Source: Candidatus Sericytochromatia bacterium (GTDB lineage Bacteria; Cyanobacteriota; Sericytochromatia; S15B-MN24; JAQBPE01). Taken from it: a DNA stretch of 64,000 nucleotides. The notes under the pieces were generated by a model that was not told the origin of the DNA, ran no database searches, and worked only from the letters and a program-made list of their open reading frames with translations. Both the position numbers and the translations under genes were made by a program. Below, piece by piece: positions 1-64,000 of the stretch. The DNA lies in NCBI GenBank assembly GCA_035285325.1, contig JAYKJB010000021.1, positions 18,549 through 82,548 of the forward strand, written 5' to 3'. Position 1 is the stretch's first letter; every line of letters begins with the position of its first letter.

Positions 1-15
1 GTCAGTCTGATTTCT

Positions 16-62
16 GAGCGGACCGCCGGCATCATTTCAGAGCGGTCGGCCGGCATCATTTC
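16..62 (+). repeat. Tandem near-identical 23-24 nt direct repeat upstream of the NHL protein gene: GAGCGG(A/T)C(C/G)GCCGGCATCATTTC at 16-38 and 40-62. A partial third copy (…GATTTC) is cut by the window start.
   Basis: Read directly from the sequence. The two copies differ at 2 positions and each contains a CCGGC/GCCGG mini-palindrome. They lie 25-70 nt upstream of the ATG at 88. Confidence 0.5.
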
Positions 63-87
63 CGACCGGGGGGACAGGCCGACGGCC

Positions 88-1917
88 GTGCAAGCGAGGT
101 CGGCGATGGGCCGCCTCGCCCCGGGTGACGCGGGGGCCGAGCGCATCTCGGCGCCAGAGAAGTTCCCGCGCCGGCTATTTCAAGCCCCAAACCTCGAGGA
201 AAGGCTGGTGGCTGGCGCTCGCGTGTACCTGGCTGATGCAGCCGGTCAGCGCATCCTGGGTTTACCCGAGGCTGTCACCAATGCCAAGGGAGAATTTACC
301 ATCGCCAAGGTCCCCCCGGACTACACCTTCGTGGTGGTGGCGGAAATTCCCACCGAATCAGGGCGCACCGCTGCGCTGCAGACGATCGTGCGCCCGACGG
401 CCATGGTGGTCGCCTCGAACATCGAAGCGGCCTCCACCCTGGTCGCAGCGGGCGTCCTGAGGGGGATCGCGGGACAGGACCTGGGGGCCTTCAACCCGGC
501 CGATTTTCGAACGGCCGTGGAAACCACGCGGGACAACCTGCGACCGGAAGATATACCGGACCTCACGGACCGCAGGGCGGTGTTGCGCCGCATCAGCGAG
601 CTGGTCAGTCGTATCGAAGGCCTCGAGGACAGCCTGGCTGACATGCGCAATGAATTGCGGAGCGTCCAAAAATCGCTCGATGAACTTAAAAATGATCTGT
701 CGCAACGACCCGCGCAGCCAGCGGGAAGCCCCACGCCTCCCCCCGCTGCCCAGTCCGTCTCCCGCGACGCGCCAGTTGCGACTGCCCCGATCGACGCCAA
801 AAATTCAGACGTGCCCGGCGGGGAGCAATCAGCGGCGGGACAAGTCCCCGTCGCGACCGGTGCGATCACGCTTCCAAAGCCAGTGACCAGCACGGAACCT
901 ACCCCCAGACCGACACCGGCGGCCACCACCACCCCTGCTGCCCCGGTCCTCTGGAAGGCACCGCTCGGCAAGGTCACCACGTTGGCGGGTTCCGCCCCGG
1001 GGACAGCGGTGGGCCCGGCCCAGACGGCCAGATTCTTCAGCCCGGAGGGTATCGCGCTCGGTCCGGATGGAAACCTGTACGTGACAGACACCAACAATCG
1101 CCGGATTTGTCGAATCAGCCCGGAAGGCCAGGTCTCGGTCTGGGCTGGTGGCACCCTGGGCAGTGTGGATGGCCCCCGCCTCTCAGCCAGCTTCGTGACG
1201 CCATCGCGGCTGGCCTTCGGGCCTGACGGCAGCCTTTACGTCACCGACACCAATGCCTGCCGCATCCGAAAAATCTCGCCCGATGGCATGGTGTCCACGC
1301 TGGCCGGTTCCAATGCAGGCTTTGCCGACGGCCCGGGCCTCATCGCCAAGTTCGATGCGCCCGTTGGATTGTCGGTAGCGCCCGATGGCACCGTGTTTGT
1401 GGCCGACAGCTTGAACAACCGCATTCGCAAGATCAGTCCCCAGGGAATCGTCTCGACGCTGGCGGGATCCCAGGAAGGTTACCTCGACGGGCCGGGGACA
1501 ATGGCACAATTCTACAGCCCGTTTGACCTGGTTTGGCGACCGGATGGCGGCTTGATCGTGGCGGATACCTACAACGACCGGTTGCGGGCGATCGCCCCGG
1601 ATGGGACGGTCACATCCTTGACGCGAGGCGAAATGGGGCTGCGCGACGGGCCTATCGCACAGGCACAATTCGCTCTGCCAAACGGACTGGCGCTGGCACC
1701 CGATGGCAGTCTGTACATCTCGGATGTCGGAAATGATCGGATCCGGGTCATCAGCGCCGACGGCCTCGTCAGCACCCTGGCTGGTTCGCTGATGGGCTTT
1801 GCGGACGGCCAAGGCAGTGCCGCCAGGTTCAACACGCCCTCAGGCTTGGCGCTGGGCCCGGATGGTAGTCTGTACGTGGTCGACCTCGATAACCATCGGA
1901 TTCGCCTGATTCGCTGA
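88..1917 (+). CDS. NHL-repeat beta-propeller protein with N-terminal coiled-coil and a Pro/Thr-rich linker
   Basis: The C-terminal half carries about six repeats of the type 'G.LY[VI][TA]D..N.RIR.IS..G.VS..AG', the NHL signature. The middle region is a PT/PA-rich low-complexity linker. A heptad-like stretch 'ISELVSRIEGLEDSLADMRNELRSVQKSLDELKNDL' suggests a coiled-coil. Confidence 0.75.
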   Translation: MQARSAMGRLAPGDAGAERISAPEKFPRRLFQAPNLEERLVAGARVYLADAAGQRILGLPEAVTNAKGEFTIAKVPPDYTFVVVAEIPTESGRTAALQTIVRPTAMVVASNIEAASTLVAAGVLRGIAGQDLGAFNPADFRTAVETTRDNLRPEDIPDLTDRRAVLRRISELVSRIEGLEDSLADMRNELRSVQKSLDELKNDLSQRPAQPAGSPTPPPAAQSVSRDAPVATAPIDAKNSDVPGGEQSAAGQVPVATGAITLPKPVTSTEPTPRPTPAATTTPAAPVLWKAPLGKVTTLAGSAPGTAVGPAQTARFFSPEGIALGPDGNLYVTDTNNRRICRISPEGQVSVWAGGTLGSVDGPRLSASFVTPSRLAFGPDGSLYVTDTNACRIRKISPDGMVSTLAGSNAGFADGPGLIAKFDAPVGLSVAPDGTVFVADSLNNRIRKISPQGIVSTLAGSQEGYLDGPGTMAQFYSPFDLVWRPDGGLIVADTYNDRLRAIAPDGTVTSLTRGEMGLRDGPIAQAQFALPNGLALAPDGSLYISDVGNDRIRVISADGLVSTLAGSLMGFADGQGSAARFNTPSGLALGPDGSLYVVDLDNHRIRLIR

Positions 1918-1934
1918 ATCACCTCAGAAGCGTC

Positions 1935-2828
1935 GTGGAACCTACCCTCATGTCACGCCTTGCCTCACTGTGCGCCTTGCTTTCGATCCTCGCGCTGCCG
2001 ACGACCAGTCTGGCCTTTCCAGCCCCCTTGCCTCCCGAACAGGGCCAGTGGGCCAAACTGGTCGCCAACTTGCCGCGTGAGACCAACGTGGGCCGCCGCA
2101 CCCATCAGGTGGGACGTGCTCTGCTCGGACAACCCTATCTCGCTGGTAGCCTGAATACTTTCCAGCCCTCCCACCAGGACGAACCGGTGGTGGCACGGTT
2201 CGATGGGTTCGATTGCGTCACCTTGGTTGAAACCGCCCTGGCGATCGCCCGAGCGGAGGATCTGGGAGAACGCTCCTGGAGTGCATTCAAACGAGAACTT
2301 GAGCGGGTCCGGTATCGTGACGGGCATCAGCGAGGCTACGTCAGTCGCTTGCATTACTTCAGCGAATGGCTTCGTGACAATGATCGACGCGGGATCGTTC
2401 AAGACCTCACGGCCAGTTTGGGCGGTGTCGAAGACCGGCGGCCCCTGAACTTCATGTCCACGCACCGCGCAGCCTATCGAAATCTGGCTTCGGATGCGAC
2501 GTTCGCTGCCATCCAGGGAGTCGAAAGCCGCCTGAGCCAGCAGGCGCGTTGGGTCATTCCCAAGGCAAAACTCAGCAGCGTGATGCCCCTGTTGCAATCG
2601 GGTGACATTGTGGCCTTCGCGACGGACATCGATGGACTCGATGTCGTGCATACCGGGCTGATCGAACGGGGGGAGGATGGCGAGGTTCGTTTGCTCCACG
2701 CTCCCCAGCCCGGTGAGGTCGTCCAGGTCAGCCGAAAGAACCTGATGGACTACACCAGCGGCATCGCGCGACAGGTGGGGCTCATGGTGGCGCGGCCACT
2801 CCCTCCCGCGCGCACCGTTCAACCTTGA
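1935..2828 (+). CDS. Secreted hypothetical protein, possibly DUF1460/amidase-like
   Basis: N-terminal signal peptide 'LASLCALLSILALPTTSLA'. An FDGFDCVTLVE motif is reminiscent of DUF1460-type cell-wall amidase-like proteins. The functional label is weak. Confidence 0.5.
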   Translation: MEPTLMSRLASLCALLSILALPTTSLAFPAPLPPEQGQWAKLVANLPRETNVGRRTHQVGRALLGQPYLAGSLNTFQPSHQDEPVVARFDGFDCVTLVETALAIARAEDLGERSWSAFKRELERVRYRDGHQRGYVSRLHYFSEWLRDNDRRGIVQDLTASLGGVEDRRPLNFMSTHRAAYRNLASDATFAAIQGVESRLSQQARWVIPKAKLSSVMPLLQSGDIVAFATDIDGLDVVHTGLIERGEDGEVRLLHAPQPGEVVQVSRKNLMDYTSGIARQVGLMVARPLPPARTVQP

Positions 2829-2910
2829 GCGGACCTTCCCAAAGGCAGGGGCCAGTCAGCGTCAATCAAACTCGCCGCGGGGCAGAGACAACGGGCCGGG
2901 ACCCTGTGGG

Positions 2911-4212
2911 CTAGGGATAGAACCCGCGCAAAGAGGCCGCCTCGAACAGGCGCTCAAGCGCGATCGTATGGGCCGCCTCACGGTAGCTCAGGCCGTCACG
3001 TTCAGCCCGGGAGGCCACTTGTTGCCAGGTGCGGAGCACGAGATCACGCAGGCGGCCCGTCACTTCTTCCTCCGTCCAGAACAACTGATTGTTGTCCTGA
3101 ACCCATTCGAAGTAGCCGACCAAGACTCCTCCCGCATTCGCGATGAGGTCCGGGAGCACCACAATTCCACGTTCGGCGAGGAGCCGGTCCGCCTCAGGGG
3201 TGACGGGCATGTTGGCACACTCGAGAATGACGCCCGCCCGGATCAGTCCCGCATTGCTGCGCGTCACCTGAGCGGACAGGGAGGCCGGCACAAGAATGTC
3301 GCAATCGAGTTGCAACAGTTCCTCTTCCGACATCCGAACGGCCGCCTCGACGCCCTCCAGCAGGCGGTGCGCGTCGACGTGGCGCAGCAGCGCGTGGACG
3401 TCGAATCCTTCCGGCGAATACCAGGCGCCGCTGCGATCGCTGACCCCCACAATGATGGCACCATCGCGATATAGCAGCTGGGACAGCACCCGCCCCAGCT
3501 TGCCGAAGCCTTCAATCACCACCCGCTTTCCACGCACGTCCTCGCCACGCCCTCGCAGGAAGTCCTTGAGCAGGAAATAGGCCCCCTTACCCGCCGAGTC
3601 ACCGGCCAATTGGGTGCCACCAATGACCAGCGGCTTGCCTGTCACGGCCGCCGGCAAGGCATAGCCACGGTTGACGCTCAGGGTGTCCATCATCCAGGCC
3701 ATCTCCCGGCCACTGGTGCTGATATCAGGCCGCGGGATGTCTTTTTTCGGGTCGAAGACCGTCACCATGTCGGAGGTATAGCGCCGGGTCAGACGCTCCA
3801 GTTCCCCCTGCGACATCTGATAAGGGTCAGCCGTCACGCCGCCTTTGGCTCCTCCAAAAGGGATGCCGAGCAAGGCGCACTGCCAGCTCATCAACAAGGC
3901 GAGCGCCGTCACCCCGTCAAGGTCGACTTCAGGATGGAAGCGCACCCCGCCATAGTAGGGGCCGAGGACATTGGAGTGTTGAACCCGATAGCCTGGAAAG
4001 ACCGTGATCTCTCCACTATCGAGTCGCACGGGGGAGTAGGTTTGGATCACCTTGTTCGGCGTGAAGATCCATTCCTGAAATCCTTCAGAAATTCGGAGGC
4101 CCGAGGCGGCCTTCGCCAGCCTCAGGCGCGCTTGCCCCAGCAGGTCCTTGCGGCCCCGATATTGCGCTGGCAAGCGGTTGGTCAGCTGTTGTGCATCGGT
4201 CGCTGAAGTCAT
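2911..4212 (-). CDS. gdhA: Glutamate dehydrogenase (Glu/Leu/Phe/Val dehydrogenase family)
   Basis: Contains 'GIPFGGAKGGV', the catalytic Lys-glycine-rich motif, and a Rossmann-type 'GFGKLG' NAD(P)-binding site. The ATG at 4212-4210 follows an AGGAGG RBS at 9 nt spacing. The track ORF extends to 4275. Confidence 0.9.
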   Translation of the reverse strand: MTSATDAQQLTNRLPAQYRGRKDLLGQARLRLAKAASGLRISEGFQEWIFTPNKVIQTYSPVRLDSGEITVFPGYRVQHSNVLGPYYGGVRFHPEVDLDGVTALALLMSWQCALLGIPFGGAKGGVTADPYQMSQGELERLTRRYTSDMVTVFDPKKDIPRPDISTSGREMAWMMDTLSVNRGYALPAAVTGKPLVIGGTQLAGDSAGKGAYFLLKDFLRGRGEDVRGKRVVIEGFGKLGRVLSQLLYRDGAIIVGVSDRSGAWYSPEGFDVHALLRHVDAHRLLEGVEAAVRMSEEELLQLDCDILVPASLSAQVTRSNAGLIRAGVILECANMPVTPEADRLLAERGIVVLPDLIANAGGVLVGYFEWVQDNNQLFWTEEEVTGRLRDLVLRTWQQVASRAERDGLSYREAAHTIALERLFEAASLRGFYP

Positions 4213-4422
4213 CGCTTCATGCCTCCTGATCGAATTCCCGGAATGTCCGGTCAGGGAACGCCTTCGACTACCCACACCTTAACACGAGCTTCGCTGGGTT
4301 GGGGACCGTTCCTGTTCAGGTCGCCCGCTTGAGGGACGGCGATCGCCGGGATAGAATGAACGCCAGCGGGAACCAGCATCACGCTGGCCCTTGTCACAGT
4401 GACAGGAAGGAAGTTCGACCCC

Positions 4423-4800
4423 ATGGCTGAACAACACGGCTCCGCCCTCCAAGAACTCAACATCAGGATGCAAGATGGGCGCGTGCTGGTGCTGCATCGA
4501 AACCACGCCGACCAGTTGGTGGCGACCAGCCAGCCTCATCGGTCCGCGGAATTGCGGGGGTTTGGCCCCTGGCCCAGTTGGGATGCCAACCGCCGGCAAG
4601 CGACACTGACCGAACCAGACGAGGAATCAGGCCTGTTCGAGCCGGAACGTCTTTTCGTTTTGCGCGAGCAGTACGCCTTTCTCGCGCCCGGCGCGCAATC
4701 GCCAGCGGCTGACTACGTGTCAATGGGCCCGATCGACCGGGCGTGGTGGAGCGGCACGGAACACATCGTGCAAGCCCGCCAGCGCGCCGGCAAACACTGA
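4423..4800 (+). CDS. Hypothetical protein
   Basis: ORF 4399-4800 with an internal ATG at 4423 (MAEQHGS…). It is followed directly by a perfect 11-bp intrinsic terminator hairpin, which supports it being a real transcript unit. No recognisable domain. Confidence 0.5.
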   Translation: MAEQHGSALQELNIRMQDGRVLVLHRNHADQLVATSQPHRSAELRGFGPWPSWDANRRQATLTEPDEESGLFEPERLFVLREQYAFLAPGAQSPAADYVSMGPIDRAWWSGTEHIVQARQRAGKH

Positions 4801-4812
4801 ACCGCCCTCTCA

Positions 4813-4849
4813 AAGCGCCCCGCGCGCCACGCGTCCGGGGCGCTTTCAC
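4813..4849 (+). terminator. Rho-independent terminator
   Basis: AAAGCGCCCCG (4813-4823), a 12-nt loop, then CGGGGCGCTTT (4836-4846) followed by TTCAC. This is a perfect 11-bp stem 13 nt after the stop at 4800. Confidence 0.6.
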
Positions 4850-5033
4850 TGCGTCTACCCCCACAAACGGCAAGCCCCCCGTCGCTTGGCCGACGAGGAG
4901 CTTGCCTTGGGGGGGATAGGGTACCGGTGTGTGGTAGACCGGTCCTTTCGGACCACTGGCGATGCCAGCAATTTCATACTAATCGGGCCCCCACGTTGGA
5001 TATAGGATCTCTGTCACAGAGTGATCAGAACGG

Positions 5034-5645
5034 ATGCAGACCTCACTCGTCCCCCTCCGAAACTGGTTCGCACAACACGACCGTCGCACGCTTCCAGAGG
5101 GTGTCCGCCCGGCCTGCGTGCTGGTCGCCCTCTGGCCGGGGGCCAACGGTTGGCAGGTGGTGTTCACCCGGCGAAGCGAGAGGTTGAACACCCACCCTGG
5201 AGAGATCAGCTTTCCGGGTGGTCGAATCGAGCCAGGGGAACTGAGACCGGAAGACACGGCCCTGAGAGAAGCCGAGGAAGAACTGGGTCTGGCGGCCGCC
5301 CACGTCGATGTGATCGGCTGCCTGGATGACGTCAGCACCCTCAAGGCCGTCCGGATCACGCCCGTGGTCGCGGTGATTCCAGCGGCGTATCCGTTTGCGA
5401 TCCAGCACGATGAGGTGGCGGAGGTTTTCTCCGTTCCCTGGCGGACCTTCCTGGATCCGGCGCAACGTCAGGAAACCTGGTGGTCCCGCGACGCGGGCAC
5501 GCCGGCCCGGCAGATCATCTTCTATCAAGCGGGGCCCCACCTGATCTGGGGCGCCACTGCTCGCATCATCGACACCTGGGTCTCTGCCCTCACAGCGCAG
5601 GGCAGGCAGGGAGCAGAGGTGCTCCAAATGCTCTCCGGAGGCTGA
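5034..5645 (+). CDS. NUDIX hydrolase, CoA pyrophosphatase (NudL-like)
   Basis: Nudix box 'GGRIEPGELRPEDTALREAEEELGL' (GX5EX7REUXEEXGU) and the CoA-pyrophosphatase-type N-terminus 'ACVLVALW…FTRRSERLNTHPGEISFPGG'. Confidence 0.8.
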   Translation: MQTSLVPLRNWFAQHDRRTLPEGVRPACVLVALWPGANGWQVVFTRRSERLNTHPGEISFPGGRIEPGELRPEDTALREAEEELGLAAAHVDVIGCLDDVSTLKAVRITPVVAVIPAAYPFAIQHDEVAEVFSVPWRTFLDPAQRQETWWSRDAGTPARQIIFYQAGPHLIWGATARIIDTWVSALTAQGRQGAEVLQMLSGG

Positions 5646-5655
5646 AAAGGGCCAC

Positions 5656-5685
5656 TTGACGGGGCTTGCAACCCAGGCGTAAGCT
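5656..5685 (+). promoter_or_regulatory. Candidate sigma70-type promoter upstream of lipA (TTGACG, about 18 nt, TAAGCT)
   Basis: -35 TTGACG at 5656-5661 and -10 TAAGCT at 5680-5685, about 35-65 nt upstream of the lipA start candidates. Confidence 0.35.
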
Positions 5686-5751
5686 GGAACATTCAGTCCT
5701 GAAGCACCGTGCGACGCCTTGGCTGTCGCCGTGCCCCTGCGGAACCCGTCT

Positions 5752-6657
5752 ATGACCACCTCAGCCCCCAAACCAGCCTGGCTCAAGGTTCGTCCTCCTG
5801 CCGGAGAACGCTACCAGTTCATCAAGGGGCGCCTTCGCCAACTGGGTCTCGCCACGGTCTGCGAGGAGGCACGCTGTCCCAACGTGGCGGAGTGCTGGGG
5901 AGGCGGTACCGCCACCATCATGGTGATGGGAGACACCTGCACCCGCGGATGCCGTTTTTGCGCCGTCAAAACCAATCGGGTCGGACGCCCGATCGATCCC
6001 GAGGAGCCCATCAAGGTGGCAGGGATGCTGGCGCAACTCGAACTGGACTACGTGGTGATCACTTCGGTCGACCGTGACGACCTGCCCGACCAAGGGGCGG
6101 GACATTTCGCCGCGGTGATCAGGGAGGTGAAAGCGCGGCGCCCCGACATGCTGGTCGAGGTGCTCATTCCTGACTTTCGTGGCGAGCGGGGATTGATCCG
6201 CCTGGTGGCCGACGCGGGGCCTGACGTGATCGCCCACAACGTGGAAACGGTCGCGCGTCTCACGCCCCGTGTGCGCGACCCACGCGCGAACTACCAGCAG
6301 TCACTGGACGTGCTTCGGGTGGTCAAGGAGCATGCCCCCGCGATTGCGACCAAGACGTCGTTGATGATCGGCCTCGGTGAGACAGAGGCGGAAGTGGCGG
6401 AGGCCTTGCGAGACCTGCGCGCGGTCGACTGCGAAATTGTGACCTTTGGCCAGTACCTGCAGCCGACGGCCAAGCATCTCCCTGTGGTAGAGTACGTGCG
6501 CCCGGAGGTATTCGCCGCCTACGAGGACCTGGGCAAACGCCTCGGGTTTCGCTACGTGGCTTCAGGTCCGCTCGTGCGGAGTTCCTACCGAGCCGGCGAA
6601 CTGTTCATCAAGGGGATGCTCGAGGCGCGGAAATCCCCCGCCGTGGCCCATCCCTGA
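5752..6657 (+). CDS. lipA: Lipoyl synthase (radical SAM)
   Basis: 'CEEARCPNVAECW' is the auxiliary cluster and 'GDTCTRGCRFCAV' is the radical-SAM CxxxCxxC site. The C-terminus is typical of LipA. An alternative upstream start at 5719 is possible. Confidence 0.92.
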   Translation: MTTSAPKPAWLKVRPPAGERYQFIKGRLRQLGLATVCEEARCPNVAECWGGGTATIMVMGDTCTRGCRFCAVKTNRVGRPIDPEEPIKVAGMLAQLELDYVVITSVDRDDLPDQGAGHFAAVIREVKARRPDMLVEVLIPDFRGERGLIRLVADAGPDVIAHNVETVARLTPRVRDPRANYQQSLDVLRVVKEHAPAIATKTSLMIGLGETEAEVAEALRDLRAVDCEIVTFGQYLQPTAKHLPVVEYVRPEVFAAYEDLGKRLGFRYVASGPLVRSSYRAGELFIKGMLEARKSPAVAHP

Positions 6658-6679
6658 CCCCTCCGGAGGAGTATCGCGC

Positions 6680-7654
6680 ATGCCGACGATGAACATCATC
6701 CAAGCCGTCAATGACGCCTTGCGGCGAGAGATGCGTCGGGACGAACGGGTGGTCGTGCTCGGGGAGGACGTGGGGCGCTTCGGCGGTGTGTTCCGCGCCA
6801 CCACGGGCTTGCAGGAAGAGTTCGGGAGTGGGCGGGTGCTCGACACGCCGCTGGCCGAGAATGGAATCATTGGGGCCGCCATCGGCATGGCGCTCTACGG
6901 TCTGCGCCCGGTGCCTGAGATTCAGTTCGCAGATTTCGCCTACCCCGCCTTTGACCAACTGACCAACGAACTGGCCAAGTTCCGATTCCGCTCAGGTGGT
7001 CAGTATCCCTGCCCTGTGGTGGTCCGCATGCCCGTTGGGGGCGGCATCAAGGGGGGACATTACCACTCCCAACACAACGAGACCTATTTTGCCCATACCG
7101 CTGGGCTGGTGGTTGTGTGCCCGTCCAATCCGGTCGATGCCAAGGGCCTGCTGGCATCGGCCATCCGAAGCGATGACCCCGTCATTTTCATGGAGCCCAA
7201 ACGGGTGTATCGCGCGGCCCGGGCTGACGTCCCTGAAGACGACTACCTCACGCCCATTGGTAAAGCCGCCTGCCTCCGAGAAGGACGCGGCCTGACGGTG
7301 CTGACTTATGGAGCCGTCACGCACACCGTGCTGGAGGCTGCTGTCGAAGCCGAAAAGCGCGGAATGGACCCGGAAATCCTCGACCTGCGTACCCTGATTC
7401 CCCTCGATATCGACGCCGTGCTCACCTCCGTCCGCAAGACGAGGCGCTGCGTGATCGTGCATGAAGCGCCCCGGACCCTGGGATTCGGCGCGGAACTTGC
7501 GGCCCTGATCACGGAACACGCCTTCTGGCATCTTGAAGCGCCCGTGCTCCGCGTCACCGGATACGATACGCCCTTTCCCTACACACTCGAACACGAATAC
7601 CTGCCGGACACAGCGCGAATCCTCGCTGCGTTCACGCGGGTTCTCGCCGTCTGA
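6680..7654 (+). CDS. 2-oxoacid dehydrogenase E1 component beta subunit (transketolase-like)
   Basis: 'MPTMNIIQAVNDALRREMRRDERVVVLGEDVG…' is the canonical E1-beta N-terminus. 'FMEPKRVYR' and the C-terminal transketolase-C fold motifs are present. A GGAGG RBS lies 10 nt upstream. There is no E1-alpha gene upstream: the gap to lipA is 22 nt. Confidence 0.9.
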   Translation: MPTMNIIQAVNDALRREMRRDERVVVLGEDVGRFGGVFRATTGLQEEFGSGRVLDTPLAENGIIGAAIGMALYGLRPVPEIQFADFAYPAFDQLTNELAKFRFRSGGQYPCPVVVRMPVGGGIKGGHYHSQHNETYFAHTAGLVVVCPSNPVDAKGLLASAIRSDDPVIFMEPKRVYRAARADVPEDDYLTPIGKAACLREGRGLTVLTYGAVTHTVLEAAVEAEKRGMDPEILDLRTLIPLDIDAVLTSVRKTRRCVIVHEAPRTLGFGAELAALITEHAFWHLEAPVLRVTGYDTPFPYTLEHEYLPDTARILAAFTRVLAV

Positions 7655-7669
7655 TTGAAGGAGTCGCCC

Positions 7670-9001
7670 ATGAGTCACGTCACCCTCGTCGAGATCCAAC
7701 CCGGCCAATTCGAATTCCGGCTGCCTGACATTGGTGAAGGCGTCGTGGAGGGCGAGATTGTCAAGTGGCTGGTCGCGGAAGGGCAAGCCATCAAAGAAGA
7801 CGAACCGATTGTGGAGATCATGACGGACAAGGCGACGGTGGAAATTCCCAGTCCCAAGTCCGGGACGGTGGCCCGACGGTTCTGGACAGAGGGTCAGATC
7901 TGCCCGGTGGGTCAGGCGTTGGTTCTGATCGTGTCGGAGGGGTCGGTCGGAGCTGCGGCGCTCCCCGTGACGGAAGTCGACGCGCCGGCCAAACAGGAAG
8001 TCGTCGTGGCCGTGGCGTCAGGCTCGAGCAATGGGCACGGGTCGGTCAAGGCCGGCACCGCGGTGCTGGAGCGACCGTCCGGAGAGAGGGCCTTGGCGGC
8101 GCCGGCCACGCGGAAGTTGGCGCGTGACCTGGGGGTGGACCTTCAACTGGTCCCAGGTTCCGGCCCTCACGGGCGGGTGACCCGCGATGACGTCCAGGCC
8201 TTCGCAGCAGGGCCAACACTCGCTCCGGTCGCCTCGGTTCCTGCCATTCCTGTGGCCGTGGCAGCGACGTCACCTGCCATCTCCATCGCCGCCGGCCCGG
8301 GCGACGAGCGTCGCCCCTTGCGTGGATTGCGTCGCAAGATCGCCGAGAAAATGGTGCAGTCGGCCTTCACCGCCCCGCACGTCACGACCTTCGACGAGGT
8401 CGACATGACGGCCTTGGTGGGCTTGCGCCAGCGCATGAAGCCTCGCGCCGAGGCATTGGGCGTCAAACTGAGCTACATGCCGTTTTTCATCAAGGCCGTG
8501 ATTGCAGCGCTCAAACAGTTTCCGAGCTTCAACGCCAGCCTGGACGACACGACTCAGGAAATTGTGATCAAGCGCGACTATCACATCGGCTTCGCGGCGG
8601 CGACCGATAACGGGTTGCTCGTCCCGGTCATCCGCCATGCGGACCGCAAGAGCCTCTTGGAGATTGCTCGCGACATGGCAGACATCGCGGCTCGAACGCG
8701 TGCCGGAAAGGCCACGGCAGAGGAACTCTCGGGAAGCACCTTCACGATCTCGAACGTGGGTTCCATCGGCGGTCTGTTTGCCACTCCGATCATCAACCAT
8801 CCGGAGGTGGCCATCCTCGGGGTGAACAACATGCAGAAGCGGGCGGTTGTGCTGGAGGATGGCACGTTGGCCGCGCGGGACATGATGTATCTCGGACTGT
8901 CCTTCGACCACCGCGTGAATGACGGCGCGGAGGCTGTCCTGTTCCTGAATGCCGTGATCGGCTACCTGAAGGACCCCGAAACCCTGTTGATGACGCTCTG
9001 A
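7670..9001 (+). CDS. Dihydrolipoamide acyltransferase (E2) with lipoyl, E3-binding and catalytic domains
   Basis: Lipoyl-lysine motif 'IMTDKATVEIPSP', peripheral subunit-binding domain 'RKLARDLGVDLQLVPGSGPHGRVTRDDV', and catalytic 'DHRVNDGAEA'. The ATG at 7670 follows an AAGGAG RBS. Confidence 0.9.
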   Translation: MSHVTLVEIQPGQFEFRLPDIGEGVVEGEIVKWLVAEGQAIKEDEPIVEIMTDKATVEIPSPKSGTVARRFWTEGQICPVGQALVLIVSEGSVGAAALPVTEVDAPAKQEVVVAVASGSSNGHGSVKAGTAVLERPSGERALAAPATRKLARDLGVDLQLVPGSGPHGRVTRDDVQAFAAGPTLAPVASVPAIPVAVAATSPAISIAAGPGDERRPLRGLRRKIAEKMVQSAFTAPHVTTFDEVDMTALVGLRQRMKPRAEALGVKLSYMPFFIKAVIAALKQFPSFNASLDDTTQEIVIKRDYHIGFAAATDNGLLVPVIRHADRKSLLEIARDMADIAARTRAGKATAEELSGSTFTISNVGSIGGLFATPIINHPEVAILGVNNMQKRAVVLEDGTLAARDMMYLGLSFDHRVNDGAEAVLFLNAVIGYLKDPETLLMTL

Positions 9002-9077
9002 ATCGTCACCGACTCTCCCCGCCGCGCAACCTCGCCGGGCCGTGCGCGCGCAACCCCTGCTCCGAAGGAGTTTTCGC

Positions 9078-10493
9078 ATGGAAACCAGACAATATGATGC
9101 TGTCGTGATCGGCGCTGGACCGGGCGGATACGCCTGCGGAATCCGACTGGGACAGTTGGGCCTCAAGGCGCTGGTGATCGAAAAAGGGTCGGTGGGGGGA
9201 GTTTGCTTGAACGTGGGATGCATCCCATCCAAGGCCATCATCCACGCGGCAAAGACCCTGGAAAAGACCAAAAAAGCGGACGCGATGGGCATCGTGGTGG
9301 AAAGCGTCCATCTGGACTTTGCCCGTTTGCAATCCTGGAAAGACGGAATCGTCAAGAAACTGACGGGCGGCGTATCGGGACTTCTCAAAGGGAACAAGGT
9401 GGACCTCTTGCAGGGAGCGGCGCGCTTTGTGTCACCGCGGGAACTGGAAGTGGAGACGGCGAGTGGCCCCATTCGCGTGCAGGCCCCTCACATGGTCCTC
9501 GCAACCGGCTCCAGACCGATCGAGGTGCCCGGATTCCCCTTCGGCGGTCCCATCCTGAGTTCCACCGAAGCGCTTTCCCTGCCAGAGGTGCCGGGCCGCT
9601 TGCTGGTCATCGGGGGCGGTTACATCGGATTGGAACTGGGCCAGGCCTACGCCAAGATGGGGGCTGCCGTGACCATCGTCGAAGCTGGCAGCCAGTTGCT
9701 CCCGGGCCAAGATCCAGAACTGGTAGCCGTTGTGGCCAAGAAACTCGCCGCACTGGGCGTCACGGTCCTGACAGACGCGAAAGCAGCGGGCTGGGCGCCA
9801 GATGGAGCCGGGGCGCTCGTCACGGTTGAACGCCAGGGCCAGCGCGAAACCTTGAGCGCTGACAAGGTGTTGGTGACGGTGGGCCGTCGCCCCAACAGCG
9901 AGAACCTGGGCCTGGAAACGGTCGGGGTCGCCGTGGAACGAGGATTCGTCCGGGTGGATGCGCAGCTGAAAACGAATGTAGCCGGCATTTACGCGATTGG
10001 CGACGTGGCCGGGCAGCCCATGCTGGCGCACAAGGCGTCGATGGAGGCTGAAATTGTGGCGGAGGTGATCGCCGGGCATCCGGCTCAGTGGGACGCGCAA
10101 GCCATCCCTGCCGTCATCTTCACGGATCCCGAGATCGCGACCGTGGGACTCTCGCCGGCTGAGGCGGCGAATCAGAAGCTTCCCGTTCTGACCGGAAAGT
10201 TTCCGTTTGGGGCCTCCGGGCGAGCCATGACGACTGGAGAAACCGAGGGGTTTGTCAAGGTGCTGGTGCATGCCGAGACCCACCGTTTGCTGGGAGTAGG
10301 GATCGTGGGGCCACAGGCCTCCGACCTCGTCGCAGAGGCCACCTTGGCCCTTGAGATGGGGGCCTTCACCGACGACATCGGCCTGACCATTCACGCCCAC
10401 CCCACCTTGCCCGAGGCCTTCATGGAAGCGGTCAAACACGCCGTCGGCGAGGCCGTCCACACCCTCAACCAACCCGCTCTGGCCAAGCGCTGA
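9078..10493 (+). CDS. lpdA: Dihydrolipoyl dehydrogenase (E3)
   Basis: 'YDAVVIGAGPGGY' is the FAD-binding site, 'GGVCLNVGCIPSK' the redox disulfide, and 'HAHPTLPE' the C-terminal His-Glu dyad region. Confidence 0.92.
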   Translation: METRQYDAVVIGAGPGGYACGIRLGQLGLKALVIEKGSVGGVCLNVGCIPSKAIIHAAKTLEKTKKADAMGIVVESVHLDFARLQSWKDGIVKKLTGGVSGLLKGNKVDLLQGAARFVSPRELEVETASGPIRVQAPHMVLATGSRPIEVPGFPFGGPILSSTEALSLPEVPGRLLVIGGGYIGLELGQAYAKMGAAVTIVEAGSQLLPGQDPELVAVVAKKLAALGVTVLTDAKAAGWAPDGAGALVTVERQGQRETLSADKVLVTVGRRPNSENLGLETVGVAVERGFVRVDAQLKTNVAGIYAIGDVAGQPMLAHKASMEAEIVAEVIAGHPAQWDAQAIPAVIFTDPEIATVGLSPAEAANQKLPVLTGKFPFGASGRAMTTGETEGFVKVLVHAETHRLLGVGIVGPQASDLVAEATLALEMGAFTDDIGLTIHAHPTLPEAFMEAVKHAVGEAVHTLNQPALAKR

Positions 10494-10553
10494 GACGACG
10501 TTCCGCGCCTCGAACGCAGAGGCCAGATGTCGCCCCAGTCCTCCCTCCACCAG

Positions 10554-13500
10554 TCAGGTACCAGGCTCGGGGGTCCCCTCCAGCCTGGCCCGCTGCAAGG
10601 CCTCTTGCGCCCTGGCCAGCACGACATTGATGGTGCCATCCGCAGGCCGCCAGTCTGCCACGCCACACGACACCTTCACGGGCGGAAGTGGGTCGTCTGG
10701 CGACTGGCGCTCGTGCGACGCGCGAATCTGGGCGGAGGCCCGATGCGCCAGGTTCAGGGCGTCCGTCCCCGGCGTCTCGGGACAGAGAACCACAAACGCC
10801 TCTCCCCCAAGTCGGGCCACCAGATCAGTTTCACGAGCCGCATCGGCCAGGACCTGCCCGACGCGTTGCAGGATTTGATCCCCAACGGCCGGGCCAAATT
10901 GCTCCCTGGTTTCCTGAAAGTGGTCTACTTCGAAGCACAGGAGTGCAAGGGCGCGATTCTGCCTGCGCGCCAGGGCCAGTTCGCGGTCTGCGGTCGCCAG
11001 GAAGGCCCGCCGATTTCGCAGGCCAGTCAGCGCATCCAGGTTGGCGACCCTGTCGGCCTGACGCACGGCCCTCAATTGCTTTTCGAGTTCCTCGGTATGG
11101 CGCGCGATGCCTTCATACAACGTGGCGTTCTCGAAGGCCGTCGAGGCGTGAGACGCGACCAGCGCCAGCTGGTCCAGGTCCTGCAGCGAGTAGGCCACCC
11201 GAGCCGCCTGACTGTCGACATAGAGCACCCCCAAGCACCGTCCCTTTGCGATCATGGGAGCCACCATGACGGCCTTCAGGTTCAAAGCCGCCACCGACTT
11301 TCCTGGTTCAAAATCCTCCAATTTTTGACCTTCGATCAGGGCAGCCGGTTCCCGGCGGGCCGCCACCCGGAGACACACACTCATGGACAGGGGCTGATTT
11401 CGGATGTCACGCCCGCCCCGGTCCAGACCTGCTCGCACCAGCAGGTCCTCGTAACGGCCCTGGGACTTCAGCAAGGCAAAGGCCCGCTCCGCTCCGGTGA
11501 GCTCCAGCGCCACGCGCAACACCGCCTGGGCCACATCATCGACCACCAGGGAGGCGTTGATGGACGCCACCATCCGATTGAAGGTGGCGAGCTGCTCCCG
11601 CTTGGCTCCCCAAGCACGAATCATCAGGCCATAGTGAGAGGTGACGCCTGACAAGTCCGACGTGATCTGCCCAAATCGCTGCAACATGTCCTGATGGGCC
11701 TCAGCACTGAGCAGCAAGGTCCCACCGCCCGCCCAGACCCGTTCGAGAACGGTTTTGACCCCCTCCTGAGAAGCCACCTGAGCCCGACGGTCAGCCGGTA
11801 AGGTCCCCAACATCCGACGCAGGAGCCGCTGCGCATCCTGGAAATTGGCAATAGCCGCTTCTGCCAGCGGGTTGCAACGACCGGAACCGTCCAGGGCCCG
11901 CGCTGTCAACCAGGGCAATCCCATCTCGTCGGCGTGGTGGCGAGCCAGTTGAAAATGGCGCGCCGCATCCGAGCCGCCTCGCAGAAGCGAGCATTCGCCT
12001 TGGAGGCATTCCAGATAGGCGAGCGCTCGTCTCGCCCCGGCCGACTTCAAGGGTTCGCCCAGCCCAGCCAAGGCGTCCGCAGCCCCCGAGGCGTCACCGA
12101 CCGCCAGGCGGATGCTGGCAAGTTGCAGGCGTGCCTCGGTTTGGGCCGCAAGATTCGAATTCGCGGGCAAGGCTCGCAAGGCATCAGCCCGGGCCGCCTC
12201 CCACTCGCCCCGGGAAAGCCTGAGGTGAGACCGGGCCAGGAACCATTCAGCCGTATCCGGCTGGCCCGGGGCCCAATGGACCGCCAGGCGGTCGAGACAC
12301 GCTTGCAGCTCTTCCTGCAGGCCCACGCGACAGGCCGCGTGGGCGAGACGGGAAAGCGGCCATTCCAGTTCCGACGTTGGGCTCGCCCCATACGCCTCCA
12401 GCAGGCGCTCCAGCAACGCAAAGGCTTCCTCCAGGCGGCCCTGCTCCACCAGGACCCAGCCCTGCAGGGCTTGGGACTGTTGGAGCAGCAGCCCATTGTC
12501 TGCCTGGTCGAGCGCCGCGCGAGGCAATACCTCCAAGGCCTGGTCCAGCGAACCACATTCAGCGAGCACGAGCGCATGGCGCAAGCGCCTGCCGGCCAGC
12601 TGTTCCTCAGATTCCCTACGCTCACTCAGCAGAAGCCAGTCTGGCATGACCTGGCGCAATTCCCGCCAACGTCCCAGGGACCAGGCCAGTGCCACAAGCT
12701 GAGTCAACATGTCGTATTTCAAACTGGAGAGCGCATCGGGGCAGTCCAGCAGGGCCGTCACGGCCTCCTCGAACAGGGGCGTTTGCCAATCCTTCACCGT
12801 CTGGCAGCGCAACAGGGCAGTGGCGGCTGCCAACCAGGCCCCGATGTCCCCAGGCACGGCAACTTGCTCCGCGCGCAGGGAATGCAGGACCGCCTCTGCC
12901 TCCTGCAGGCGATGCTCCCCCAGCAGGATGGTGGCGAGCTCGAGGCGAGGTCGAAACCGTCCCCAGCGCAAGCTTTCGAGGGATGATTCCGCACACAGGA
13001 CCTCCAGGCTCTCACGCGCGCGTTCCCGTTCCCGCAATCCGCCGCTCCGATGCAAGCAGATGGCCAAAGCGAGTTGCAGGTCTCGCGTGTTACCAGGCCG
13101 TCCGGCGTTGAGGGCGATCGCCCGCTCGAGCTGGCCCCGCGCAGCCTGCCAGTCAGCCTTCTGGGCAGCGACCCAGGCCAACCCTTCAAGCGCATCCTCC
13201 TGGACGGCGATGGCCACCATCGCCGTGTGGAGGCCACCCAGCAACGCCAAAAAACAAGTCTCGGCCGTGCTGGTTGCTCCGAGGCTCAGGGCATACCATC
13301 CGGCGTCATGCCATTGTTTCGAAGCGTCCACTCCGGCTGCTGATTCGTGGTAGGCCAGACGCAGACTGCGCGAGGTCACCGGCCACCAGGGGGCAACCGG
13401 TGAGAGTTCCACATAGTTCGCCAGGCGCTGATGGTGAGCCTGACGTGTCGCCGGAGCCAGGTGCTCGCGGCCCCACGCAAGTTCATCGTTCGCGAGGAGG

Positions 13501-15356
13501 ATGCCGGCTGGATACAAGCGCGCGCGGCCCAGCCCCAAGAGCGCGGAGAGATGGCGGAGGGCCTGCTCCGGGGCCTCGGCAGCGAGCAGGCCAGCCCAAT
13601 CCAGCAGCCCATCGGGGTGGGTCAGGGCCACCAAGCAAATGATGTCCCTCCCATCCGCCACAGAATCAGCCTCCCCGGAGGATTCTCGCTCCGCAGAGGC
13701 ATCCAGGACCTGTGGCCAGAGGGTTTCCGGAAGACGCCAGCCTCCAGGGGTCTCCACGATCACGCGCTTCGACGTGAGCTGAGCGAGCAGGTCAGCCGCT
13801 CGCTGATAATCTCCGCCTGAGTGGCGGCGCAAGGCCGCGGCAAAACGAGAAGGCACGCGGGGAAGTTGAAAAATGGCGGCCAGCCAGTCTTCAAAGTCGT
13901 GGTCATCCGGCGCCTTCACGGGCAGGCTGCGAGCAGGCAAATCCCCCAAACCAGCCCGGGTTGATACCACCCACACCAGTCCGGGACGCTCCACCCGCAG
14001 CACGGCACGCAGCAGGCTCTGGCTGGGCTCGTCCAGGGCCTCCCAACCGTCGATGAAGCAGACCAGCGGCCCTCGCTGCGCCAAGGCATCGAACAGACCG
14101 TTCCCGGCGGCCACCAGGTGGTCCAGGGGGCGCTCATCCAGGCGAAGCGGCACCAGGGGGTCCTGGCATCGCTGGTCCAAGGCGGCCAACGCGTCACTGC
14201 AGAGTGCCGCGGCTGATTCGTCCCTGGAGCTCAGAGCCGCGCGGAGGGCCAGCAAGATTTGCCGCCAGGCCACCAGTGGAACCTGTGAAGGCGTGGCCTG
14301 GAACCACACGCTTGGAATGCCTTCCCGCAGGCAGTCTGCCCGCAGGACACGCAACAGGCGAGACTTCCCTCCCCCCGTCGGCGCACGAGCCTCCAGCAGG
14401 GCCCCACGAGACGTCGTTGCCACCTGGATGGCATCCCAACCTGCCGAGGCCGAGGCCTGAAGCGAACGAGGCATCGACGCCCGAAAATCGACCGTCAGAC
14501 TTCGCTCCTGTTTCTGCTTGCCTGAAGGGGGCGCCAGGAAAGTTTCCCAGGCCTGCTGACGGGCAGCGGGCTCGGGGGACAGCAACCGCTGCAGTAGCCG
14601 CAAGAGTTCCTGCGCCTCACCGGTGCCACGGAGTTCAGTCGCCGGAGGCGGCCCAGCCAGCAGGCACCCGGCCAGCGCATCGTCACGAACCGAAGCAAAG
14701 GGGTGACTCCCGGTCAGCAAAGTCCATCCCAGAACACCGAGCCCCCACATGTCCGTGCGATAACTGAGTGGTTCCCCTCGTAAGGCCTCAGGAGGCGTGT
14801 CAGGGCGAAGCGCTTCGACAAGCGTCCCCACCTCACTCCCCTCTGGCAGGCAGCACCACCAGTTCAGCACGACGGGCATCCCCTCAGCCGTGAATCGGAC
14901 GGCGTGGGCGGCCAGATGTCCGTGGTACCAACCTAGTGCGTGCAGGGCGTCGAGCACGCGGGCCAGCTGTTCGAGGATTTCGCGGACGCGCGAGACGGGG
15001 AGAGGCGCAAGTTCCTCGACGCTCGGACCATCCACCCAATCACTTTGCAAGACCATCGAGCCCGTGCGGGTTCGTCGGATGGGGCCGGCCAGCACGCAAG
15101 CTGGATCCGCGAGACTGTTCCAAATCTGCCGGACCAGCACCAAACGCAGGGGATCCAGGTCCCAAGCAGACAAGTACTCGCGCACCCCGATTCGCTTTCC
15201 GCCCTGCAGCGGAACGAGGACGCGCCACGGTCCCGGCGACGCATCCACCTGCGCGATCGCCTTGTAGCCTAATGGTTGGAGTGGATCCGACTCGCTCATG
15301 ACTGTCCTGACAGGGCGCCGACCAGCCCGCGCCCCCCTCATATACCCGACCGCCAC
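10554..15356 (-). CDS. Giant multidomain signalling protein: degenerate Ser/Thr kinase (pseudokinase), STAND-like P-loop NTPase, long TPR array, GAF, GGDEF with degenerate GGEAF motif and intact RxxD I-site
   Basis: N-terminus: the kinase-fold catalytic loop reads 'HGHLAAHAV' (verified at 14898-14924), where HRDLKPxN has lost its D, K and N, and DFG is replaced by 'NWW'. Walker A 'APTGGGKS' is at about 14361-14384. More than 600 aa of Ala/Leu-rich TPR-like repeats follow. The GAF domain contains 'LGVLYVD'. The GGDEF domain opens with 'LDALTGLRNRRAF' and its active site reads 'RETDLVARLGGEAF' (GGEAF verified at 10794-10808). Confidence 0.85.
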   Translation of the reverse strand: MAVGYMRGARAGRRPVRTVMSESDPLQPLGYKAIAQVDASPGPWRVLVPLQGGKRIGVREYLSAWDLDPLRLVLVRQIWNSLADPACVLAGPIRRTRTGSMVLQSDWVDGPSVEELAPLPVSRVREILEQLARVLDALHALGWYHGHLAAHAVRFTAEGMPVVLNWWCCLPEGSEVGTLVEALRPDTPPEALRGEPLSYRTDMWGLGVLGWTLLTGSHPFASVRDDALAGCLLAGPPPATELRGTGEAQELLRLLQRLLSPEPAARQQAWETFLAPPSGKQKQERSLTVDFRASMPRSLQASASAGWDAIQVATTSRGALLEARAPTGGGKSRLLRVLRADCLREGIPSVWFQATPSQVPLVAWRQILLALRAALSSRDESAAALCSDALAALDQRCQDPLVPLRLDERPLDHLVAAGNGLFDALAQRGPLVCFIDGWEALDEPSQSLLRAVLRVERPGLVWVVSTRAGLGDLPARSLPVKAPDDHDFEDWLAAIFQLPRVPSRFAAALRRHSGGDYQRAADLLAQLTSKRVIVETPGGWRLPETLWPQVLDASAERESSGEADSVADGRDIICLVALTHPDGLLDWAGLLAAEAPEQALRHLSALLGLGRARLYPAGILLANDELAWGREHLAPATRQAHHQRLANYVELSPVAPWWPVTSRSLRLAYHESAAGVDASKQWHDAGWYALSLGATSTAETCFLALLGGLHTAMVAIAVQEDALEGLAWVAAQKADWQAARGQLERAIALNAGRPGNTRDLQLALAICLHRSGGLRERERARESLEVLCAESSLESLRWGRFRPRLELATILLGEHRLQEAEAVLHSLRAEQVAVPGDIGAWLAAATALLRCQTVKDWQTPLFEEAVTALLDCPDALSSLKYDMLTQLVALAWSLGRWRELRQVMPDWLLLSERRESEEQLAGRRLRHALVLAECGSLDQALEVLPRAALDQADNGLLLQQSQALQGWVLVEQGRLEEAFALLERLLEAYGASPTSELEWPLSRLAHAACRVGLQEELQACLDRLAVHWAPGQPDTAEWFLARSHLRLSRGEWEAARADALRALPANSNLAAQTEARLQLASIRLAVGDASGAADALAGLGEPLKSAGARRALAYLECLQGECSLLRGGSDAARHFQLARHHADEMGLPWLTARALDGSGRCNPLAEAAIANFQDAQRLLRRMLGTLPADRRAQVASQEGVKTVLERVWAGGGTLLLSAEAHQDMLQRFGQITSDLSGVTSHYGLMIRAWGAKREQLATFNRMVASINASLVVDDVAQAVLRVALELTGAERAFALLKSQGRYEDLLVRAGLDRGGRDIRNQPLSMSVCLRVAARREPAALIEGQKLEDFEPGKSVAALNLKAVMVAPMIAKGRCLGVLYVDSQAARVAYSLQDLDQLALVASHASTAFENATLYEGIARHTEELEKQLRAVRQADRVANLDALTGLRNRRAFLATADRELALARRQNRALALLCFEVDHFQETREQFGPAVGDQILQRVGQVLADAARETDLVARLGGEAFVVLCPETPGTDALNLAHRASAQIRASHERQSPDDPLPPVKVSCGVADWRPADGTINVVLARAQEALQRARLEGTPEPGT

Positions 15357-15421
15357 AGTCGGCCACTACTTGGTTGGAAACCCTGGTATCATGCGGCGTG
15401 TTGTTCTTACGGTGAATCAGT

Positions 15422-16129
15422 GTGATGCCAACCTCGCCAGACGCCCCGCCGCCGAACGGCCCCGCGGCCACCGCGGTGTACTGGTTGGGCACGGTGCCCT
15501 ATCACGAGGCGTGGTTGCTGCAGCAAACCCTGCTTGCGGAGATTTACCGGGGCAGCCAGCCCGAAACCCTCTTGATGCTCGAACATCCCCCCGTGATTAC
15601 CTTGGGAAGGCGCAAGGAGGCCCGCCAGAACGTGCTGGATGCGGGAGACGTCGACGTGGTCGAAGTTGAACGTGGTGGCGACGCGACCTATCACGCCCCG
15701 GGGCAATTGGTTTGCTACCCCCTGCTGGCCCTGGCGCCTCACGAACGCGACCTGCATCGCTTCCTCAGGAACCTGGAACAAGCGGTGATCGACACCCTGC
15801 TGGAGCTGAATTTGCAAACCGGAAGGCGAGACGGTTTTAGCGGCGTCTGGTATCGCGAGCGGAAACTGGCCAGTGTGGGAGTCGCGGTGAAGCACTGGGT
15901 GACCTATCACGGCATCGCGCTGAACGTCTCGAACGATGTGAGCGCCTTCCAGCGGCTGCACCCCTGTGGACTCGCGGCAGACGTGATGGCCTCCGTGGCG
16001 GATTTTCTGGTTCAACCGCCCCCCACGTGTGAGACCTTGGCGTCACGATTTGCCCTGGCCTTCTCCCGGGCGTTCGCGCGCGAGTTGCATTGGGTATCCG
16101 GCCATCCGTGCCAGGGAGGGACGGCATGA
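15422..16129 (+). CDS. lipB: Octanoyltransferase (lipoyl(octanoyl) transferase)
   Basis: 'DATYHAPGQLVCYPLL' and 'KLASVGVAVKHWVTYHGIALNV' are LipB signatures, with the catalytic Cys in 'LHPCGL'. Confidence 0.85.
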   Translation: MMPTSPDAPPPNGPAATAVYWLGTVPYHEAWLLQQTLLAEIYRGSQPETLLMLEHPPVITLGRRKEARQNVLDAGDVDVVEVERGGDATYHAPGQLVCYPLLALAPHERDLHRFLRNLEQAVIDTLLELNLQTGRRDGFSGVWYRERKLASVGVAVKHWVTYHGIALNVSNDVSAFQRLHPCGLAADVMASVADFLVQPPPTCETLASRFALAFSRAFARELHWVSGHPCQGGTA

Positions 16130-17193
16130 AACTCCCCGGAGATCCCTCAGGATTACCCGCTGGAAGGCTGGAGGTGGCGCTCCGGGAAGCCGCTGATCGT
16201 CACGACGAGGAAGCATTCGCCACGCTGATCGACTGGATTCTGGAACGCCGCCCGACCGAAGCCGTCGAACTGCTGGCACGCTACCTGGGACACACGCGTG
16301 GCATCGGCCGACGAGCGGCGCACGCTCTGTTACGGCTGGGAGAGTCAGCGGCGCCCGTCTTGCGGGAATTGCTCGAGTCGGGTTCGCCGCGCGCCCAAAT
16401 CGATGCGGCCTGGGCGCTGGGCTCTCTGCCTGGCGAGGAATCCAGGCGTGCCTTGCTCGCGGGCGTCAGCCATCCGGCGGGCGACCAAGCCCTGACCGAT
16501 GCTTGCATTGATGCCTTGATGGAAATGGCTGACCCGATGAGCTTGCAGCCTCTGCTGGAACTGGCACAGCGAGACCAACCGCCGAGTCGGCTGGCCAGGT
16601 TGTGTCGGGCCCTCGGGCACCTCGGTGAAAAAGAGGCCATCCCCGTGTTGATGTCCCACCTGTCCCACGCGGATGAAGACGTCCGCTTGCGGGCCGCCGA
16701 GGCCCTGGCCCGTCTCTCCGAGGCGAGTGCGTGGCCGGTCCTGTTTACCCTTTTACGCGGTTCCAGCCCGGTGTCGTCCGAACTCGCCGGAACGCTTCGC
16801 GCGCTGGGTGACCTGACGCGGTCGGCCCCTTTGCTGCTCGGCGCGGCCGATGAGTCGGAGCGGGTTCGGCGCGACACGGCGGAGGCGCTGGGGGCGATCG
16901 GCGACGTCAGGGCCGTCGGCCCTCTGATGGAAGTCAGTGAGGACGCCAACCCCTGGATTCGTGGAGAGGTCGCCTATGCCCTCGGTCGGATTGCCGATCG
17001 CCGTGGCCTGCCATGCCTGCTGCGAGCGCTCAAAGACCCCTCGGATTGGGTCCGTATGTGTGCCATTCGCGGCCTGGGCCTGCTGGGAGACCCCAGCACG
17101 CTGAAACATGTGCGCCCCCTGCTGGAGGATGCCAACCCCGAGGTGAGGAGCGCAGCTCGGGATGCGTCCGAGATGCTGGAGTTGGACCTCTGA
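16126..17193 (+). CDS. HEAT-repeat (PBS-lyase-like) protein
   Basis: Repeated 'xxVRxxAAxALGxIGDxxAVxxL' units (for example 'ERVRRDTAEALGAIGDVRAVGPL' and 'NPWIRGEVAYALGRI'). The ATG at 16126 overlaps the lipB stop by 4 nt and follows GGGAGG. Confidence 0.7.
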   Translation: MKLPGDPSGLPAGRLEVALREAADRHDEEAFATLIDWILERRPTEAVELLARYLGHTRGIGRRAAHALLRLGESAAPVLRELLESGSPRAQIDAAWALGSLPGEESRRALLAGVSHPAGDQALTDACIDALMEMADPMSLQPLLELAQRDQPPSRLARLCRALGHLGEKEAIPVLMSHLSHADEDVRLRAAEALARLSEASAWPVLFTLLRGSSPVSSELAGTLRALGDLTRSAPLLLGAADESERVRRDTAEALGAIGDVRAVGPLMEVSEDANPWIRGEVAYALGRIADRRGLPCLLRALKDPSDWVRMCAIRGLGLLGDPSTLKHVRPLLEDANPEVRSAARDASEMLELDL

Positions 17194-17263
17194 TGTCTGC
17201 GAGGGTGGCCGGAGCGGGGTGTATGATAGGGCTATCCGCTGTCTGCCGAGCCTTGACCCACCG

Positions 17264-19012
17264 ATGAACCGATTTTCCGCCCTGGACCGTCCTCAAATCC
17301 TTAACAGGCTCTCCCGTGAGACCTTCGACCTCGTGGTGGTGGGGGGCGGGATCGTGGGCGCCGCTGCCGCTTGGGACGCGGCTCAACGCGGCCTGCGGGT
17401 CGCGCTGGTCGAGAAGGCGGATTTCGCGAATGGCGCGAGCTCCAAGTCTTCCAAATTGCTGCACGGCGGCCTGAGATACCTGGAAATGGGCGATATTCGC
17501 CTGGTCTACGAATCTCTGGCCCAGCGCAATCGCCTCTTCCTGGATGCCGCCCACGTGGCGAAGCCCCTGGACTTCCTGTTGCCGATTCTCTCCGGCGGGG
17601 TCGATCGCGGTTGGCTCATGCGAGCAGGGCTCACCCTCTATGATCTCCTCTCTCACGTCACGTATCTGAGAGGTCCCTGGCATCGTCGACTGTCTGCGAC
17701 CGAGGCCCAAACAGCTGAACCGGCGCTGAAGAACCCACGTCTGACCGAAGTGTATCGTTATCTGGACGGCCTGACGGAGGATGCCCGACTGGTGATCGAG
17801 ACGTTGAAGTCAGCCGTCGCCGAAGGCGCCGTATGCCTCAACTACGTCGCGCTGTCGGGATTCTGCAAGGACGAATCGGGCCAAGTGAATGGAATCGAAG
17901 TGCGGGACACCTGGCCTGGTGGCCAGGAAAGCTTGACCGTACGCGCGCATCAGGTGCTGCTGGCCGTGGGCCCTTGGTTGGACACCGCGCTAAAACTGGA
18001 TGACCCGCGCTGCGAACCCCGGTTGCGGCCCACCAAGGGAGTCCACCTGCTGATCCCCGCACAGCTCAGCCGCCACGCCGTGTTGATGAGGTCGGTCGAC
18101 CCCGCCGAGAGGAAAAAGCGACTGCTGTTCGCCATTCCCTGGGAGGGCTGCACCTTGCTGGGCACGACGGACACGGATCCGGTCACGCCGACGGACGAAC
18201 GTTACCTCGACGACGATTGCGACGCCACGCCAGCCGAAGTGGCGTACATCCTGGCCGCGACCAACGCGACTTTCGGCAGCCACTTGACGGCGAACGACGT
18301 GATCGCCTCCTTCGCCGGTTGGCGTCCCCTGATCGCCCCATCCCGGCAAGGCTTGTCTGCCTCGGCGGTGTCGCGTGAACACGAGGTGATCGAGACATCA
18401 TCCGGCCTGTTGGCGATCGCCGGGGGCAAATTGACCTCGTTCCGGACAATGGCGCGCCAGAGCATCGACCGGGTTTTCGCGAAGCGACCGACTCCTTCGT
18501 TGACATGGATGCCCAGCCGAATCGAATCACAGGCCATCTCAGGCAGTGACCTCGGGGCGCACAGCTTGGACGCCTGGGTCGATCAGGCCGCCGCAGATCC
18601 TCCGCCCGGCCTTGACCCTTCGGCGGTGCGCTGCCTGGCCCGTCGCTACGGTTCCAACTGGCCCGCCCTGCGCGCCCTTGTGCTGGAGACTCCCAGCCTG
18701 GCGAAGCCGCTGAGCGGCTTGCCGGACAGCCATCCGCACTGGTGCGTGGAAGTGGCCTACGCCGTACGTCACGAGTGTGCCGCGCGGCCGGAGGATTTCT
18801 TGCAGCGACGCACGCGACTTTTTCTGACCGATCCCGCGCAAGGCCTGGGGGCTGTCGAGGAGGTGGCGGGATTGATGGGCGAGATGTTGGGCGATCGCCT
18901 TGGCTGGCCCCCGGCAGAGCGCCTCAGCTGGGTCAGCCAGGCTTCCGGACGGTACGTGGAGATGGTCACACAGAGCCGTCAGCGGCGACGCGGGGAGGGC
19001 CCGAATGGTTAA
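17264..19012 (+). CDS. glpD: FAD-dependent glycerol-3-phosphate dehydrogenase
   Basis: 'DLVVVGGGIVGAAAAWDAAQRGLRVALVEKADFANGASSKSSKLLHGGLRYLE' is the classic GlpD N-terminus. The ATG is at 17264, and the track ORF starts upstream at 17162. Confidence 0.9.
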   Translation: MNRFSALDRPQILNRLSRETFDLVVVGGGIVGAAAAWDAAQRGLRVALVEKADFANGASSKSSKLLHGGLRYLEMGDIRLVYESLAQRNRLFLDAAHVAKPLDFLLPILSGGVDRGWLMRAGLTLYDLLSHVTYLRGPWHRRLSATEAQTAEPALKNPRLTEVYRYLDGLTEDARLVIETLKSAVAEGAVCLNYVALSGFCKDESGQVNGIEVRDTWPGGQESLTVRAHQVLLAVGPWLDTALKLDDPRCEPRLRPTKGVHLLIPAQLSRHAVLMRSVDPAERKKRLLFAIPWEGCTLLGTTDTDPVTPTDERYLDDDCDATPAEVAYILAATNATFGSHLTANDVIASFAGWRPLIAPSRQGLSASAVSREHEVIETSSGLLAIAGGKLTSFRTMARQSIDRVFAKRPTPSLTWMPSRIESQAISGSDLGAHSLDAWVDQAAADPPPGLDPSAVRCLARRYGSNWPALRALVLETPSLAKPLSGLPDSHPHWCVEVAYAVRHECAARPEDFLQRRTRLFLTDPAQGLGAVEEVAGLMGEMLGDRLGWPPAERLSWVSQASGRYVEMVTQSRQRRRGEGPNG

Positions 19013-19346
19013 GGCGGCCCCAAGTCTGGGCTAAGGTTTCGCTTCCTCCGCAAGCGTCCTCACGCCAGCTGGGATAGACCTTTGTCACCATGTCGCCAGA
19101 GGCCCGGACTGCCGCCCGCCGGTCAGTGTGAGGGCCCCCACTCAGAGGCAAACCTGTGAGTCACCACGCCCCGCAGCAGCAGTTTCCTCATCTGTTTGCC
19201 TCCGGCGACGGGGCCAGGCCAGCAGGGCCACTGGGCTCCGACGGCATGCGCCTCTTGCAGTGGTGCATGCGACGGGCCTCTCAGCGGATCCGGCTACCCA
19301 AGGCTTTGCCGGGCAAGCCGATGCCCCGTCGCTGAAGTCAGGTCCG

Positions 19347-20102
19347 TCAGGGCAGCCCGCTGCTGTCGACCAACCTGTCCACGGCGGTGATGGGGCCGTA
19401 GGTGGCCGCATTCCTGGGTTCCCAAGATGGCCCGCCCTGACGTTTGAGTTGAAACGCCAGAACCTGAACCTGCTCTTCCAGGGCGAGCAGACGGTTGGCC
19501 ATGTCGCGGATGGCCCTGACTTCAGGATCGGCATGAAGGTCGGCCTGCGGCATCAAACGACACGGTGGTCCGAGGGCCACGGCCGCGTCCGGCACATCCC
19601 GCGTCACCACGGCACCAACTTGCAACACCGCGTCGTTCCCGACAAACACGTCACCGGCCACCAGGACGCCTGCTTCGAGTCGCACGCGGTTCCCGATCGA
19701 AGGGTGACCGCGACCAGGCAGTAGCGCTGCATCCGAACGGGCAAGCTCCAGGGGCGTCAAGCCCCCCGAGGTGAGCACGACCCCCGCGTGCAGCACGCAA
19801 TCGTCCCCGAGCATGGCCAACTCTCCCACCACGATGCCGGATCCCAGCAACAGGCAGCGACGCCCCACTCGTGCGGCGGGGTGAATCTCGACGCCGGTTC
19901 GCATCCGCGCGCGATGGGCCAGGCCACGCGCGAGACCGCGGAGATCATTTTGCCAGAGCCAATGGGCCACCCGATGCCAAAGCAGCGCTCGGCAACCTGC
20001 CTCTCCCCAGAGGCAGGCCGCAGGGGTGCGACCCTGGCGTGCCCCGTGAGCGGCCGCCGTCTCCCACAAATCCTGCCAGATCGGCAACCAGCGGCTTGTC
20101 AC
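19347..20102 (-). CDS. cysE: Serine O-acetyltransferase (hexapeptide-repeat family) with C-terminal coiled-coil extension
   Basis: The CysE N-terminal helical domain 'LLWHRVAHWLWQNDLRGLARGLAHRARMRTGVEIHPAARVGRRC' is followed by left-handed beta-helix hexapeptide repeats 'GDDCVLHAGVVLTSGG…IGNRVRLEAGVLVAGDVFVGNDAVLQVGAVV'. Confidence 0.8.
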   Translation of the reverse strand: MTSRWLPIWQDLWETAAAHGARQGRTPAACLWGEAGCRALLWHRVAHWLWQNDLRGLARGLAHRARMRTGVEIHPAARVGRRCLLLGSGIVVGELAMLGDDCVLHAGVVLTSGGLTPLELARSDAALLPGRGHPSIGNRVRLEAGVLVAGDVFVGNDAVLQVGAVVTRDVPDAAVALGPPCRLMPQADLHADPEVRAIRDMANRLLALEEQVQVLAFQLKRQGGPSWEPRNAATYGPITAVDRLVDSSGLP

Positions 20103-20677
20103 GAAGCGGTCAGACCCGGGTCTGGTTCGCCAGGGCCGACCGGTTCACCGAACATGGGGCGCACTTCGACCGTTCCCGAACGCAAGTCGAAAACTTCCAT
20201 CCAATCGAGCGGACCCGCATAAAAATGCAACGAGACGGCGGGCTCATTCAGGTGCGCCGGATTGGACAGGCGATGGGTACTGCCGACTCGGTCCAACAGC
20301 CGCGTCCCGGAGGTCGCATACACAAGCGTGGTGGCCTCGAGTTCCGCCCGGCCAGGCTCCCCGGCGGAGTCGAGTCGCCGGAAGCCTGTACACGCCAGGA
20401 TCCCCTCATGGACGCACACGACCCCAAACGAGCGGCCGTGGTTGTGAACCGGCGTGCCCTGTCCTGGCATCCAGCACAGACAGATGACCTCGACGGCCTC
20501 GTCCCGATAGATGACATGGCGCGCGTAATTTTCAGTGGAGAACTGGATGTGCGGATCCAGCAGGGTCGCGTCGACGCGGAGCCGACAGACCATATCGAAG
20601 AGACGATCCTCCGTCAGCCCCTCGGCGCCAAGCTGCTGGACCTCGGTGATGAAATCAGACCATTCGAGCGAAGCCAT
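20099..20677 (-). CDS. Cupin-fold cysteine dioxygenase type I-like protein
   Basis: The 'PVHNHGRSFGVVCVHEG' His triad (HxH…H) pattern matches bacterial CDO/3-mercaptopropionate dioxygenases. Its 4-nt ATGA overlap with cysE indicates an operon. Confidence 0.6.
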   Translation of the reverse strand: MASLEWSDFITEVQQLGAEGLTEDRLFDMVCRLRVDATLLDPHIQFSTENYARHVIYRDEAVEVICLCWMPGQGTPVHNHGRSFGVVCVHEGILACTGFRRLDSAGEPGRAELEATTLVYATSGTRLLDRVGSTHRLSNPAHLNEPAVSLHFYAGPLDWMEVFDLRSGTVEVRPMFGEPVGPGEPDPGLTAS

Positions 20678-20795
20678 GCCACTCCTCCTGCAGGAGCCCG
20701 ATCGTAGGGGCAGCCCGCAAGCGTGTCAAACACATTCAGGCACGTGAAAACGATATACTGTCCAGGTCAGGAGGCGAGTTTCTCTGTCCGAATCC

Positions 20796-21230
20796 ATGTC
20801 CAATCAACTCCCGCCGCGCACCCTGCTGGGACAGTTCCTCCAGGAACTGGCTCAACAAGGTTTGACGTCGCGCCAGGTGGAATCACACCTGATCTTCCTG
20901 CGTCTTTGGCAAGCCCACGTCAGGCCTGCGCGCCTGCTCGAGGCTTCCCCGGATTTGCTGGCGTCCTTCGTCGATCGCCTGAAGCGCACCCAGGCGCGTC
21001 GTGCAGAGATTCGCTTCGCGGAGGAAGCCATCGAGAACTTTTACGCCTTCGCGCTCGACCGCCAACCCCGATTTCCGGCCCGCGACGCCTGGGAAAAGAG
21101 GTTTCTGACTCCGCCCACCCGCCGGGTGGCCCCGATCTGGGAAGCGTTGGCTGACCGGTTTGCTCCCGCATTGCGGCGCGTCTCACCTGAATGGGTGGTG
21201 TGGCCCGCTCCACCCGAGGGCGAGCCGTGA
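20796..21230 (+). CDS. Hypothetical protein resembling a stand-alone tyrosine-recombinase N-terminal SAM-like/core-binding domain
   Basis: 'QFLQELAQQGLTSRQVESHLIFLRLWQAHV…SPDLLASFVDRLKRTQARRAEIRFAEEAIENFYAFALDRQ' fits the helical core-binding domain pattern. No catalytic R-H-R-Y domain follows. Weak. Confidence 0.4.
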   Translation: MSNQLPPRTLLGQFLQELAQQGLTSRQVESHLIFLRLWQAHVRPARLLEASPDLLASFVDRLKRTQARRAEIRFAEEAIENFYAFALDRQPRFPARDAWEKRFLTPPTRRVAPIWEALADRFAPALRRVSPEWVVWPAPPEGEP

Positions 21231-23077
21231 TCCAAACGCGTCATCCGCTGCTGGCGATTCGGCCGGTCGACCGGCGGGTTCTGGCTCGCCACCTGGTCAA
21301 ACGGGCCGAACAGTTACGTGAAGAGGAGTTGCGGCACCTGCGCCTGCGGGGGCGCCGGGCAGGCCTGTGGCTGCTGCTTTGCGCCCTTGTCATCGGGGCG
21401 CTTTGGCAGTTAGGCCCCTGGCCACTCGGGGTGGCCTTCCAAGGTTGGCTGGCCAGTTGCACGGGGCTGGCCTTGGTTCAGGCATTGGGGGCGCGGCTCC
21501 GGCCGTCCCGTCGACGCCGCCTGCCGGCTTGGCTGGGGAAATTTTTGGGCCTCGGTCAAGACCTTCAGCGGGCGCTCCGCTTTTGGCGAGGGCTACGCCC
21601 CGTCCCGGCATCCCGTTTCATACTGGCCGCGGGCCTGCTCCTGTCCGCGCGCCCGCAACTCTCCTCGACCCTGGTGAGCCGCCTGCTGGGCAGGACCGTG
21701 GGGCCAACGGCAGCGCTCGACGCCCTGGGATGGTTGGTGACAGCGGGTTATCTCGAGCGTGTCTTGGGTACCCCCAGGGTCTTGACACTGAGTGACGAAG
21801 GCCGGCGGCTGTTGCAGGCCCTGGGAGTCAGCCCCTATACAGCGCCGCCCTCACTGGACGTGGCGATTCCGTTGCACCTTCTCCCGATGATGCTGGCCAG
21901 TGGGGAAGCCGCAGCCGAAGTCGAGCCGCCCGAGGAGACCTTGCCTCCGAGCAGCCCGCTGGCAGAGGTCCCAGCCAGCGACCTGGCGCCGGCCGTACCC
22001 ACCGGACGGCCGGCCGTCGCGGCTCAGCGCTCTTGGCGCTGGCACCTGCTATGGTTGCTACCGCTGGCCTTGGCATTCGGCGCCGTGCTGGCGTTGGCGC
22101 TCCCGGCATGGCTGATGCAACTTTCCCCATCGCGACCTCAGCCTGGACTGACCCTCACCCTCCATCACCTGCCCCACAGCCGTGGCACCGTGATCCAGAT
22201 GAGCCACGATCAGCGCCTGCTTTCACGTTTTGCCGGGGACCTGTTCCAGAGTGTGCCGGAACGCTTGGATTACAAGAAACCGCTCAGTTTCAGCGGTTTC
22301 GACATGGCCGCCGACTGTAGCCTGGTCGACCATCGCATCGCCAGGGCTCAAATGTCGCCGATGGGGCGCTTCTTGTGGGTAGAATCCGACAGGCCTCCTG
22401 GTGTCAGCCCCCCGGAGCGTTGCCTGGTCGACCTGGAAACCCGCACGGTGGCGCACGACCTGGGCCGTCGGTTCAAGTCACTGGGAGCGGGAACGGTGGT
22501 GGGCTGGGTCGGGCCTCAGGCGCTGCTGGTCGAACCAGTCGTGAATACGAAGGGTGCTCCCACGTGGGAGGTGGTGGATCCCCTCACGGGTCGCAGTCTT
22601 CCAGTGGCAGTGCCATTCCATCAGTGGTTGCTGCCTCTGCACACGGAAGCGGGATTCACTTGGCTGGCCGGACTGGACAAGAATTCGCCTGACCGCTGGA
22701 CCCTCTCCACCTACTGGTGGAACGGGGTCGATGCTTACCAACCCGTCCGCCCCCCTGCGCCCCTGAACGGCACGTTTCCTGAGGGTCTGGTTCCCCGTCG
22801 AGGTGCCGTATCCCCCGACAAGGGCACCTTGCTGCTGTCTTGGGGCTCGCCCAAAGGCGTCACCGCAGGCAAGCTAGCTCTGGTGACGCTGGCAGACGCC
22901 CGCGTTCACGGGGTACATAGTTCCGCACCGGTTCTGGCGGATGCTCCCCTGTTCTGGGGCACGACCTCCGCGCAAGGTGTCCTGCGCTTCTACTACAACG
23001 TTCGCCGGGACCACGGCGTCGAACCTTGGTCGGGGGAAATTATGCCCCCGCAATCTCAACGACGCGCGGCGAGCTAG
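21191..23077 (+). CDS. Hypothetical polytopic membrane protein with cytoplasmic winged-helix-like segment and large extracytoplasmic C-terminal domain
   Basis: There are two hydrophobic TM stretches ('LWLLLCALVIGALWQLG…' and 'WHLLWLLPLALAFGAVLALALPAWL'). A MarR/PadR-like segment 'LVSRLLGRTVGPTAALDALGWLVTAGYLERV' lies between them, followed by a C-terminal domain of about 330 aa. The real start may be downstream of 21230. Confidence 0.55.
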   Translation: MGGVARSTRGRAVIQTRHPLLAIRPVDRRVLARHLVKRAEQLREEELRHLRLRGRRAGLWLLLCALVIGALWQLGPWPLGVAFQGWLASCTGLALVQALGARLRPSRRRRLPAWLGKFLGLGQDLQRALRFWRGLRPVPASRFILAAGLLLSARPQLSSTLVSRLLGRTVGPTAALDALGWLVTAGYLERVLGTPRVLTLSDEGRRLLQALGVSPYTAPPSLDVAIPLHLLPMMLASGEAAAEVEPPEETLPPSSPLAEVPASDLAPAVPTGRPAVAAQRSWRWHLLWLLPLALAFGAVLALALPAWLMQLSPSRPQPGLTLTLHHLPHSRGTVIQMSHDQRLLSRFAGDLFQSVPERLDYKKPLSFSGFDMAADCSLVDHRIARAQMSPMGRFLWVESDRPPGVSPPERCLVDLETRTVAHDLGRRFKSLGAGTVVGWVGPQALLVEPVVNTKGAPTWEVVDPLTGRSLPVAVPFHQWLLPLHTEAGFTWLAGLDKNSPDRWTLSTYWWNGVDAYQPVRPPAPLNGTFPEGLVPRRGAVSPDKGTLLLSWGSPKGVTAGKLALVTLADARVHGVHSSAPVLADAPLFWGTTSAQGVLRFYYNVRRDHGVEPWSGEIMPPQSQRRAAS

Positions 23078-23331
23078 GCAGGCTCAGCAAGACGCGCAAG
23101 TTGGTAGGTCCACACCCCATTGTCACGCCGGGCGTCCAGCAAGCCCAAACTGGTCATGTAGCTCAGGACGTGAAGCACCTGATCGAGGGGCCTGGCAAGG
23201 AAGCGAGCCAATTCCTCGGCCCGAAATCGGACACTGCGGCATCGCATCAGTGTCTCGAACACCTCTCCAGGCTGAAGCAACCCTGCGCGAATCGCCTCGG
23301 GATGCAAAGCGCGATCGAGCGTTTGTGTCAT
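23074..23331 (-). CDS. Small winged-helix-like protein (hypothetical regulator)
   Basis: An 85-aa product 'MTQTLDRALHPEAIRAG…VLHVLSYMTSLGLLDARRDNGVWTYQLARL' with the look of a wHTH recognition helix plus wing. It is preceded by an AT-rich palindromic element. Confidence 0.5.
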   Translation of the reverse strand: MTQTLDRALHPEAIRAGLLQPGEVFETLMRCRSVRFRAEELARFLARPLDQVLHVLSYMTSLGLLDARRDNGVWTYQLARLAEPA

Positions 23332-23397
23332 CGTTTCACCTCTGCTCGCGTTGTTGTGCCGTAAGTCATAGCGTACCCGCGATGTCTGTGCTTTAAA

Positions 23398-23432
23398 CAC
23401 AAGTTCACAAGTTATTTCGAAACTTTTTCGAA
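23398..23432 (-). promoter_or_regulatory. AT-rich operator-like element: tandem CACAAGTT x2 plus two TTCGAA-centred palindromes (TTTCGAAA and TTCGAA)
   Basis: Sequence 23391-23435 is 'ctttaaacaCAAGTTCACAAGTTaTTTCGAAActttTTCGAAtcc'. It lies in the intergenic region upstream of the small wHTH gene, whose minus-strand start is at 23331. Confidence 0.35.
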
Positions 23433-23491
23433 TCCGTGGCAAGCGTGTTGGGTGCAGGGGCGTTCACCGGGCCCGATTTCAGACCTGCCTC

Positions 23492-24040
23492 CTACAGAAA
23501 CACGCCCGCTTCGATCCCCAGCAAGCCATTGGGCAGGCCAAAGCACGCCAGGTCCCACGTCAGCGCCTCGCCCCAGTGCCCGGTGGCACCAAGAGCGGCG
23601 TGGGGCACGAAAGGCCAGGGGAGGTCCGCACGCGGGGCGGGATAACGCCCGCCTGTCACTCCCAGCTCGACATAGGGACCACTCTGCCCCCCGGGCACCA
23701 GGTAGTACAGCGCACCCGCACTGAAGCGGTAGTGGTCCGCAGGATTCCAATTGAAACCGCTTGGAGCCCAGATGCCCCAACTGGCGCCGAGTTTAAGGGC
23801 CATCGGCTCGGCGGGCAGCAAGTAGCCCAGCGTGAGGCCCCAGCCTTGCGGCGCGGTGGTGACCAGCCCCAGCCGCCACCCCGCAGGAGGGGACAGCGGC
23901 AGCGGAGGCAAGGCCCCTCCTGGTCGTCGGTTGACGACCCAGCGAGGCGTCTCTTCCACCGCCGCGTAAGCGCCTGGCGTCACTCCCACGCCCAACAAGG
24001 CCCACGCCAACCCGGCGCTCAAGCTACGAGCGGCTGTCAT
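23492..24040 (-). CDS. Putative small outer-membrane beta-barrel protein
   Basis: Signal peptide 'LSAGLAWALLGVGVTPGAYAAVEE'. The mature part is about 150 aa of alternating hydrophobic beta-strand-like segments rich in Gly, Trp and Tyr. Confidence 0.45.
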   Translation of the reverse strand: MTAARSLSAGLAWALLGVGVTPGAYAAVEETPRWVVNRRPGGALPPLPLSPPAGWRLGLVTTAPQGWGLTLGYLLPAEPMALKLGASWGIWAPSGFNWNPADHYRFSAGALYYLVPGGQSGPYVELGVTGGRYPAPRADLPWPFVPHAALGATGHWGEALTWDLACFGLPNGLLGIEAGVFL

Positions 24041-24146
24041 GACGGGAATCCTACCACACGCATCAGGCCCCCGGAGCCCTGGGTCGGACGGCCCTGGCTT
24101 GCCCCACGGATGCCTGCAACACGGCTTGAATTGTCATCTTTGGCGT

Positions 24147-24175
24147 TTGACAGGCCGATCCCGCTGGGCTAAGAT
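24147..24175 (+). promoter_or_regulatory. Near-consensus sigma70-type promoter (TTGACA, 17 nt, TAAGAT) upstream of the aminotransferase gene
   Basis: TTGACA at 24147-24152, a 17-nt spacer, and TAAGAT at 24170-24175, about 60 nt upstream of the ATG at 24233. Confidence 0.45.
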
Positions 24176-24232
24176 CGCAAAATGTCTCGGCGGCCAATGG
24201 GGGCCTGCCGCAAAGACGAGCCAGGAGCACCC

Positions 24233-25435
24233 ATGCCACAGCCCATCTCCACCGTGTCGCGCGACCACGATCGTTACGTCGAGTCGGCGCGGTTGCAAGC
24301 ACTTCCTCCCTACATTTTCGCGCAGCTCGATGCTTTGAAAGCCCAAGCGCGGGAACGTGGGGTCGATGTGATCGACCTCGGAATGGGCAACCCCGACCGC
24401 CCCACCCCACCCGCGGTGCTCGAAGCCGCCGGCTTGGCCCTCCAGGACCCTGCGAATCACCGATACCCGACCTTCGACGGGCGCCAGGAATTGCGAACCG
24501 CCATCGCGGCCTGGTACCAGGCTCGCTACGGGGTTGCTTTGGACCCTGAGCGCGAGGTTTTACCGCTCATCGGGTCCAAAGAAGGGTTGGCGCACTTGGC
24601 GCTGGCGTACATCAACCCGGGAGACGTCTCGCTGGTCCCGAGCCCCTCTTATCCCGTGCACACGCGCGGCACCATTCTGGCCGGCGGCCATATCGAAACG
24701 TTGCCTCTCTCGGCAGAGACGGACTGGCAGGTCGACTTCGATGCGATTCCTATGGATGCGGCACGGCGCGCCCGATTGATGTTCTTCAATTACCCGAACA
24801 ACCCCACGGCTGCGACCGCTGAGCGAGGCTTGTTCGAACGGGCCGTCACCTTCGCACGCGACACGGAAACCCTGCTCGTACACGACATGGCCTACGCTGA
24901 GCTGGCCTTTGACGGGTTTCGCCCCACTTCGCTGCTGGAGATTCCGGGCGCACGGGACTATGGGGTCGAGTTCCACACCTTTTCCAAAACCTTTTCGATG
25001 GCGGGCTGGCGCGTGGGATTCGTGGTGGGCAATGCCCGCATGATTCAGGCCCTGCTCAAGGTGAAGAGCAACATGGACTATGGCCTGTTCCCGGTGGTCC
25101 AACACGCAGCCATGGCCGCATTGCGCCTGCCGGCGGGCGAGGTGCAGTCCATCGTCGATATGTATCGAAGCCGCCGCGACATTCTGGTGGACGGCCTGCG
25201 GGGGATCGGCTTCGACGTGAAACGTCCACGGGCCACCATGTACGTCTGGGTGCCCGTTCCGACTGGCTACACCTCGGCCACCTTTGCCTCTCGCCTGATT
25301 GATGAGGCCGGTGTGGTGGTCACCCCGGGCACCGCGTTCGGGGCCTGCGGTGAGGGGTACGTCCGGATGTCGCTGATCGTTCCACCGGAACGTTTACAAG
25401 AGGCCACGGCCCGTCTTGCGGCCGTGAGCTGGTAG
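24233..25435 (+). CDS. PLP-dependent class I/II aminotransferase (AlaC/DapL-like)
   Basis: 'LPPYIFAQLD', 'DVIDLGMGNPD', 'NYPNNPTAATA' and 'FSKTFSMAGWRVGF' (the PLP-lysine region) are hallmarks of class-I aminotransferases. Confidence 0.85.
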   Translation: MPQPISTVSRDHDRYVESARLQALPPYIFAQLDALKAQARERGVDVIDLGMGNPDRPTPPAVLEAAGLALQDPANHRYPTFDGRQELRTAIAAWYQARYGVALDPEREVLPLIGSKEGLAHLALAYINPGDVSLVPSPSYPVHTRGTILAGGHIETLPLSAETDWQVDFDAIPMDAARRARLMFFNYPNNPTAATAERGLFERAVTFARDTETLLVHDMAYAELAFDGFRPTSLLEIPGARDYGVEFHTFSKTFSMAGWRVGFVVGNARMIQALLKVKSNMDYGLFPVVQHAAMAALRLPAGEVQSIVDMYRSRRDILVDGLRGIGFDVKRPRATMYVWVPVPTGYTSATFASRLIDEAGVVVTPGTAFGACGEGYVRMSLIVPPERLQEATARLAAVSW

Positions 25436-25436
25436 G

Positions 25437-26153
25437 GTGCCGCCGGAGCCTGATTCGCGCCGACAGCGCCTGATTCATCTGGAGTCGGTGGATTCAACCA
25501 GCGCCCACTTGAAACGTTTGGCCTTGGGCGAGATCGAGACCGGCACCGCTGTCCTCGCCGATGAGCAGACGGCGGGATATGGGCAGCGCGGACGAAGTTG
25601 GGGCTCTGCCCGCCACGTCGGCATGTATCTTTCGGTGCTGGTCGATTTGCCGGCCCCCCCCACGTTACTTCCTCTGGCTGCAGGGTTGGCGGTCTGCGAG
25701 GCCCTGCGTCACTGGACCCAAGAGGTTCGCCTGAAGTGGGTCAACGACCTGGTGGCGCGTCGGGGAAAGCTGGGAGGGGTCCTGGTCGAGGTGGTGCGGG
25801 GCCGGGCGATTGTGGGCATCGGCGTGAACCTCCACACGCCCGACGTGCCCGGTGGTATCGGACTGGAGGCCTTGCACCCGGATCCCCCCTCAGCCAAACA
25901 GCTGGCAGTAGCGGTTCTCAGCGCGCTGGATGACCGGCTGCTCACCTGGGAAATGTTCGGCACCGAACGGGTGCGAAGTGACTGGTTGGCCGCGTGCGCC
26001 CACCTCGGTCACGAAGTGGAGGTGGAGGGCCTCCGCGGCCGAAGCGAGGGTCTCGGGCCCGCCGGAGAACTGCTGCTTCGGCTCGAAAATGGGCAGCACA
26101 CCGCCGTGATTTCCGGCTCCTTGCGCATGGCGGACGGGACCTATTGTGTTTAG
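25437..26153 (+). CDS. birA: Biotin--[acetyl-CoA-carboxylase] ligase, group I (no N-terminal HTH)
   Basis: 'VDSTSAHL…LADEQTAGYGQRGRSWGSARHVGMYLSVL…KWVNDLVARRGKLGGVLVE' matches the BirA catalytic core (GRGRRGR-type loop and KWPND motif). Confidence 0.85.
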   Translation: MPPEPDSRRQRLIHLESVDSTSAHLKRLALGEIETGTAVLADEQTAGYGQRGRSWGSARHVGMYLSVLVDLPAPPTLLPLAAGLAVCEALRHWTQEVRLKWVNDLVARRGKLGGVLVEVVRGRAIVGIGVNLHTPDVPGGIGLEALHPDPPSAKQLAVAVLSALDDRLLTWEMFGTERVRSDWLAACAHLGHEVEVEGLRGRSEGLGPAGELLLRLENGQHTAVISGSLRMADGTYCV

Positions 26154-27249
26154 AATGGGCCCTTGGTCCCCCATGCTGCTGCTTGACCGCTACATCATTG
26201 CCGAACTGATCCGCCCTTTTTTGCTGGGCGTGATCGGTTTTGTCGTGATCATGCTGGCGAACACGCTCTACCTGTACGCCGAACTCATCGTCCACAGTGG
26301 GGTTTCGGTCGAAGTGGTGGCCAAGTTGCTGGGATACAACCTGCCCGCCATCGTCGTGGTGACCTTCCCGGTCGCCTACCTCTTCTCGACCTTGCTGGCG
26401 ATCGGCCGGCTGTCGAAAGACAGTGAAGTCACCGCCATGCGCTCGGTCGGCATCAGCTTTCGCCGCATCCTGATGCCCATTCTGGGCGTCTCGTTGGTGG
26501 TGAGTTACGCGGCCTTCTGGCTGAACGATGCTGTCGTGCCCTGGGCCAACCGTCAGACCGTCGACCTGGTTCGCGAGATGGTCCTGCATCAGGGAAAGCC
26601 GGTTTTGAAGGAGAACATCTTCTTCAAGGGGGCCAAGGAGAACCGCTATTTCTATGTCCGCCAGGTCGATCGGCGGACCAATTACATGTATGACGTCTTC
26701 ATTTTCGATAAGCGGACGGGTGGGCAGACCGTCACGATTGCCAACGAAGCCCAGTGGGTAGGCGATACCTGGCTGCTCAAGAACGGGGTGATCTCCCACT
26801 ATGACGAGTGGGGAGCCGTCGATCGCGAGGAGGCCTTCACGGAGTTATCCGTCGTCGTGGCCCTCAATCCTGACGCCTTCTTTGCCGCAGGGGAACGAAG
26901 CCCGCAGGAGAAGAGCAGCAGTGAACTCGCTTCAGAAATCGACACCTTGCGCGGGGGGGGGACGGACACCAAGGCCATGGAAGTCGACTATCATATGAAG
27001 TTCTCCTTGCCCCTGGCCACCTTTTTCTCTGCCATGTTGGCGGCCCCCCTGGGCGCGCAGTTTTCGCGGATGGGGGGCTACATCGGGGTGGTCTTCTCCA
27101 TCATCTTGGTGTTCATCTACTACGTGGTGATGTCTGTGGCGCGCTCTATGGGGAACAACGGCGTGTTGGACCCCATCACGGGCGCGTGGATTCAGAACTA
27201 CCTGTTTGGGGTCGTGGGAGCCTTTCTGCTGTGGCGGATCGACCGCTGA
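26146..27249 (+). CDS. LptF/LptG-family (YjgP/YjgQ) LPS-export permease
   Basis: 'MLLLDRYIIAELIRPFLLGVIGFVVIM' is the typical LptF/G N-terminus. It has six predicted TM segments with a large periplasmic loop. Confidence 0.8.
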   Translation: MFRMGPWSPMLLLDRYIIAELIRPFLLGVIGFVVIMLANTLYLYAELIVHSGVSVEVVAKLLGYNLPAIVVVTFPVAYLFSTLLAIGRLSKDSEVTAMRSVGISFRRILMPILGVSLVVSYAAFWLNDAVVPWANRQTVDLVREMVLHQGKPVLKENIFFKGAKENRYFYVRQVDRRTNYMYDVFIFDKRTGGQTVTIANEAQWVGDTWLLKNGVISHYDEWGAVDREEAFTELSVVVALNPDAFFAAGERSPQEKSSSELASEIDTLRGGGTDTKAMEVDYHMKFSLPLATFFSAMLAAPLGAQFSRMGGYIGVVFSIILVFIYYVVMSVARSMGNNGVLDPITGAWIQNYLFGVVGAFLLWRIDR

Positions 27250-30239
27250 ATCGGACAGGGTGGGCGCTCACCGCGACCGTACTGGCGTGGCTGGGTTTCG
27301 CACCGCAGCAGGTGGCGGCTCAGTCTGCCATCGGCCCGGATGCCCAGCGCAGCCCGGAGCCGGTTCGACCGATCGTGCCCGGCACGCCGGCGCCTGGAGT
27401 ACCGGAGTCTTCCCCGACCCCTGAGGGGCCTCGGGTCAAGGTGCGCGGTGACACCCTCTCGTTCGACCGCCAAAAGGGATTGACCCGTTTTCGCGGCAAT
27501 GTTCACGTCGAGTACGGGGCCACCTTGATCGACAGTGAAGAACTGTCGGTGGATGCCAAGGCCAAGGTGGTGTTCACGGATGCCCGCTTCACCCTCGTGC
27601 AACCGGACCCCAAGGACGCCACGCGGCGGCAGGTGATCACGGGGACCGGGCTGCGGTACAACTACGAGACCCAAGAAGCCGACGTCAAGTCGGCGAACGT
27701 GGCGGCTCCGGCGGAATTTGCCGGACAGACCGTCCACATCCGAGCGAAAGACCTGCACGGCTCCGGGCAGTCGCGCTGGGAGGCCAGTCACGCAGTCTTC
27801 AGCACCTGTGCCGAGTTGGCCGATGAGCAGGTGCCGCATTATCACGTCGAGGCCAGGCTGATCCAGTACGAGGCCGGCGAGAAGATCGTGTCCTGGGACA
27901 ACCGCGTCTACCTGAACGGTCGATACACCTTCTGGCTCCCGGTCTGGGTGATACCCCTGAAGCGGGAGCAGAACGACCTGAACATCGGCCGAAGTGAGGT
28001 GGAGGGGTTCTACCTCCGCTCGGCCTACGCCTACACGCTTCCCAGCTTGAACCAGGGGTACTGGTTGAACTCCGGACGGCTCACCGCCAACCTGTTCGAG
28101 AAAAAGCCCGTCGGGCTCGGCGTGGAGCATACCGCGACCTGGGGCTACGACGGCGCCACCTACGCCTTCTTCTATGGGCTGCTGACCCCCGATCGCAGCA
28201 ATTTTCTACCGCCGACCCAGACCCTCGGCGAAGCCGAAGCGGAACGCGCCATCAGGCAGGGCTATGCGCTGTTTGGCCTCAACGGTCAACCCTTCCAGGA
28301 CCGCCAGTGGGGCATCGAGCACAAGCAACGCTTGTTTGGCGACGTGGAACTCGACGGGCGCTTCGAAGACCACAACATCTATGACCCGATGTCCCACAAC
28401 TTCCGGGTCAACCGCCAGAGTTCGCGCGTCAGCCTGAAAGACCGCCTCGAAGGCCTCGGTCTGAATTACGACGTGGGCTATGACGGCACCCGCCAGCGAG
28501 GCAATCAGAGCAACACGGACAAGCTCTCGCAGAGCCACTCGGACCGGGCCCGGGGCAACATGAGTTTCTCCGTGCTCAACACCGACTTCAGGCTCAGTTC
28601 ACAGTTCGACCGCAATCAGCAGGTCAACCGTAGCGTGAAAGCCGTCACCCCGGAAGGGGGAGAGGCTTTGCCGGCAGGCGCGATTCCCACCTTCGAAGTG
28701 AAGGACGAACCCGGGGTGGCCAACACCAACATCACCAATGCCTTGAACGCCTCCTCCCGCCTGGGAGAGGGGACCAATGCCACCCTGAATGTGCCTTACC
28801 GGGTGCAGTTCCGGGAGTCTCCCCCCCCCACCGCCTCTCCGGCGCCCAACACGCCTGTGGCCACGCCAAGCCCGTGGGACCAGCAGGCAGAACCCCAACT
28901 TGACCTCACCCATAAGTTGAAGGGCATCGGCACCCTGCAGGTGCAGGCCCAAAAATTCCTGGACCTGACTCAGGAGGCACCAACCGTCACTCCGGTCACG
29001 GCGCCCTCCCTGACCCCCACGCAGGCGACGAGCCAGGCCGAGGAGCAGATTCGACGCTACGGAAAATTCGACAAGTTGCCGGAACTCACGCTGACGGCTG
29101 ATCCGTTCCTGAGCGAGTGGCAACCTGTCACGATGCGGGTGGGGTACGGCCGTTACTTCGAGTACGCCTCCTTCAAGCTGCCGGCCGGGCGGGTCGGCCA
29201 GCCACTGGACAAAAACTTTCCCGGCGACTACATCAACCGCTTCAATCCTGAAATCAGCCTCGGGAGTAAGTCACACGACATCGGGCTCAACAGCAAACTC
29301 GATTTCGGTGGGACCGGTTATCGTCAGTTCTTCTACAGCACGCGCGACGCGCAATACTCGATTGACCAGCGTTTGCGCCTGACCACCCAGTTTGGCGAAG
29401 GGGTCAGTTCCAATCTGAACTACACCAACAACATCACGCCGGATGTCGCGGAGCAGTTTGCCAAGGGACTCGACAAGTACGTCAACAACTCCCCCTTCAA
29501 CCTGGACCGGCTCTCCCTGTCGAAACAAACCCGTCTGACCGGCTCCCTGGACGCTGCCCGCGACCCCTGGTTCCGCTTCGCGTTCCGGGGTGGCTATGAC
29601 TACATCAACAAGCTCTACGACAACCTGAGCTCCGAGTTGACCTGGCGCACGGCTCCCTTCGGTCTGCCCCTGGGCCTTTCCCTGAACGGCCAGTACGACA
29701 TTCAGGAGAATGAAGAAGGAGGGCTGAAATTCGAGCACAAGACGCTCGACATGCCCTGGTTACCGAAGCTGCCGACCTACGGTATCGCCGGCAAGTGGTT
29801 GCCCATGCAAGGGACGTTGACCTTGCGCTCCACCCCGGAAATATTTGGCGGGGCTTACGGGGCCGACAAGATCGAGCCCGGTTGGCAGATCGACAGCCAG
29901 CTGGCCTACGATTTCGACAAGGGGCTCTGGCAGAGTCTGGTCAATCGCCTGTATATGACCTTCGGCAATCACTGGACCAACCACGTGCAATTCGTGCTGG
30001 GCGGTTATTACGACCTGACGGAAAAGCAATACAAGTTTTCCCAGATCGGCATCACCAAAGACCTCCACGACTTCGTCCTGACGGCTCAGTACGACCGTCT
30101 GGCCAGTTTTTATTCCGTGTCCCTCACGATGCTGGCCTTCCCGTCTCAACCGCTCAACTTCACCAGTAACACCTTCGATCGCCGTTCAGGTGCTGGCGGA
30201 GCCGCATTCGGTGCGATGCCGAGCCTGCCAGGATTCTGA
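27231..30239 (+). CDS. lptD: LptD/OstA-like outer-membrane LPS-assembly protein
   Basis: Signal peptide 'WALTATVLAWLGFAPQQVAAQS'. OstA N-terminal jellyroll 'VRGDTLSFDRQKGLTRFRGNVHVEYGATLIDSEELSVD…' is followed by an Asn/Tyr/Gly/Phe-rich beta-barrel of about 750 aa. It sits next to the LptF/G-family gene. The GTG start at 27231 was chosen, and the track ORF starts at 27186. Confidence 0.65.
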   Translation: MADRPLNRTGWALTATVLAWLGFAPQQVAAQSAIGPDAQRSPEPVRPIVPGTPAPGVPESSPTPEGPRVKVRGDTLSFDRQKGLTRFRGNVHVEYGATLIDSEELSVDAKAKVVFTDARFTLVQPDPKDATRRQVITGTGLRYNYETQEADVKSANVAAPAEFAGQTVHIRAKDLHGSGQSRWEASHAVFSTCAELADEQVPHYHVEARLIQYEAGEKIVSWDNRVYLNGRYTFWLPVWVIPLKREQNDLNIGRSEVEGFYLRSAYAYTLPSLNQGYWLNSGRLTANLFEKKPVGLGVEHTATWGYDGATYAFFYGLLTPDRSNFLPPTQTLGEAEAERAIRQGYALFGLNGQPFQDRQWGIEHKQRLFGDVELDGRFEDHNIYDPMSHNFRVNRQSSRVSLKDRLEGLGLNYDVGYDGTRQRGNQSNTDKLSQSHSDRARGNMSFSVLNTDFRLSSQFDRNQQVNRSVKAVTPEGGEALPAGAIPTFEVKDEPGVANTNITNALNASSRLGEGTNATLNVPYRVQFRESPPPTASPAPNTPVATPSPWDQQAEPQLDLTHKLKGIGTLQVQAQKFLDLTQEAPTVTPVTAPSLTPTQATSQAEEQIRRYGKFDKLPELTLTADPFLSEWQPVTMRVGYGRYFEYASFKLPAGRVGQPLDKNFPGDYINRFNPEISLGSKSHDIGLNSKLDFGGTGYRQFFYSTRDAQYSIDQRLRLTTQFGEGVSSNLNYTNNITPDVAEQFAKGLDKYVNNSPFNLDRLSLSKQTRLTGSLDAARDPWFRFAFRGGYDYINKLYDNLSSELTWRTAPFGLPLGLSLNGQYDIQENEEGGLKFEHKTLDMPWLPKLPTYGIAGKWLPMQGTLTLRSTPEIFGGAYGADKIEPGWQIDSQLAYDFDKGLWQSLVNRLYMTFGNHWTNHVQFVLGGYYDLTEKQYKFSQIGITKDLHDFVLTAQYDRLASFYSVSLTMLAFPSQPLNFTSNTFDRRSGAGGAAFGAMPSLPGF

Positions 30240-30257
30240 CCCCTACGAGGTCCCGCC

Positions 30258-31103
30258 GTGTCCCTTCCATCCTGCCTCCAGCGAGTTCCCGGTGACAGCC
30301 ACTTCCGCCGTTTTCCAGGGCCAGGCGGTCTACCGGCGCTCATCGCGTGTTTGGGGGCCGCCCTGCTGGCAGCCCCTGGTTGCGCTTACAACGCGACCGG
30401 TCTGGCCCCACCCAAGATGCTGATCGCGGAATTCAGCGTGGAGGGCGATCGCCTGGTGCCCTCCCCGAACTGGGCTTACTACCTGGTCATCGACACGAAC
30501 GGCAATCCCGAAGACGCTCCCCTGGTGAACGGCCCGGCTCCGCTCCAGTTTCCCTATCCAGACCCGCGAGCGTACCTTCCCTTCGTCCGCGACGAGCGTT
30601 CCATCTTGGACCGCGAACCCGTGGCCGTGCCCAATTCGGTGTGGTCCACCTACTTCGCCCTCTATGAGGAAGCAGGCCAGTTCGTCCTCTGGCAGGGACG
30701 ACCGAACGCCGACGGCACCATCAACGAGCGCGATCGCCAGTTGCAGCAGGGACGAGAGTGGACGATCAAAGACAACAAAACGCTGCAACTGACCTTGCCT
30801 TTCACCCTGATCCGGGAACCCGGCAAACCCTCAGACTTCGAGGACCCTCCCCAATGGGAAGCCAATCTGGCCGTGGCCCTGCGCGGCAATGCGCGCTGGT
30901 CTCGCGATTTCGTGATTGATCGCTGGGGCCAGGTCCAGAATTTCTCGTTTCCAATCCTGACGCGCCCGATCAACCAGACCCTCTATGACACCGTGGGGGG
31001 CGTCCGTTTCCCGCAAAACCTGCCGGCCGGGGTGGAGGCGCCGAACATGAACATCGTGTCGTTCACCTACCGGGTGGTTTCGGAAGCCGCTCCGCGTCGC
31101 TGA
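30258..31103 (+). CDS. Hypothetical lipoprotein
   Basis: Lipobox 'LLAAPGC' after a basic n-region. No known domain. Confidence 0.55.
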   Translation: MSLPSCLQRVPGDSHFRRFPGPGGLPALIACLGAALLAAPGCAYNATGLAPPKMLIAEFSVEGDRLVPSPNWAYYLVIDTNGNPEDAPLVNGPAPLQFPYPDPRAYLPFVRDERSILDREPVAVPNSVWSTYFALYEEAGQFVLWQGRPNADGTINERDRQLQQGREWTIKDNKTLQLTLPFTLIREPGKPSDFEDPPQWEANLAVALRGNARWSRDFVIDRWGQVQNFSFPILTRPINQTLYDTVGGVRFPQNLPAGVEAPNMNIVSFTYRVVSEAAPRR

Positions 31104-31136
31104 GGCCCTCTGCCTCCGAATTGCAGGGCGTTTTTC
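31104..31136 (+). terminator. Possible rho-independent terminator (imperfect stem plus T5)
   Basis: GCCCTCTGC…GCAGGGC followed by GTTTTT, immediately after the stop at 31103. Confidence 0.35.
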
Positions 31137-31307
31137 AGTCGCAGAACAGAATCCTCTCCCTCAATTGGAGGGGGTCCTGTAAGATCCACTTTGAAAACGA
31201 GCGGCATTCATGTCAGCACCCGTGTCATCGTGGCCTGTCACCATGAACCTCGTTGCGACCCGGCACCGCCGACGAGGTGGTCCACCAAGAACCCCAGGAG
31301 GAATCCC

Positions 31308-32543
31308 GTGTTCAAACAACTTCCACTGATGGGTGCGATGCTCGCGGCATCGCTCACGCTCTCCACGCTGGCTGGTTGCCAGACCCCCGCCACGCCGTCC
31401 ACCGACGCCAAGACGGGAAGCGCCAGTTCGTCGCCCTCGACGGCCAAGCCGTCCACGCCGGCCGCGAACACCACCGCGCCGGCCACCTCCGGGACAGCGA
31501 CCACAGGCGCTGCCGCCGAGACCAAGCCGGGCACCAACGCGCCCGCAGCCGCGCCGAAGGCCGTGGCGGACGCCGGCACCGAGCTGGCCTCCGCGCTGAG
31601 CGCCGAACGCGAAGCGGAAGACCTGGTGTTGCTGGCTGACGAGGGTGAGGCCGCCAAGTACCGCGTTCTCGTGGTGGGCGCTGAGAAGCCCAAGGAAGGC
31701 CAGGTCGGCATCACCGGTATGCTCGACGACGTCAAGGACAAAGCCGCTGCCGCCAAGGACAAGCCAGAACTGGTCAAGGCTGCGATGGCCGGCGCCGCCC
31801 TGGCGCGCCATCAGCAGCGCGTGGCGGACCTGCGTAAGGCCGCTTTCAAGGCCAAGTTGAAGGCCGACGTCAAGGCCAAGATGGACCAACGTCTCGAAGC
31901 CCGCAAGGCGTCAGCCAAGCCACGCCTGGAGAAAATGGCCGACGCCCGTGGCAAGATGAAGGAAGCGGTCAAGGCGGCTAAATGGGTGGACAATGGAGAT
32001 GGTACGGAAACCACCAGTGTCACCATCGACACCAATCGCACCGCGAATGGCAAGAGCATGGCCGGTAAGCGGACCATGGAGCGGACCCGTCGCATCGAGG
32101 ACAAGGTGCTGACCAGCGTGGTCGCCACCTTCTCGCACACGGGCCCGCAAGGCGGCAGCTACACCATGAACCGCAGCAAGACCCTGCAGGAAGATGGCAG
32201 CTACAAGGTCGTCTTCCACGCCGAAATGGCCCTGCCGAACGGCAAGACCCGGGTCACCGATTGGGAGAAGACCATCTCGGCAGACGGCGCCGTGAGCGGC
32301 ACCGGCACTCTGGTGGTCAAGAAGGGCGAAGAAACCCTCAAGACCATCAACCTGACGCTCAGCGGCAGCGAGAAGAAGGAAGTCGCCAAGGCCGAAGACG
32401 GCAAGGAGACGGCCGAAGTCACCCTGCCCGAGGAAGGTGCGCCGACGGCCGTCGTGACCGACGCCGCGGGCAAGACGGAAGCGGTGACCATCGAAGCCGC
32501 CTCAGACGGCACCGTGGTGCCGGCTGAAACCTCCGCGGTCTAG
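31308..32543 (+). CDS. Ala/Lys-rich low-complexity lipoprotein (histone H1-like repeats)
   Basis: The GTG at 31308 follows an AGGAGG RBS. Lipobox 'LSTLAGC'. There is a long KAAAK/AKLKADVKAK repeat region and a C-terminal Thr/Val-rich beta segment. Confidence 0.55.
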   Translation: MFKQLPLMGAMLAASLTLSTLAGCQTPATPSTDAKTGSASSSPSTAKPSTPAANTTAPATSGTATTGAAAETKPGTNAPAAAPKAVADAGTELASALSAEREAEDLVLLADEGEAAKYRVLVVGAEKPKEGQVGITGMLDDVKDKAAAAKDKPELVKAAMAGAALARHQQRVADLRKAAFKAKLKADVKAKMDQRLEARKASAKPRLEKMADARGKMKEAVKAAKWVDNGDGTETTSVTIDTNRTANGKSMAGKRTMERTRRIEDKVLTSVVATFSHTGPQGGSYTMNRSKTLQEDGSYKVVFHAEMALPNGKTRVTDWEKTISADGAVSGTGTLVVKKGEETLKTINLTLSGSEKKEVAKAEDGKETAEVTLPEEGAPTAVVTDAAGKTEAVTIEAASDGTVVPAETSAV

Positions 32544-32564
32544 TCGGAGTCCGATAAACCGAAC

Positions 32565-32602
32565 GAGGGTCGTTCCTCCCGGAACGGCCCTCTTCCTCTT
32601 TT
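32565..32602 (+). terminator. Rho-independent terminator
   Basis: GAGGGTCGTTCC, a TCCC loop, then GGAACGGCCCTC followed by TTCCTCTTTT. This is a 12-bp stem with one G-U pair, 22 nt after the stop at 32543. Confidence 0.55.
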
Positions 32603-32817
32603 CAGGGTCAGGCCAGGGCGAGCGCACCTTGTGGCAAAGTCACCTTCTCCGGGAGCATGGGGGAACCTGACCGAGGCCACAAGTCCTCACAAGTGCTTGC
32701 TGTCTGGGAGATGGGTATGCTGTGGCGGGAGGCTTACGCCCCGGCAGGTTCGAGGAAAGGACACACGCCTTGCGATATCATCCCGGCAGGAGCCAAGCAC
32801 TCCGCACCTGCGTCCTG

Positions 32818-34074
32818 ATGGTTGGCCTGACCGCCCCGATGCTGGGTTGTCAGAGCTCCCCCGTGGGCGCGGCGTCGAATTCAGAGGCTGGAGCAGTCCG
32901 TGAAGCGGTCGTCTTCTGGCAGCCCACCGCGACCTCCCAGCAGCGTCAGGCGCTACGCACGGCTCTACCGCCGGCCCAGTCGGTCCCCCTGACCCCCCAC
33001 GCCGAACTCTGGCTGGCGCCCCCAGGAACCTTCCAACAGGTTCGCCAGTCGTCGCTCGTGCGCGGTGTGGAACCCAACCAACGGCGTTCGCTGCTCCCCC
33101 CCCCGGCCTCGCCCGGACTGGCCTTTCGCTTGCAGGCAAGCCCCCCACTCTCCCAGTGGCACCTGAGTCGAGCTCGTTTCCCCCAGGCCTGGGCGGCCTC
33201 TCGGGGCAAAGGGGTGACCGTGGCCGTGATCGACTCGGGGGTGGATCCGAACCATCCTGATCTCAAGGCCAACCTGCTCCCACTGATTGACGAGGTCACC
33301 GCCATGGGGCGGAAAGACGTGATCGACGGCAAAAACTTCGACGGGATGGACAGCCATGGTCACGGCACCCACGTCAGTGGTCTGATCGCTGCTGTGACCC
33401 GTCCCGACGGGTCGATTTCGGGCGGAGCGCCTGAGAGCAAGATCCTGCCCGTCAAGGTGACGCCCCTGAGTGGCGAGACGGATGACGCCACCATCGCCAA
33501 AGGCATCCGTGATGCGGTCGACCAGGGAGCACGCGTGCTGAATCTGTCGATCGGCGGTCCCGAACCCAGTCCCATCCTTCTGGAGGCGCTGAACTATGCC
33601 ATTCTCAAGGGGGCGCTCCCGGTGATTGCGGCCGGCAACGATGGCGGCCGGGTCAATTTTCCAGCCGCCTACCCAGGCGTGGTGGCGGTCGGCTCCATCA
33701 CCGACTCCGGCAAGGTGGCCGATTATTCCTGCCGAGGAGAGGGGCTGGTCATCGTGGCTCCCGGGGGAGGGCAGACCGGTGGCCGAGAGGGCAGCCCCTT
33801 GCTCTCCACGATGCCGACCTACCCGGCCTTCGGTTCGAGCAGTGCGCGCGCCGGCAATGGCACCGGCACCCTCGCCGGCACCTCCATGGCCGCCCCACTG
33901 GTATCGGCCGCGGCGGCGCTCGTGATGGCCCGCTTCCCCGAGCTATCGGCCCCCCAAGTCAGAACCCGCTTGGCCGCCACCGCCAATGAGGGACAGGCGC
34001 AACGCTGGGAAGCCAACACTGGCTTCGGTGCCTTGAACGCCGAGGCCGCCGTCACGGAACGAACGGACCAATAA
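32818..34074 (+). CDS. Subtilisin-like serine protease (peptidase S8)
   Basis: The catalytic triad motifs are present: 'VAVIDSGVD', 'HGTHVSGLIAA' and 'GTSMAAPLVSAAAAL'. The ATG at 32818 is preceded by a signal-like 'MVGLTAPMLGC'. Confidence 0.85.
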   Translation: MVGLTAPMLGCQSSPVGAASNSEAGAVREAVVFWQPTATSQQRQALRTALPPAQSVPLTPHAELWLAPPGTFQQVRQSSLVRGVEPNQRRSLLPPPASPGLAFRLQASPPLSQWHLSRARFPQAWAASRGKGVTVAVIDSGVDPNHPDLKANLLPLIDEVTAMGRKDVIDGKNFDGMDSHGHGTHVSGLIAAVTRPDGSISGGAPESKILPVKVTPLSGETDDATIAKGIRDAVDQGARVLNLSIGGPEPSPILLEALNYAILKGALPVIAAGNDGGRVNFPAAYPGVVAVGSITDSGKVADYSCRGEGLVIVAPGGGQTGGREGSPLLSTMPTYPAFGSSSARAGNGTGTLAGTSMAAPLVSAAAALVMARFPELSAPQVRTRLAATANEGQAQRWEANTGFGALNAEAAVTERTDQ

Positions 34075-34150
34075 GGTGCGCTCGCCTGGGTATAATGCGA
34101 GCGCTGGAAGCGTCCGCCGTTGGTTGCTTCGGCGGAGCATCGCTCCCACG

Positions 34151-35572
34151 ATGAACAGGTTCTGCGTGTCCGTTCGCCCCAAGACCTCTGCCGCGCGGCC
34201 CGTGCCGCTGACCCCCACGGCCCGACTCCTGCTGGGCGGCCTGTGGGCACTGGCAACGGTCCAATCGTGTACGTTTCCGGACACCCGGCCCTCTCCGATC
34301 GTCTGGCCCACGCCGACGTCCCCGGCGCCCAGCGTGGCCGCGCTAGAGCCGCTTCGCCCGTCCCAACCGGTCGCCCCGGTCTACGCGGACCTGGGCTTCG
34401 AGGTACACGGGGGCGGGTTGCTGATCGATGTCCGTGCTGCCGGCAAGCCCGTGGAAGGGGCCTGGGTCCGCCTGCTCGGGCCTTCCCTGGCGGCCGGTGG
34501 CACGAAAGCGAACGGACAATTGACGCTCTCGCCCATCCTGCCGGGCAGCGATTACAGGCTTTGGATCACCACGCCGGGGCTGCAAACCGTCATCTCGAAC
34601 CCTTTCACCTTGAAAGCCAACAGCACGGACACTTTGACGCAGCGGTTCGAACTGAAAGCGGCGGGACGCCTGCGGGGGCGAGTCGTGGCTGATGGGCAAG
34701 GGGTGGCAGGCGCGGTGGTCAGTGACGGACTCAACAGCGCCGTCTCCGACCCCACGGGCGAATACGAACTGCCCGGCGTCGCGCCAGGGCAGGTGCGGCT
34801 CACCGCGAGCAAGCCCCGCTTTCAGCTCGCCAACCAGACCATCGCCGTCAGCGCAACCGTCCCGGCGGTGGCGGACTTCAGCCTGTCTCCCGCCCCGGCG
34901 ACCCTCACGCTGGACACGAGTTTGGCAGCCAATGAGACGCAGCGTCTGGCTTGGAATGATCGGTTTCGGGGGTTGAGCCGGCAACTGGCGGCGAGTGGCT
35001 GGACCATCAAGGAGGCCCCTGCGGAACCGGCCACGGTCTGGGTCCTGGCGGGCGTGGCACGCGACCTGACCCGCCAGGAGATCGAACGTCTGACCGACTT
35101 TGTGTCGCAAGGCGGCAAGCTGATTGTGCTGGGGGAATGGGGAGGAAGTGCAGGTTTCCGCACGTCAGCCGCCAATACCCTGCTGCACGGACTGGGCGCT
35201 CATCTGGCCCCTGATCTGGTCCGCGACTTCGTCAATCCCAAGAATCCCAACTGGATCACCGTGCAGCGCTTCCTGAGCTCGCATCCCAGCGTGGCCGAAG
35301 TTCGCTCCTGGCGTGTATACGGTGCCAGTTCGGTGTTTGGGCTATGGCCGCTCCAATCGTTGGCCGAAACCTCCAAAGACGCGTTCCGGCTGCAATCGTC
35401 CTCTCAAACGGCCTCGCAATCGCTCCTGGTGGGTGGTCCCTTCAAGGCCGGCAAGGTGATTGTGGTGGGGGATACCTCCTGCTTCACGGATGAAGACAGC
35501 GACCGGGATGGACAACCCAACCTCGCTGACGGCGACAATTTCCGTCTGGTTGAACGCCTCTTGTCCTGGTAA
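34151..35572 (+). CDS. Secreted hypothetical protein with carboxypeptidase-regulatory-like beta-sandwich and C-terminal DUF4350/GATase-like domain
   Basis: Signal 'ARLLLGGLWALATVQSC'. 'GRVVADGQGVAGAVVSDGL…TGEYELPGVAPGQVRLTASKPRF' matches the CarboxypepD_reg pattern. The C-terminal 'LIVLGEWGGS…VVGDTSCFTDED' is flavodoxin-like. Confidence 0.5.
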   Translation: MNRFCVSVRPKTSAARPVPLTPTARLLLGGLWALATVQSCTFPDTRPSPIVWPTPTSPAPSVAALEPLRPSQPVAPVYADLGFEVHGGGLLIDVRAAGKPVEGAWVRLLGPSLAAGGTKANGQLTLSPILPGSDYRLWITTPGLQTVISNPFTLKANSTDTLTQRFELKAAGRLRGRVVADGQGVAGAVVSDGLNSAVSDPTGEYELPGVAPGQVRLTASKPRFQLANQTIAVSATVPAVADFSLSPAPATLTLDTSLAANETQRLAWNDRFRGLSRQLAASGWTIKEAPAEPATVWVLAGVARDLTRQEIERLTDFVSQGGKLIVLGEWGGSAGFRTSAANTLLHGLGAHLAPDLVRDFVNPKNPNWITVQRFLSSHPSVAEVRSWRVYGASSVFGLWPLQSLAETSKDAFRLQSSSQTASQSLLVGGPFKAGKVIVVGDTSCFTDEDSDRDGQPNLADGDNFRLVERLLSW

Positions 35573-35593
35573 TTTGCCGTGCGCGCAATTTAG

Positions 35594-38188
35594 GTGATGC
35601 CGATGCCCCCCGTCATTTATTGTCCTGAATGCGACGCCGAGAATGAGGCCAAAAGCCTCGTCTGCCTGGCCTGTGGTCACGCGTTCAAGGGTGATCCGAC
35701 GGCCCTGCTGTTCTCCCACGCCACGGCTCCTACCCACGCCCCCCCGCCCCCGGTGGCCTCGCCCGCCACCGATCACCCCGTCGGCAGTGGCCTGCTGCCA
35801 GCTGACAGCGTGCTGCAGAACCGCTACCGCATCACGCAGCTGCTGGGGCAGGGGGGCATGGGAGCGGTCTATCTGGCCAGCGATGCGCGCTTCTCTTCCC
35901 GGACCTGCGTGATCAAGGAAATGCTGGACCATTTCAACGATCCGGAACAGCGGGCGCAGGCCACCGAAAGCTTTCACCGCGAAGCCGATTTACTGGCCAC
36001 CTTCAAACATCCGGGTATCCCGGAAGTCTACGATCGTTTCACCGAGGCCAACCGACACTATCTGGTGATGGAATACATCAACGGGGTGGATCTAGAGCAA
36101 CGCTTGCTCGACAACGGGCTCCCTTTCACGGAGAAGGAGGTCATCGATTGGTCGATTCAATGTTGTGACGTGCTGTCCTACCTGCACCACCAGAACCCTC
36201 CCATCATCTACCGCGACATGAAGCCCGCCAATATCATCACGACCCATTGGGGCAAGGCGTACCTGGTGGACTTCGGCATTGCGAGGTTTTTCAATCCCGT
36301 GACCCGCGGCACGATGATTGGCACCCAAGGGTATGCCCCGCCCGAGCAGTATCGGGGACAGGTGGACCCCCGCTCGGACATTTACGCCTTGGGCGCCACC
36401 ATGCACTACCTCCTGACCGGACGCGACCCTCAAAACGAGGCGCCCTTCAGCTTCCCGCCCGTCAGCACCTTGAACGCTTCGGTGTCGCCTGAGATGGAGA
36501 TGCTGATTCTCAAGGCGCTTGATCCGGAGCCGGACAATCGCTTTGCCAGCGCGGATGAAATGCTGGGGCAGTTGATGGCCATCGGTGGGGATGAAACCAA
36601 TTTCGTCCGCGATTGCCCCCATTGCGGACACCGCTCCTCAGTGACCAGGCAGTTCTGCCCGAACTGCAAGCAATACATTTCGAAAAAGGCCCACGTGCTC
36701 AAGCCGCAAGACGGCACGGGCACGATCATGACCGACGCAGCGGGATACCATCAGGTCAAGGCGGCAGGGCGCACCGCAGGCCTGGTGGCTGGCAACCGCT
36801 CCGCCACCGCCACCGTGCTGGCCGTTCCCACCGGTCGGGTCGATTTCTCGCTGCGACGCGTGTCGCCGCTGGCCCTCGGCGCCGTCCTGACCGCCGGCCT
36901 CGCCCTGTCTGGCTGGCTGAGCTGGCAATGGTGGAACTCTCGCCCCGAGCCCATCACGAGCGAGGGCCAGACCTGTTTTATGCCGGGAGACCGTCCAGCC
37001 AAGGCAGAGGGCCAGGCGGCCTTTGCCCGCGGCCAGTTCGTTCAGGCGGTCGATGCCTACAGGCGTGCCATCGAGCAGACACCTGCGGATGGCGAAGCCC
37101 GCATTTACCTGCAAAATGCTCACGTGCGCCTGGCCAAGGCGGATAGCGTGAAGGTGGCGATCGCCGGGGCATTCTCCGGACAGCGCTCTCCTCTCGCGCA
37201 GGACATGCTGAGAGGGGCCGCTTTGGCCCAGCAACAGGCCAACGCCAGGGGACGTCTTCCCAAGATTCAACTGACCTTGCTGGACGATGCTGGGTCGACC
37301 TTGCGGGCGCTGGAAGGGGCCGATCTGGTCAGCCACGACCCAAGCCTGGTAGGTGTTTTGGGGCATCTCGGCACCCAGACGACCCAGGCGGCCTTGAAGC
37401 GTTACGCTGACGGCGGTGTTCCCGTCATCACGCTGGTGCCGGGCTCCTGGGACGCCCTGGATGCTCCCAAAGCCTTGGTGCGGTTTGCCGGTGGGGAAGC
37501 AGACTGGGCAGCGGCTTGGATCGACCAGGCCAAGCGGGTGTGGCGGGCCGACAAGGTAATCCTGCTCGAGTCGGGTGACGAGCGGAGCGGACGCAGCGCA
37601 ATGGGAACCCATGTGAGTCGCTGGGCCGTCGAAAAGGGCCTGGGGTATGAGACGGTGAGTTGGGAAGCACAGAATTCAGCGAGCATTCTCAGCCAGCTCA
37701 AGCCCCAGGCGAAGACGGTGCTGTTGTGGGCCGGCAATCTGGAGGACGCCGTGAGAATCAAATCAGACCTCGCGAGTGCAGGAAGCAAGGCCCCTCTGCT
37801 GGCGGGCCCGCTCGCTTACCAGCCTGAACGGTTGGCCGGGCTGGGGGCGGCGGCCGAAGGCCTCACGTGCCTGGTCCCTTACGCCGTGGACCACCGAATG
37901 GCCGGTTCCAGCGATTACGAAATGGAGTTTCGCAATCGCTTCCAGACCGAGCCGGGCTGGATGGCCTCCCTCACCTACGATGCCCTGGCCTACCTCGTCC
38001 AGGCCCTCGACCGAGTGGGGCCCCATCGTGACGCGCTGGGCAATGCCTTGCTCAGTTTGGGGCAGAACGGTCACCGAGGGCTGATAGGCCCCTTGCATCT
38101 CAATCGCGATGGCGAAGCCCGGCGTCCTATGGAACTATTCGAAGTTCGTTCGGGACGCTACACTTCCCTGCGCCTGACCGGAATGTGA
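35594..38188 (+). CDS. Ser/Thr protein kinase with N-terminal and juxtamembrane zinc ribbons, one TM, and periplasmic type-1 (LivJ-like) solute-binding sensor domain
   Basis: The kinase looks active: 'LGQGGMGAVYLA', 'CVIKEM', 'YRDMKPANI', 'DFGIAR' and 'GTQGYAPPE'. The zinc ribbons are 'CPECDAENEAKSLVCLACGH' and 'CPHCGHRSSVTRQFCPNCKQ'. A TM segment 'LALGAVLTAGLALSGWL' precedes a Peripla_BP_6-like domain of about 400 aa with a TPR. Confidence 0.9.
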   Translation: MMPMPPVIYCPECDAENEAKSLVCLACGHAFKGDPTALLFSHATAPTHAPPPPVASPATDHPVGSGLLPADSVLQNRYRITQLLGQGGMGAVYLASDARFSSRTCVIKEMLDHFNDPEQRAQATESFHREADLLATFKHPGIPEVYDRFTEANRHYLVMEYINGVDLEQRLLDNGLPFTEKEVIDWSIQCCDVLSYLHHQNPPIIYRDMKPANIITTHWGKAYLVDFGIARFFNPVTRGTMIGTQGYAPPEQYRGQVDPRSDIYALGATMHYLLTGRDPQNEAPFSFPPVSTLNASVSPEMEMLILKALDPEPDNRFASADEMLGQLMAIGGDETNFVRDCPHCGHRSSVTRQFCPNCKQYISKKAHVLKPQDGTGTIMTDAAGYHQVKAAGRTAGLVAGNRSATATVLAVPTGRVDFSLRRVSPLALGAVLTAGLALSGWLSWQWWNSRPEPITSEGQTCFMPGDRPAKAEGQAAFARGQFVQAVDAYRRAIEQTPADGEARIYLQNAHVRLAKADSVKVAIAGAFSGQRSPLAQDMLRGAALAQQQANARGRLPKIQLTLLDDAGSTLRALEGADLVSHDPSLVGVLGHLGTQTTQAALKRYADGGVPVITLVPGSWDALDAPKALVRFAGGEADWAAAWIDQAKRVWRADKVILLESGDERSGRSAMGTHVSRWAVEKGLGYETVSWEAQNSASILSQLKPQAKTVLLWAGNLEDAVRIKSDLASAGSKAPLLAGPLAYQPERLAGLGAAAEGLTCLVPYAVDHRMAGSSDYEMEFRNRFQTEPGWMASLTYDALAYLVQALDRVGPHRDALGNALLSLGQNGHRGLIGPLHLNRDGEARRPMELFEVRSGRYTSLRLTGM

Positions 38189-38206
38189 ACGCCGTGCGCC
38201 TTCCCG

Positions 38207-39874
38207 TTGCAAGCCATCAAAGGACGGAATGCCATGCTTGTTGACCAACTCCAGCCGCTTGATGCGGGCGCGATGCTGGCGGATCGCTATCGGGTCGAAC
38301 GTTTTCTGGAATTCAAGCACGGTTCGAACATGTACCGGGCGATCGACACGGTCACCAACTACGTGGTGATCGTGAAGGAACAGCCGGACGCGATGAAAGC
38401 CTTCACGCAACTACAGGGCGGAGAGTGGGCAGAGCAAAGTGCCGGGAATCCCTATCAGGGTGAGTTCCTGATTCTGCGCTCGGTCAGCTATCCCACGGTC
38501 GTGAAGGCTCTGGACATCTTCAAGAACGAGGGACGGGCCTACCTGATCATCGAGCAATTGGAAGGCCGGGATCTGGGCTACTACATGACCCAGAATCAGG
38601 TGACGGTGCAGCAATCGCTGGAATGGATGATTCAGCTCTGTCAATCGATCAGCCAGCTTCATCGAAGGCAGATACTCCACCTTGACCTTCACCCGCGCTG
38701 CATCGTCGTGGCGCCTGACAATCAGCGGGTGCGCCTGACGGGTTTCCACCGCGCCGTCGTCCTGCCCTTGGCCGCGGAGGCCACCATCGGGGCCACTGCG
38801 GGCTACTCGAGCCCTGAGCAGATGGGAATCTACGAACTGCCCATCGATGCTCGCTCGGATATCTACTCGCTGGGAGCCATCTGGTTTCAGTTGCTGACGG
38901 GTACCAATCCCGCCGACCTCGTGGAGGCCGAGTGGGGCACACTATTTCCGGCGGTGAGTGAGTCTTTGGTGGCGCTGCATCCACAGATCGCGCGGATTGT
39001 CACCAAGATGCTGGAGTCCGACCCCGAGCGTCGTTACGAATCCATCAACGATCTGAAAAACGAATTACTGGAACTGATCAACAACCCGTTGCGGCGAACC
39101 GGCCACTATTCCGATGTCGGCATGGTGCGCGAGGGCAACGAAGACGCCGTGGGACTGCGCGACATTGAATTCGTCAACCTTTCTCGCCAGCGCGGCCTGG
39201 GCCTCTATGTCGTGGCCGATGGCATGGGCGGCGTCAATGCCGGCGAGGTGGCGTCCTCGATCGCCATCGAAGAGTCCTTGGCGACGTTGGAGCAGGAACT
39301 GCCGTTTTCCCGTCTGGAACACGCGATCGATCCCAGTGAGATGATCCAAGCCGCCCTGACAACCGCCATCAAACGAGCCAATCTTCGCATTTACGAAACC
39401 GGTCGGGGAGATGAACGCCTTTCCGGCATGGGCACAACCCTGACGATTGGCGTCGTGTTCGGCCAGATCCTGTATGTGGGCCACGTGGGGGATAGCCGAG
39501 CCTATGTGATCAATCGCTGGGGCATCGAAAAAGTCAGCCGAGACCACTCGCTGGTCGGGCGCCTGGTCGAGATTGGTCAGATCACCGAGGAGGAAGCCCT
39601 CGTGCATCCTCAGCGCAACCTGATTTACCGGGCGCTGGGTACCTATCCGAACGTGGAAGTGGATACGTATCAACGATCCCTGAAACTGGGTGACTGGGTG
39701 CTGCTTTGCAGTGATGGGCTGACTGGACACCTCAAGGACCCGGAACTACAATCTATCGTTTCCGAACACAGCGATCCGCAACTGGCTGCTCAACATCTCG
39801 TGAATCTGGCGAATTTGCGCGGAGGGGAAGATAACATCTCCGTGGTGCTCGTCAATCTTGCCGAATACACCTGA
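38207..39874 (+). CDS. Pseudokinase-PP2C fusion: kinase-like N-domain lacking the DFG Asp, plus active PP2C Ser/Thr phosphatase
   Basis: The kinase-like region has 'YVVIVKE', a catalytic loop 'LHLDLHPRCIVV' where K has become H and N has become C, and 'LTGFHRA' in place of DFG. The PP2C part has 'LYVVADGMGG', 'VGDSRAYV', 'LLCSDGLTGH' and 'GGEDNISVVLV'. Confidence 0.85.
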   Translation: MQAIKGRNAMLVDQLQPLDAGAMLADRYRVERFLEFKHGSNMYRAIDTVTNYVVIVKEQPDAMKAFTQLQGGEWAEQSAGNPYQGEFLILRSVSYPTVVKALDIFKNEGRAYLIIEQLEGRDLGYYMTQNQVTVQQSLEWMIQLCQSISQLHRRQILHLDLHPRCIVVAPDNQRVRLTGFHRAVVLPLAAEATIGATAGYSSPEQMGIYELPIDARSDIYSLGAIWFQLLTGTNPADLVEAEWGTLFPAVSESLVALHPQIARIVTKMLESDPERRYESINDLKNELLELINNPLRRTGHYSDVGMVREGNEDAVGLRDIEFVNLSRQRGLGLYVVADGMGGVNAGEVASSIAIEESLATLEQELPFSRLEHAIDPSEMIQAALTTAIKRANLRIYETGRGDERLSGMGTTLTIGVVFGQILYVGHVGDSRAYVINRWGIEKVSRDHSLVGRLVEIGQITEEEALVHPQRNLIYRALGTYPNVEVDTYQRSLKLGDWVLLCSDGLTGHLKDPELQSIVSEHSDPQLAAQHLVNLANLRGGEDNISVVLVNLAEYT

Positions 39875-39924
39875 CCGTTTTTGAACCACAGAAACGCCCT
39901 TGCCCAAGAAAGGACGCGCCATCC

Positions 39925-40392
39925 ATGATCGTCTGTCCCAACTGCCACGCTGAAAACAAAGACGGCGTCAGTTACTGCGACGAATGCGGCACAAAACTGG
40001 AAGATGCCGTGAAACCAGCCCAGGTGGCCGCTGCGGAGATGTCGACCGGAGAAATGGGCCCGCCCGCCCAGCTGGTGATCACGCGCGGCGGAACGGTGGG
40101 CCGGGAGTTCCCACTGGAACAACGGGGGGAAACCCACATTGGCCGTTGGGATCCGGATGGTGGCGCATTTCCGGAAGTGGACCTGACCCAAGATGATCCC
40201 GAAGCCAAGATTTCCCGCAAGCATGCGCGAATCTTCTTCCGAGGCGGCGCCTATCACCTCGAAGACGTGGGGTCTCTGAATGGCACCTTTGTGAATCGGG
40301 GTTCCCGCTTGATGCCCGGCTCGCCGCAAGAGCTCAGAAATGGGGACGAACTGCTGTTGGGCAAAACGTTCTTCCGCTTCCAGTTGACCTGA
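39925..40392 (+). CDS. FHA-domain protein with N-terminal zinc ribbon
   Basis: 'CPNCHAENKDGVSYCDECG' is a zinc ribbon. The FHA core is 'THIGRW…ISRKHARIFFRGGAYHLEDVGSLNGTFVNRGSRL…GDELLLGKTFFRF'. Confidence 0.85.
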   Translation: MIVCPNCHAENKDGVSYCDECGTKLEDAVKPAQVAAAEMSTGEMGPPAQLVITRGGTVGREFPLEQRGETHIGRWDPDGGAFPEVDLTQDDPEAKISRKHARIFFRGGAYHLEDVGSLNGTFVNRGSRLMPGSPQELRNGDELLLGKTFFRFQLT

Positions 40393-40422
40393 CGGCGGCC
40401 CTCGCCGGACGTTGAAGGGGAA

Positions 40423-40454
40423 GGCCTCCGCTGCGCGCCGGCGGAGGCCTTTCT
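40423..40454 (+). terminator. Rho-independent terminator after the FHA gene
   Basis: GGCCTCCGC, a 9-nt loop, then GCGGAGGCC followed by TTTCT, 30 nt after the stop. Confidence 0.6.
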
Positions 40455-40476
40455 ACCAGAAGTTGGGTTCGCCCCC

Positions 40477-40504
40477 TTGAATCTGTCTACCATTCCTGTA
40501 TACT
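40477..40504 (+). promoter_or_regulatory. Sigma70-type promoter (TTGAAT, 16 nt, TATACT) for the HTH-TPR gene
   Basis: -35 at 40477-40482 and -10 at 40499-40504, 37 nt upstream of the ATG at 40542. Confidence 0.45.
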
Positions 40505-40541
40505 GAAAACACACCGCGCTTTCAGTCACGGGAGAGAGGCC

Positions 40542-41678
40542 ATGTCAGAACCCAATCCCAGCTTCGGCCAGATGATTGCGGAAGGCATGCGGCTTAAAGG
40601 CCTGGATTACCGAACGCTCGGCAAGCTGATCGGGGTCTCTCACGGCTATCTGTGGCAGATGGTGAGTGCCGACAAGCGCGCCATCAACGACCCCGGACTG
40701 AAACGCAAGCGACCGAGTGAAGCCGTCGTCAGGCAGCTGGCCGAAACGCTGGAACTGGACCCGAAGGCCATGTTGCGAGCGGCCGGCCACGACGTGGACG
40801 GCATTGACTTGACCATTTCCGGCCCGACCCGTTACACCCCCTATCCCGTCACGGCGCGTCAGCTTTACCAGGATGGGGTTCAGGCCGCGGCCAAGGGCCA
40901 CGCCGACCGTGCCGTGGCCCTGCTGGAAGCAGCCCTTCAGCAGGGGGGTGTCTCCGTCGTCAATGTGCACGCGGGGCTGGGAATGGCCCATTTCCAGGCG
41001 GGCCGCTACGAGGAGGCCATCGGGGAATTCGACGCCTGTCTGAACACCTCCGCAGAGGATCGCGAGGGGGCCATCGCAACGGCCGACCTGCATTACAATC
41101 GCGGCCTGGCGCATCAACGCCGGGCCCGTCAGGCCCAAGGGGAGGCTCAGCGGGCCCACCGCATCCGAGCGGGGGCGGACTTTCGGCGCGCCATCGCCCT
41201 CGAAGGAGACAGCCAGGACCTCTATTACTCGGCGCTCTGTTACATGTGCCTGGAGCGAAATCAGGCGCGGCGCGTGCTGGTCTACGGCAGCGATTTCCTC
41301 CACCGTCAAACCACAGGACATACCCGCCACACCACCGCCGCCTTGGACATCCACCTGTTCATGGCCTACGCGCACGTTTCCATCGGCGGCGGCGTTGCCC
41401 CCGCGCACGCCATCGCCATGGTCGACATCACCCTGCAACTGTGTGACACCTACTGGTTCGCTCACTTCGTCAAATCGGCGCTTCTGGCGACTCGGACAGC
41501 GGGACACGCCCGCCGACGCCAGGCGTGCCTGGAGGCGGGATTGTTCCACGTGCGTCGGGCGATCCAACTGCACCCCCCGGCTCGGGACCATTACCAGCGC
41601 GAATTGCAAGGCGACTTCGTGAACTGGCAAGCGGAGCCAGCCTTTACCCGGTTACTGACAGCTGAGGAGGCCACCTGA
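40542..41678 (+). CDS. XRE-type HTH plus TPR-repeat regulator
   Basis: The N-terminal 'GLDYRTLGKLIGVSHGYLWQMVSADKR' is an HTH. Several TPR units follow ('YQDGVQAAAKGHADRAVALLEAALQQ', 'HFQAGRYEEAIGEFDACL'). Confidence 0.75.
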   Translation: MSEPNPSFGQMIAEGMRLKGLDYRTLGKLIGVSHGYLWQMVSADKRAINDPGLKRKRPSEAVVRQLAETLELDPKAMLRAAGHDVDGIDLTISGPTRYTPYPVTARQLYQDGVQAAAKGHADRAVALLEAALQQGGVSVVNVHAGLGMAHFQAGRYEEAIGEFDACLNTSAEDREGAIATADLHYNRGLAHQRRARQAQGEAQRAHRIRAGADFRRAIALEGDSQDLYYSALCYMCLERNQARRVLVYGSDFLHRQTTGHTRHTTAALDIHLFMAYAHVSIGGGVAPAHAIAMVDITLQLCDTYWFAHFVKSALLATRTAGHARRRQACLEAGLFHVRRAIQLHPPARDHYQRELQGDFVNWQAEPAFTRLLTAEEAT

Positions 41679-42400
41679 TGTTGCACCGAATCCTGAAGCC
41701 GGTCCAGGCCTCCCTGACCCTGCTGATCGCCATGAGTCTGGGGGGGTGCCTCCTGCCGCAACCCGATACCCCGATCGTCCCCCCCTTGCTCGGAGGCCTC
41801 AAAGGGGCCCCGATGGCAGCGGCCCCGCCACTCGCGAAACGGCCTGACCTGAGCACCAAGGAACCCCTGAAACAGGAAAACACGCCGCTCACAGCCGGCC
41901 CACTCACCGACGGACCTCTGACAGCCGCGGGCCCGGCCCTGAGTGCCCCTCTGCCCTCAGCCGCCGCCTCCGCAGCCCCCATTCCCACGGCGGGAGACCT
42001 CGCAGCCAGCGTGGGCTCCCTCGAACCTCCGGCCGCTCCCGCCGCGACGATGGGGTCGGTCCGCGCGGAGGGAGCCGCCCAGCGCGCGTCCGAAACCGTT
42101 TCGGCCGATGAGTTGGTCGCCTCGCAAGCCGCTACCATCACGGCAGAATGGCCAACCGGTCTTGGTGTCGGCCTGGTGGAGCTCCGGGCCATCGCGACCG
42201 ATCGGCCGTGGTCATTCTCCAACGGTCAGACTCAGCGCGTACCGGCAGGAGACTACCGAGTCTCGGCCAACCGCGACAAGGTGAGGCTGGAGTCGGATGA
42301 AAACCTGCGCCTGAAGGCGGGAACGGCCAAGCGAATTCGTCTCAGCATCGCCTCTGAGACCCTCCAATTCACGGTAGAGGAGCTTTCCCCAGCGCCGTGA
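41678..42400 (+). CDS. Hypothetical lipoprotein (Ala/Pro-rich linker plus small C-terminal beta domain)
   Basis: Its start overlaps the HTH-TPR stop in an ATGA arrangement. Lipobox 'AMSLGGC'. No known domain. Confidence 0.55.
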   Translation: MLHRILKPVQASLTLLIAMSLGGCLLPQPDTPIVPPLLGGLKGAPMAAAPPLAKRPDLSTKEPLKQENTPLTAGPLTDGPLTAAGPALSAPLPSAAASAAPIPTAGDLAASVGSLEPPAAPAATMGSVRAEGAAQRASETVSADELVASQAATITAEWPTGLGVGLVELRAIATDRPWSFSNGQTQRVPAGDYRVSANRDKVRLESDENLRLKAGTAKRIRLSIASETLQFTVEELSPAP

Positions 42401-42507
42401 CCCCTGGCCGCCAGGCCTTAACGCGCGAACCGCTCAGCTGCTTTCAGCGGCTGGAGGCCATCGCTTACGCCCCTAAACCGTGGAGGCGTCGGCCGGCTGA
42501 GCAGTCG

Positions 42508-42732
42508 CTAGCGGGGCTCGTTCGCCGAGGAGTCGTGCTTGAGCATGTCCGGCAGCAGGTCAAGGGCAGCCTCGTAACGGGCTCGCTCACGGGGGTCCGG
42601 CAAACGAGCGATCAACGCGTTCAAGGCACGTTGCTGGGTGCGCAGATTCCGAGCAGTGACCTCCGCGAAGCCTTTTTCAATGTCGGCACGCACCTCATCG
42701 GGCGTTCGTTCCCCTGCCTCAGCCACATCCAT
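42508..42732 (-). CDS. Small hypothetical protein of about 75 aa
   Basis: ORF with a start at MDVAEAG…. It is helical and charged. Weak support only. Confidence 0.3.
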   Translation of the reverse strand: MDVAEAGERTPDEVRADIEKGFAEVTARNLRTQQRALNALIARLPDPRERARYEAALDLLPDMLKHDSSANEPR

Positions 42733-43352
42733 CACTCCCATACCAGCGGCGGGAGAGAGGTGTCCTCTCCCTTCAGGCCAACCCCATCCCAAGCGTAATG
42801 TTCTCGCCGCAACGTGCCACGGGGTTTCTCAAACTGAAGGCGAAGCCCGCGCGTGGCCACAGGCTGCATCGTCAGCGCCAGCTGACGTCGCCGCAACACC
42901 ACCTCAAATCCAGCTGTGGGAGCGGAGCGTCGAAACACCATGACGGTTTGCTTGCCAACCGGCCCGTGAGGCTGCCCACGCGCCACCAGTTCCTCCACGC
43001 CATCTCCGTCGAGATCGCGAACTTCCAGCGCGGTGAGCCTGCCAGGAACCGATCGACCGGCCTTGGAAACAAATTGCACACGTTCGAAGTCGTGGGCCGT
43101 GCGTCGGTACAGGACGATGCGGCTTTCATCGTCCCAGGCGCTGATGCTGCTCTGCTCCGGGGCGTGAATCGCGATCGCCCACTCACCGGTCTTGAGGCGC
43201 ACAGCGGCGTGTGGGGTATGCCCCAATGCCAGCAAGCGCTGCCCGACGGCCGCACGCACGAACAGGACCAACGGATCAGGCTGAGGCGCAGGGGCGGCCG
43301 CCAGGCTGAGAGCAGCGAGGAGCAGCCAGACCACGGGGGGCAAACGCGACAT
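42732..43352 (-). CDS. Secreted hypothetical protein with FG-GAP/VCBS-like DxDGDG motif
   Basis: Signal peptide 'VVWLLLAALSLAAAPAPQP' and 'VRDLDGDGVEELV'. Confidence 0.5.
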   Translation of the reverse strand: MSRLPPVVWLLLAALSLAAAPAPQPDPLVLFVRAAVGQRLLALGHTPHAAVRLKTGEWAIAIHAPEQSSISAWDDESRIVLYRRTAHDFERVQFVSKAGRSVPGRLTALEVRDLDGDGVEELVARGQPHGPVGKQTVMVFRRSAPTAGFEVVLRRRQLALTMQPVATRGLRLQFEKPRGTLRREHYAWDGVGLKGEDTSLPPLVWE

Positions 43353-43422
43353 GGCGGCATGTTACCCCATCCACGGGCAAGTTGCCGCTCCCATTTCCCA
43401 GGGTGACAGGCCCCCGTGTAGC

Positions 43423-45237
43423 ATGCGGCGTATGCTTGCAACCGCCACCCCGGACCACCTGGAGGGCCACGCCGCGCCCCCCCCTCTCCCCTTGGCCACG
43501 CCCGCCGAAACCGTGCGACTCCTGGTGGGCTTGCTGCCTCAGCATGTCGCTGCATTGACCCTGGCGGCGCTGTTCGTCGTGCTCGGAACGCTCACGACCG
43601 CCGCCCTGGTGCCGCTGGCGAGGGCGGGTGCCACGGCGTTTGGCCAGCTGAGCTGGCAGAGTCTGAATGGACTGGTGGCGGGATTGATCGGCCTGTTCGC
43701 CTTGCGAAGCCTGTGCCAATTCGTTCAGAGCATCCTCGCCCACCACGTGGCACTGGCGGTCACGAGCGCGCTGCGCGAGCGGGTGACCGCTCACCTGCTG
43801 GAACTGGAGATGAGGGCCTTCCAGCGGATCCGCCCGTCGGATGTGACCACCCGCCTGACGGATGATCTGGAGCAGGTTCGGGACGCCCTGGCCGCCGTTC
43901 TCGCGGAGGTCATTCCCAGTGTGCTGGTGATTGCCTATGCCATCGGCACCGTCACCTGGATGAATTGGCGTCTCGCCCTCGCCTCCCTGCTAGGCGCTCC
44001 GCTTGTCAGTCTGGCCATCGCGCGCTTCGGCAGCCGCCTGCACCACCTCGCAGCGGCAGGGCAGGCGCGCCAGGCTGCCCTGGCCGTCGAGACCCAGGAG
44101 GCCCTACAACAGCTCCCCTTGATCCGGGTGTTCGGACACGAAGGCCAGCGGGTGCTGCGTCTGGCCAGCGCCAGCCAGGCCCATCGGCGAGCCCTCTGGC
44201 GAAAGGCCCTGGTCCTGGCCGCACAGTCTCCGACGATCGCCATTCTGCAAACCAGCGCCCTCGCGGCCGTGCTCTGGGTCGGCGGGAGGGAAATCCTTCA
44301 CGGCCGGCTTGAGCCGGCCGACCTGCTGGCCTTCGCCGCGGCCATCGGCATCGCCGTGGACCCCACCTTGGCCCTGAGCCAAACCTGGAGCCGGGTGCAG
44401 ATGGCACTGGCCAGCGCTCGCCGCGTGGCAGCGCTGCAGACGTGGGGGCCCACCATGGCCTGGCCTGAACATTCGGGGCCGACGCTCAACCTCGCGGGAG
44501 ATCTGACATGCCATCACGTCAGTGTGACGGACAGCGCTCCTCGCCCGATTCTTCAGGACATCTCCCTGCGGGTGCGGCCAGGGGAATGTCTCGTCATCAC
44601 GGGACCCTCCGGTGCTGGCAAAAGCACCCTGGCCGCCTTGCTGGTGCGCCTGTGTGACCCGAGCACGGGCGAGGTTCGTCTGGGTTCGCTGGCCCTGAGC
44701 GCGCACGCCCGCGAAGATCTGCGCCGGGCGATCGCCTACGTCCCTCAAGCGCCCACCTTGCTGGCCGGCAGCGTGGCGGAAAACCTTCGCCTGGGCAAGC
44801 CAGAAGCAGACCTGCCGAGTTTGCGGGCCGCCTGTCGCATCGCGCAGATCGACGACTTCATCGACACCCTTCCACATGGCTATGAAACCCGTGTCGGGGA
44901 GGGAGGCCTGCCCCTTTCAGGGGGACAAGTTCAGCGCCTCGCGCTGGCCCGTGCGCAGCTCGTTCAACCGCGAATCTGGGTGCTGGATGAGGCCACCTCT
45001 GCGCTGGACCCCCAGCTGACGACCCGCCTGCTCGACGCCCTGCTGGCTCAGCGGGACTGTATGTGGGTGTTGGTCTCGCATCAGCCAGAGGTCGTCTGGC
45101 GCGCCGATCAGGTCGCGGTGCTGGAGCAAGGCAAGCTGGTTCAACTGGGGCCCCCGAGAAACCTGGTGGATCAGCCAGGCCTGTTTTCCGAGCTCTACCG
45201 CCCATCTCAATTCAAGGATACACAAAGGATGAATTAA
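43423..45237 (+). CDS. ABC transporter, fused permease/ATPase (MsbA-like exporter)
   Basis: Six N-terminal TM helices. Walker A 'GPSGAGKST', signature 'LSGGQVQRLALARA' and Walker B 'VLDEATSALD'. Confidence 0.85.
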   Translation: MRRMLATATPDHLEGHAAPPPLPLATPAETVRLLVGLLPQHVAALTLAALFVVLGTLTTAALVPLARAGATAFGQLSWQSLNGLVAGLIGLFALRSLCQFVQSILAHHVALAVTSALRERVTAHLLELEMRAFQRIRPSDVTTRLTDDLEQVRDALAAVLAEVIPSVLVIAYAIGTVTWMNWRLALASLLGAPLVSLAIARFGSRLHHLAAAGQARQAALAVETQEALQQLPLIRVFGHEGQRVLRLASASQAHRRALWRKALVLAAQSPTIAILQTSALAAVLWVGGREILHGRLEPADLLAFAAAIGIAVDPTLALSQTWSRVQMALASARRVAALQTWGPTMAWPEHSGPTLNLAGDLTCHHVSVTDSAPRPILQDISLRVRPGECLVITGPSGAGKSTLAALLVRLCDPSTGEVRLGSLALSAHAREDLRRAIAYVPQAPTLLAGSVAENLRLGKPEADLPSLRAACRIAQIDDFIDTLPHGYETRVGEGGLPLSGGQVQRLALARAQLVQPRIWVLDEATSALDPQLTTRLLDALLAQRDCMWVLVSHQPEVVWRADQVAVLEQGKLVQLGPPRNLVDQPGLFSELYRPSQFKDTQRMN

Positions 45238-45317
45238 GAGATGGTTAATTCTTGTTCCTTGTGATACATTCAAGGGGTTGGGAAGTGGGTACCTCGCGCG
45301 GTTTTGGAGTCCGTGGC

Positions 45318-45545
45318 ATGACGCTGCAATCCCCTTACAAACCTGGTGACCTCGTCAGATTGGTCTCTGAGCCCAGACAATCACAGCTCTCACGCTTGAT
45401 CGGGCAACCCAGCATCGTGACCGGCGTCGATGATACCTACCAGCCGCCGCGCTTCATCGTGGCAGTATTTGACCCTGCCACGCGCGACCTGGAGAGGATT
45501 CGCTGCCGCCGGGAAGACCTAGAAGCCATCAAGGTCTCCCGTTGA
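45318..45545 (+). CDS. Small hypothetical protein of about 75 aa
   Basis: ATG at 45318 (MTLQSPYKPGDLVRLV…), preceded by a locally AT-rich leader. It may be an SH3/KOW-like small beta protein. Confidence 0.4.
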   Translation: MTLQSPYKPGDLVRLVSEPRQSQLSRLIGQPSIVTGVDDTYQPPRFIVAVFDPATRDLERIRCRREDLEAIKVSR

Positions 45546-45906
45546 GCCCTTCCTCCGGGCGACCTCCCGCCCGGGGAGACCTGGCCTCGGCTGGCAGAGG
45601 GCGTTTGAAAAAACACAGGGTGGTCCGGGCCTGTGGCTCATAGGTGACACTCACCAGTTCCCAGCCGAGCAGGCCCAGCAGGCGAAGGTCCTGGTCACTG
45701 TCACCGAAGACGACCACGCGATTGTAGTCGACCACCTTGTATTCCCAGCGCGTGACGCTGGGAACGAGCGGTGCGACGGAAGGAGGAGAGGGAGCTGCCT
45801 GGCCCTCCCCGGCCGAGGCGAGCCAGGCAGACAGGCCGATCATCAGCCCCAGGGTGAGACGATGGGTCGACGGCGCGTGGTCGCGCCTGTGGTCATTCTT
45901 CCTCAT
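45529..45906 (-). CDS. Secreted DUF4177-like small protein
   Basis: A signal peptide is followed by 'WEYKVVDYNRVVVFGDSDQDLRLLGLLGWELVSVT', matching the DUF4177 WEYK…GWEL pattern. The track ORF extends to 46128. Confidence 0.55.
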   Translation of the reverse strand: MRKNDHRRDHAPSTHRLTLGLMIGLSAWLASAGEGQAAPSPPSVAPLVPSVTRWEYKVVDYNRVVVFGDSDQDLRLLGLLGWELVSVTYEPQARTTLCFFKRPLPAEARSPRAGGRPEEGLNGRP

Positions 45907-47023
45907 GGCGGCAACGCGCCAGGTTTTCCTGGTACACGGATTCATCCGGCTGCAGATCCACGGCCTGGCGAAGTTGTTCCAGCGCCAGCTGGCGGTCCCC
46001 ATGCTCCAGATAGGCCATGCCCAAGTTGTTGTGAAACATGGCACGCTCCGGCACGCTGACCGTGGAGGAGTTGTCCGCCAGATACGACGCGAGCTTGAAC
46101 AGCTGGATGGCCCGTTCGTAGTTGCCATCGTGGTTGTATAGCGAGGCAGCTTGACTGTAGAGACCAGCCAACAGGCTGTCGTAAATGTTTTCGGGGATGT
46201 TCCGCAGAGCCGTCTCGATGGTATCCAGCGCCTTTTTACGCTTGCCGGCCAGCTCGTATGCCTGGCTCAGGTTGGTCAGCAAGCGAATGTGACAGACCAC
46301 ATCCGAGCTCTCATAGGCCAACCCCTCTTCCATCACCTCCACGGCGGCGTCGTAGTCCTCGAACGCGATAAGGATGTTGCCCATCTCGTTACACAGCTCG
46401 GCCAGCAAATTGACCATCGCATACTTGTCACACAAGGCGGCGGCTACCTCGAGTTCGCGCAAGGCGCGCAGGAACAGGTAGCGATCGCGCATGGCCAGCC
46501 CCCGCTCCCAGTGCAGCGCAATCTCCGCCCGGTCCGATGCGAACTCGGCGGCGATCGCCTCTTCACTCTCGTCAGGCAGCGCCTCCATGTAGTTGTAGCG
46601 CCGTTCGTCGTTTTCGAGCACCTGCAAAAAGGCAGACAGGTCACCATTCTGGCTCCGCCACAGGGCGGCCAGGGGCTCCGGCATCCGCGCGAGCGAGTGG
46701 TGCTCGTTGAGCAGGAAAGCAAACTCTCCTTCGGAGAAAAAGGCATCCAGCAGGCCCACCACCTCGCCATTGTGGAAGAGGTAAAACCAGCGTCGTTCCA
46801 ATGCCTGTTCGCCGCCCTCCAGGGTTTCCTCACCCGGCAGGGTGCCTTTCACCTCGACCAGGCTGAAGGGGTCGGGCAATTCCGCGGCAAAGGCGGCCGG
46901 GTCTCGCTCGCACGCTTCCCACAAATCTGCCAGGTCGTCAGGCAATACCGCGTCCAGGCCGGGATGCAGAGTCGCCACCACGCGGAGATCCCGCAGCAAC
47001 AAAAAAGACGCTTCTTGCTTCAC
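45893..47023 (-). CDS. TPR-repeat protein
   Basis: The C-terminal 200 aa contain canonical TPR units ('YDAAVEVMEEGLAY', 'LSQAYELAGKRKKALDTIETAL', 'LGMAYLEHGDRQLALEQLRQAVDLQPD'). Confidence 0.7.
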   Translation of the reverse strand: MKQEASFLLLRDLRVVATLHPGLDAVLPDDLADLWEACERDPAAFAAELPDPFSLVEVKGTLPGEETLEGGEQALERRWFYLFHNGEVVGLLDAFFSEGEFAFLLNEHHSLARMPEPLAALWRSQNGDLSAFLQVLENDERRYNYMEALPDESEEAIAAEFASDRAEIALHWERGLAMRDRYLFLRALRELEVAAALCDKYAMVNLLAELCNEMGNILIAFEDYDAAVEVMEEGLAYESSDVVCHIRLLTNLSQAYELAGKRKKALDTIETALRNIPENIYDSLLAGLYSQAASLYNHDGNYERAIQLFKLASYLADNSSTVSVPERAMFHNNLGMAYLEHGDRQLALEQLRQAVDLQPDESVYQENLARCRHEEE

Positions 47024-47244
47024 GCACCCTCGACTTCTGCCTGACCCCCATCATGATGCCCGATGCGGGCTTCGTTGCCAAGCCAGACGTGCCATTCCCC
47101 GGCCTGGCCGCCTCGATTAACGAAGGTTTCAACCAAACTTAGGTCGACCTTCACATGCGGGACGCAATTTCCCCGCCTCGCTGGCGATAGAAACCACAGG
47201 TGCGTCGGTCGCGCCCCGTGTGTCGAATGTGGAGGAAAACCCCC

Positions 47245-48270
47245 GTGCCTCGTTCCAAGCCTTGCTTCGTCCTGGTGGGGTTGTGTGTGGCGCTCAGCCT
47301 TTCGGCGTGTGGGCGGAAGCCCCCCGTCGCCACCGCGCCCATCACCCTGGCAGACGACACGAGGGTGGCGAGTGCCCCGGATAACCTCCAGGCCGCCCTG
47401 CCGAACGCGGTCCCCGGCGGAGAATTGGAGCTGCCCCCTGCAGACTTGGACGCCTCCTCCGGGAATCAGGTGGCCAGCAACGTCGTGGCCGCGGACGTGG
47501 CAAGCAACGCCATCGCCACTGACGTGCCCGGCATCGACCAGGTCGCTTCCGACACGGCCGCCAGTGCCGCTGAGGCCAAGCGCATTGCGGATGAAGCCGC
47601 CAAGGCCGAAGCTGTGAAGCGCGAAGCCGAGGCCAAGCGAAAGGCTGACGAGGAGGCCGCGGCGGCCGCCAAAAAGGCAGCGGAGGAGGCCGAGAAGCGC
47701 AAAGCCGAACAACAGGCAGCCATGACCCCCCGCTATAGCCGCGTCATTGGTGAAGGGGGGCTGTACGGGGCCCAGGCGCTCTGCATCTCCTCCGGCTCCA
47801 TTTACGTGGTCGACAATGCGCGGACCGGTTTGCTGGGCCCCTTTGCCGCCATTCGGAAGTATGACCTCGCCACGGGCGAATACGCCAAGTTGAGCTTCGA
47901 AAACCTGGGCCTGCTGGGGGTGAAAAACTTGCCCGTCGGCATCAAGGCCGTCAAGGTGGAGAACACCAAGGTGATCACCACGGATGGCACGACCCAGTGG
48001 ACCTTTGATGCGGGCGCCAACTTGCTGAAGTCAGAGCCGGGCTCCTTCGCGCCTCCTGCCAAGTTGACCTTGCCGGGCAAGACCGACAGCATCGTGATCA
48101 AGGACGGGGTGCTCCAACGGGTCGAGGCGGATGGGGACCTGGTGGTGACCTTCGGCCAGAAGGAAGTCAACAAAGCCACCGCGCTCGCATTGGACGAGGC
48201 TGGTAATCTCTATGTTTGCGATGCAGGCCCCAAAGCCCGTGTGGTGGTGTTCACCGCTCCCAAGGAGTGA
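47245..48270 (+). CDS. Lipoprotein with Ala/Glu/Lys-rich coiled-coil region and C-terminal NHL-like repeats
   Basis: The GTG at 47245 follows a GGAGGA RBS. Lipobox 'ALSLSAC'. The 'AEAKRKADEEAAAAAKKAAEEAEKRKAEQQ' stretch is followed by NHL-like repeats ('LDEAGNLYVCDAGPKARVVVF'). Confidence 0.6.
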   Translation: MPRSKPCFVLVGLCVALSLSACGRKPPVATAPITLADDTRVASAPDNLQAALPNAVPGGELELPPADLDASSGNQVASNVVAADVASNAIATDVPGIDQVASDTAASAAEAKRIADEAAKAEAVKREAEAKRKADEEAAAAAKKAAEEAEKRKAEQQAAMTPRYSRVIGEGGLYGAQALCISSGSIYVVDNARTGLLGPFAAIRKYDLATGEYAKLSFENLGLLGVKNLPVGIKAVKVENTKVITTDGTTQWTFDAGANLLKSEPGSFAPPAKLTLPGKTDSIVIKDGVLQRVEADGDLVVTFGQKEVNKATALALDEAGNLYVCDAGPKARVVVFTAPKE

Positions 48271-48311
48271 CGCGCGCGAGGTTCGAACCGCCGTGCGCGA
48301 CCACGTGACCC

Positions 48312-49031
48312 TCATTTTCCGGTCAGGCGGATCAGCAAAAGGCTGAATTCAAACAGCCCGTAGAGGGCCACAGCGAGCGCCAGTTGACTGAAAATGTCCA
48401 CCGATGGGGTCAGCAGGGCTGCCAAGACGAAGGCCGTGACAAAGGCCGAGCGACGCTGAGTGGCCAGGGAATAACTGGTTACAACCCCCAGCACCGAGGC
48501 AGCCAGCAGGAATAGCGGCAACTCGAACGCCAGGCCGGTGGCGAACAGCAGGCCCCCGGAGAATCCCAGATACTGCCCGATGGCCAGCATCGGCTTCACC
48601 TCTGGCGGCGCAAAGCCCACCAGGAACTGCAACCCGGTCGGCAACAGCAGGGCGTAGGCGAAGGCCATTCCCAGACTGAACAACGCAAAGGCACCGATCA
48701 CCGTGGGGATGGCCAGGCGTCGCTCCGTTGGCAGCAAACCAGGCCCCACAAAGGCCAGTATTTGGTAGAGCAGAACCGGCAGCGCCAGATACAAGCCGCC
48801 CAGCAAGGACAGCTTCATCACGGCCATGAAGTACTCGCCAGGCCCCGTAAAGATCAGCACGACGTCCAGGGGTGGGAACCCCATGGGGCCCGTGGGCACG
48901 TGCAAGGGGCGCTCGAGGAAACGGACCACAGGGGCGTGGTTGACGAACACCGCCACGGCCATGACCAGCACCGCCAACAGCGCCTTGAAGATACGCCAGC
49001 GCATCTCCTCCAAATGGTCGAATACGCTCAT
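48312..49031 (-). CDS. tatC: Twin-arginine translocase subunit TatC
   Basis: 'FDHLEEMRWRIFKALLAVLVMAV' matches the HLxELRxR motif and the protein has six TM helices. The track ORF extends to 49133. Confidence 0.85.
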   Translation of the reverse strand: MSVFDHLEEMRWRIFKALLAVLVMAVAVFVNHAPVVRFLERPLHVPTGPMGFPPLDVVLIFTGPGEYFMAVMKLSLLGGLYLALPVLLYQILAFVGPGLLPTERRLAIPTVIGAFALFSLGMAFAYALLLPTGLQFLVGFAPPEVKPMLAIGQYLGFSGGLLFATGLAFELPLFLLAASVLGVVTSYSLATQRRSAFVTAFVLAALLTPSVDIFSQLALAVALYGLFEFSLLLIRLTGK

Positions 49032-49154
49032 CTCGGGCCCCTCGTCCCCGGTCGGCAAGGGCGAGGGCGCCAAAAGGGAGGGCTTCTCCTCGGAGGAGAA
49101 GCCCTGGCCGGCCTGATGCATTTCCGTGTTCAATACCCGGCGCTCCCGAAGTCT

Positions 49155-49727
49155 TCAGGTGGTCACCGCGTCGATCATCCCGTAGTGACCATCTCGGCGA
49201 TGGTACACGATGGAGACCTTGCCGTGGTCCGGATGCTGGAACACGAAGAAGTCGTGACCGAGCATTTCCATCTCGAGAACAGCCTCTTCGGGTTGCATCG
49301 GCTTGATTTGAAAGGTCTTGTTCCGGACGATCTGGGGGCTCTCGCTCTCAGATTCGAAGTCCTCCGGCGACACCACCGTGACCGGCTCCAGTTCGAGCAC
49401 GCCCGCGCTGGTGCGCGTCCGCTCGATCTTGCCCCCGTGCGTTTTCTTGAATCGCGAAATCTGGCGTTCCAGCTTGTCCGTGACCAGATCGATGGCCGCG
49501 TACATGTTGTCCTTGGCCTCTTCCGCTCGGATCACACCGCCTCGCAGGTGCAGCGTCACTTGGACAATCTGGTTGTTGGCGACGCGCTTGTTCTTGATCA
49601 CATTCAGTTCGACCTGGGCATCGATGATCCCATCGAAATACTTCCCGACGCGACTGACCTTCTGCTGCGCATACTCGCGCAAAGACTCGGTCACGTCCAA
49701 GTTTTTGCCCTTGATAACCAGATCCAT
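49155..49727 (-). CDS. hpf: Ribosome hibernation-promoting factor, long form
   Basis: 'MDLVIKGKNLDVTESLREYAQQKVSRVGKYF…' belongs to the RaiA/HPF family. The C-terminal dimerisation domain is present. Confidence 0.9.
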   Translation of the reverse strand: MDLVIKGKNLDVTESLREYAQQKVSRVGKYFDGIIDAQVELNVIKNKRVANNQIVQVTLHLRGGVIRAEEAKDNMYAAIDLVTDKLERQISRFKKTHGGKIERTRTSAGVLELEPVTVVSPEDFESESESPQIVRNKTFQIKPMQPEEAVLEMEMLGHDFFVFQHPDHGKVSIVYHRRDGHYGMIDAVTT

Positions 49728-49796
49728 CGCGACACCTCTTCCACAATCAAGTAGCGGGGAGATTCGAACGAGCGAACACACCCCTCGGGCGCTCTC

Positions 49797-49824
49797 ATTA
49801 TATCCCCGCCGCGGGCGAATGCAA
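49797..49824 (-). promoter_or_regulatory. Near-consensus sigma70 promoter for hpf (TTGCAT, 16 nt, TATAAT) on the minus strand
   Basis: The reverse complement shows TTGCAT (plus-strand 49819-49824) and TATAAT (plus-strand 49797-49802), about 70 nt upstream of the hpf ATG. Confidence 0.5.
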
Positions 49825-49853
49825 CGGGGACGAGCGTCCTTGCTGATGGCGGT

Positions 49854-50795
49854 TCACTCCGGATCGCCCCCGTCGGCGAGTTGGGGCCCTCCTGCCGTCT
49901 GATAAAGCTTGTGAAGCTGCTTCAGGCGATGATTGACCGCCGACTTGCTGAGCGGCGGGGTGAAGCGATCGCCCAATTCGATCAAGCTCGCGTAGGGGGC
50001 ATCAAGCCTGGCCTGAGCGACCAGCTGGCAGTCTTCGGGCAGGCTGTCGAGCAGACGATGCGCCTTCAGCCAGGCAATCTCAGCCACCTGACGCTGGGAG
50101 GAAGTCAGCGTTCGGTTGAGATTGGCCGTCTCGCAGTTCACGACGCGCTGAACGCTGTTGACCAGATCCTTGCCAACCCGGACCTCCTCCCAGCGCATCA
50201 GGGCCTGATGCGCCCCCAGCGCCGTCAGGAATGCCGCGATGCCGTTTCCATCCTTGACGTAGACGGTCCAGACTTCCGAATGGGGAGCCCTCTGATAGAC
50301 CTTGGAGGCCACCTCCTCACGCGCCAGCAGGTCCTGAATCCAGAGGGCCACGTCCTCCGTGGTGTTGAACTCCAGGTGGTAAGCCTTGGTCGGCGCCACC
50401 AGCGACCCCCCCGCCATGAAGGCGCCTCGTAGAAAAGAGCGCCGACAGCAGGTTTTGCGGGCGATCGCGTCGCACAATTGCTCGACCGTCAGGGTGGCAG
50501 GCAACATGCCGTGAGCGCCGATCGGGATGGCCACGCGGTAGCTGGAGGGTCGCTTGCCCTGCTCGCGGCGCGCCTCGACCACGGGGCGGGTCGCGTACAA
50601 GGATTTGCCGATACGAAACAGGTGGCGGGCGATCGCGGCGTTGTCCAGATTGAAGATGAAATGGGGCTGGCCGCCCAAAGAGGCCGCTTCCGAGCCGGAA
50701 ACCACCGCAAACGCGAGCAAGTGGGCCTGCTGGCAGCAGGTCTTTTCCAGCGGCATCTGGGTCAACTGATTGCGCACATCTCGCGAGAACGACAC
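49854..50795 (-). CDS. whiA: Sporulation/cell-division transcription regulator WhiA
   Basis: 'RDVRNQLTQMPLEKTCCQQAHLLAF' is the WhiA N-terminus. A degenerate LAGLIDADG-like domain and a C-terminal HTH are present. The gene order rapZ-yvcK-whiA is conserved. Confidence 0.85.
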   Translation of the reverse strand: MSFSRDVRNQLTQMPLEKTCCQQAHLLAFAVVSGSEAASLGGQPHFIFNLDNAAIARHLFRIGKSLYATRPVVEARREQGKRPSSYRVAIPIGAHGMLPATLTVEQLCDAIARKTCCRRSFLRGAFMAGGSLVAPTKAYHLEFNTTEDVALWIQDLLAREEVASKVYQRAPHSEVWTVYVKDGNGIAAFLTALGAHQALMRWEEVRVGKDLVNSVQRVVNCETANLNRTLTSSQRQVAEIAWLKAHRLLDSLPEDCQLVAQARLDAPYASLIELGDRFTPPLSKSAVNHRLKQLHKLYQTAGGPQLADGGDPE

Positions 50796-50799
50796 GTTC

Positions 50800-52098
50800 T
50801 CAGGCTCCGCGGGGTGCCGGGGAGACAGCCCCCGGAAGGCGCTGGTCCTGCTTTCGTTCCGCCGGCCGGAGCGATTCCCACCACGTCATCACCGCAGAGG
50901 CCAGCAGATCCGGGTGATGACGCACCGCATCGGCCTCGTCAAGCAATGCCCCGCGCACCGGCGTCACCCCCAACGCTTTCAGCGCTTCCCAATCCAGCAC
51001 GACCGGGTACTGCCCTTGCGCCTCATAGCGTTCCCGCAAGCGACGTGGCAGGTCGTCATTGACCAGCACGTGCTGCACCAGCCCCTCTCCCCCGTATCGC
51101 GACAGCACTCGGAGGTGGTCCGCGGCCGTGAATCCATCCGTTTCCCCGGGCTGGGTCATCACATTGCAGATGTAAATCTTAGGGGCCCGACTGGCCTGGA
51201 TGGCCGCTCGAATTTCAGGCACCAGCAGGTTCGGGACCAAGCTGGTATAGAGAGAACCAGGCCCTATCACGATCGCATCCGCTTCCTCGATCGCGCGAAT
51301 GGCCGCCGGCACGGCCCGAGGCGCCGCAGGAACGGACCACATGTCAGTCAATTTCTTCCGCCAGGCGGTGATGTTCGACTCGCCCTCCACCACGGTCCCA
51401 TCCTCAAAACGCGCGTACAGAGTCATCGACTCGGCGGTGGCAGGCACCACCGTTCCCCGCACGGCCAGAATCTGGCAGGCCGCCTCGATGGCCCGCAGCG
51501 GGTCCCCCGAAACGCCGATCACGGCCGCCAGGAACAAATTGCCGAACGCGTGTCCCCCCAGACCTCGTTCGCCCGGAAAGCGAAAGTTGAACAGGTCTGT
51601 CAGCAAGCGTTCCTCGCCAGCCAGGGCCGACAAGCAGTTGCGAATGTCACCCGGTGGCAAAACCCCCAGTTCCTGTCTCAAGCGGCCACTGCTGCCCCCG
51701 TCATCCGCCACGGTCACGATCGCCGTGATGTTGTCGGAATACCCCTTCAGGCCACGCAGCAAGGTGGCCAGCCCCGTTCCGCCGCCGATCGCGACGAGGC
51801 GCGGGCCACGCTTGCGGGTGCGGTTGGCATACACCGCATCGACGAGTTGGGCCCCAGGCTTCAAGACATCCACCGTGAGGGCAATCAAGCGTTGCAAGGC
51901 CAAGATCAGCGCCCCGACGCCCACGAGCAGCAACAACAGGGCCCAGTGCGTCAGCCCAGGACCGGGGCGCAGCCAGTCGTAGACGGCGCAGGCCACCGCC
52001 AGGTTGATGGCGATCACGCCAGCAATCAGCAAGGACAACCATCTCTTGACCCGCATCCCAGGCAGCGCCCAGGTGCGAATCTCCCTCCAAGTCGCCAC
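50800..52098 (-). CDS. yvcK: YvcK/CofD-family gluconeogenesis-factor-like protein with N-terminal membrane anchor
   Basis: 'LVAIGGGTGLATLLRGLK' is the UPF0052/CofD signature. The core is preceded by about 100 aa with two hydrophobic TM-like stretches. Confidence 0.8.
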   Translation of the reverse strand: MATWREIRTWALPGMRVKRWLSLLIAGVIAINLAVACAVYDWLRPGPGLTHWALLLLLVGVGALILALQRLIALTVDVLKPGAQLVDAVYANRTRKRGPRLVAIGGGTGLATLLRGLKGYSDNITAIVTVADDGGSSGRLRQELGVLPPGDIRNCLSALAGEERLLTDLFNFRFPGERGLGGHAFGNLFLAAVIGVSGDPLRAIEAACQILAVRGTVVPATAESMTLYARFEDGTVVEGESNITAWRKKLTDMWSVPAAPRAVPAAIRAIEEADAIVIGPGSLYTSLVPNLLVPEIRAAIQASRAPKIYICNVMTQPGETDGFTAADHLRVLSRYGGEGLVQHVLVNDDLPRRLRERYEAQGQYPVVLDWEALKALGVTPVRGALLDEADAVRHHPDLLASAVMTWWESLRPAERKQDQRLPGAVSPAPRGA

Positions 52099-52106
52099 GG
52101 CAGGGC

Positions 52107-53030
52107 CTACTGCGGGCGAGGAGGCGCGTCGCTCCCGTCTTTGGGGCGGACCGCATAGTATTCAGGTTGGCGATTCACATCCCGATGATTTTCGACCACC
52201 CGATACCCATCCCCACGCAGGTGATGGACCAGATGCTGGGTGATGGCGACGCTGCGATGGCGGCCCCCGGTACAACCGATGCCGAGCGAGAGGTGAGTCT
52301 TTCCCTCCGTGAGGTAATGGGGAAGTAGGAAGTCCAGCAGTTCCACAAACCGCCCCAGAAACTCCTTGGTGACGGGATGCTCCAGCACAAACTGCTGAAC
52401 CGGGGCATCCAACCCGGTGAAGGGCCTGAGTTCGTCGTCATAGTGGGGGTTGGGCAGGAAGCGAACGTCAAAGACGAGGTCGGCATCAAGCGGCGGGCCG
52501 AACTTGTAGCCGAAGCTTTGCACCGTGATTTGCATGCTCGAGGCGCGTTGCTCTTCCTGAATAAACAGGGAGAGCAACTTGTCCTTCAACTGCCGTGGCG
52601 AGAGCTCCGTGGTATCGATGATCGCCTGCGCCTCGGCGCGAATGGCCGTGAGGCGTTCGCGCTCACGCCGGATGCTCCCGAGCAACGAGGTCTCCTCGCC
52701 CAGCATGGGATGGCGTCGGCGGGTTTCACTGAAGCGCTTGACCAGCGCCTCTTCCGCTGCCTCCAGGAAGATGACCCGCACCTGGTAGCCCGCTTCGAAG
52801 GCCGTGCGGAGATTGGCCGCCACGGAGTCGAAAAAGACACCGCCCCGCGTATCCATCACCACAGCCACCTGTCCGAAGCGTGGCAAGGTCAATTCCACAA
52901 ACTGGGGCAACAGGGGCGGAATCAGATTGTCGACGCAAAAGTAGCCCAGATCCTCAAAACATCGCAGCGCACGGGTTTTCCCAGCGCCCGACAGGCCCGT
53001 GATGATCAGGATCTGCTGTGAAGGGTCCAC
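52107..53030 (-). CDS. rapZ: RNase adapter / P-loop ATPase RapZ (YvcJ)
   Basis: 'ILIITGLSGAGKTRALRCFEDLGYFCVDNLIPPLL' is the RapZ N-terminus. The GTG start at 53030 was chosen, and the track ORF extends to 53507. Confidence 0.85.
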   Translation of the reverse strand: MDPSQQILIITGLSGAGKTRALRCFEDLGYFCVDNLIPPLLPQFVELTLPRFGQVAVVMDTRGGVFFDSVAANLRTAFEAGYQVRVIFLEAAEEALVKRFSETRRRHPMLGEETSLLGSIRRERERLTAIRAEAQAIIDTTELSPRQLKDKLLSLFIQEEQRASSMQITVQSFGYKFGPPLDADLVFDVRFLPNPHYDDELRPFTGLDAPVQQFVLEHPVTKEFLGRFVELLDFLLPHYLTEGKTHLSLGIGCTGGRHRSVAITQHLVHHLRGDGYRVVENHRDVNRQPEYYAVRPKDGSDAPPRPQ

Positions 53031-53168
53031 GCCAGCTACCCCGTTTCCCCAACACCCGTTGGCATCGACGACCACCGCGATGCGAGGCGGGCCCCCCCGA
53101 GTCCTATGATATCTTGAGGCTGTTCGAGCGACAAGAATGGCGCAGGATGCGCCGGCGGAGACTTTGAA

Positions 53169-53999
53169 TTGCACTATCGTTTGATCGCCACCGACCTGGA
53201 CGGCACCTTGTTCGCCCATCAACCAGACGTTCCTGAACGTACCCGGGGGGCGCTCGCGCGGTGGGTGGCCAGTGGGCGCTCGCTCGTGATCGCGACGGGA
53301 CGGATGTACCACTCCACCAAACGGGTGGCGGAACAACTGGGCGTCGAGACCCCGTTGATCTGCTACCAGGGCGCCATGATTCGGTGTCCGCTGACGGAGC
53401 GCACCCTGTGGCACCAAACCGTGGCGCCACAGCCGGCACGGGAATTGATTGACGACCTTGAATCTCAGGGGCTCACCGTGCTTGCCTTTCGGCAGGACCA
53501 GGTTCACACCCGCGTGCTGGACGAGGCCACGCGGGCTTACACCTCGCTCTCACGTACCGAAGCCCGGGTCATCCCAGGCTGGGACTGGTTTCTGCAGGAG
53601 GGCTCCCCCACCAAGCTGGTGGCGATCGGAGAACCCGCCCGGGTCAGTCGCGAGTTGGGCCGGCTGCGTCCGGCCTGGGCTGGCCTGCTTCACATCGTGC
53701 AGTCGCAACCCAATTTTCTCGAAGTCGTGCATCCCGAAGCCAACAAAGGGGCTGCCTTGCGCCATCTGTGTCAGCACATGGACATCGCGATGGAGGCGGT
53801 CATCGCGATCGGGGACGGCCAGAACGACCTCGAGATGGTCCAGGAGGCGGGGCTGGGCGTGGCGATGGGCAACGCCCATCCCGACCTGTCCAGGGTGGCC
53901 GACTGCCAGATCGGCCACGTGGCCGATCAAGGCATCGTCGCCTTCATCGAGGGGCTGCTGGCAGATCCGGGCAGGGCCTCAAGGCTGCCACCCGCTTGA
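53169..53999 (+). CDS. Cof-type HAD-IIB hydrolase
   Basis: 'IATDLDGTLF' is motif I. 'GDGQNDLEM' and 'MGNA' are the C-terminal HAD motifs. Confidence 0.8.
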   Translation: MHYRLIATDLDGTLFAHQPDVPERTRGALARWVASGRSLVIATGRMYHSTKRVAEQLGVETPLICYQGAMIRCPLTERTLWHQTVAPQPARELIDDLESQGLTVLAFRQDQVHTRVLDEATRAYTSLSRTEARVIPGWDWFLQEGSPTKLVAIGEPARVSRELGRLRPAWAGLLHIVQSQPNFLEVVHPEANKGAALRHLCQHMDIAMEAVIAIGDGQNDLEMVQEAGLGVAMGNAHPDLSRVADCQIGHVADQGIVAFIEGLLADPGRASRLPPA

Positions 54000-54015
54000 A
54001 CGAGGCAGCCTGCGC

Positions 54016-54699
54016 TCAGCGCTTGGGCTGCGGGTGAGCGTCGTCCAGCCCCTTCATCATCTCAGTGAGGTCGACCGTCTCGTAGCCACCGGGCACATTG
54101 AAAGCCGAGGCAGGCAAGTTCGAAGATGGCGTGAATTGTTTGACCGTCCAGGCAAACATCGGCTTGGACTTCTCCAGGTAGACGAACTTGAAGGGGATGG
54201 CCAGCCGCTCGGAGACCCAGATTCGCACGTGTCCGCTCTTGTCGTGCTGTTCGCGGATGGTGCAAGGTTCCCCGGCAATGGTTTCGGAGCCGATGGCTCG
54301 ACTGCGCGCCTTGAAGGTGGTGGAAAAATCCCGCAACCGGAACTGACTCAGTTGCTGCAAGGAGCGGTTTTCCGCCATCTCATCGAGGGAGGCCATCTCC
54401 ATCTTCATGGCCTGCTTGTCGGCGGGATTCAGCAAGATCACCGTGCGCCCTCCCTCGCTGGCGAGCACGACGTTGAACGGGGCCACGCCCTCCGCACTCA
54501 CCGGGGCGGCCATCTCCAGGCGGATCCGGCCGCCCTGGTAGTACAGCGTGTTGGCCACCGGCTTGCTAGCGGCGCGTGCCTGATCCCAGGTCTGGGCCTC
54601 GCCAATGGCCTTGAACGCCGTGGGAATCGCCCAGGCGGGCAAGCTGGAGACAGCCACGCAGGCTGCCGAAAGAAACGTCGTCACCAGCCACTTCAACAT
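54016..54699 (-). CDS. Secreted hypothetical protein, last gene of the Bat-like operon
   Basis: Signal 'WLVTTFLSAACVAVSSLPAWA'. No known catalytic motif. Confidence 0.5.
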   Translation of the reverse strand: MLKWLVTTFLSAACVAVSSLPAWAIPTAFKAIGEAQTWDQARAASKPVANTLYYQGGRIRLEMAAPVSAEGVAPFNVVLASEGGRTVILLNPADKQAMKMEMASLDEMAENRSLQQLSQFRLRDFSTTFKARSRAIGSETIAGEPCTIREQHDKSGHVRIWVSERLAIPFKFVYLEKSKPMFAWTVKQFTPSSNLPASAFNVPGGYETVDLTEMMKGLDDAHPQPKR

Positions 54700-54738
54700 C
54701 GGTTCAGTCCTCCTCGAACGCGCAACATGAAACACCTA

Positions 54739-56526
54739 TCACCAATCCCGCTCCAAGTCGAACCCGCTCAGCGCACGCTCGATCAAGCGCCCCGGGTCCG
54801 GAAGTTCGCCAGCCCGACTGGGGGCGCGATTCCCACTCTCTTCCGCCAGGCGACGACGCTCGTCCTGTTCCAACGCCTTGAGCGTCGAGTCGACTTCAGC
54901 CTGAGTGGGCAACTGGGAAAGCTCCGGGGGATGATAAGGCGGGTTGACGCCCACGGCCCCAGCGGCGCCTGCGGCGGCGCGCCCGCCGGACGGAGAGGGT
55001 GAAGGCGACGCGGGAGGGGGCGACGCCTGTTTCAGGCGCTGTCGCGCCAAGGCCAGATTCTGACGCGCCTCGGCATCTTCGGGCCAGTGTTGGAGCGCGG
55101 CCTCGTAATCGGCGATCGCCTGCTCGTACCCCGTACGTCCGGAGCCTCGTTCAGCCTGCCGAAAATGAACATTGCCGAGATTGTAGCGAAGGGTGCCCCG
55201 CTGATGGCCCGCGGCCGTCGACAAGGCAGCCTGGAACTCCTTTTCGGCGTGGTCCAGATCGCCCTGCTGGTAGCGCAACCAGCCCAGATTGGCGTGCAAG
55301 GGGGCCGAGCCAGGGTCCTGACGCAAGGCCGAGCGCAGCAGAGCTTCACTGCGTATCACATCCGAGGCGCGTTGGGCCTCGATGGCCTGCTGATTGAGGT
55401 ACCAGGATGGCAGCCAGGCCCAGCCCCCCACCAGCACCGGAACCATGAGGCCCGGCCCGATGGCCGACGCACGATCAAGCGCCAGGCGCAGCGCGCTGGA
55501 AAAAGAAGGATGCTTGACGCGACGTCGGTAGAGTTCGAGCAACGCCTCTAACAAGAGGAACAGCGTGCCCAGCGCCAGCAGCCACTGAAAGGGCTCCAAG
55601 ACCTCGGCGGGGGCGAACCTCACGGAAGGGGAGGGAGGCGCCTCCCCCGCACCGGCCCCCAGAAAGCGTCTGACGTCATCGACCGCCGTCGCCTCCGCCA
55701 GATCCACAGAGACGCCACGGGTGATCTCGGCCAGATTGGCCAGCAGGGCCGGTGCGGCCCGGCTGGTGATGGTCTCCCCCCGGTACTGAACGAACCCTGG
55801 ATTGCCCCACATGTCAGGTTCGGTCGGGACCGGCCCCCCTTCCTCCGTGCCACAGACAGCCGTCAGGAGCACCGCGTGCTGGTCTCGAGCGAGCCGGGCG
55901 GCCTGTTCGATGTCACCGGACAACACCTCGCCATCACTGCAGAGAAGCACGTGCCGCGGCCCGGGACGAAACAGCGGCAGGGCCGCGCGAATACCGGCCT
56001 CCAGGTCCGTCCCCTTGCCGGGGCCCTCCCCTGGCCTGGCCCGCTGCAGCAACGTCTTGACCGCCTCCAGATCAGAGGTCAAGGGACAGACGACATCCGC
56101 GTCACCGGCCATCAAGACCACCCCACAGCGCCAGCCGGACAGGGTAGGCAGCAGCGTTTCCAGGAAACGACGCATCGCATCCGCCCTGGCCACCCCGAGG
56201 ACGTCCATCACGCCCATGCTGCGGCTGACGTCCAGCACCAGCACCAGCTGGCCGTCCGTGCGGGCTTCGCCGGTCGCACGCGCCGTGCCCCAACGCGGCT
56301 CACTCAAGGCCAAGACGCAGCAGGTCAGAGCGGTCAGCAGCAGAAGGCTCTGCTGAAATTGCCGCCCCGCGCGCGGCCATTCCCCAGCGGCCCGACGTGC
56401 AGCCCCCGCTTTGAATTGTTCGAGCGCCACGGCGGCGCGCTGACGGTCGACCCAGGCGCGCATCAGCAGAACGGGCAGACACAGGAGCAAGAGCAGCAGA
56501 ACCGGCGCAGCCAGATGGAACGTCAC
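54739..56526 (-). CDS. BatB-like VWA plus TPR membrane protein
   Basis: An N-terminal TM segment, a VWA domain 'LVLVLDVSRSM', and C-terminal TPR units ('LGWLRYQQGDLDHAEKEFQAAL'). Confidence 0.75.
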   Translation of the reverse strand: MTFHLAAPVLLLLLLCLPVLLMRAWVDRQRAAVALEQFKAGAARRAAGEWPRAGRQFQQSLLLLTALTCCVLALSEPRWGTARATGEARTDGQLVLVLDVSRSMGVMDVLGVARADAMRRFLETLLPTLSGWRCGVVLMAGDADVVCPLTSDLEAVKTLLQRARPGEGPGKGTDLEAGIRAALPLFRPGPRHVLLCSDGEVLSGDIEQAARLARDQHAVLLTAVCGTEEGGPVPTEPDMWGNPGFVQYRGETITSRAAPALLANLAEITRGVSVDLAEATAVDDVRRFLGAGAGEAPPSPSVRFAPAEVLEPFQWLLALGTLFLLLEALLELYRRRVKHPSFSSALRLALDRASAIGPGLMVPVLVGGWAWLPSWYLNQQAIEAQRASDVIRSEALLRSALRQDPGSAPLHANLGWLRYQQGDLDHAEKEFQAALSTAAGHQRGTLRYNLGNVHFRQAERGSGRTGYEQAIADYEAALQHWPEDAEARQNLALARQRLKQASPPPASPSPSPSGGRAAAGAAGAVGVNPPYHPPELSQLPTQAEVDSTLKALEQDERRRLAEESGNRAPSRAGELPDPGRLIERALSGFDLERDW

Positions 56527-57536
56527 GCGCCTACCTCCAAGACCCGCATGCGTCCGGTGGAGGTCCAGAAGCGCAGCAATACCAGGGCCAGGGCCAACCA
56601 GACCAGGCCCTGGAAATGGTCTTCCAGGCGTCGCCGCCGTTGTCGTTGCACCTCGGAACGCTCCAGGCGATTGATCTCGTCATACACCGCTCGCAGCGCC
56701 CTGGTGTCCGTGGCTCGGAAGTAACGGCCCCCGGTAATGGCCGCGATCCGCTTCAAGCTGACTTCGTTGATCTGGGGGAGAATCAAGCGCCCCTCACTGT
56801 CGCGCAGGTAGATCTTCTCGCCGAACGCATTGGGCATCGGAATTGGGGCCCCACCAGGCTTGCCCACGGCAATCGTATGGATGCGAATGCCCTTGACCCT
56901 CGCCATCCCGGCCGCACGAATCGGGTCCAGGTATCCCGAATTGTTCTCGCCGTCCGTGAACAGGACGATCACACGCCCCCGCGAGTTGGCCTCTTTCAGG
57001 CGATACAAGCAATTGCCGATGGCATCGCCGATGGCCGTTCCGTCCTGTCGAATGGTCTGAAAATCAACGCGGGCCAGCGCCTCCCGCACCATCGCATGAT
57101 CCAGGGTCAGAGGCGCCACGGTGAGGGAGCGGCCAGCAAAAACCACCAGGCCCATCCGGTGGTCCGTCGACTTGCCAATAAACTCCCCGATGACCTGTTT
57201 GGCCGCCACCAATCGATTCTCCGGCTGAAAGTCCTCTGCCCGCATCGAGCCGGACAGGTCGAGCGCCAACATCACGTCCACCGCCATTTGCCGCTCGTCG
57301 ATCCAGGTGGTGCCCCATTGTGGGCGGGCGATCGCCGCGATCAGCAGGAACAGCGCGGCCAAACGCAGCGTCCAGGCCATCGGATCTGCCAGACGCCCTC
57401 GCCAACCCCGGTGCATCAGAAAGCGCAGGGAGGAAAATGACGTCGAATGCGCGCGGGGCAGGACACGCCAGGCCAGCACCAGCAATACGGGCAGCGCAGC
57501 CAACGCGGCGAGCACGGTGGGAGTCCCCCAGGTCAA
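56523..57536 (-). CDS. BatA-like VWA membrane protein
   Basis: Two N-terminal TM segments and a VWA MIDAS motif 'MLALDLSGSM'. It overlaps its neighbours by 4 nt. Confidence 0.8.
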   Translation of the reverse strand: MTWGTPTVLAALAALPVLLVLAWRVLPRAHSTSFSSLRFLMHRGWRGRLADPMAWTLRLAALFLLIAAIARPQWGTTWIDERQMAVDVMLALDLSGSMRAEDFQPENRLVAAKQVIGEFIGKSTDHRMGLVVFAGRSLTVAPLTLDHAMVREALARVDFQTIRQDGTAIGDAIGNCLYRLKEANSRGRVIVLFTDGENNSGYLDPIRAAGMARVKGIRIHTIAVGKPGGAPIPMPNAFGEKIYLRDSEGRLILPQINEVSLKRIAAITGGRYFRATDTRALRAVYDEINRLERSEVQRQRRRRLEDHFQGLVWLALALVLLRFWTSTGRMRVLEVGA

Positions 57537-58093
57537 GCGGGCCTCCTCTCGTCCGCCTTGGCCCCGCCAGCGGCAAGGGGCACGTCCAGCGAACGAAGCC
57601 AGCCGTCGCCCGTCAGCTCAAGAAAGCGCTCCGCCTGCCCGAGCGTGTGCAGCCCTTCCGGCACGAGGGCCTCAGAAGGAGAAAAACGAGCGGTGTCCGT
57701 GTTCACCAGAATCTGAGCGAGCAGCGGCCGCGCCCCCTCGGGCGCAGTGGTTTGCCCCCAATGGTGCAAAAGCTCCGGGCTGGTCAAAGCCTGAGCGGGC
57801 AACTTCCATTGCTGATGAAGATGAGCGCGGAGGATGTCCGAGAGGTTCTGGTGGAGACCTTCAGCGGAGATTTCACCGGCCTTCGCGGCGCGCCGCAACC
57901 CCGCCAAGGCATCGGACGTTCGCTGGAAAACGGGGCCGACAGAGTCATGTGGCAGGCTTCGCCCGGCGAGCCACCGACGGCGACGCCACCAGAACACGCT
58001 CAGCATCGCCAGCCCGAGCATCAAGCAGACAGCAGGCCAGGCCCACGAAGGCCCCATGAGCAGCATTGGCTTCAATCCGTGAATGTCTTCCAC
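57533..58093 (-). CDS. DUF4381-like single-TM protein, first gene of the Bat-like operon
   Basis: One TM segment ('AWPAVCLMLGLAMLSVFWW'), in the position DUF4381 occupies upstream of batA. Confidence 0.45.
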   Translation of the reverse strand: MEDIHGLKPMLLMGPSWAWPAVCLMLGLAMLSVFWWRRRRWLAGRSLPHDSVGPVFQRTSDALAGLRRAAKAGEISAEGLHQNLSDILRAHLHQQWKLPAQALTSPELLHHWGQTTAPEGARPLLAQILVNTDTARFSPSEALVPEGLHTLGQAERFLELTGDGWLRSLDVPLAAGGAKADERRPA

Positions 58094-58304
58094 CGTGGTT
58101 CAGCCCTGGCTAACGACCCGCACACGGGGATTTGCTGGATCTTGGTACTGTTTCACGCATCATCCAGATCAGCCCGCTGCAAAGGAGGATGAAGCCAGGC
58201 ATTTCGGCCCGTTGAGTACAGAAACTATGATCATGATCACATGTGCCTTCGCGCGCGGGGTCGTAACATAATGACATGCTTTGCGCGTACAAGGAGGCTT
58301 CACC

Positions 58305-58718
58305 ATGAACCACGACCCCGTGAGTGCTCGCCAGTCGGCGGGACAGGGCAATTTTGACACCCTGCGTACCGCCCTCACCGCCGATTCGGCCACCCCTGAA
58401 ATTGTGGCCATTTTTCAGCAAATCAAGAATCTGCGCGAGAGCGACCGCAGCCTTCGGTCCATTCGGCGGAATCTCGACCTCGATAATGTGCCGACCCTCG
58501 AGCCTCTGGACGAGCCGCTGATCGACGAGGCAGACATCGTTCAACCGGGTGACCTGGCTGGCTTGCTGGATGCCTTCATCTCGTTGAAACGGGAGCACGA
58601 GGACCTGCGTGCGCGCTTCACTCAGATGAGCGAAACGGCCCACGCGTTGGAATCCAAGCTGACGCAGCTGAACCAGTTGTTGAACATCGACGCCCAGAAC
58701 GGGCAGAACACCCTTTAA
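58305..58718 (+). CDS. Hypothetical coiled-coil protein
   Basis: The ATG at 58305 sits 8 nt after AAGGAGG. The C-terminal heptad region is 'LKREHEDLRARFTQMSETAHALESKLTQLNQLL'. Confidence 0.45.
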   Translation: MNHDPVSARQSAGQGNFDTLRTALTADSATPEIVAIFQQIKNLRESDRSLRSIRRNLDLDNVPTLEPLDEPLIDEADIVQPGDLAGLLDAFISLKREHEDLRARFTQMSETAHALESKLTQLNQLLNIDAQNGQNTL

Positions 58719-58730
58719 AGCCTTGGTCGC

Positions 58731-58761
58731 GCCACAGTTGCCCTCCTGGGGCAACTGTGGC
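58731..58761 (+). terminator. Perfect 13-bp hairpin (GCCACAGTTGCCC / GGGCAACTGTGGC) without U-tract, between the upstream gene and tRNA-Leu
   Basis: Read directly. It lies 13 nt after the TAA at 58716-58718 and 15 nt before the tRNA. Confidence 0.4.
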
Positions 58762-58775
58762 ACAATGCCCTTAGC

Positions 58776-58855
58776 GCTCAGGTGGCGGAATTGGCAGACG
58801 CGCACGTTTGAGGGGCGTGTGGGAAACCGTATGGGTTCAAGTCCCATCCTGAGCA
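58776..58855 (+). tRNA. tRNA-Leu (anticodon GAG), class II
   Basis: Acceptor GCTCAGG pairs with CCTGAGC. The D-arm TGGCGGAATTGGCAGACGCG is nearly identical to E. coli tRNA-Leu. Anticodon stem CACGT/GCGTG with loop TTGAGGG gives anticodon GAG at 34-36 and G37. The variable arm is 11 nt. T-arm is ATGGG-TTCAAGT-CCCAT. Discriminator A. CCA is not encoded. Confidence 0.85.
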
Positions 58856-58860
58856 CTGTT

Positions 58861-58890
58861 GGCCTCCTGTTATCAGGGGGCCTTTTTTTT
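58861..58890 (+). terminator. Rho-independent terminator after the tRNA
   Basis: GGCCTCCTG, a TTAT loop, then CAGGGGGCC followed by TTTTTTTT. The convergent recD2 stop overlaps the T-tract. Confidence 0.7.
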
Positions 58891-61084
58891 ATGTGGACGG
58901 CCCACCCCCGAGCTGTCCCAGATGCCAGCGCAGGCCGGTCCGCCGAGCCGGGGAGGGCTGGGCCACGGCTCGCTCGATGGCCGCAGAAGATCCCACCACC
59001 ACCACCACCCTGCGTGCCCGCGTGAAGGCCGTGTAAAGGACCTCGCGCTGCAACAGTGGGCCGTGACAGAGGGAGAGCGCCACGACCACCGCTGGGTATT
59101 CACTGCCCTGGCTCTTGTGAACCGTGATGGCCCACGCCGGTTCCAGAAACTGGCGCAGCCGGAAGGGATAAGCCACGCAGCGTTCCCCGAAGCGAATCCA
59201 GGCCATTTTCTGCGGCGGATCAATGCTCTCCACCACGCCCACATCCCCATTGAAAACCCCCAATTCGAGATCGTTGGCACACTGCATCACCCGGTTGCCC
59301 ACCACGAAGATCGGATCCGAATCAGCTCCCACATCGAGATGAAGGTGCCGCTGCAAATCGACATTGAGGGTGCGGGCCCCCAGCGGCCCCTGCAGCGCGG
59401 GGGTCAGGACCTGTATTTCCGTTCTGGGATCGAGCCCTAAGCGTGAGGGAAGGCTCTTCGTCGCGACATTCACCAGCCGCGAGCGGACCGCCTCATCGCC
59501 CTCAGCCTCGACGAAATAGGCTTCACCTCCCGACCCCGTGCCCGGTATCTGCAGCGCGGGTGAAACGCCCTGTCGGATCGCGTGAGCGCAGCGAACCAGT
59601 TCCAGGCTGCCCGAGACGCGAAACACGGTTTCCAGGGTCACCCGTGCGACGCGGGGGTCTTGCATCAGGTCCCGAAAGACCTGTCCTGGTCCCACCGACG
59701 GCAGTTGGTCCGTGTCCCCGATCAGGACCAGGTGTGCGAGTGGGGGCAACGCCTCCAGCAGGTGGCGAGCGAGCTCCAGGTCCATCATGGTGGCTTCATC
59801 CACGATCACCACGTCAGCCGGCAGCACACCCGCATCCGTCCGGTGCAGGCCGCTTCCCGCTGGTTGGAGGCCCAGCAAACGGTGCAAGGTCATCGCGGGT
59901 CGATGCGCGAGTTCGGCCAGGCGCTGTGCAGCCCGACCGGTCGGGGCAGCCAGCAGCACCACCTGTTCCAGGGCCTCCAAGACCGCCAACAGAAACCTCA
60001 CGGTGGTCGACTTGCCCGTGCCAGGACCACCGCTCAATAGAAAGAGGCGATGCTGCAGCGCTCCTTGCACGGCCTCGTGCTGGCGCGGCGACGGAGGGGG
60101 GACCTGGGCGTGAGCCACCCGGGTCACGATCTCCCGCCATTCGGGATGAAGTTCGACGGGCCTCTTCAGCAAGGCCGAGACACGTTTCGCGAGCATCTCT
60201 TCGTCCCGCCAGGCAGGCAACTCTGCGATCGAGATCGTCGCGGTGGCCTGGTCGTGGTACCGAACGAATCGCTCCGCCGCCAGAGCGGCCTGCAAACTCG
60301 CCTCCACGCGCGCCCGTGCTACGCCGCTCAGCGCTTGCACGGTGCCCACGAGTTCCTCTTCATCGCAAGCCGTATGCCCATTTCCCGCCGCCTCACGCAG
60401 CGTCTTCAGCAGCCAAGCCTGTAGTCGCGCAGGCGCCTCAGCCGGCAGGCCCAGGGAACTGGCGAGTCGCTCAGCCTCTGCGAACGAGCAGGAGGAGTCC
60501 AGTTCGAGGAGAGCGAAAGGGTCTTCCCGCAGGGCCGACAGCGCCACTTCACCGTGTCGCTCATCCCACTTCACCGCTTGCCAGCGACTGAGACCCGAGG
60601 CTTCCAAAGCCGTCAACCGCTCGCTTCGCTTCCTCAAAGCCGCCCAGGCCTGTTGCAGCAGGCCCACCCGATGGGAACTCAAACCTGGAATGCCGTGCAA
60701 GCGTTGCGGGGCGTCATCCAGGATGGCGAATACGCTGGCCCCGAAAGCCGCGACCAGAGTCTCTGCGGCACGGGGACCAATCCCAGGCAGCACCCCGGAA
60801 GCCAGGAACCGAATGATCGCCGCCGATTCTGTCGGCAACTCCGCGTCCACCCGTTTGGCATAAAACTGACGCCCATGGCGCGGATGTTCCCCCCAGCGCC
60901 CCAGGGCCTTGATCCTCAGCCCCGCGTGCAGTTCATGCCCTCGTTCGGTGACCAGGGTCCAACAATCCCCCTCGGACTCCACGGAGGCCACGGTGTAGCC
61001 GCTATCGGGATGGCGATAACGAATGGCGAGCAGGTGGCCCCCGGTCTCGACCTGGCGTGTTCCGCCTGATTCTTGACGTGCCAC
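58889..61084 (-). CDS. recD2: RecD2-type ATP-dependent DNA helicase (RecD/TraA family)
   Basis: Walker A 'GGPGTGKSTT', 'VLLAAPTGRAAQRL', Walker B 'VIVDEATMMD', a C-terminal SH3-like domain and 'VHKSQGSE'. The N-terminal region is RecD2-like. Confidence 0.85.
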   Translation of the reverse strand: MARQESGGTRQVETGGHLLAIRYRHPDSGYTVASVESEGDCWTLVTERGHELHAGLRIKALGRWGEHPRHGRQFYAKRVDAELPTESAAIIRFLASGVLPGIGPRAAETLVAAFGASVFAILDDAPQRLHGIPGLSSHRVGLLQQAWAALRKRSERLTALEASGLSRWQAVKWDERHGEVALSALREDPFALLELDSSCSFAEAERLASSLGLPAEAPARLQAWLLKTLREAAGNGHTACDEEELVGTVQALSGVARARVEASLQAALAAERFVRYHDQATATISIAELPAWRDEEMLAKRVSALLKRPVELHPEWREIVTRVAHAQVPPPSPRQHEAVQGALQHRLFLLSGGPGTGKSTTVRFLLAVLEALEQVVLLAAPTGRAAQRLAELAHRPAMTLHRLLGLQPAGSGLHRTDAGVLPADVVIVDEATMMDLELARHLLEALPPLAHLVLIGDTDQLPSVGPGQVFRDLMQDPRVARVTLETVFRVSGSLELVRCAHAIRQGVSPALQIPGTGSGGEAYFVEAEGDEAVRSRLVNVATKSLPSRLGLDPRTEIQVLTPALQGPLGARTLNVDLQRHLHLDVGADSDPIFVVGNRVMQCANDLELGVFNGDVGVVESIDPPQKMAWIRFGERCVAYPFRLRQFLEPAWAITVHKSQGSEYPAVVVALSLCHGPLLQREVLYTAFTRARRVVVVVGSSAAIERAVAQPSPARRTGLRWHLGQLGGGPST

Positions 61085-62215
61085 CTAGGGCGCTCCAGTT
61101 CGGGACCACGCCGACAGGCGAGCGTCCAGGTAATCAAGTCCCCCCTTGAGCACTGTGGCATCCCGTTGACCGATTCCGACTCGCAACACGCCGGGCATGC
61201 CGATCGTGCCGCCGGGGATGACGAGCACGCGGTCATCGCGATAGCAGGCTTCGGCAAACGTCTGGTCATCGAACGGCAGGGCGGCGTGGATTCCGAGCAG
61301 ACACACCCCTGCGTGGGGCGAAAGCCCCCCCCTGAGGTCGGGACGTTCCGCCAGCCAGGCCTCCACCATCGCGCGATTGCGGGCCAGGATCGCCTGGTTG
61401 GCAGCCATCAGCCGATCCTTGTGAGGCCAGATGTGCCGAACCCAGGCCGTCGCCGTATTGCTGAGGGCCAGGCCATTGTGTTCCCGCCAGAGGACGGCGT
61501 CCGCCAGCACGCTGGAATCACCAGCCAACCAGCCCACCCGCGCGCCCGGCAGGCCCCAAGCCTTGGAAACCGAATTGGTCACCAGCAACCGCGCCGGCCC
61601 CAATCGCCGCAAGGTGGAGCCGGGAGAGGGAGCCAGTCCTCGATACACCTCATCCAGCAGCAAATGGCCTCTGGTGGTCCCGCGAACAGCCTCCACCACG
61701 CGCGCAAGGTCCGACGGTTCCAGACAGTGCCCGGTCGGGTTGTGCGGCGAGTTGAGAACCACCAACCGCACGCTGCTGTCCACCCCATCCAGCAGGGTGT
61801 CGACCTCCCAGGATGAATGGCCGTCTGAGGGCCTCCAGAGATGGACCTGGGCCCCCCAGGCCTGCGCGAGGGCCCGCAACTGCGGATAGATGGGCCACTG
61901 CATGATCACCCGATCCCCTGGCGACAGCAGCGCGGCGAGGGCCAAAAAGTTCCCCTCCGAGGCACCTTGCGTGAGTAACACGCCATCCTCCGCCGGCAAG
62001 CCCTCGTCTTCGGCAATCAAGGCACGCAGTGAATCACAGCCTTGTGGCGTGTCATACCCCCAATCCAAATCGAACTCCAGCGGCCCCACCATCTCCTGCA
62101 ACGCGACATGGGGCCAGGCCTCAACGGCTGCGCCGCCGAGCATGTGCCGGTAGGGACCAGGCCGCAGGGTGAACCAACGCTCGAGTGGGGAGGCGCCAAC
62201 ATGCATCGCGGACAA
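61085..62215 (-). CDS. PLP-dependent class I/II aminotransferase (HisC/CobD-like)
   Basis: 'LNSPHNPTGHCL', 'LLLDEVYRGL' and a 'SKAWGLPGARVGW' Lys region. Its stop abuts the recD2 start codon. Confidence 0.75.
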   Translation of the reverse strand: MSAMHVGASPLERWFTLRPGPYRHMLGGAAVEAWPHVALQEMVGPLEFDLDWGYDTPQGCDSLRALIAEDEGLPAEDGVLLTQGASEGNFLALAALLSPGDRVIMQWPIYPQLRALAQAWGAQVHLWRPSDGHSSWEVDTLLDGVDSSVRLVVLNSPHNPTGHCLEPSDLARVVEAVRGTTRGHLLLDEVYRGLAPSPGSTLRRLGPARLLVTNSVSKAWGLPGARVGWLAGDSSVLADAVLWREHNGLALSNTATAWVRHIWPHKDRLMAANQAILARNRAMVEAWLAERPDLRGGLSPHAGVCLLGIHAALPFDDQTFAEACYRDDRVLVIPGGTIGMPGVLRVGIGQRDATVLKGGLDYLDARLSAWSRTGAP

Positions 62216-62331
62216 GCTTCATCGGGCATCCGGCGGATGTCAAGTCGTGCCTCCAGCGGATACGATGCGCCACATAGCGGCGGTCACTTGAGCCCGGATG
62301 ACCGGGCCCAGGGAGGGGTGGAGGAGAGGCG

Positions 62332-62703
62332 ATGACAGCTTTCGACAAGCATCGGCAGGAGCTGGAGCGGACCCGCGCACGCCTGAACGAGCACATTCTC
62401 GCCCATCGCAGCAGCATCAAATCGCACGGCTCACACAGTGTCCAGGATGCCTACTCCAATTCAGGCGACAGTGAATGGGTGGACGACGCCTCCGATACCT
62501 ACGCGATGGCGCTCGACGTCTCCATGCTCGAACGTTACAAGCACCGCTTGCAACTGGTGGAGAGCGCCTTGCGGCGAATGGCTGAGAACCATTACGGGCA
62601 ATGCATTCGATGCCAGGAGGGCATTGGTCGGGAGCGCCTCACGGCCATTCCCGAAACCCCTTACTGTCGGGATTGTGAAGCGGAAGTGGAAGTCGACGCC
62701 TGA
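62332..62703 (+). CDS. DksA/TraR-family C4-type zinc-finger protein
   Basis: 'CIRCQEGIGRERLTAIPETPYCRDCE' is the C4 finger. The preceding region is coiled-coil. An AGGAG RBS is present. Confidence 0.8.
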   Translation: MTAFDKHRQELERTRARLNEHILAHRSSIKSHGSHSVQDAYSNSGDSEWVDDASDTYAMALDVSMLERYKHRLQLVESALRRMAENHYGQCIRCQEGIGRERLTAIPETPYCRDCEAEVEVDA

Positions 62704-63494
62704 ACCGCCCTGACCAGATAAGCCGCCCGGTCCGTCGTGCCATCTACCGGATCAAAACGCAGGGCCGCATGGGCGGCAAGCACTTCGAAGCCCGCTCTCG
62801 CCAATGCGTGTCTCACTTGTTCGTCCGTGTAACCGCGGGCCAGGTGGCGCACCGAGATGCGCTGCCAGGTCGCGTCGTTCGAATCTTCGCGCCAGAAATA
62901 GGTCGCATCCATCGTGGCCAGACGTCTGTCGGGGCACCAGTGGGATTGCCAGAACCGCGCATACGATTCCCCCACGTGAGCATCGCGCGAGTTGCCCCAG
63001 ACGCTTTCGTACGCCAACGGGGTGTTGAGATCGAACAGCAAGTGTCCCCCCACTCGGAGCACCCGACGCATTTCACAGAGTGCCGACTGGAATGCTTCCG
63101 GATCCGTCAGGTGGTTGAGGCTGTCATAAAAACAGCAGGCCAGATCAAAGCCCTCGGGAGCCCCCAGTTCCGCCCGTTCCGGCAACCGGGTCAGGTCCGC
63201 TTGCTGCCAGCAAACACGCGTATTCCAGCGTTCCGCCCGCATCCGGGCACGGGCCAGCATGGCGGCCGAGCCATCCACCCCTGTCACCTCGAAGCGACGA
63301 CGCGCGAGGGCCACGGCCACCGCCCCCGTGCCGCAGGCCAGATCTAGCACCCGACCAGGCCGGATCCGATGCAGCGCCAGCAATTCCAGCCCGTAGCCCA
63401 GCATCTTGAGACTGAAACGTGACTGGCCACTCATGTCATAGACCGCCGCCAGTGCTTCATAGGGCCTCGATCCGGCCGGGCATTTAATTTGCAT
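62661..63494 (-). CDS. Class I SAM-dependent methyltransferase
   Basis: 'VLDLACGTGAVAVALARRRFEVTGVDGSAAM' is SAM-binding motif I. A post-I acidic residue and motif II 'CCFYDSLNHL' are present. Confidence 0.75.
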   Translation of the reverse strand: MQIKCPAGSRPYEALAAVYDMSGQSRFSLKMLGYGLELLALHRIRPGRVLDLACGTGAVAVALARRRFEVTGVDGSAAMLARARMRAERWNTRVCWQQADLTRLPERAELGAPEGFDLACCFYDSLNHLTDPEAFQSALCEMRRVLRVGGHLLFDLNTPLAYESVWGNSRDAHVGESYARFWQSHWCPDRRLATMDATYFWREDSNDATWQRISVRHLARGYTDEQVRHALARAGFEVLAAHAALRFDPVDGTTDRAAYLVRAVQASTSTSASQSRQ

Positions 63495-63829
63495 TTAACA
63501 CTCGCCCCTCAGTTGGGCCGGGCCGCAGGCAGCCGCATACCATGACGCATGAAGCAGGAAAAAATCAAGTACGGACGCAAGTGCGTGCCGTGCGGCGGGT
63601 ATATAGAAAACAGGGCTTTTGTTAAAACTATGTAAAACGAATTTAAAATTTCGCCCCTGAGCGTGCCTGCCGTCGATAACCGGTCACTTCGAGCCCGCCG
63701 ATGCTAAATTCCGGCCAAAATCGAGCCAATTTGGGGTTAGGTGCCCCTTGGCGGTCCCACTTACAATAGGAAAGTCAAGAAGATTAGCCGCTGCCCGTGT
63801 AGGCGGGTGGAAATTCCAGGAGGTTTCAA

Positions 63830-64000
63830 TTGCCGAATCTCATCTCCGACGAACTCGCTCTCGATGGTAGCACCGGGTCTGGTTTCGAAGAAGCCGGCCT
63901 CTTGCCTGAAACGGACCTGCTCTCCGGACGGCCGAGCATCGAAGAATCCGAACCCGAAGCGTCCGTGGTCGAGGACCTCGCCGAGGAAACGACGGAAGAA
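63830..64000 (+). CDS. Partial CDS (5' end only) encoding an acidic Glu/Asp-rich protein
   Basis: The TTG at 63830 is 7 nt after AGGAGG. The reading frame stays open to the window edge (LPNLISDELALDGSTGSGFEEAGLL…EETTEE). It is not in the ORF track because it is truncated. Confidence 0.35.
   Translation, partial: MPNLISDELALDGSTGSGFEEAGLLPETDLLSGRPSIEESEPEASVVEDLAEETTEE

Follow-up and report, generated by a model that had tools for sequence, protein, structure and literature searches.

The signals that activate bacterial Hanks-type kinases are mostly unknown, and a direct fusion of a binding fold to such a kinase would be a simple system in which to study how a kinase is switched on by flytrap closure. 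Fusions of this type are already known, and NCBI has a standard name for them, [quoted passage not shown]. A "Kinase + ANF receptor" fusion of Nostoc sp. PCC 7120 was catalogued in 2005 (Krupa & Srinivasan, 2005; PMC1262709), and two independent fusions of a kinase to a type-1 periplasmic-binding protein (PBP1) are P0186 of Streptomyces alkaliphilus and the metagenomic protein P0205. The order shared by the Nostoc type is an N-terminal kinase, a membrane segment and a C-terminal Peripla_BP_6 or ANF_receptor domain. No experimentally characterised kinase-PBP1 fusion was found in the literature searched for this architecture.

The protein described here is a further member of this fusion type. 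It is encoded in a 64,000-nucleotide stretch of DNA, hereafter the window, from a Candidatus Sericytochromatia MAG, a non-photosynthetic relative of the cyanobacteria. Taken alone, it is an unremarkable example of an architecture for which databases already have a name, and its sensor shares only 21–27% identity with those of P0205 and P0186. In contrast to the other kinase-PBP1 fusions, members of its family have a zinc ribbon on either side of the kinase and a TPR cap ahead of the binding domain, and are found in a fixed row with pseudokinase-PP2C and FHA genes, while the pocket of the window member is without the amino-acid anchors. It is among the few signalling modules described for the Sericytochromatia, which are sister to the cyanobacteria and do not photosynthesise. 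Because its natural variants keep or lose the ligand anchors on an almost invariant kinase, the family would be convenient for coupling studies.

The control of a Hanks kinase by an outside solute-binding protein, with an FHA protein as readout, is known from the mycobacterial GlnH-GlnX-PknG-GarA system (PMC6069109), in which PknG is, according to a 2021 review, the only characterised Ser/Thr kinase stimulated by a solute-binding protein (PMC8050422). The window system likewise combines a solute-binding fold predicted to lie outside, a Hanks kinase and an FHA protein, but GlnH (type 2, SBP_bac_3), GlnX and PknG are three proteins, whereas here a single polypeptide with a type-1 fold would fill all three roles. 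PknG also has a Cys4 (rubredoxin-like) module beside its kinase domain, plus a TPR domain; the latter is cytoplasmic, whereas the TPR of the window protein is predicted to be outside.

The PknB/PrkC kinases, with PstP (a PP2C phosphatase) and FhaA/FhaB, offer a second parallel: they too are single-pass proteins with a cytoplasmic kinase, an external sensor, a juxtamembrane region rich in Thr and linkage to PP2C and FHA genes, although the phosphatase of the window row is fused to a pseudokinase. The best NCBIfam kinase match, PknB_PASTA_kin (NF033483), reaches 207 bits against a cut-off of 450 and covers the kinase domain only, and Pfam finds no PASTA repeats in the window protein, which rules out a PknB/Stk1-type PASTA kinase. 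More remotely, the PBP1 flytrap also serves as the ectodomain of single-pass or 7TM receptors in animals, namely the natriuretic-peptide receptors, which have a kinase-homology domain inside, and the class C GPCRs. The ectodomains of GABA-B and mGlu receptors are among the Foldseek matches, at 13–16% identity. The kinship in sequence to these ANF_receptor proteins is remote and their outputs differ, and no common origin of the fusion is implied.

Gene and domain organization

The open reading frame that the sequence-only reading had reported exists as described and comprises 864 codons. The database copy of the protein, P0001, is 100% identical but has 861 residues, and the N-termini of the orthologues align from the ATG at 35603; on these grounds, this codon, rather than the GTG at 35594, is probably the translation start. 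Residues are nevertheless numbered from the GTG (864-numbering) unless 861-numbering is stated. About 20 full-length orthologues were found, all of them from Sericytochromatia. The protein consists of a Cys4 zinc ribbon, a Hanks-type kinase, a second Cys4 zinc ribbon, a Thr-rich juxtamembrane linker, a TM helix, a TPR-like cap and a LivJ-fold binding domain (Table 1), and it is confirmed that a real membrane-spanning Ser/Thr kinase is encoded here.

Table 1. Features of the receptor kinase gene and its row, in window coordinates
Feature	Position	Strand	Basis
S8 subtilase, probable lipoprotein; first gene of the probable transcription unit	32722..34074	+	Peptidase_S8 E 4e-61; lipobox-like MLGC
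CarboxypepD_reg + DUF4350 (GldG-like) probable lipoprotein	34076..35572	+	Pfam; lipobox-like VQSC
Maximal ORF, start GTG 35594	35594..38188	+	
Receptor Ser/Thr kinase gene, 861 aa (probable ATG start)	35603..38188	+	P0001 length; orthologue N-termini
N-terminal Cys4 zinc ribbon, C10-P-E-C13...C24-L-A-C27-G	35621..35677	+	Pfam Zn_Ribbon_1; conservation
Hanks-type Ser/Thr kinase domain	35825..36544	+	Pfam Pkinase E 3.5e-38; motifs intact
Second Cys4 zinc ribbon, C341-P-H-C344...C355-P-N-C358, with YISKKAHVL tail	36614..36700	+	Pfam DZR; invariant Cys
Cytoplasmic juxtamembrane linker (predicted side), conserved TDAAG and S-A-T405-A-T407...P-T413-G motifs	36701..36862	+	Orthologue alignment
Single transmembrane helix, residues 424-447	36863..36934	+	Kyte-Doolittle; AF2
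TPR-like three-helix cap between TM helix and binding domain (predicted extracytoplasmic)	36998..37138	+	Pfam TPR_11; AF2
LivJ-fold type-1 periplasmic-binding (Venus flytrap) sensor domain	37145..38185	+	Pfam Peripla_BP_6; PDB profile matches; Foldseek
Pseudokinase-PP2C phosphatase fusion	38234..39874	+	Pfam Pkinase and PP2C; NCBIfam Stp1_PP2C_phos
Zn-ribbon-FHA protein (phosphothreonine reader)	39925..40392	+	Pfam FHA E 6.4e-16, Zn_Ribbon_1 E 7.9e-8
TPR protein with weak XRE-like N-terminal HTH	40542..41678	+	Pfam TPR_16; HTH_31

The kinase domain (Pfam PF00069, residues 78-317, 131.9 bits against a cut-off of 31.7) is 84–96% identical across the family. Its catalytic motifs, which comprise the glycine loop G85-Q-G-G-M-G90, Lys108 of the VIK motif, Glu130 of helix alphaC, Y206-R-D208-M-K210-P-A-N213, D226-F-G and P-P-E251, are invariant in 20/20 orthologues, and by these motifs the domain is predicted to be an active, RD-type kinase. 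The anti-phage kinase systems PD-T4-6, Mad6 and PglW, to which PADLOC gave matches, were rejected as assignments: the matches cover the kinase domain only, the partner genes are absent and the row belongs to the conserved core genome.

Both zinc ribbons score slightly under their curated cut-offs. The N-terminal one matches Zn_Ribbon_1 at residues 9-30 (E 3.4e-5, 23.9 bits against 25), with its four cysteines at least 90% conserved among the 20 orthologues, and the second matches DZR (E 5.7e-6, 26.8 bits against 27.3), with invariant cysteines and a tail in which YISKK is invariant and the remainder nearly so. In the juxtamembrane linker, Thr405 and Thr413 are invariant and Thr407 is at least 90% conserved (T402, T410 and T404 in 861-numbering). 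By analogy with PknB-type kinases, these three threonines are candidate sites of autophosphorylation and FHA docking.

Membrane topology

There is only one hydrophobic segment in the protein, and it is found at the same place in 20/20 orthologues. With a Kyte-Doolittle peak of 1.52, against 1.7–2.6 in the other 19, the segment of the window protein ranks lowest in hydrophobicity within the family. Within 15 residues of it, three Lys/Arg lie upstream and one downstream. The full-length AlphaFold2 (AF2) model shows it as a helix (422-445 in 861-numbering), although the overall pLDDT of this model is 68 and its kinase half is poor, so that the packing of the zinc ribbons is unreadable from it. 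Since there is a single TM segment with more positive charge on its upstream side, the C-terminal domain is predicted to be extracytoplasmic and the kinase half cytoplasmic.

The sensor domain

The C-terminal domain matches Pfam PF13458 (Peripla_BP_6) at residues 518-854 with an E-value of 1.4e-28 (101 bits against a cut-off of 31.7), spanning positions 1-341 of the 343 in the profile. A profile built from the family matches solved LivJ/LivK-type proteins with E-values of 8e-45 to 2e-31, among them 3TD9 (7.7e-45), 4GNR (1.3e-39) and LivJ (1Z15, 1.9e-32). The AF2 model of the sensor has a pLDDT of 89.3 and a pTM of 0.91, and its top Foldseek match in the PDB is T. maritima LivK (3TD9; E 6.5e-20, TM 0.85, rmsd 3.0), followed by LivJ/LivK/Atu2422-type proteins. 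Profile and model together show a genuine LivJ-type type-1 PBP with a two-lobe Venus-flytrap fold. The flytrap is thus common to the window domain and to the E. coli LivJ/LivK and T. maritima LivK proteins (1Z15, 1USG, 3TD9; HAAT family), but identity is 16–22%, and the window domain, unlike these free proteins, is joined to a kinase.

Before this domain, TPR_11 is matched at residues 473-506 with an E-value of 6e-4, under the Pfam cut-off. The AF2 model has three helices here (sensor positions 19-29, 33-46 and 51-65; pLDDT 95–98), with an invariant D..E..IY..N motif. An LpoA-type lipoprotein, which also joins TPR and PBP1-like domains, is ruled out by the Pfam scan, in which LppC gave no match at E-values up to 0.01, and by the best 50 PDB fold matches of the sensor model, among which LpoA is absent.

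The sequence-only reading had anticipated most of this architecture: the intact kinase core between two zinc ribbons, the single TM segment after them and the periplasmic-binding-like domain at the C-terminus were all recovered by profile, model and conservation, and the predicted topology places that domain outside rather than in the cytoplasm. It erred in describing the TPR (~468-514) as embedded in the binding domain; the TPR precedes it, its three helices following the TM helix and ending ahead of the domain's first strand.

The ligand pocket and its divergence

In LivJ, Ser79, Thr102, Tyr202 and Glu226 are taken here to be the anchors of the alpha-amino and alpha-carboxylate groups of the amino acid. 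The window protein has Thr594 for Ser79, which is the sole conservative pocket change relative to LivJ, LivK, 3TD9 and 4GNR. Elsewhere, A100-A101-T102 is aligned with V615-P616-G617, Tyr150 with Gly666, Tyr202 with Asn715 and Glu226 with Pro739. This assignment comes from sequence alignment at 16–22% identity to the solved proteins, and two alignments disagree by 1-2 residues near positions 100-102 and 226; in the alternative phmmer alignment, Trp619 is at the Thr102 site and Leu740 at the Glu226 site, so that Thr and an acidic residue are missing there in this alignment too. Of the three stretches in which the sensor model is least confident, two are located at, or next to, the altered 100-102 and Tyr150 loops.

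The family is divided in this respect. The window protein and six relatives have lost the anchors, and 13 orthologues (P0005, P0008 and P0010-P0020) keep them, with Ser (Ala in P0020), [ST]-[SA]-T and Asp at the sites of Ser79, 100-102 and 226. For these 13, amino-acid sensing is plausible because Ser79, Thr102 and Asp226 are kept, and it is probably ancestral. Tyr202, however, is replaced, mostly by Ser, even in these canonical orthologues, so amino-acid binding is putative for them too. In the window protein, the LivJ-type alpha-amino and alpha-carboxylate anchors are gone, and its signal is therefore most likely not a free branched-chain amino acid; the sensor of its lineage appears to have been re-tuned to another ligand. 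Of the earlier proposal of a periplasmic small-molecule sensor, possibly for branched-chain amino acids, the outside location and the LivJ-type fold have held up, while the suggested ligand has not, as the anchors are replaced.

The binding domain is also the variable part of the protein, with 27–35% identity across the family against the far higher values of the kinase. In four orthologue pairs, the dN/dS of the sensor is 0.12–0.28 where the pocket is divergent, with dS near saturation (0.8–1.1), and 0.27–0.29 where it is canonical; these pairs are from sister lineages, and the window sensor has no close relative. The corresponding values for the kinase are 0.008–0.12. At a dN/dS of 0.12–0.29, the tested sensors are under purifying selection and not decaying. 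In an exhaustive search of 1.84 billion representatives, the nearest sequences to the window binding domain were those of its own family (128 bits, 30% identity), and no domain swap was detected.

The gene row

The kinase gene is the third of a conserved row that runs from the S8 lipoprotein protease through the CarboxypepD_reg/DUF4350 gene, the kinase, the pseudokinase-PP2C and the Zn-ribbon-FHA gene to the HTH/TPR protein. The DUF4350 gene is immediately upstream of the kinase gene and adjoins it in 9/9 orthologous loci fetched by exact protein look-up; its product (37–65% identity) is, besides the receptor kinase, the one fast-evolving protein of the row. The S8 gene is syntenic in L001-L004. 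The pseudokinase-PP2C and FHA genes, which had been noticed downstream of the kinase from the sequence and are borne out by Pfam matches, follow it in L001-L004 as well, and the pseudokinase-PP2C also in L085-L088.

The pseudokinase-PP2C protein matches Stp1_PP2C_phos with 253 bits (cut-off 230). Its PP2C domain is intact, and its kinase domain has HLDLHPRC for HRDLKPxN, TGF for DFG and no Gly loop, a degenerate state that is kept in five loci. In the FHA protein, the phosphothreonine-binding residues of the GR, SRKH and NGT motifs are invariant in five loci, and both proteins are 66–90% identical among the five compared loci. The HTH/TPR protein, 51–63% identical in L001-L004, matches HTH_31 in its first 70 residues (E 0.003, under the cut-off) and is a candidate output regulator.

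A terminator-like hairpin lies upstream of the S8 gene at 32565-32592, and no plus-strand terminator-like site was found between 32592 and 42928. The gaps between genes from the S8 to the FHA gene are 1-50 nt, and these genes are probably one transcription unit. The row is located in the conserved core genome and adjoins Lpt genes.

Proposed mechanism and alternatives

The mechanism, partners and output that we infer for the kinase are those of a single-pass receptor, to which a probability of about 0.65 is given: the flytrap would signal through cap and TM helix to the kinase, with the FHA protein as reader, the PP2C as reset and a signal other than a branched-chain amino acid. The extracytoplasmic half would be a rigid TPR-like cap fused to a LivJ-fold flytrap, whose ligand-dependent closure or re-packing would be relayed via the cap and the TM helix. 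This would alter kinase dimerisation and autophosphorylation at Thr237/240/244 of the activation loop and at Thr405/407/413 of the juxtamembrane linker. The resulting phosphothreonines would recruit the co-transcribed Zn-ribbon-FHA protein, and the co-transcribed pseudokinase-PP2C would reset the system, its dead kinase domain probably being a docking module for the active kinase.

Two alternatives concern the place of the protein in the cell. The marginal hydrophobicity of the window segment would allow the whole protein to be cytoplasmic, as TPR and Peripla_BP_6 modules also occur together in a distant STAND NTPase homologue that is probably cytoplasmic (P0243) and in the CHAT proteins P0262, P0161 and P0169. 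This is very improbable, given that the segment is clearly hydrophobic at the same position in 19/19 other orthologues, with positive charges on the kinase side, and that in the window protein it is 24 residues long, modelled as a helix and ends in a Trp-rich interfacial stretch. The names given by NCBI to P0001 ("ABC transporter substrate-binding protein") and P0009 ([quoted passage not shown]) would instead have the domain supply substrate to a Liv-type importer, the kinase being an accessory. Such a name derives from a domain match and is not evidence, and the kinase's own TM helix tethers the binding domain to the membrane. A scan of 39 long ORFs of the window and the called genes of L001-L004 yielded no LivH/M-type permease and no LivG/F-type ATPase, and the only ABC gene among the 39 (43351-45237) encodes a fused exporter-type half-transporter, which makes the importer extremely improbable.

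Within the receptor reading, the nature of the signal can be seen differently. LivJ-like binding of free L-amino acids, branched-chain or other, by which the sensor would report the periplasmic amino-acid supply, would agree with the sensor's nearest solved relatives in sequence and fold, which are Leu/Ile/Val-binding proteins, with the anchors retained in the 13 orthologues and with the interpretation given to the Nostoc fusion (Krupa & Srinivasan, 2005; PMC1262709). The FHA protein, moreover, has a sub-threshold match (54 bits against 200) to OdhI, an FHA regulator of 2-oxoglutarate dehydrogenase. For the window protein this is decidedly unlikely: Thr102 is replaced by Gly (or Trp), Tyr150 by Gly, Tyr202 by Asn and Glu226 by Pro (or Leu), none of which could form the conserved hydrogen bonds to the amino-acid backbone, and the window domain alone matches LivK at only 2e-10, against 1e-32 to 1e-45 for the family profile. 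Other LivJ-fold proteins have aromatic acids, urea, 2-oxo acids or fatty acids as ligands (titles of 4EVQ, 7S6E, 4OBB and 4N03). A more elaborate proposal, and something of a long shot, is that an ancestral amino-acid flytrap was re-tuned under continued selection to another extracytoplasmic cue, maybe a peptide or envelope fragment set free by the co-transcribed S8 and DUF4350 lipoproteins, within a self-contained, six-gene, Sericytochromatia-specific protease-kinase-FHA-HTH/TPR cassette with the pseudokinase-PP2C as docked off-switch. It is likewise unlikely, if a little less so than amino-acid sensing, that the flytrap binds no small molecule and is a protein-interaction or dimerisation module, docking for example one of the two lipoproteins or a product of the protease. 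The loss of the anchors and the weakness of the model around two substituted pocket loops would fit this, as would the DUF4350 gene that always precedes the kinase, the S8 gene that does so too in four loci with wide flanks, and the lipoprotein-like nature and, for DUF4350, the fast evolution of their products. Against it, the divergence of the DUF4350 protein is just as great between loci whose sensors are canonical, which leaves no specific co-variation between it and the sensor, and the purifying selection on sensors of the divergent type fits a new small-molecule ligand equally well.

Domain architecture

The open reading frame of the kinase is real and has a 100% identical database copy of 861 residues (P0001), named [quoted passage not shown] by NCBI. 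The ATG at 35603 is its probable start, since all orthologue N-termini align from there; residue numbers follow the 864-codon frame. Two Pfam matches lie above the curated cut-offs, Pkinase (E 3.5e-38) and Peripla_BP_6 (E 1.4e-28, full profile covered), while a zinc ribbon, a double zinc ribbon and a TPR fall slightly under them. The sequence-only reading had described an intact kinase core between two zinc ribbons, and both features are upheld. The catalytic residues are complete (G85xGxxG90, K108, E130, Y-R-D208, N213, D226-F-G and P-P-E251) and their motifs are invariant in the 20 full-length orthologues. The ribbons are credible despite their sub-threshold profile scores because every one of the eight cysteines reaches at least 90% conservation in the orthologue alignment, some being invariant.

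Features of the window and of the kinase protein (nt, window position; aa, residue)
Feature	Position	Strand	Remark
2-Oxoacid dehydrogenase and lipoate genes	nt 2911-10493 and 15422-16129
STAND-like ATPase/GGDEF protein	nt 10554-15356	-	1600 aa
LptF/G permease, 1017-aa and 281-aa genes	nt 26146-31103	+	directly upstream
Lipobox-like N-termini	nt 30258-35572 and 41678-42400	+	four or five genes
Terminator-like hairpin	nt 32565-32592		12-bp stem
Kinase reading frame	nt 35594-38188	+
Kinase domain and second zinc ribbon	nt 35825-36700	+
TPR protein 3' of FHA gene	nt 40542-41678	+	weak XRE-like helix-turn-helix at N-terminus
RapZ-like/CofD(YvcK)-like/WhiA trio	nt 49854-53507	-
BatA/VWA/TPR pair	nt 54739-57536	-	aerotolerance-type
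Zinc ribbon	aa 9-30
Pkinase	aa 78-317
Double-zinc-ribbon match	aa 341-359
Hydrophobic segment	aa 424-447
TPR	aa 473-506
Peripla_BP_6	aa 518-854
LivJ Ser79 equivalent	Thr594		alignment
LivJ Ala100-Ala101-Thr102 equivalent	Val615-Pro616-Gly617		alignment
LivJ Tyr150 equivalent	Gly666		alignment
LivJ Tyr202 equivalent	Asn715		alignment
LivJ Glu226 equivalent	Pro739		alignment

The cassette of zinc ribbon, kinase and zinc ribbon is also found without the binding domain in other Sericytochromatia proteins of about 485 residues that are 53-60% identical. In further relatives, whose kinase regions are 37-49% identical, a kinase with or without zinc ribbons is paired with TIR, PQQ-propeller or TPR ends. 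Its presence with various ends indicates that the cassette is combined with different sensors (P0023-P0032; loci L010-L012 and L048). A role as an anti-phage defence kinase was rejected, as the PADLOC matches span the kinase domain alone and the locus belongs to the syntenic core genome.

The single transmembrane segment expected before the C-terminal domain is supported by a hydrophobic stretch at the same alignment position in all 20 orthologues, which AF2 models as a helix. In the window protein, Lys and Arg are enriched upstream of it (3 versus 1 within 15 residues). A kinase inside and a sensor outside are very likely rather than proven, because, of all these segments, that of the window protein has the lowest hydrophobicity (1.52 versus 1.7-2.6). 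The full-length AF2 model has an overall pLDDT of 68 and drops under 50 for the greater part of the kinase, so its kinase and zinc-ribbon geometry is unusable.

The TPR had been read as embedded in the binding domain, but its three helices (sensor positions 19-65, pLDDT 95-98 in AF2) come before the first strand of that domain. They hold the most conserved motif of the entire outer region, D..E..IY..N, and this TPR cap may couple the flytrap mechanically to the transmembrane helix. An LpoA-like reading of the TPR and PBP1 combination was rejected, since Pfam gives no LppC match and LpoA is absent from the top fold matches. A TPR directly ahead of Peripla_BP_6 recurs in unrelated CHAT (protease) and STAND (NTPase) proteins (P0262, P0161, P0169 and P0243), some of them from Synechococcales cyanobacteria. 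TPR and binding domain seem to move together, and the pair looks like a portable sensor used beyond kinases and beyond the periplasm.

Sensor fold and binding pocket

The C-terminal domain is a LivJ-like type-1 binding protein, in agreement with the sequence-only reading, for which the Peripla_BP_6 match was the suggested check. A profile built from the 20 sensor regions matches solved LivJ/LivK-type proteins (3TD9, E 7.7e-45; 4GNR, 1.3e-39; LivJ 1Z15, 1.9e-32), and AF2 gives a confident model of residues 450-864 (pLDDT 89.3, pTM 0.91). Its best fold matches in the PDB are again these proteins (3TD9: TM 0.85, rmsd 3.0), followed lower in the list by binders of aromatic acids, urea, 2-oxo acids and fatty acids and by GABA-B/mGlu ectodomains.

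In LivJ and LivK, Ser79, Thr102, Tyr202 and Glu226 anchor the amino-acid backbone, with Tyr150 lining the side-chain pocket. By alignment, 3TD9 and 4GNR carry the same Ala/Ser-Thr, Tyr, Tyr, Asp set. Thirteen canonical orthologues (P0005, P0008 and P0010-P0020) keep Ser79 (Ala in P0020), [ST]-[SA]-Thr at 100-102 and Asp226; Tyr202 is replaced in them, mostly by Ser. The residues of the window protein at the LivJ positions are listed in the table. An independent phmmer alignment moves two of the sites by 1-2 residues, yet finds Trp and Leu there, not Thr and Glu. The anchors are also gone in six relatives (P0002-4, P0006, P0007 and P0009), in each group differently, with a [PA]-[DE]-W motif in P0002-4 and P0009. 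In the AF2 sensor model, two of the three least confident stretches coincide with or adjoin the substituted 100-102 and Tyr150 loops. Since the anchors are replaced and model confidence is low at or next to these pocket loops, the branched-chain amino acid proposed as the sensed ligand is unsupported for the window protein; for the canonical orthologues and the ancestor, such a ligand is plausible. Of the original interpretation, which is partly supported, the architecture and the signalling partners stand, and the ligand does not.

Divergence of the sensor on a conserved kinase

Between the window protein and its 19 orthologues, identity is 84-96% in the kinase domain and 27-35% in the binding domain. 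Pairwise dN/dS, taken from orthologue pairs of other lineages, is 0.008-0.12 and 0.12-0.29, respectively. With P0002, the closest relative, identity reaches 96% in the kinase and falls to 35% in the binding domain; neighbouring genes are 46-90% identical between these two genomes. The kinase domain and second zinc ribbon are under unusual constraint: across the orthologue set their pairwise identity is 81-99%, against 37-90% for other proteins of the same genomes, and two pairs have a kinase dN/dS of 0.008-0.013, two further pairs 0.04 and 0.12. Such constraint suggests that partners use most of the kinase surface, and its near-invariance is consistent with a protein that has several obligatory partners. 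The canonical sensors share 31-86% identity (44-86% without the outlying P0020), and the three divergent lineages are 25-35% identical to one another and to the canonical group.

Such divergence could stem from a recent domain swap or from decay of the sensor, and both were rejected. An exhaustive phmmer search of 1.84 billion cluster representatives makes a recent swap from any sampled donor unlikely, as it found nothing nearer to the window binding domain than its own family (best 128 bits, 30% identity). That search returned 2181 relatives; a word-indexed search gave three matches for the sensor alignment and a single weak one for the window binding domain alone, missing its own entry, so that indexed-search negatives are unreliable where a domain is as divergent and as rich in Ala, Gly and Leu as this one. 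As to pseudogenisation, two divergent-type pairs have binding-domain dN/dS of 0.12 and 0.28, values that are rough, with dS at 0.8-1.1, and come from other lineages, the window lineage having no close relative; two canonical pairs give 0.27 and 0.29. The similar ratios indicate that purifying selection acts about equally strongly on the tested sensors and that they are not decaying. The family offers a useful twist in a natural series of sensors that either keep or lack the amino-acid anchors, all joined to a nearly invariant kinase.

Conserved gene row and proposed mechanism

Loci in which the kinase protein shares 48-61% identity with that of the window conserve the gene row, in full in L001-L004 and, for the genes immediately flanking the kinase, in L085-L089. 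Its order is S8 protease, CarboxypepD_reg/DUF4350 protein, kinase, pseudokinase-PP2C, Zn-ribbon-FHA protein and a TPR protein. The pseudokinase-PP2C and FHA genes, proposed as signalling partners, hold up as candidates for that role, both following the kinase in L001-L004. The pseudokinase lacks the Gly loop and has HLDLHPRC for HRDLKPxN and TGF for DFG, changes that are conserved; its PP2C half clears the NCBIfam Stp1 cut-off, and the FHA domain retains the GR, SRKH and NGT motifs. HTH_31 matches the first 70 residues of the TPR protein below the Pfam cut-off (E 0.003). This protein, 51-63% identical in four related loci, may be the transcriptional output of the module.

Lipobox-like N-termini occur near the kinase in the S8 protease, the CarboxypepD_reg/DUF4350 protein and two unknown proteins (450 and 240 residues), and perhaps in the unknown 281-residue protein. 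Co-variation of the sensor with the DUF4350 lipoprotein was rejected, as the latter is fast-evolving everywhere and shows no specific pattern across five loci. A strong terminator-like hairpin just 5' of the S8 gene splits it from the 450-residue gene, and a consensus-match scan gave no further plus-strand site up to 42928, so that, on sequence, the S8 gene onwards would fit one transcription unit. No Liv-type permease or ATPase gene was found among the 39 long reading frames scanned across the window; hence the "ABC transporter" name merely follows from the domain match.

We propose that binding of a cue would alter the conformation or packing of the flytrap and TPR cap, a change that the single transmembrane helix would relay to the kinase, which, being an RD kinase, probably needs activation-loop phosphorylation. 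Conserved threonines of the activation loop (237, 240 and 244) and juxtamembrane linker (405, 407 and 413) would then be phosphorylated and could dock the FHA protein, the pseudokinase-PP2C, held via its dead kinase domain, would reset the state, and the HTH/TPR protein is a candidate output.

Known relatives

The window protein is a new, uncharacterised member of an already known architecture. A "Kinase + ANF receptor" protein of Nostoc PCC 7120 was catalogued in 2005 and interpreted as binding branched-chain amino acids (PMC1262709), the kinase-binding-protein fusion has a standard NCBI name, and unrelated kinase-PBP1 fusions occur in Streptomyces and metagenomes. Pkinase-PP2C fusions are likewise catalogued (PMC12088040). 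A literature search for an experimentally studied kinase-PBP1 fusion returned catalogue-type mentions only. The closest studied logic is that of GlnH-GlnX-PknG-GarA, called the sole characterised Ser/Thr kinase stimulated by a solute-binding protein (PMC8050422). Among 185,579 species representatives, the full-length family is limited to Sericytochromatia and "Cyanobacteria bacterium" MAGs.

Other genes of the window

The LptF/G permease gene, the 1017-residue gene (weak LptD_N match only) and the 281-residue gene are ordered as in L004 and L001. These genes show the presence of an outer membrane with LPS and place the kinase row in the conserved core genome. Genes for a Glu/Leu/Phe/Val dehydrogenase (minus strand), lipoyl synthase, 2-oxoacid dehydrogenase E1-beta, E2 and E3 and lipoate ligase lie 20-30 kb from the kinase; OdhI/GarA-type FHA regulators control such enzymes in actinobacteria. 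Between them, a large protein joins an AAA_16 ATPase and GAF to a C-terminal GGDEF diguanylate cyclase domain. The RapZ/CofD/WhiA trio and the BatA/VWA/TPR pair look like ordinary housekeeping context.

Follow-up and report, generated by a model that had tools for sequence, protein, structure and literature searches.

A conserved pseudokinase-PP2C phosphatase fusion encoded beside an active-looking receptor kinase in Sericytochromatia

In plants, the protein KAPP joins an FHA "kinase-interaction" domain to a PP2C phosphatase, and the RsbT-RsbU system of B. subtilis is comparable. More generally, the control of bacterial PP2Cs by N-terminal regulatory domains is well established, as exemplified by the activation of RsbU by RsbT. 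The PP2C phosphatases of the Stk1/Stp1, PrkC/PrpC, PknB/PstP and IreK/IreP pairs, which are collected in the NCBIfam family NF033484, consist either of a PP2C domain alone (about 245 aa) or of a PP2C with a transmembrane segment. A survey published in PLoS One in 2025 counts Pkinase as one of the eight accessory domains found most often in bacterial PP2Cs, noting Zn-ribbon/DZR domains as well, and proposes that the Pkinase-bearing proteins, found mainly in Pseudomonadota, may both phosphorylate and dephosphorylate; its text neither treats the kinase catalytic residues nor uses the word "pseudokinase" (PMC12088040). On the side of bacterial pseudokinases, seven families have been described, namely ActPs1-3, DLHK, GLW, CP1 and DYD, and in all seven the VAIK Lys is substituted. 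Their partner domains are MviN, COG3899/GAF/PAS, DEAD-like helicase/DNA2 and transmembrane segments, and the texts on these families make no mention of PP2C (bioRxiv 10.1101/2025.01.12.632604; PMC12599244). [quoted passage not shown]

The window analysed here, a stretch of 64,000 nucleotides from a Candidatus Sericytochromatia bacterium, carries a gene in which both themes meet, as the initial annotation of this DNA had observed: a pseudokinase is fused to a PP2C phosphatase (Table 1). The mechanical open reading frame spans 38207..39874 on the + strand and counts 555 aa from TTG 38207. ATG 38234 is the likely true start, because AAGGA lies about 8 nt 5' of it and this Met is also the first residue of the nearest orthologues, P0002 and P0005; residue numbers are nevertheless counted from TTG 38207. 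Pfam searches identify Pkinase (PF00069, 83.4 bits against a cutoff of 31.7, E 2.2e-23, residues 61-278) and PP2C (PF00481, 46.6 bits against 20.3, residues 326-544; also PF13672, 39.3 bits against 24). The GC content of the gene is lower than that of its neighbours (0.584 versus 0.63-0.68). Horizontal transfer was considered as a source of this dip and rejected, the GC3 value being only slightly below that of the neighbours (0.717 versus about 0.76).

Table 1. Coordinates within the window of the fusion gene, its domains and motifs, and the adjacent genes
Feature	Coordinates	Strand	Remarks
Pseudokinase-PP2C fusion gene	38234..39874	+	546 aa from ATG 38234; stop codon 39872-39874
N-terminal pseudokinase domain	38234..39097	+	Hanks-type kinase fold, ~288 aa; Pfam, PDB alignments, AF2, Foldseek
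Degenerate glycine-rich loop FLEFKHGSNMYR	38303..38338	+	G1 = Glu, G2 = Lys/Arg in 89/89 family sequences covering the region
beta3 strand VIVKE	38366..38380	+	"VAIK" Lys57 retained; 85/89 in family
Catalytic loop HLDLHPRC	38678..38701	+	Asp160 kept; Lys to His162; Arg164 at D+4; Asn to Cys165
GFH at DFG position	38741..38749	+	Mg-binding Asp to Gly179; follows beta8 in AF2 model
C-terminal PP2C (PPM) phosphatase domain, Stp1/IreP type	39098..39871	+	Pfam, NCBIfam, Stp1 alignment, Foldseek
PP2C metal-binding motifs NEDA, ADGMGG, VGDSR	39137-39148, 39215-39232, 39485-39499	+	Intact
PP2C metal-binding motifs SDGLT, GGEDN	39710-39724, 39821-39835	+	Intact
Partner receptor Ser/Thr kinase, active-looking	35594..38188	+	Ends 45 nt before ATG 38234
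Zn-ribbon + FHA protein	39925..40392	+	Immediately downstream of fusion gene
TPR protein	40542..41678	+	N-terminus HTH-like by eye only
Peptidase_S8 gene (32722-34074) and CarboxypepD_reg/DUF4350 gene (34076-35572)	32722..35572	+	Upstream of kinase

With respect to the phosphatase half, all PP2C metal-binding motifs had been called from the letters, and the alignment with S. aureus Stp1 bears this out. Specifically, the motifs coincide with the metal ligands of Stp1 at D313, D338-G339, D429, D503 and D542-N543, while the phosphate-binding Arg is present as R308, and all eight residues are invariant across the family. The domain is 33-36% identical to the solved Stp1 and PstP, and the protein matches the NCBIfam model Stp1_PP2C_phos (NF033484) with 253.3 bits, above the curated equivalog cutoff of 230. 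The PP2C half has its full set of metal-binding residues and is expected to dephosphorylate pSer/pThr in a Mn2+/Mg2+-dependent manner. The protein departs from the single-domain layout of about 245 aa that is typical of Stp1/PrpC, being 546 aa long with 288 aa of kinase fold at its N-terminus. NCBIfam PRK14559, a 642-aa Zn-ribbon phosphatase, was rejected as a home for the protein, as the query and more distant fusions match it through the PP2C part only. The initial annotation had also contemplated an RsbU-type phosphatase with a different N-domain; the N-domain is a kinase fold, no RsbU_N domain was found in the Pfam search, and a match to SpoIIE (PF07228) stays at 21 bits, under the cutoff of 25, and is confined to the PP2C core.

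The kinase fold proposed for the N-terminal ~290 aa is recovered not only by Pfam but also by PDB kinase matches as good as E 6e-17 and by structural similarity to Stk1 and PknB. Residues were called by alignment to the solved kinases StkP, Hsl1 and a LanL-type kinase and to the neighbouring active kinase. In agreement with the earlier calls, the VIVK Lys and the HLD Asp are kept, as Lys57 and Asp160 (HRD being H158-L159-D160), and the catalytic-loop Lys and Asn are replaced by His162 and Cys165; in addition, the alphaC Glu is retained as Glu86. The DFG motif had been read as TGF. The absence of its Asp stands, and the register does not: Thr precedes the motif by one residue, and DFG is replaced by G179-F180-H181. 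Moreover, the glycine-rich loop GxGxxG has become E35-x-K37-x-x-S40. In other words, of the VAIK-Lys/HRD-Asp/DFG-Asp triad of active kinases the first two residues are present and the third is absent, both Mg2+ ligands are missing, and the N-domain is a pseudokinase by the standard sequence definition, which would imply a lack of kinase activity.

These losses are a conserved trait of the family and no peculiarity of a single protein. Among the 92 family sequences scored, the DFG Asp is always Gly and neither the catalytic-loop Lys (Q/N/H in 88/92) nor the catalytic-loop Asn (Y 60, C 21, V 5 and others) is ever found. By contrast, retention is high for the beta3 Lys (85/89), the alphaC Glu (86/89), the HxD Asp (92/92) and the Arg at D+4 (89/92), with P0080, P0084 and P0086 also devoid of both the Lys and the Glu. 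An acidic residue was sought near the DFG position of the fusion protein and none was found. A shifted DFG Asp was considered as a conserved rescue and discarded: the DFG+2 position is variable (H 44, D 30, S 14; n=92), so that Asp stands there in 30/92 relatives, but His takes this place in the fusion protein and its clade. Pseudokinase identity among 39 species-representative genomes is 48-77% and an alignment of 17 sequences holds 47 invariant pseudokinase positions; this half of the protein appears to be under purifying selection.

The AlphaFold2 model of the 546-aa protein has a mean pLDDT of 92.4 and a pTM of 0.84. Foldseek aligns its C-terminal half with Stp1, PstP and tPphA at target-normalised TM scores of 0.84-0.90 (PP2C-fold targets 2pk0, 1txo, 2cm1, 5f1m and 2xzv) and its N-terminal half with Stk1, PknB and DAPK1 at 0.74-0.77. 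About four residues separate the last kinase helix from the first PP2C strand of the model. As the pTM of 0.84 is reached by a two-domain chain of 546 aa, the arrangement of pseudokinase and PP2C is predicted to be fixed, with rigid packing between them.

The family is limited to Sericytochromatia, where a single ORF of 536-564 aa recurs in ~90 clusters and 39 species-representative genomes from independent assemblies; its proteins are named in databases only "Stp1/IreP phosphatase". When the pseudokinase domain alone was compared with 1.84 billion cluster representatives, one close representative was listed (P0077, 49%), the others listed being mostly generic kinase matches at no more than 35% identity, plus the 139-aa family fragment P0248; this search, which is no census of the architecture, shows the domain to be isolated among cluster representatives. 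The initial annotation had judged the kinase-first order with a degenerate kinase to be uncommon, and this view did not hold: the best 120 database clusters all carry Pkinase and PP2C in the same order with degenerate kinase motifs, and Pkinase is one of the eight commonest PP2C extras (PMC12088040). More distant degenerate-kinase-PP2C fusions occur in other lineages, inside vWA-FHA-PP2C-kinase clusters with the gene orders vWA-FHA-[fusion]-STPK or ZnR-STPK-[fusion]. In a pairwise BLAST comparison that addressed a shared origin of the fusions, the pseudokinase is 25-32% identical to the pseudokinases of other fusion families, and the same holds against active kinases.

The genomic context connects the fusion with one particular kinase. 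[quoted passage not shown] In all 37 Sericytochromatia loci with upstream DNA, the gene immediately 5' of the fusion encodes an orthologous active Zn-ribbon Ser/Thr kinase. The kinase domains are 62-93% identical to the one in the window, and at two loci (L001 and L005) the neighbouring reading frames share 4 nt. The suggested link to an adjacent active kinase is thereby substantiated; overall, it is the domain calls, the residue calls and this link that were borne out, and the supposed rarity of the architecture that was not. At locus L003, the family member P0062 lacks both a kinase and an FHA neighbour. The FHA gene follows in 23/39 orthologous loci, being absent in ~40%, and the TPR gene only in the closest clade (L008-L010 and L012; also L007), so that it is uncertain whether the TPR protein belongs to the module. 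The Peptidase_S8 and CarboxypepD_reg/DUF4350 pair precedes the kinase in ~17/39 orthologous loci. A terminator-like hairpin lies at 32565-32592 and a search for a further + strand terminator-like site between 32592 and 42928 found none, which is weak evidence; the pair and the downstream genes may form one transcription unit starting past the hairpin. A role in anti-phage defence was discarded, as PADLOC returns generic kinase-domain matches only (PD-T4-6, MkoA, mad6) and the locus is syntenic chromosomal DNA beside Lpt genes.

Compared with the Stk1/Stp1-type pairs, the locus shares the PP2C fold and the co-oriented arrangement beside the gene of a membrane receptor Ser/Thr kinase, differing in the added pseudokinase, in the order kinase then phosphatase, and in the partner kinase, where Zn ribbons and a Peripla_BP_6 sensor stand in place of PASTA repeats. 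With somewhat more confidence than doubt, we consider that the fusion may be the cognate PP2C phosphatase of the upstream receptor kinase and that its pseudokinase may serve as a docking or regulatory module. Because the same active kinase gene adjoins it in 37/37 loci, the protein would be directed towards this kinase and would probably act as its dedicated off-switch. The pseudokinase, packed rigidly onto the PP2C and serving docking, regulation or both, would associate with the upstream kinase through that protein's kinase domain, much as Hanks kinases do among themselves, and would thus put the phosphatase onto the phosphorylated activation loop or juxtamembrane region of the kinase. The phosphatase might also reach phospho-proteins bound by the adjacent FHA protein, and dephosphorylation would reset the signal. 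Both the docking step and the choice of substrates are put forward here as inferences, as is the built-in "reader-eraser" suggested in the initial annotation, in which the kinase-like domain would hold either the kinase or a substrate. The recurrence of the pairing theme in the distant fusions (vWA-FHA-[fusion]-STPK; ZnR-STPK-[fusion]) was counted in favour of the cognate-phosphatase reading; counted against it were P0062, which has no kinase neighbour, the absence of FHA from ~40% of loci, and the 28% identity between the pseudokinase and the neighbouring kinase. The last value is no closer than that to unrelated kinases, and thus there is no sequence signature of dedicated pairing. By analogy, the fusion would follow the logic of KAPP and RsbT-RsbU, a PP2C preceded by a non-catalytic kinase-binding domain and recruited or activated by a kinase; the docking domain of those systems is an FHA or the RsbU N-domain, whereas in the fusion it would be a kinase fold, with the FHA on a separate neighbouring protein.

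The conservation of Lys57, Glu86, Asp160 and Arg164, four residues with no evident purpose in a domain that is purely a scaffold, hints at nucleotide binding or some remaining catalysis, and it is here that other explanations have to be weighed. A rather less probable one, which overlaps with the cognate-phosphatase explanation and could co-exist with it, is that the pseudokinase works chiefly on the PP2C of the same chain, as an allosteric regulator or sensor, instead of being a docking handle, either as a nucleotide-binding switch or as a phospho-acceptor for the upstream kinase, like the N-terminal regulatory domains of RsbU/SpoIIE. The pTM of 0.84 and the short inter-domain gap, which suggest rigid packing in the model, the retained Lys-Glu pair, which suggests a ligand pocket, and the retention of the fusion in P0062 in the absence of a neighbouring kinase would speak for such an intramolecular switch; however, the almost universal adjacency to one orthologous kinase points kinase-ward, and the protein gives no RsbU_N or SpoIIE regulatory-domain signal. 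A fusion produced by faulty assembly or a frameshift, or by the chance joining of a kinase pseudogene to a phosphatase, has a negligible probability: its sole hint is the lower GC content, against which stand the mildness of the GC3 dip, the high-confidence fold prediction, the 47 invariant pseudokinase positions and the recurrence of the same ORF in independent assemblies, and the conservation of the fusion across genomes effectively refutes it.

It is also unlikely, more so than the intramolecular switch, that the N-domain is an atypical active kinase or a Mg2+-independent ATP binder like CASK, in which case the protein would be a bifunctional kinase/phosphatase of the same pathway. The conserved Lys, Glu and Asp are in line with this possibility, as is the Arg at D+4, which we take to stand where tyrosine kinases have their catalytic-loop Arg (HRDLAARN). 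In the alignment with CASK, whose motifs we take to be HRDVKPHC and GFG, Cys165 pairs with Cys and G179-F180 with Gly-Phe, so that both the Asn to Cys and the Asp to Gly replacements find identical counterparts, and the beta3 Lys and catalytic Asp are retained in both proteins. With 25% identity, the resemblance is judged to be convergent. In CASK, moreover, the Gly-rich loop is intact and the catalytic-loop Lys is present, whereas the fusion family has His/Gln/Asn and the fusion protein E-x-K-x-x-S; the CASK-type Cys is not conserved in the family, Tyr being the commonest residue, and CASK has no phosphatase fusion. CASK is active and cation-independent, and an intact G-loop together with the beta3 Lys, both present in CASK, are described as the best predictors of activity (PMC4718504); the broken G-loop of the fusion, with Glu at G1 and Lys/Arg at G2, and the loss of its catalytic-loop Lys argue against activity. 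Since the Asn-equivalent and DFG+2 positions are variable, a tuned alternative catalytic site is disfavoured as well, and three relatives have lost even the Lys and Glu. On the side of an active kinase, the 2025 survey took kinase-bearing PP2Cs as bifunctional (PMC12088040). The expression "catalytically dead", used in the initial annotation, is unsafe as a label, because Lys57, Glu86, Asp160 and the D+4 Arg are conserved and the Mg-ligand substitutions are those of the Mg-independent CASK.

Few bacterial pseudokinases are known and hardly any has been characterised, and none of the seven families in the recent atlases is fused to a phosphatase. Like DLHK, the family described here is a conserved bacterial Hanks fold with degraded motifs that keeps the HxD Asp and has lost the DFG Asp; it is set apart from the published descriptions by its VAIK Lys (85/89), and neither its PP2C partner nor its Sericytochromatia lineage matches them. 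The published work may under-sample Sericytochromatia MAGs. The likeness to the "kinatases" lies in the joining of a phosphatase to degenerate kinase domains (PMC2175518), those proteins being eukaryotic, with a Cys-based phosphatase and the HRD Asp lost, whereas the fusion has a metal-dependent PP2C and keeps the HxD Asp. With respect to the surveyed Pkinase+PP2C proteins (PMC12088040), the architecture is the same at the Pfam level; here, the kinase is degenerate in all members examined, and the family is specific to Sericytochromatia and goes together with a distinct active kinase. Such proteins had thus already been catalogued and presumed bifunctional, and what is apparently new is the pseudokinase character and the conserved pairing with a kinase, of which no prior description was found in the literature. 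The finding also corrects both the database name and the presumption that kinase-bearing PP2Cs are bifunctional.

Two broader possibilities, to which we assign together a low probability, would extend the significance of the family. If the N-domain were a CASK-like kinase independent of cations, or an ATP sensor, a single chain would operate as a "paradoxical" kinase/phosphatase setting the phosphorylation level of the adjacent receptor kinase/FHA pathway. If, instead, degenerate-kinase-PP2C fusions were a widespread device acting by kinase-fold heterodimerisation, each cognate Hanks kinase would have a private eraser, a bacterial counterpart of the eukaryotic pseudokinase-kinase pairs. As these Sericytochromatia are uncultured, the immediate value of the family is biochemical and structural and not physiological. 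In particular, the conserved Lys-Glu-Asp-Arg set without Mg ligands makes the family well suited to testing whether a prokaryotic kinase fold can bind nucleotides in a non-canonical way. Moreover, the family bears on a practical question, namely how bacterial PP2Cs pick the right kinase among many, to which a phosphatase with a kinase-shaped domain, encoded beside one active kinase, would give a simple and testable answer: specificity by kinase-fold pairing.

The reading frame recovered by an ORF scan of the window spans 38207-39874 (+) and counts 555 codons from a TTG, from which residues are numbered here. This TTG is probably not the true start. An AAGGA lies about 8 nt 5′ of the ATG at 38234 and the closest orthologues start at the same Met; the protein is therefore most likely of 546 aa. 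Pfam assigns a protein kinase domain to residues 61-278 (83.4 bits, cutoff 31.7) and a PP2C domain to residues 326-544, and the NCBIfam equivalog model for Stp1/IreP PP2Cs gives 253 bits against a cutoff of 230. An AlphaFold2 model computed from an alignment of 74 family sequences has high confidence along the whole length (mean pLDDT 92.4), and its pTM of 0.84, with two domains of roughly equal size, suggests that the two halves are held in a defined mutual orientation rather than as beads on a string. In Foldseek searches, the N-terminal half of the model matches Stk1, PknB and DAPK1 and the C-terminal half Stp1, PstP and tPphA. The fusion gene (GC 0.584) and the FHA gene (0.598) lie in a local GC dip (38001-40400; neighbours 0.63-0.68), in which GC3 drops only mildly (0.69-0.72 versus about 0.76); amino-acid composition, and not recent transfer, probably accounts for it.

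Kinase residues were assigned by alignments to solved kinases and to the active kinase encoded upstream, together with strand positions in the model, and were counted over 92 family sequences (the query and 91 clusters), some positions being covered in 89 only. Domain models, residue alignments and predicted structure all bear out the initial annotation's reading of a kinase fold with lost catalytic residues followed by a PP2C domain with all metal-binding motifs. Its individual calls were right, the absent DFG Asp included, save that its 'TGF' is one residue out of register with the actual GFH. The PP2C half carries the full Stp1 set of metal-binding and phosphate-binding residues. Judged from the family counts, the pseudokinase domain is under purifying selection, with an active site that is re-modelled, neither canonical nor randomly decayed.

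Residues of the fusion protein with their conservation in the family, and sequence features of the surrounding locus
Feature	Position	Strand	State in the window	Family
G-loop G-x-G-x-x-G	E35-x-K37-x-x-S40		glycines lost	G1 Glu 89/89; G2 Lys or Arg 89/89
beta3 Lys (VAIK)	Lys57		kept	85/89
alphaC Glu	Glu86		kept	86/89
HRD (HxD Asp)	H158-L159-D160		Asp kept	92/92
Catalytic-loop Lys	His162		lost	Gln 63, Asn 14, His 11; never Lys
D+4 Arg (HLDLxPR)	38678-38701		kept	89/92
Mg-binding Asn	Cys165		lost	Tyr 60, Cys 21, Val 5, others 6; never Asn
DFG	G179-F180-H181		Asp lost	Gly 92/92 at the Asp position
PP2C catalytic residues				each one invariant
Partner kinase Zn ribbons	35621-35674, 36614-36667		CxxC...CxxC, two copies	
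FHA protein Zn ribbon	39934-39987		CxxC...CxxC	
Terminator-like hairpin	32565-32592	+	strong; 12-bp stem, 8 GC pairs, T-rich tail	

A protein database search returned about 90 related clusters at 47-81% identity, all of 536-564 aa with Pkinase and PP2C domains and most from Candidatus Sericytochromatia MAGs. Source-named clusters are all called 'Stp1/IreP family PP2C-type Ser/Thr phosphatase'; NCBI names in the family derive from the PP2C model alone, and NCBIfam holds no model spanning the fusion. When a pseudokinase-only profile was run against one genome per GTDB species, it retrieved 39 loci at 48-77% identity, all in Sericytochromatia-type MAGs (Tanganyikabacteria and Blackallbacteria among them), below which identity falls sharply to <=31%, generic kinase territory. 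A search of 1.84 billion representatives clustered at 50% identity gave just one that is close to the pseudokinase domain. By these searches the family is compact and lineage-specific. Two of the 39 loci come from TPA soil MAGs labelled 'Oscillatoriaceae cyanobacterium' (L011, DATNPP010000646.1) and 'Stenomitos sp.' (L020, DATNQJ010000408.1); both carry the Sericytochromatia-type locus in unchanged gene order (identity 71% and 60%, respectively), and their taxonomic labels may be wrong.

The proposed link to the neighbouring active kinase finds strong support in gene order. When the window proteins were compared with the 39 loci by tblastn, the domain of an orthologous Ser/Thr kinase lay directly upstream in 37/37 loci with upstream DNA, and the PP2C was always fused to the pseudokinase. 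The partner's kinase domain shares 62-93% identity with the window's copy and is thus better conserved than the pseudokinase itself. Kinase and fusion genes overlap by 4 nt in two loci (L001 and L005) and are 45 nt apart in the window. The partner has intact motifs (GxGxxG, VIK, (Y)RDxKxxN, DFG) and, besides its Zn ribbons, TPR and Peripla_BP_6 sensor domains in the window's clade. An FHA gene follows the fusion in 23 of the 39 loci. The recurring ribbons may be a common tag by which the parts of the kinase/FHA/phosphatase module are assembled or localised. The exception to the otherwise universal pairing is P0062, a family member at 49% identity in locus L003 (ENA ERZ21878443 contig_1, 5.18 Mb), next to which no kinase gene and no FHA gene is found; it is flanked by MFS transporter and rubredoxin/desulfoferrodoxin genes.

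A Peptidase_S8 and CarboxypepD_reg/DUF4350 gene pair (32722-35572 in the window; also noted in loci L005, L020, L021 and L044) precedes the kinase in about 17/39 Sericytochromatia loci and is tandemly duplicated in several, which suggests a secreted protease system controlled by the kinase module. On the + strand, terminator-like hairpins occur only at 32565-32592, just past a 450-aa ORF (31191-32543) and ahead of the Peptidase_S8 gene, and at 42928, which is weak evidence that genes 32722-42400 form one long operon. Further upstream (26146-30239) lie genes for an LptF/LptG permease and for a 1017-aa protein whose one match, to LptD_N, is weak; both are syntenic in locus L007, and the two ORFs after them (30258-31103 and 31191-32543) gave no Pfam or PADLOC match. 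A 361-aa antisense ORF (40545-41630, -) overlapping the TPR gene (40542-41678, +) almost exactly is probably a high-GC artefact.

The architecture had been considered uncommon, which overstates the case. Among the matches listed, more distant protein clusters (P0092-P0120; 30-38% identity, 539-700 aa) have a kinase fold and PP2C in the same order, with kinase motifs degenerate in all (e.g. LND-ICP-xS and TGLD) and in many an N-terminal Zn ribbon, there located on the pseudokinase-PP2C itself. In pairwise comparison, their pseudokinases are no closer to that of the window than active kinases are. Four of these fusions, when looked up, lie in vWA-FHA-[fusion]-STPK(-FHA) or ZnR-STPK-[fusion] clusters; the fusion therefore replaces the plain PP2C of a familiar kinase/FHA/phosphatase module. 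One vWA-FHA-[pseudokinase-PP2C]-STPK cluster (L086, JGI 3300077104) adjoins resolvase, phage-integrase, PemK-toxin and ParA-like genes, and some such modules may therefore be carried on mobile elements. According to a 2025 survey of bacterial PP2Cs, which did not look at kinase catalytic residues, Pkinase is one of their eight most frequent accessory domains, chiefly in Pseudomonadota, and proteins of this kind might act both as kinase and as phosphatase (PMC12088040). The seven bacterial pseudokinase families described in a kinase atlas and a 2025 review have all lost the VAIK Lys, and none is tied to PP2C in the text (bioRxiv 10.1101/2025.01.12.632604; PMC12599244). In our incomplete coverage of the literature, no description of a bacterial pseudokinase-PP2C family, or of its kinase pairing, was found.

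Three features are established at the level of sequence: an intact phosphatase, a kinase fold that is conserved despite its degeneracy, and a constant association of the gene with one active kinase. On these grounds we infer that the fusion protein is the cognate phosphatase of the upstream kinase. The pseudokinase would then be a rigidly attached, putative docking and/or regulatory module which, in the most economical version, would heterodimerise with the kinase domain of its partner. Dimerisation through the catalytic domain is a property of Hanks kinases, and docking onto the kinase is plausible. The pseudokinase could instead be chiefly an intramolecular switch acting on its own PP2C, as the N-terminal regulatory domains of RsbU and SpoIIE act on theirs.

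The initial description of the domain as 'catalytically dead' goes too far, since the Lys-Glu-Asp set and the D+4 Arg are retained and the two Mg-ligand substitutions are CASK-like. This Arg, which occupies the position of the tyrosine-kinase catalytic-loop Arg (HRDLAARN), could make up for the missing Lys. The Asn-to-Cys and Asp-to-Gly changes align with those of CASK, and CASK is active without cations (PMC4718504). The site might thus still bind a nucleotide or even catalyse without cations. What speaks against this is that the G-loop is charged, that the catalytic-loop Lys has been lost and that the Asn-equivalent position varies.

The 'reader-eraser' interpretation as a whole is supported in part. 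Plant KAPP and RsbT-RsbU are functional analogues of the fusion. So are the trypanosomatid 'kinatases' (PMC2175518). What seems new here is a cognate Hanks-kinase phosphatase with a conserved, non-canonical pseudokinase domain, which defines a Sericytochromatia-specific family within a broader, uncharacterised class of fusions between degenerate kinases and PP2Cs.
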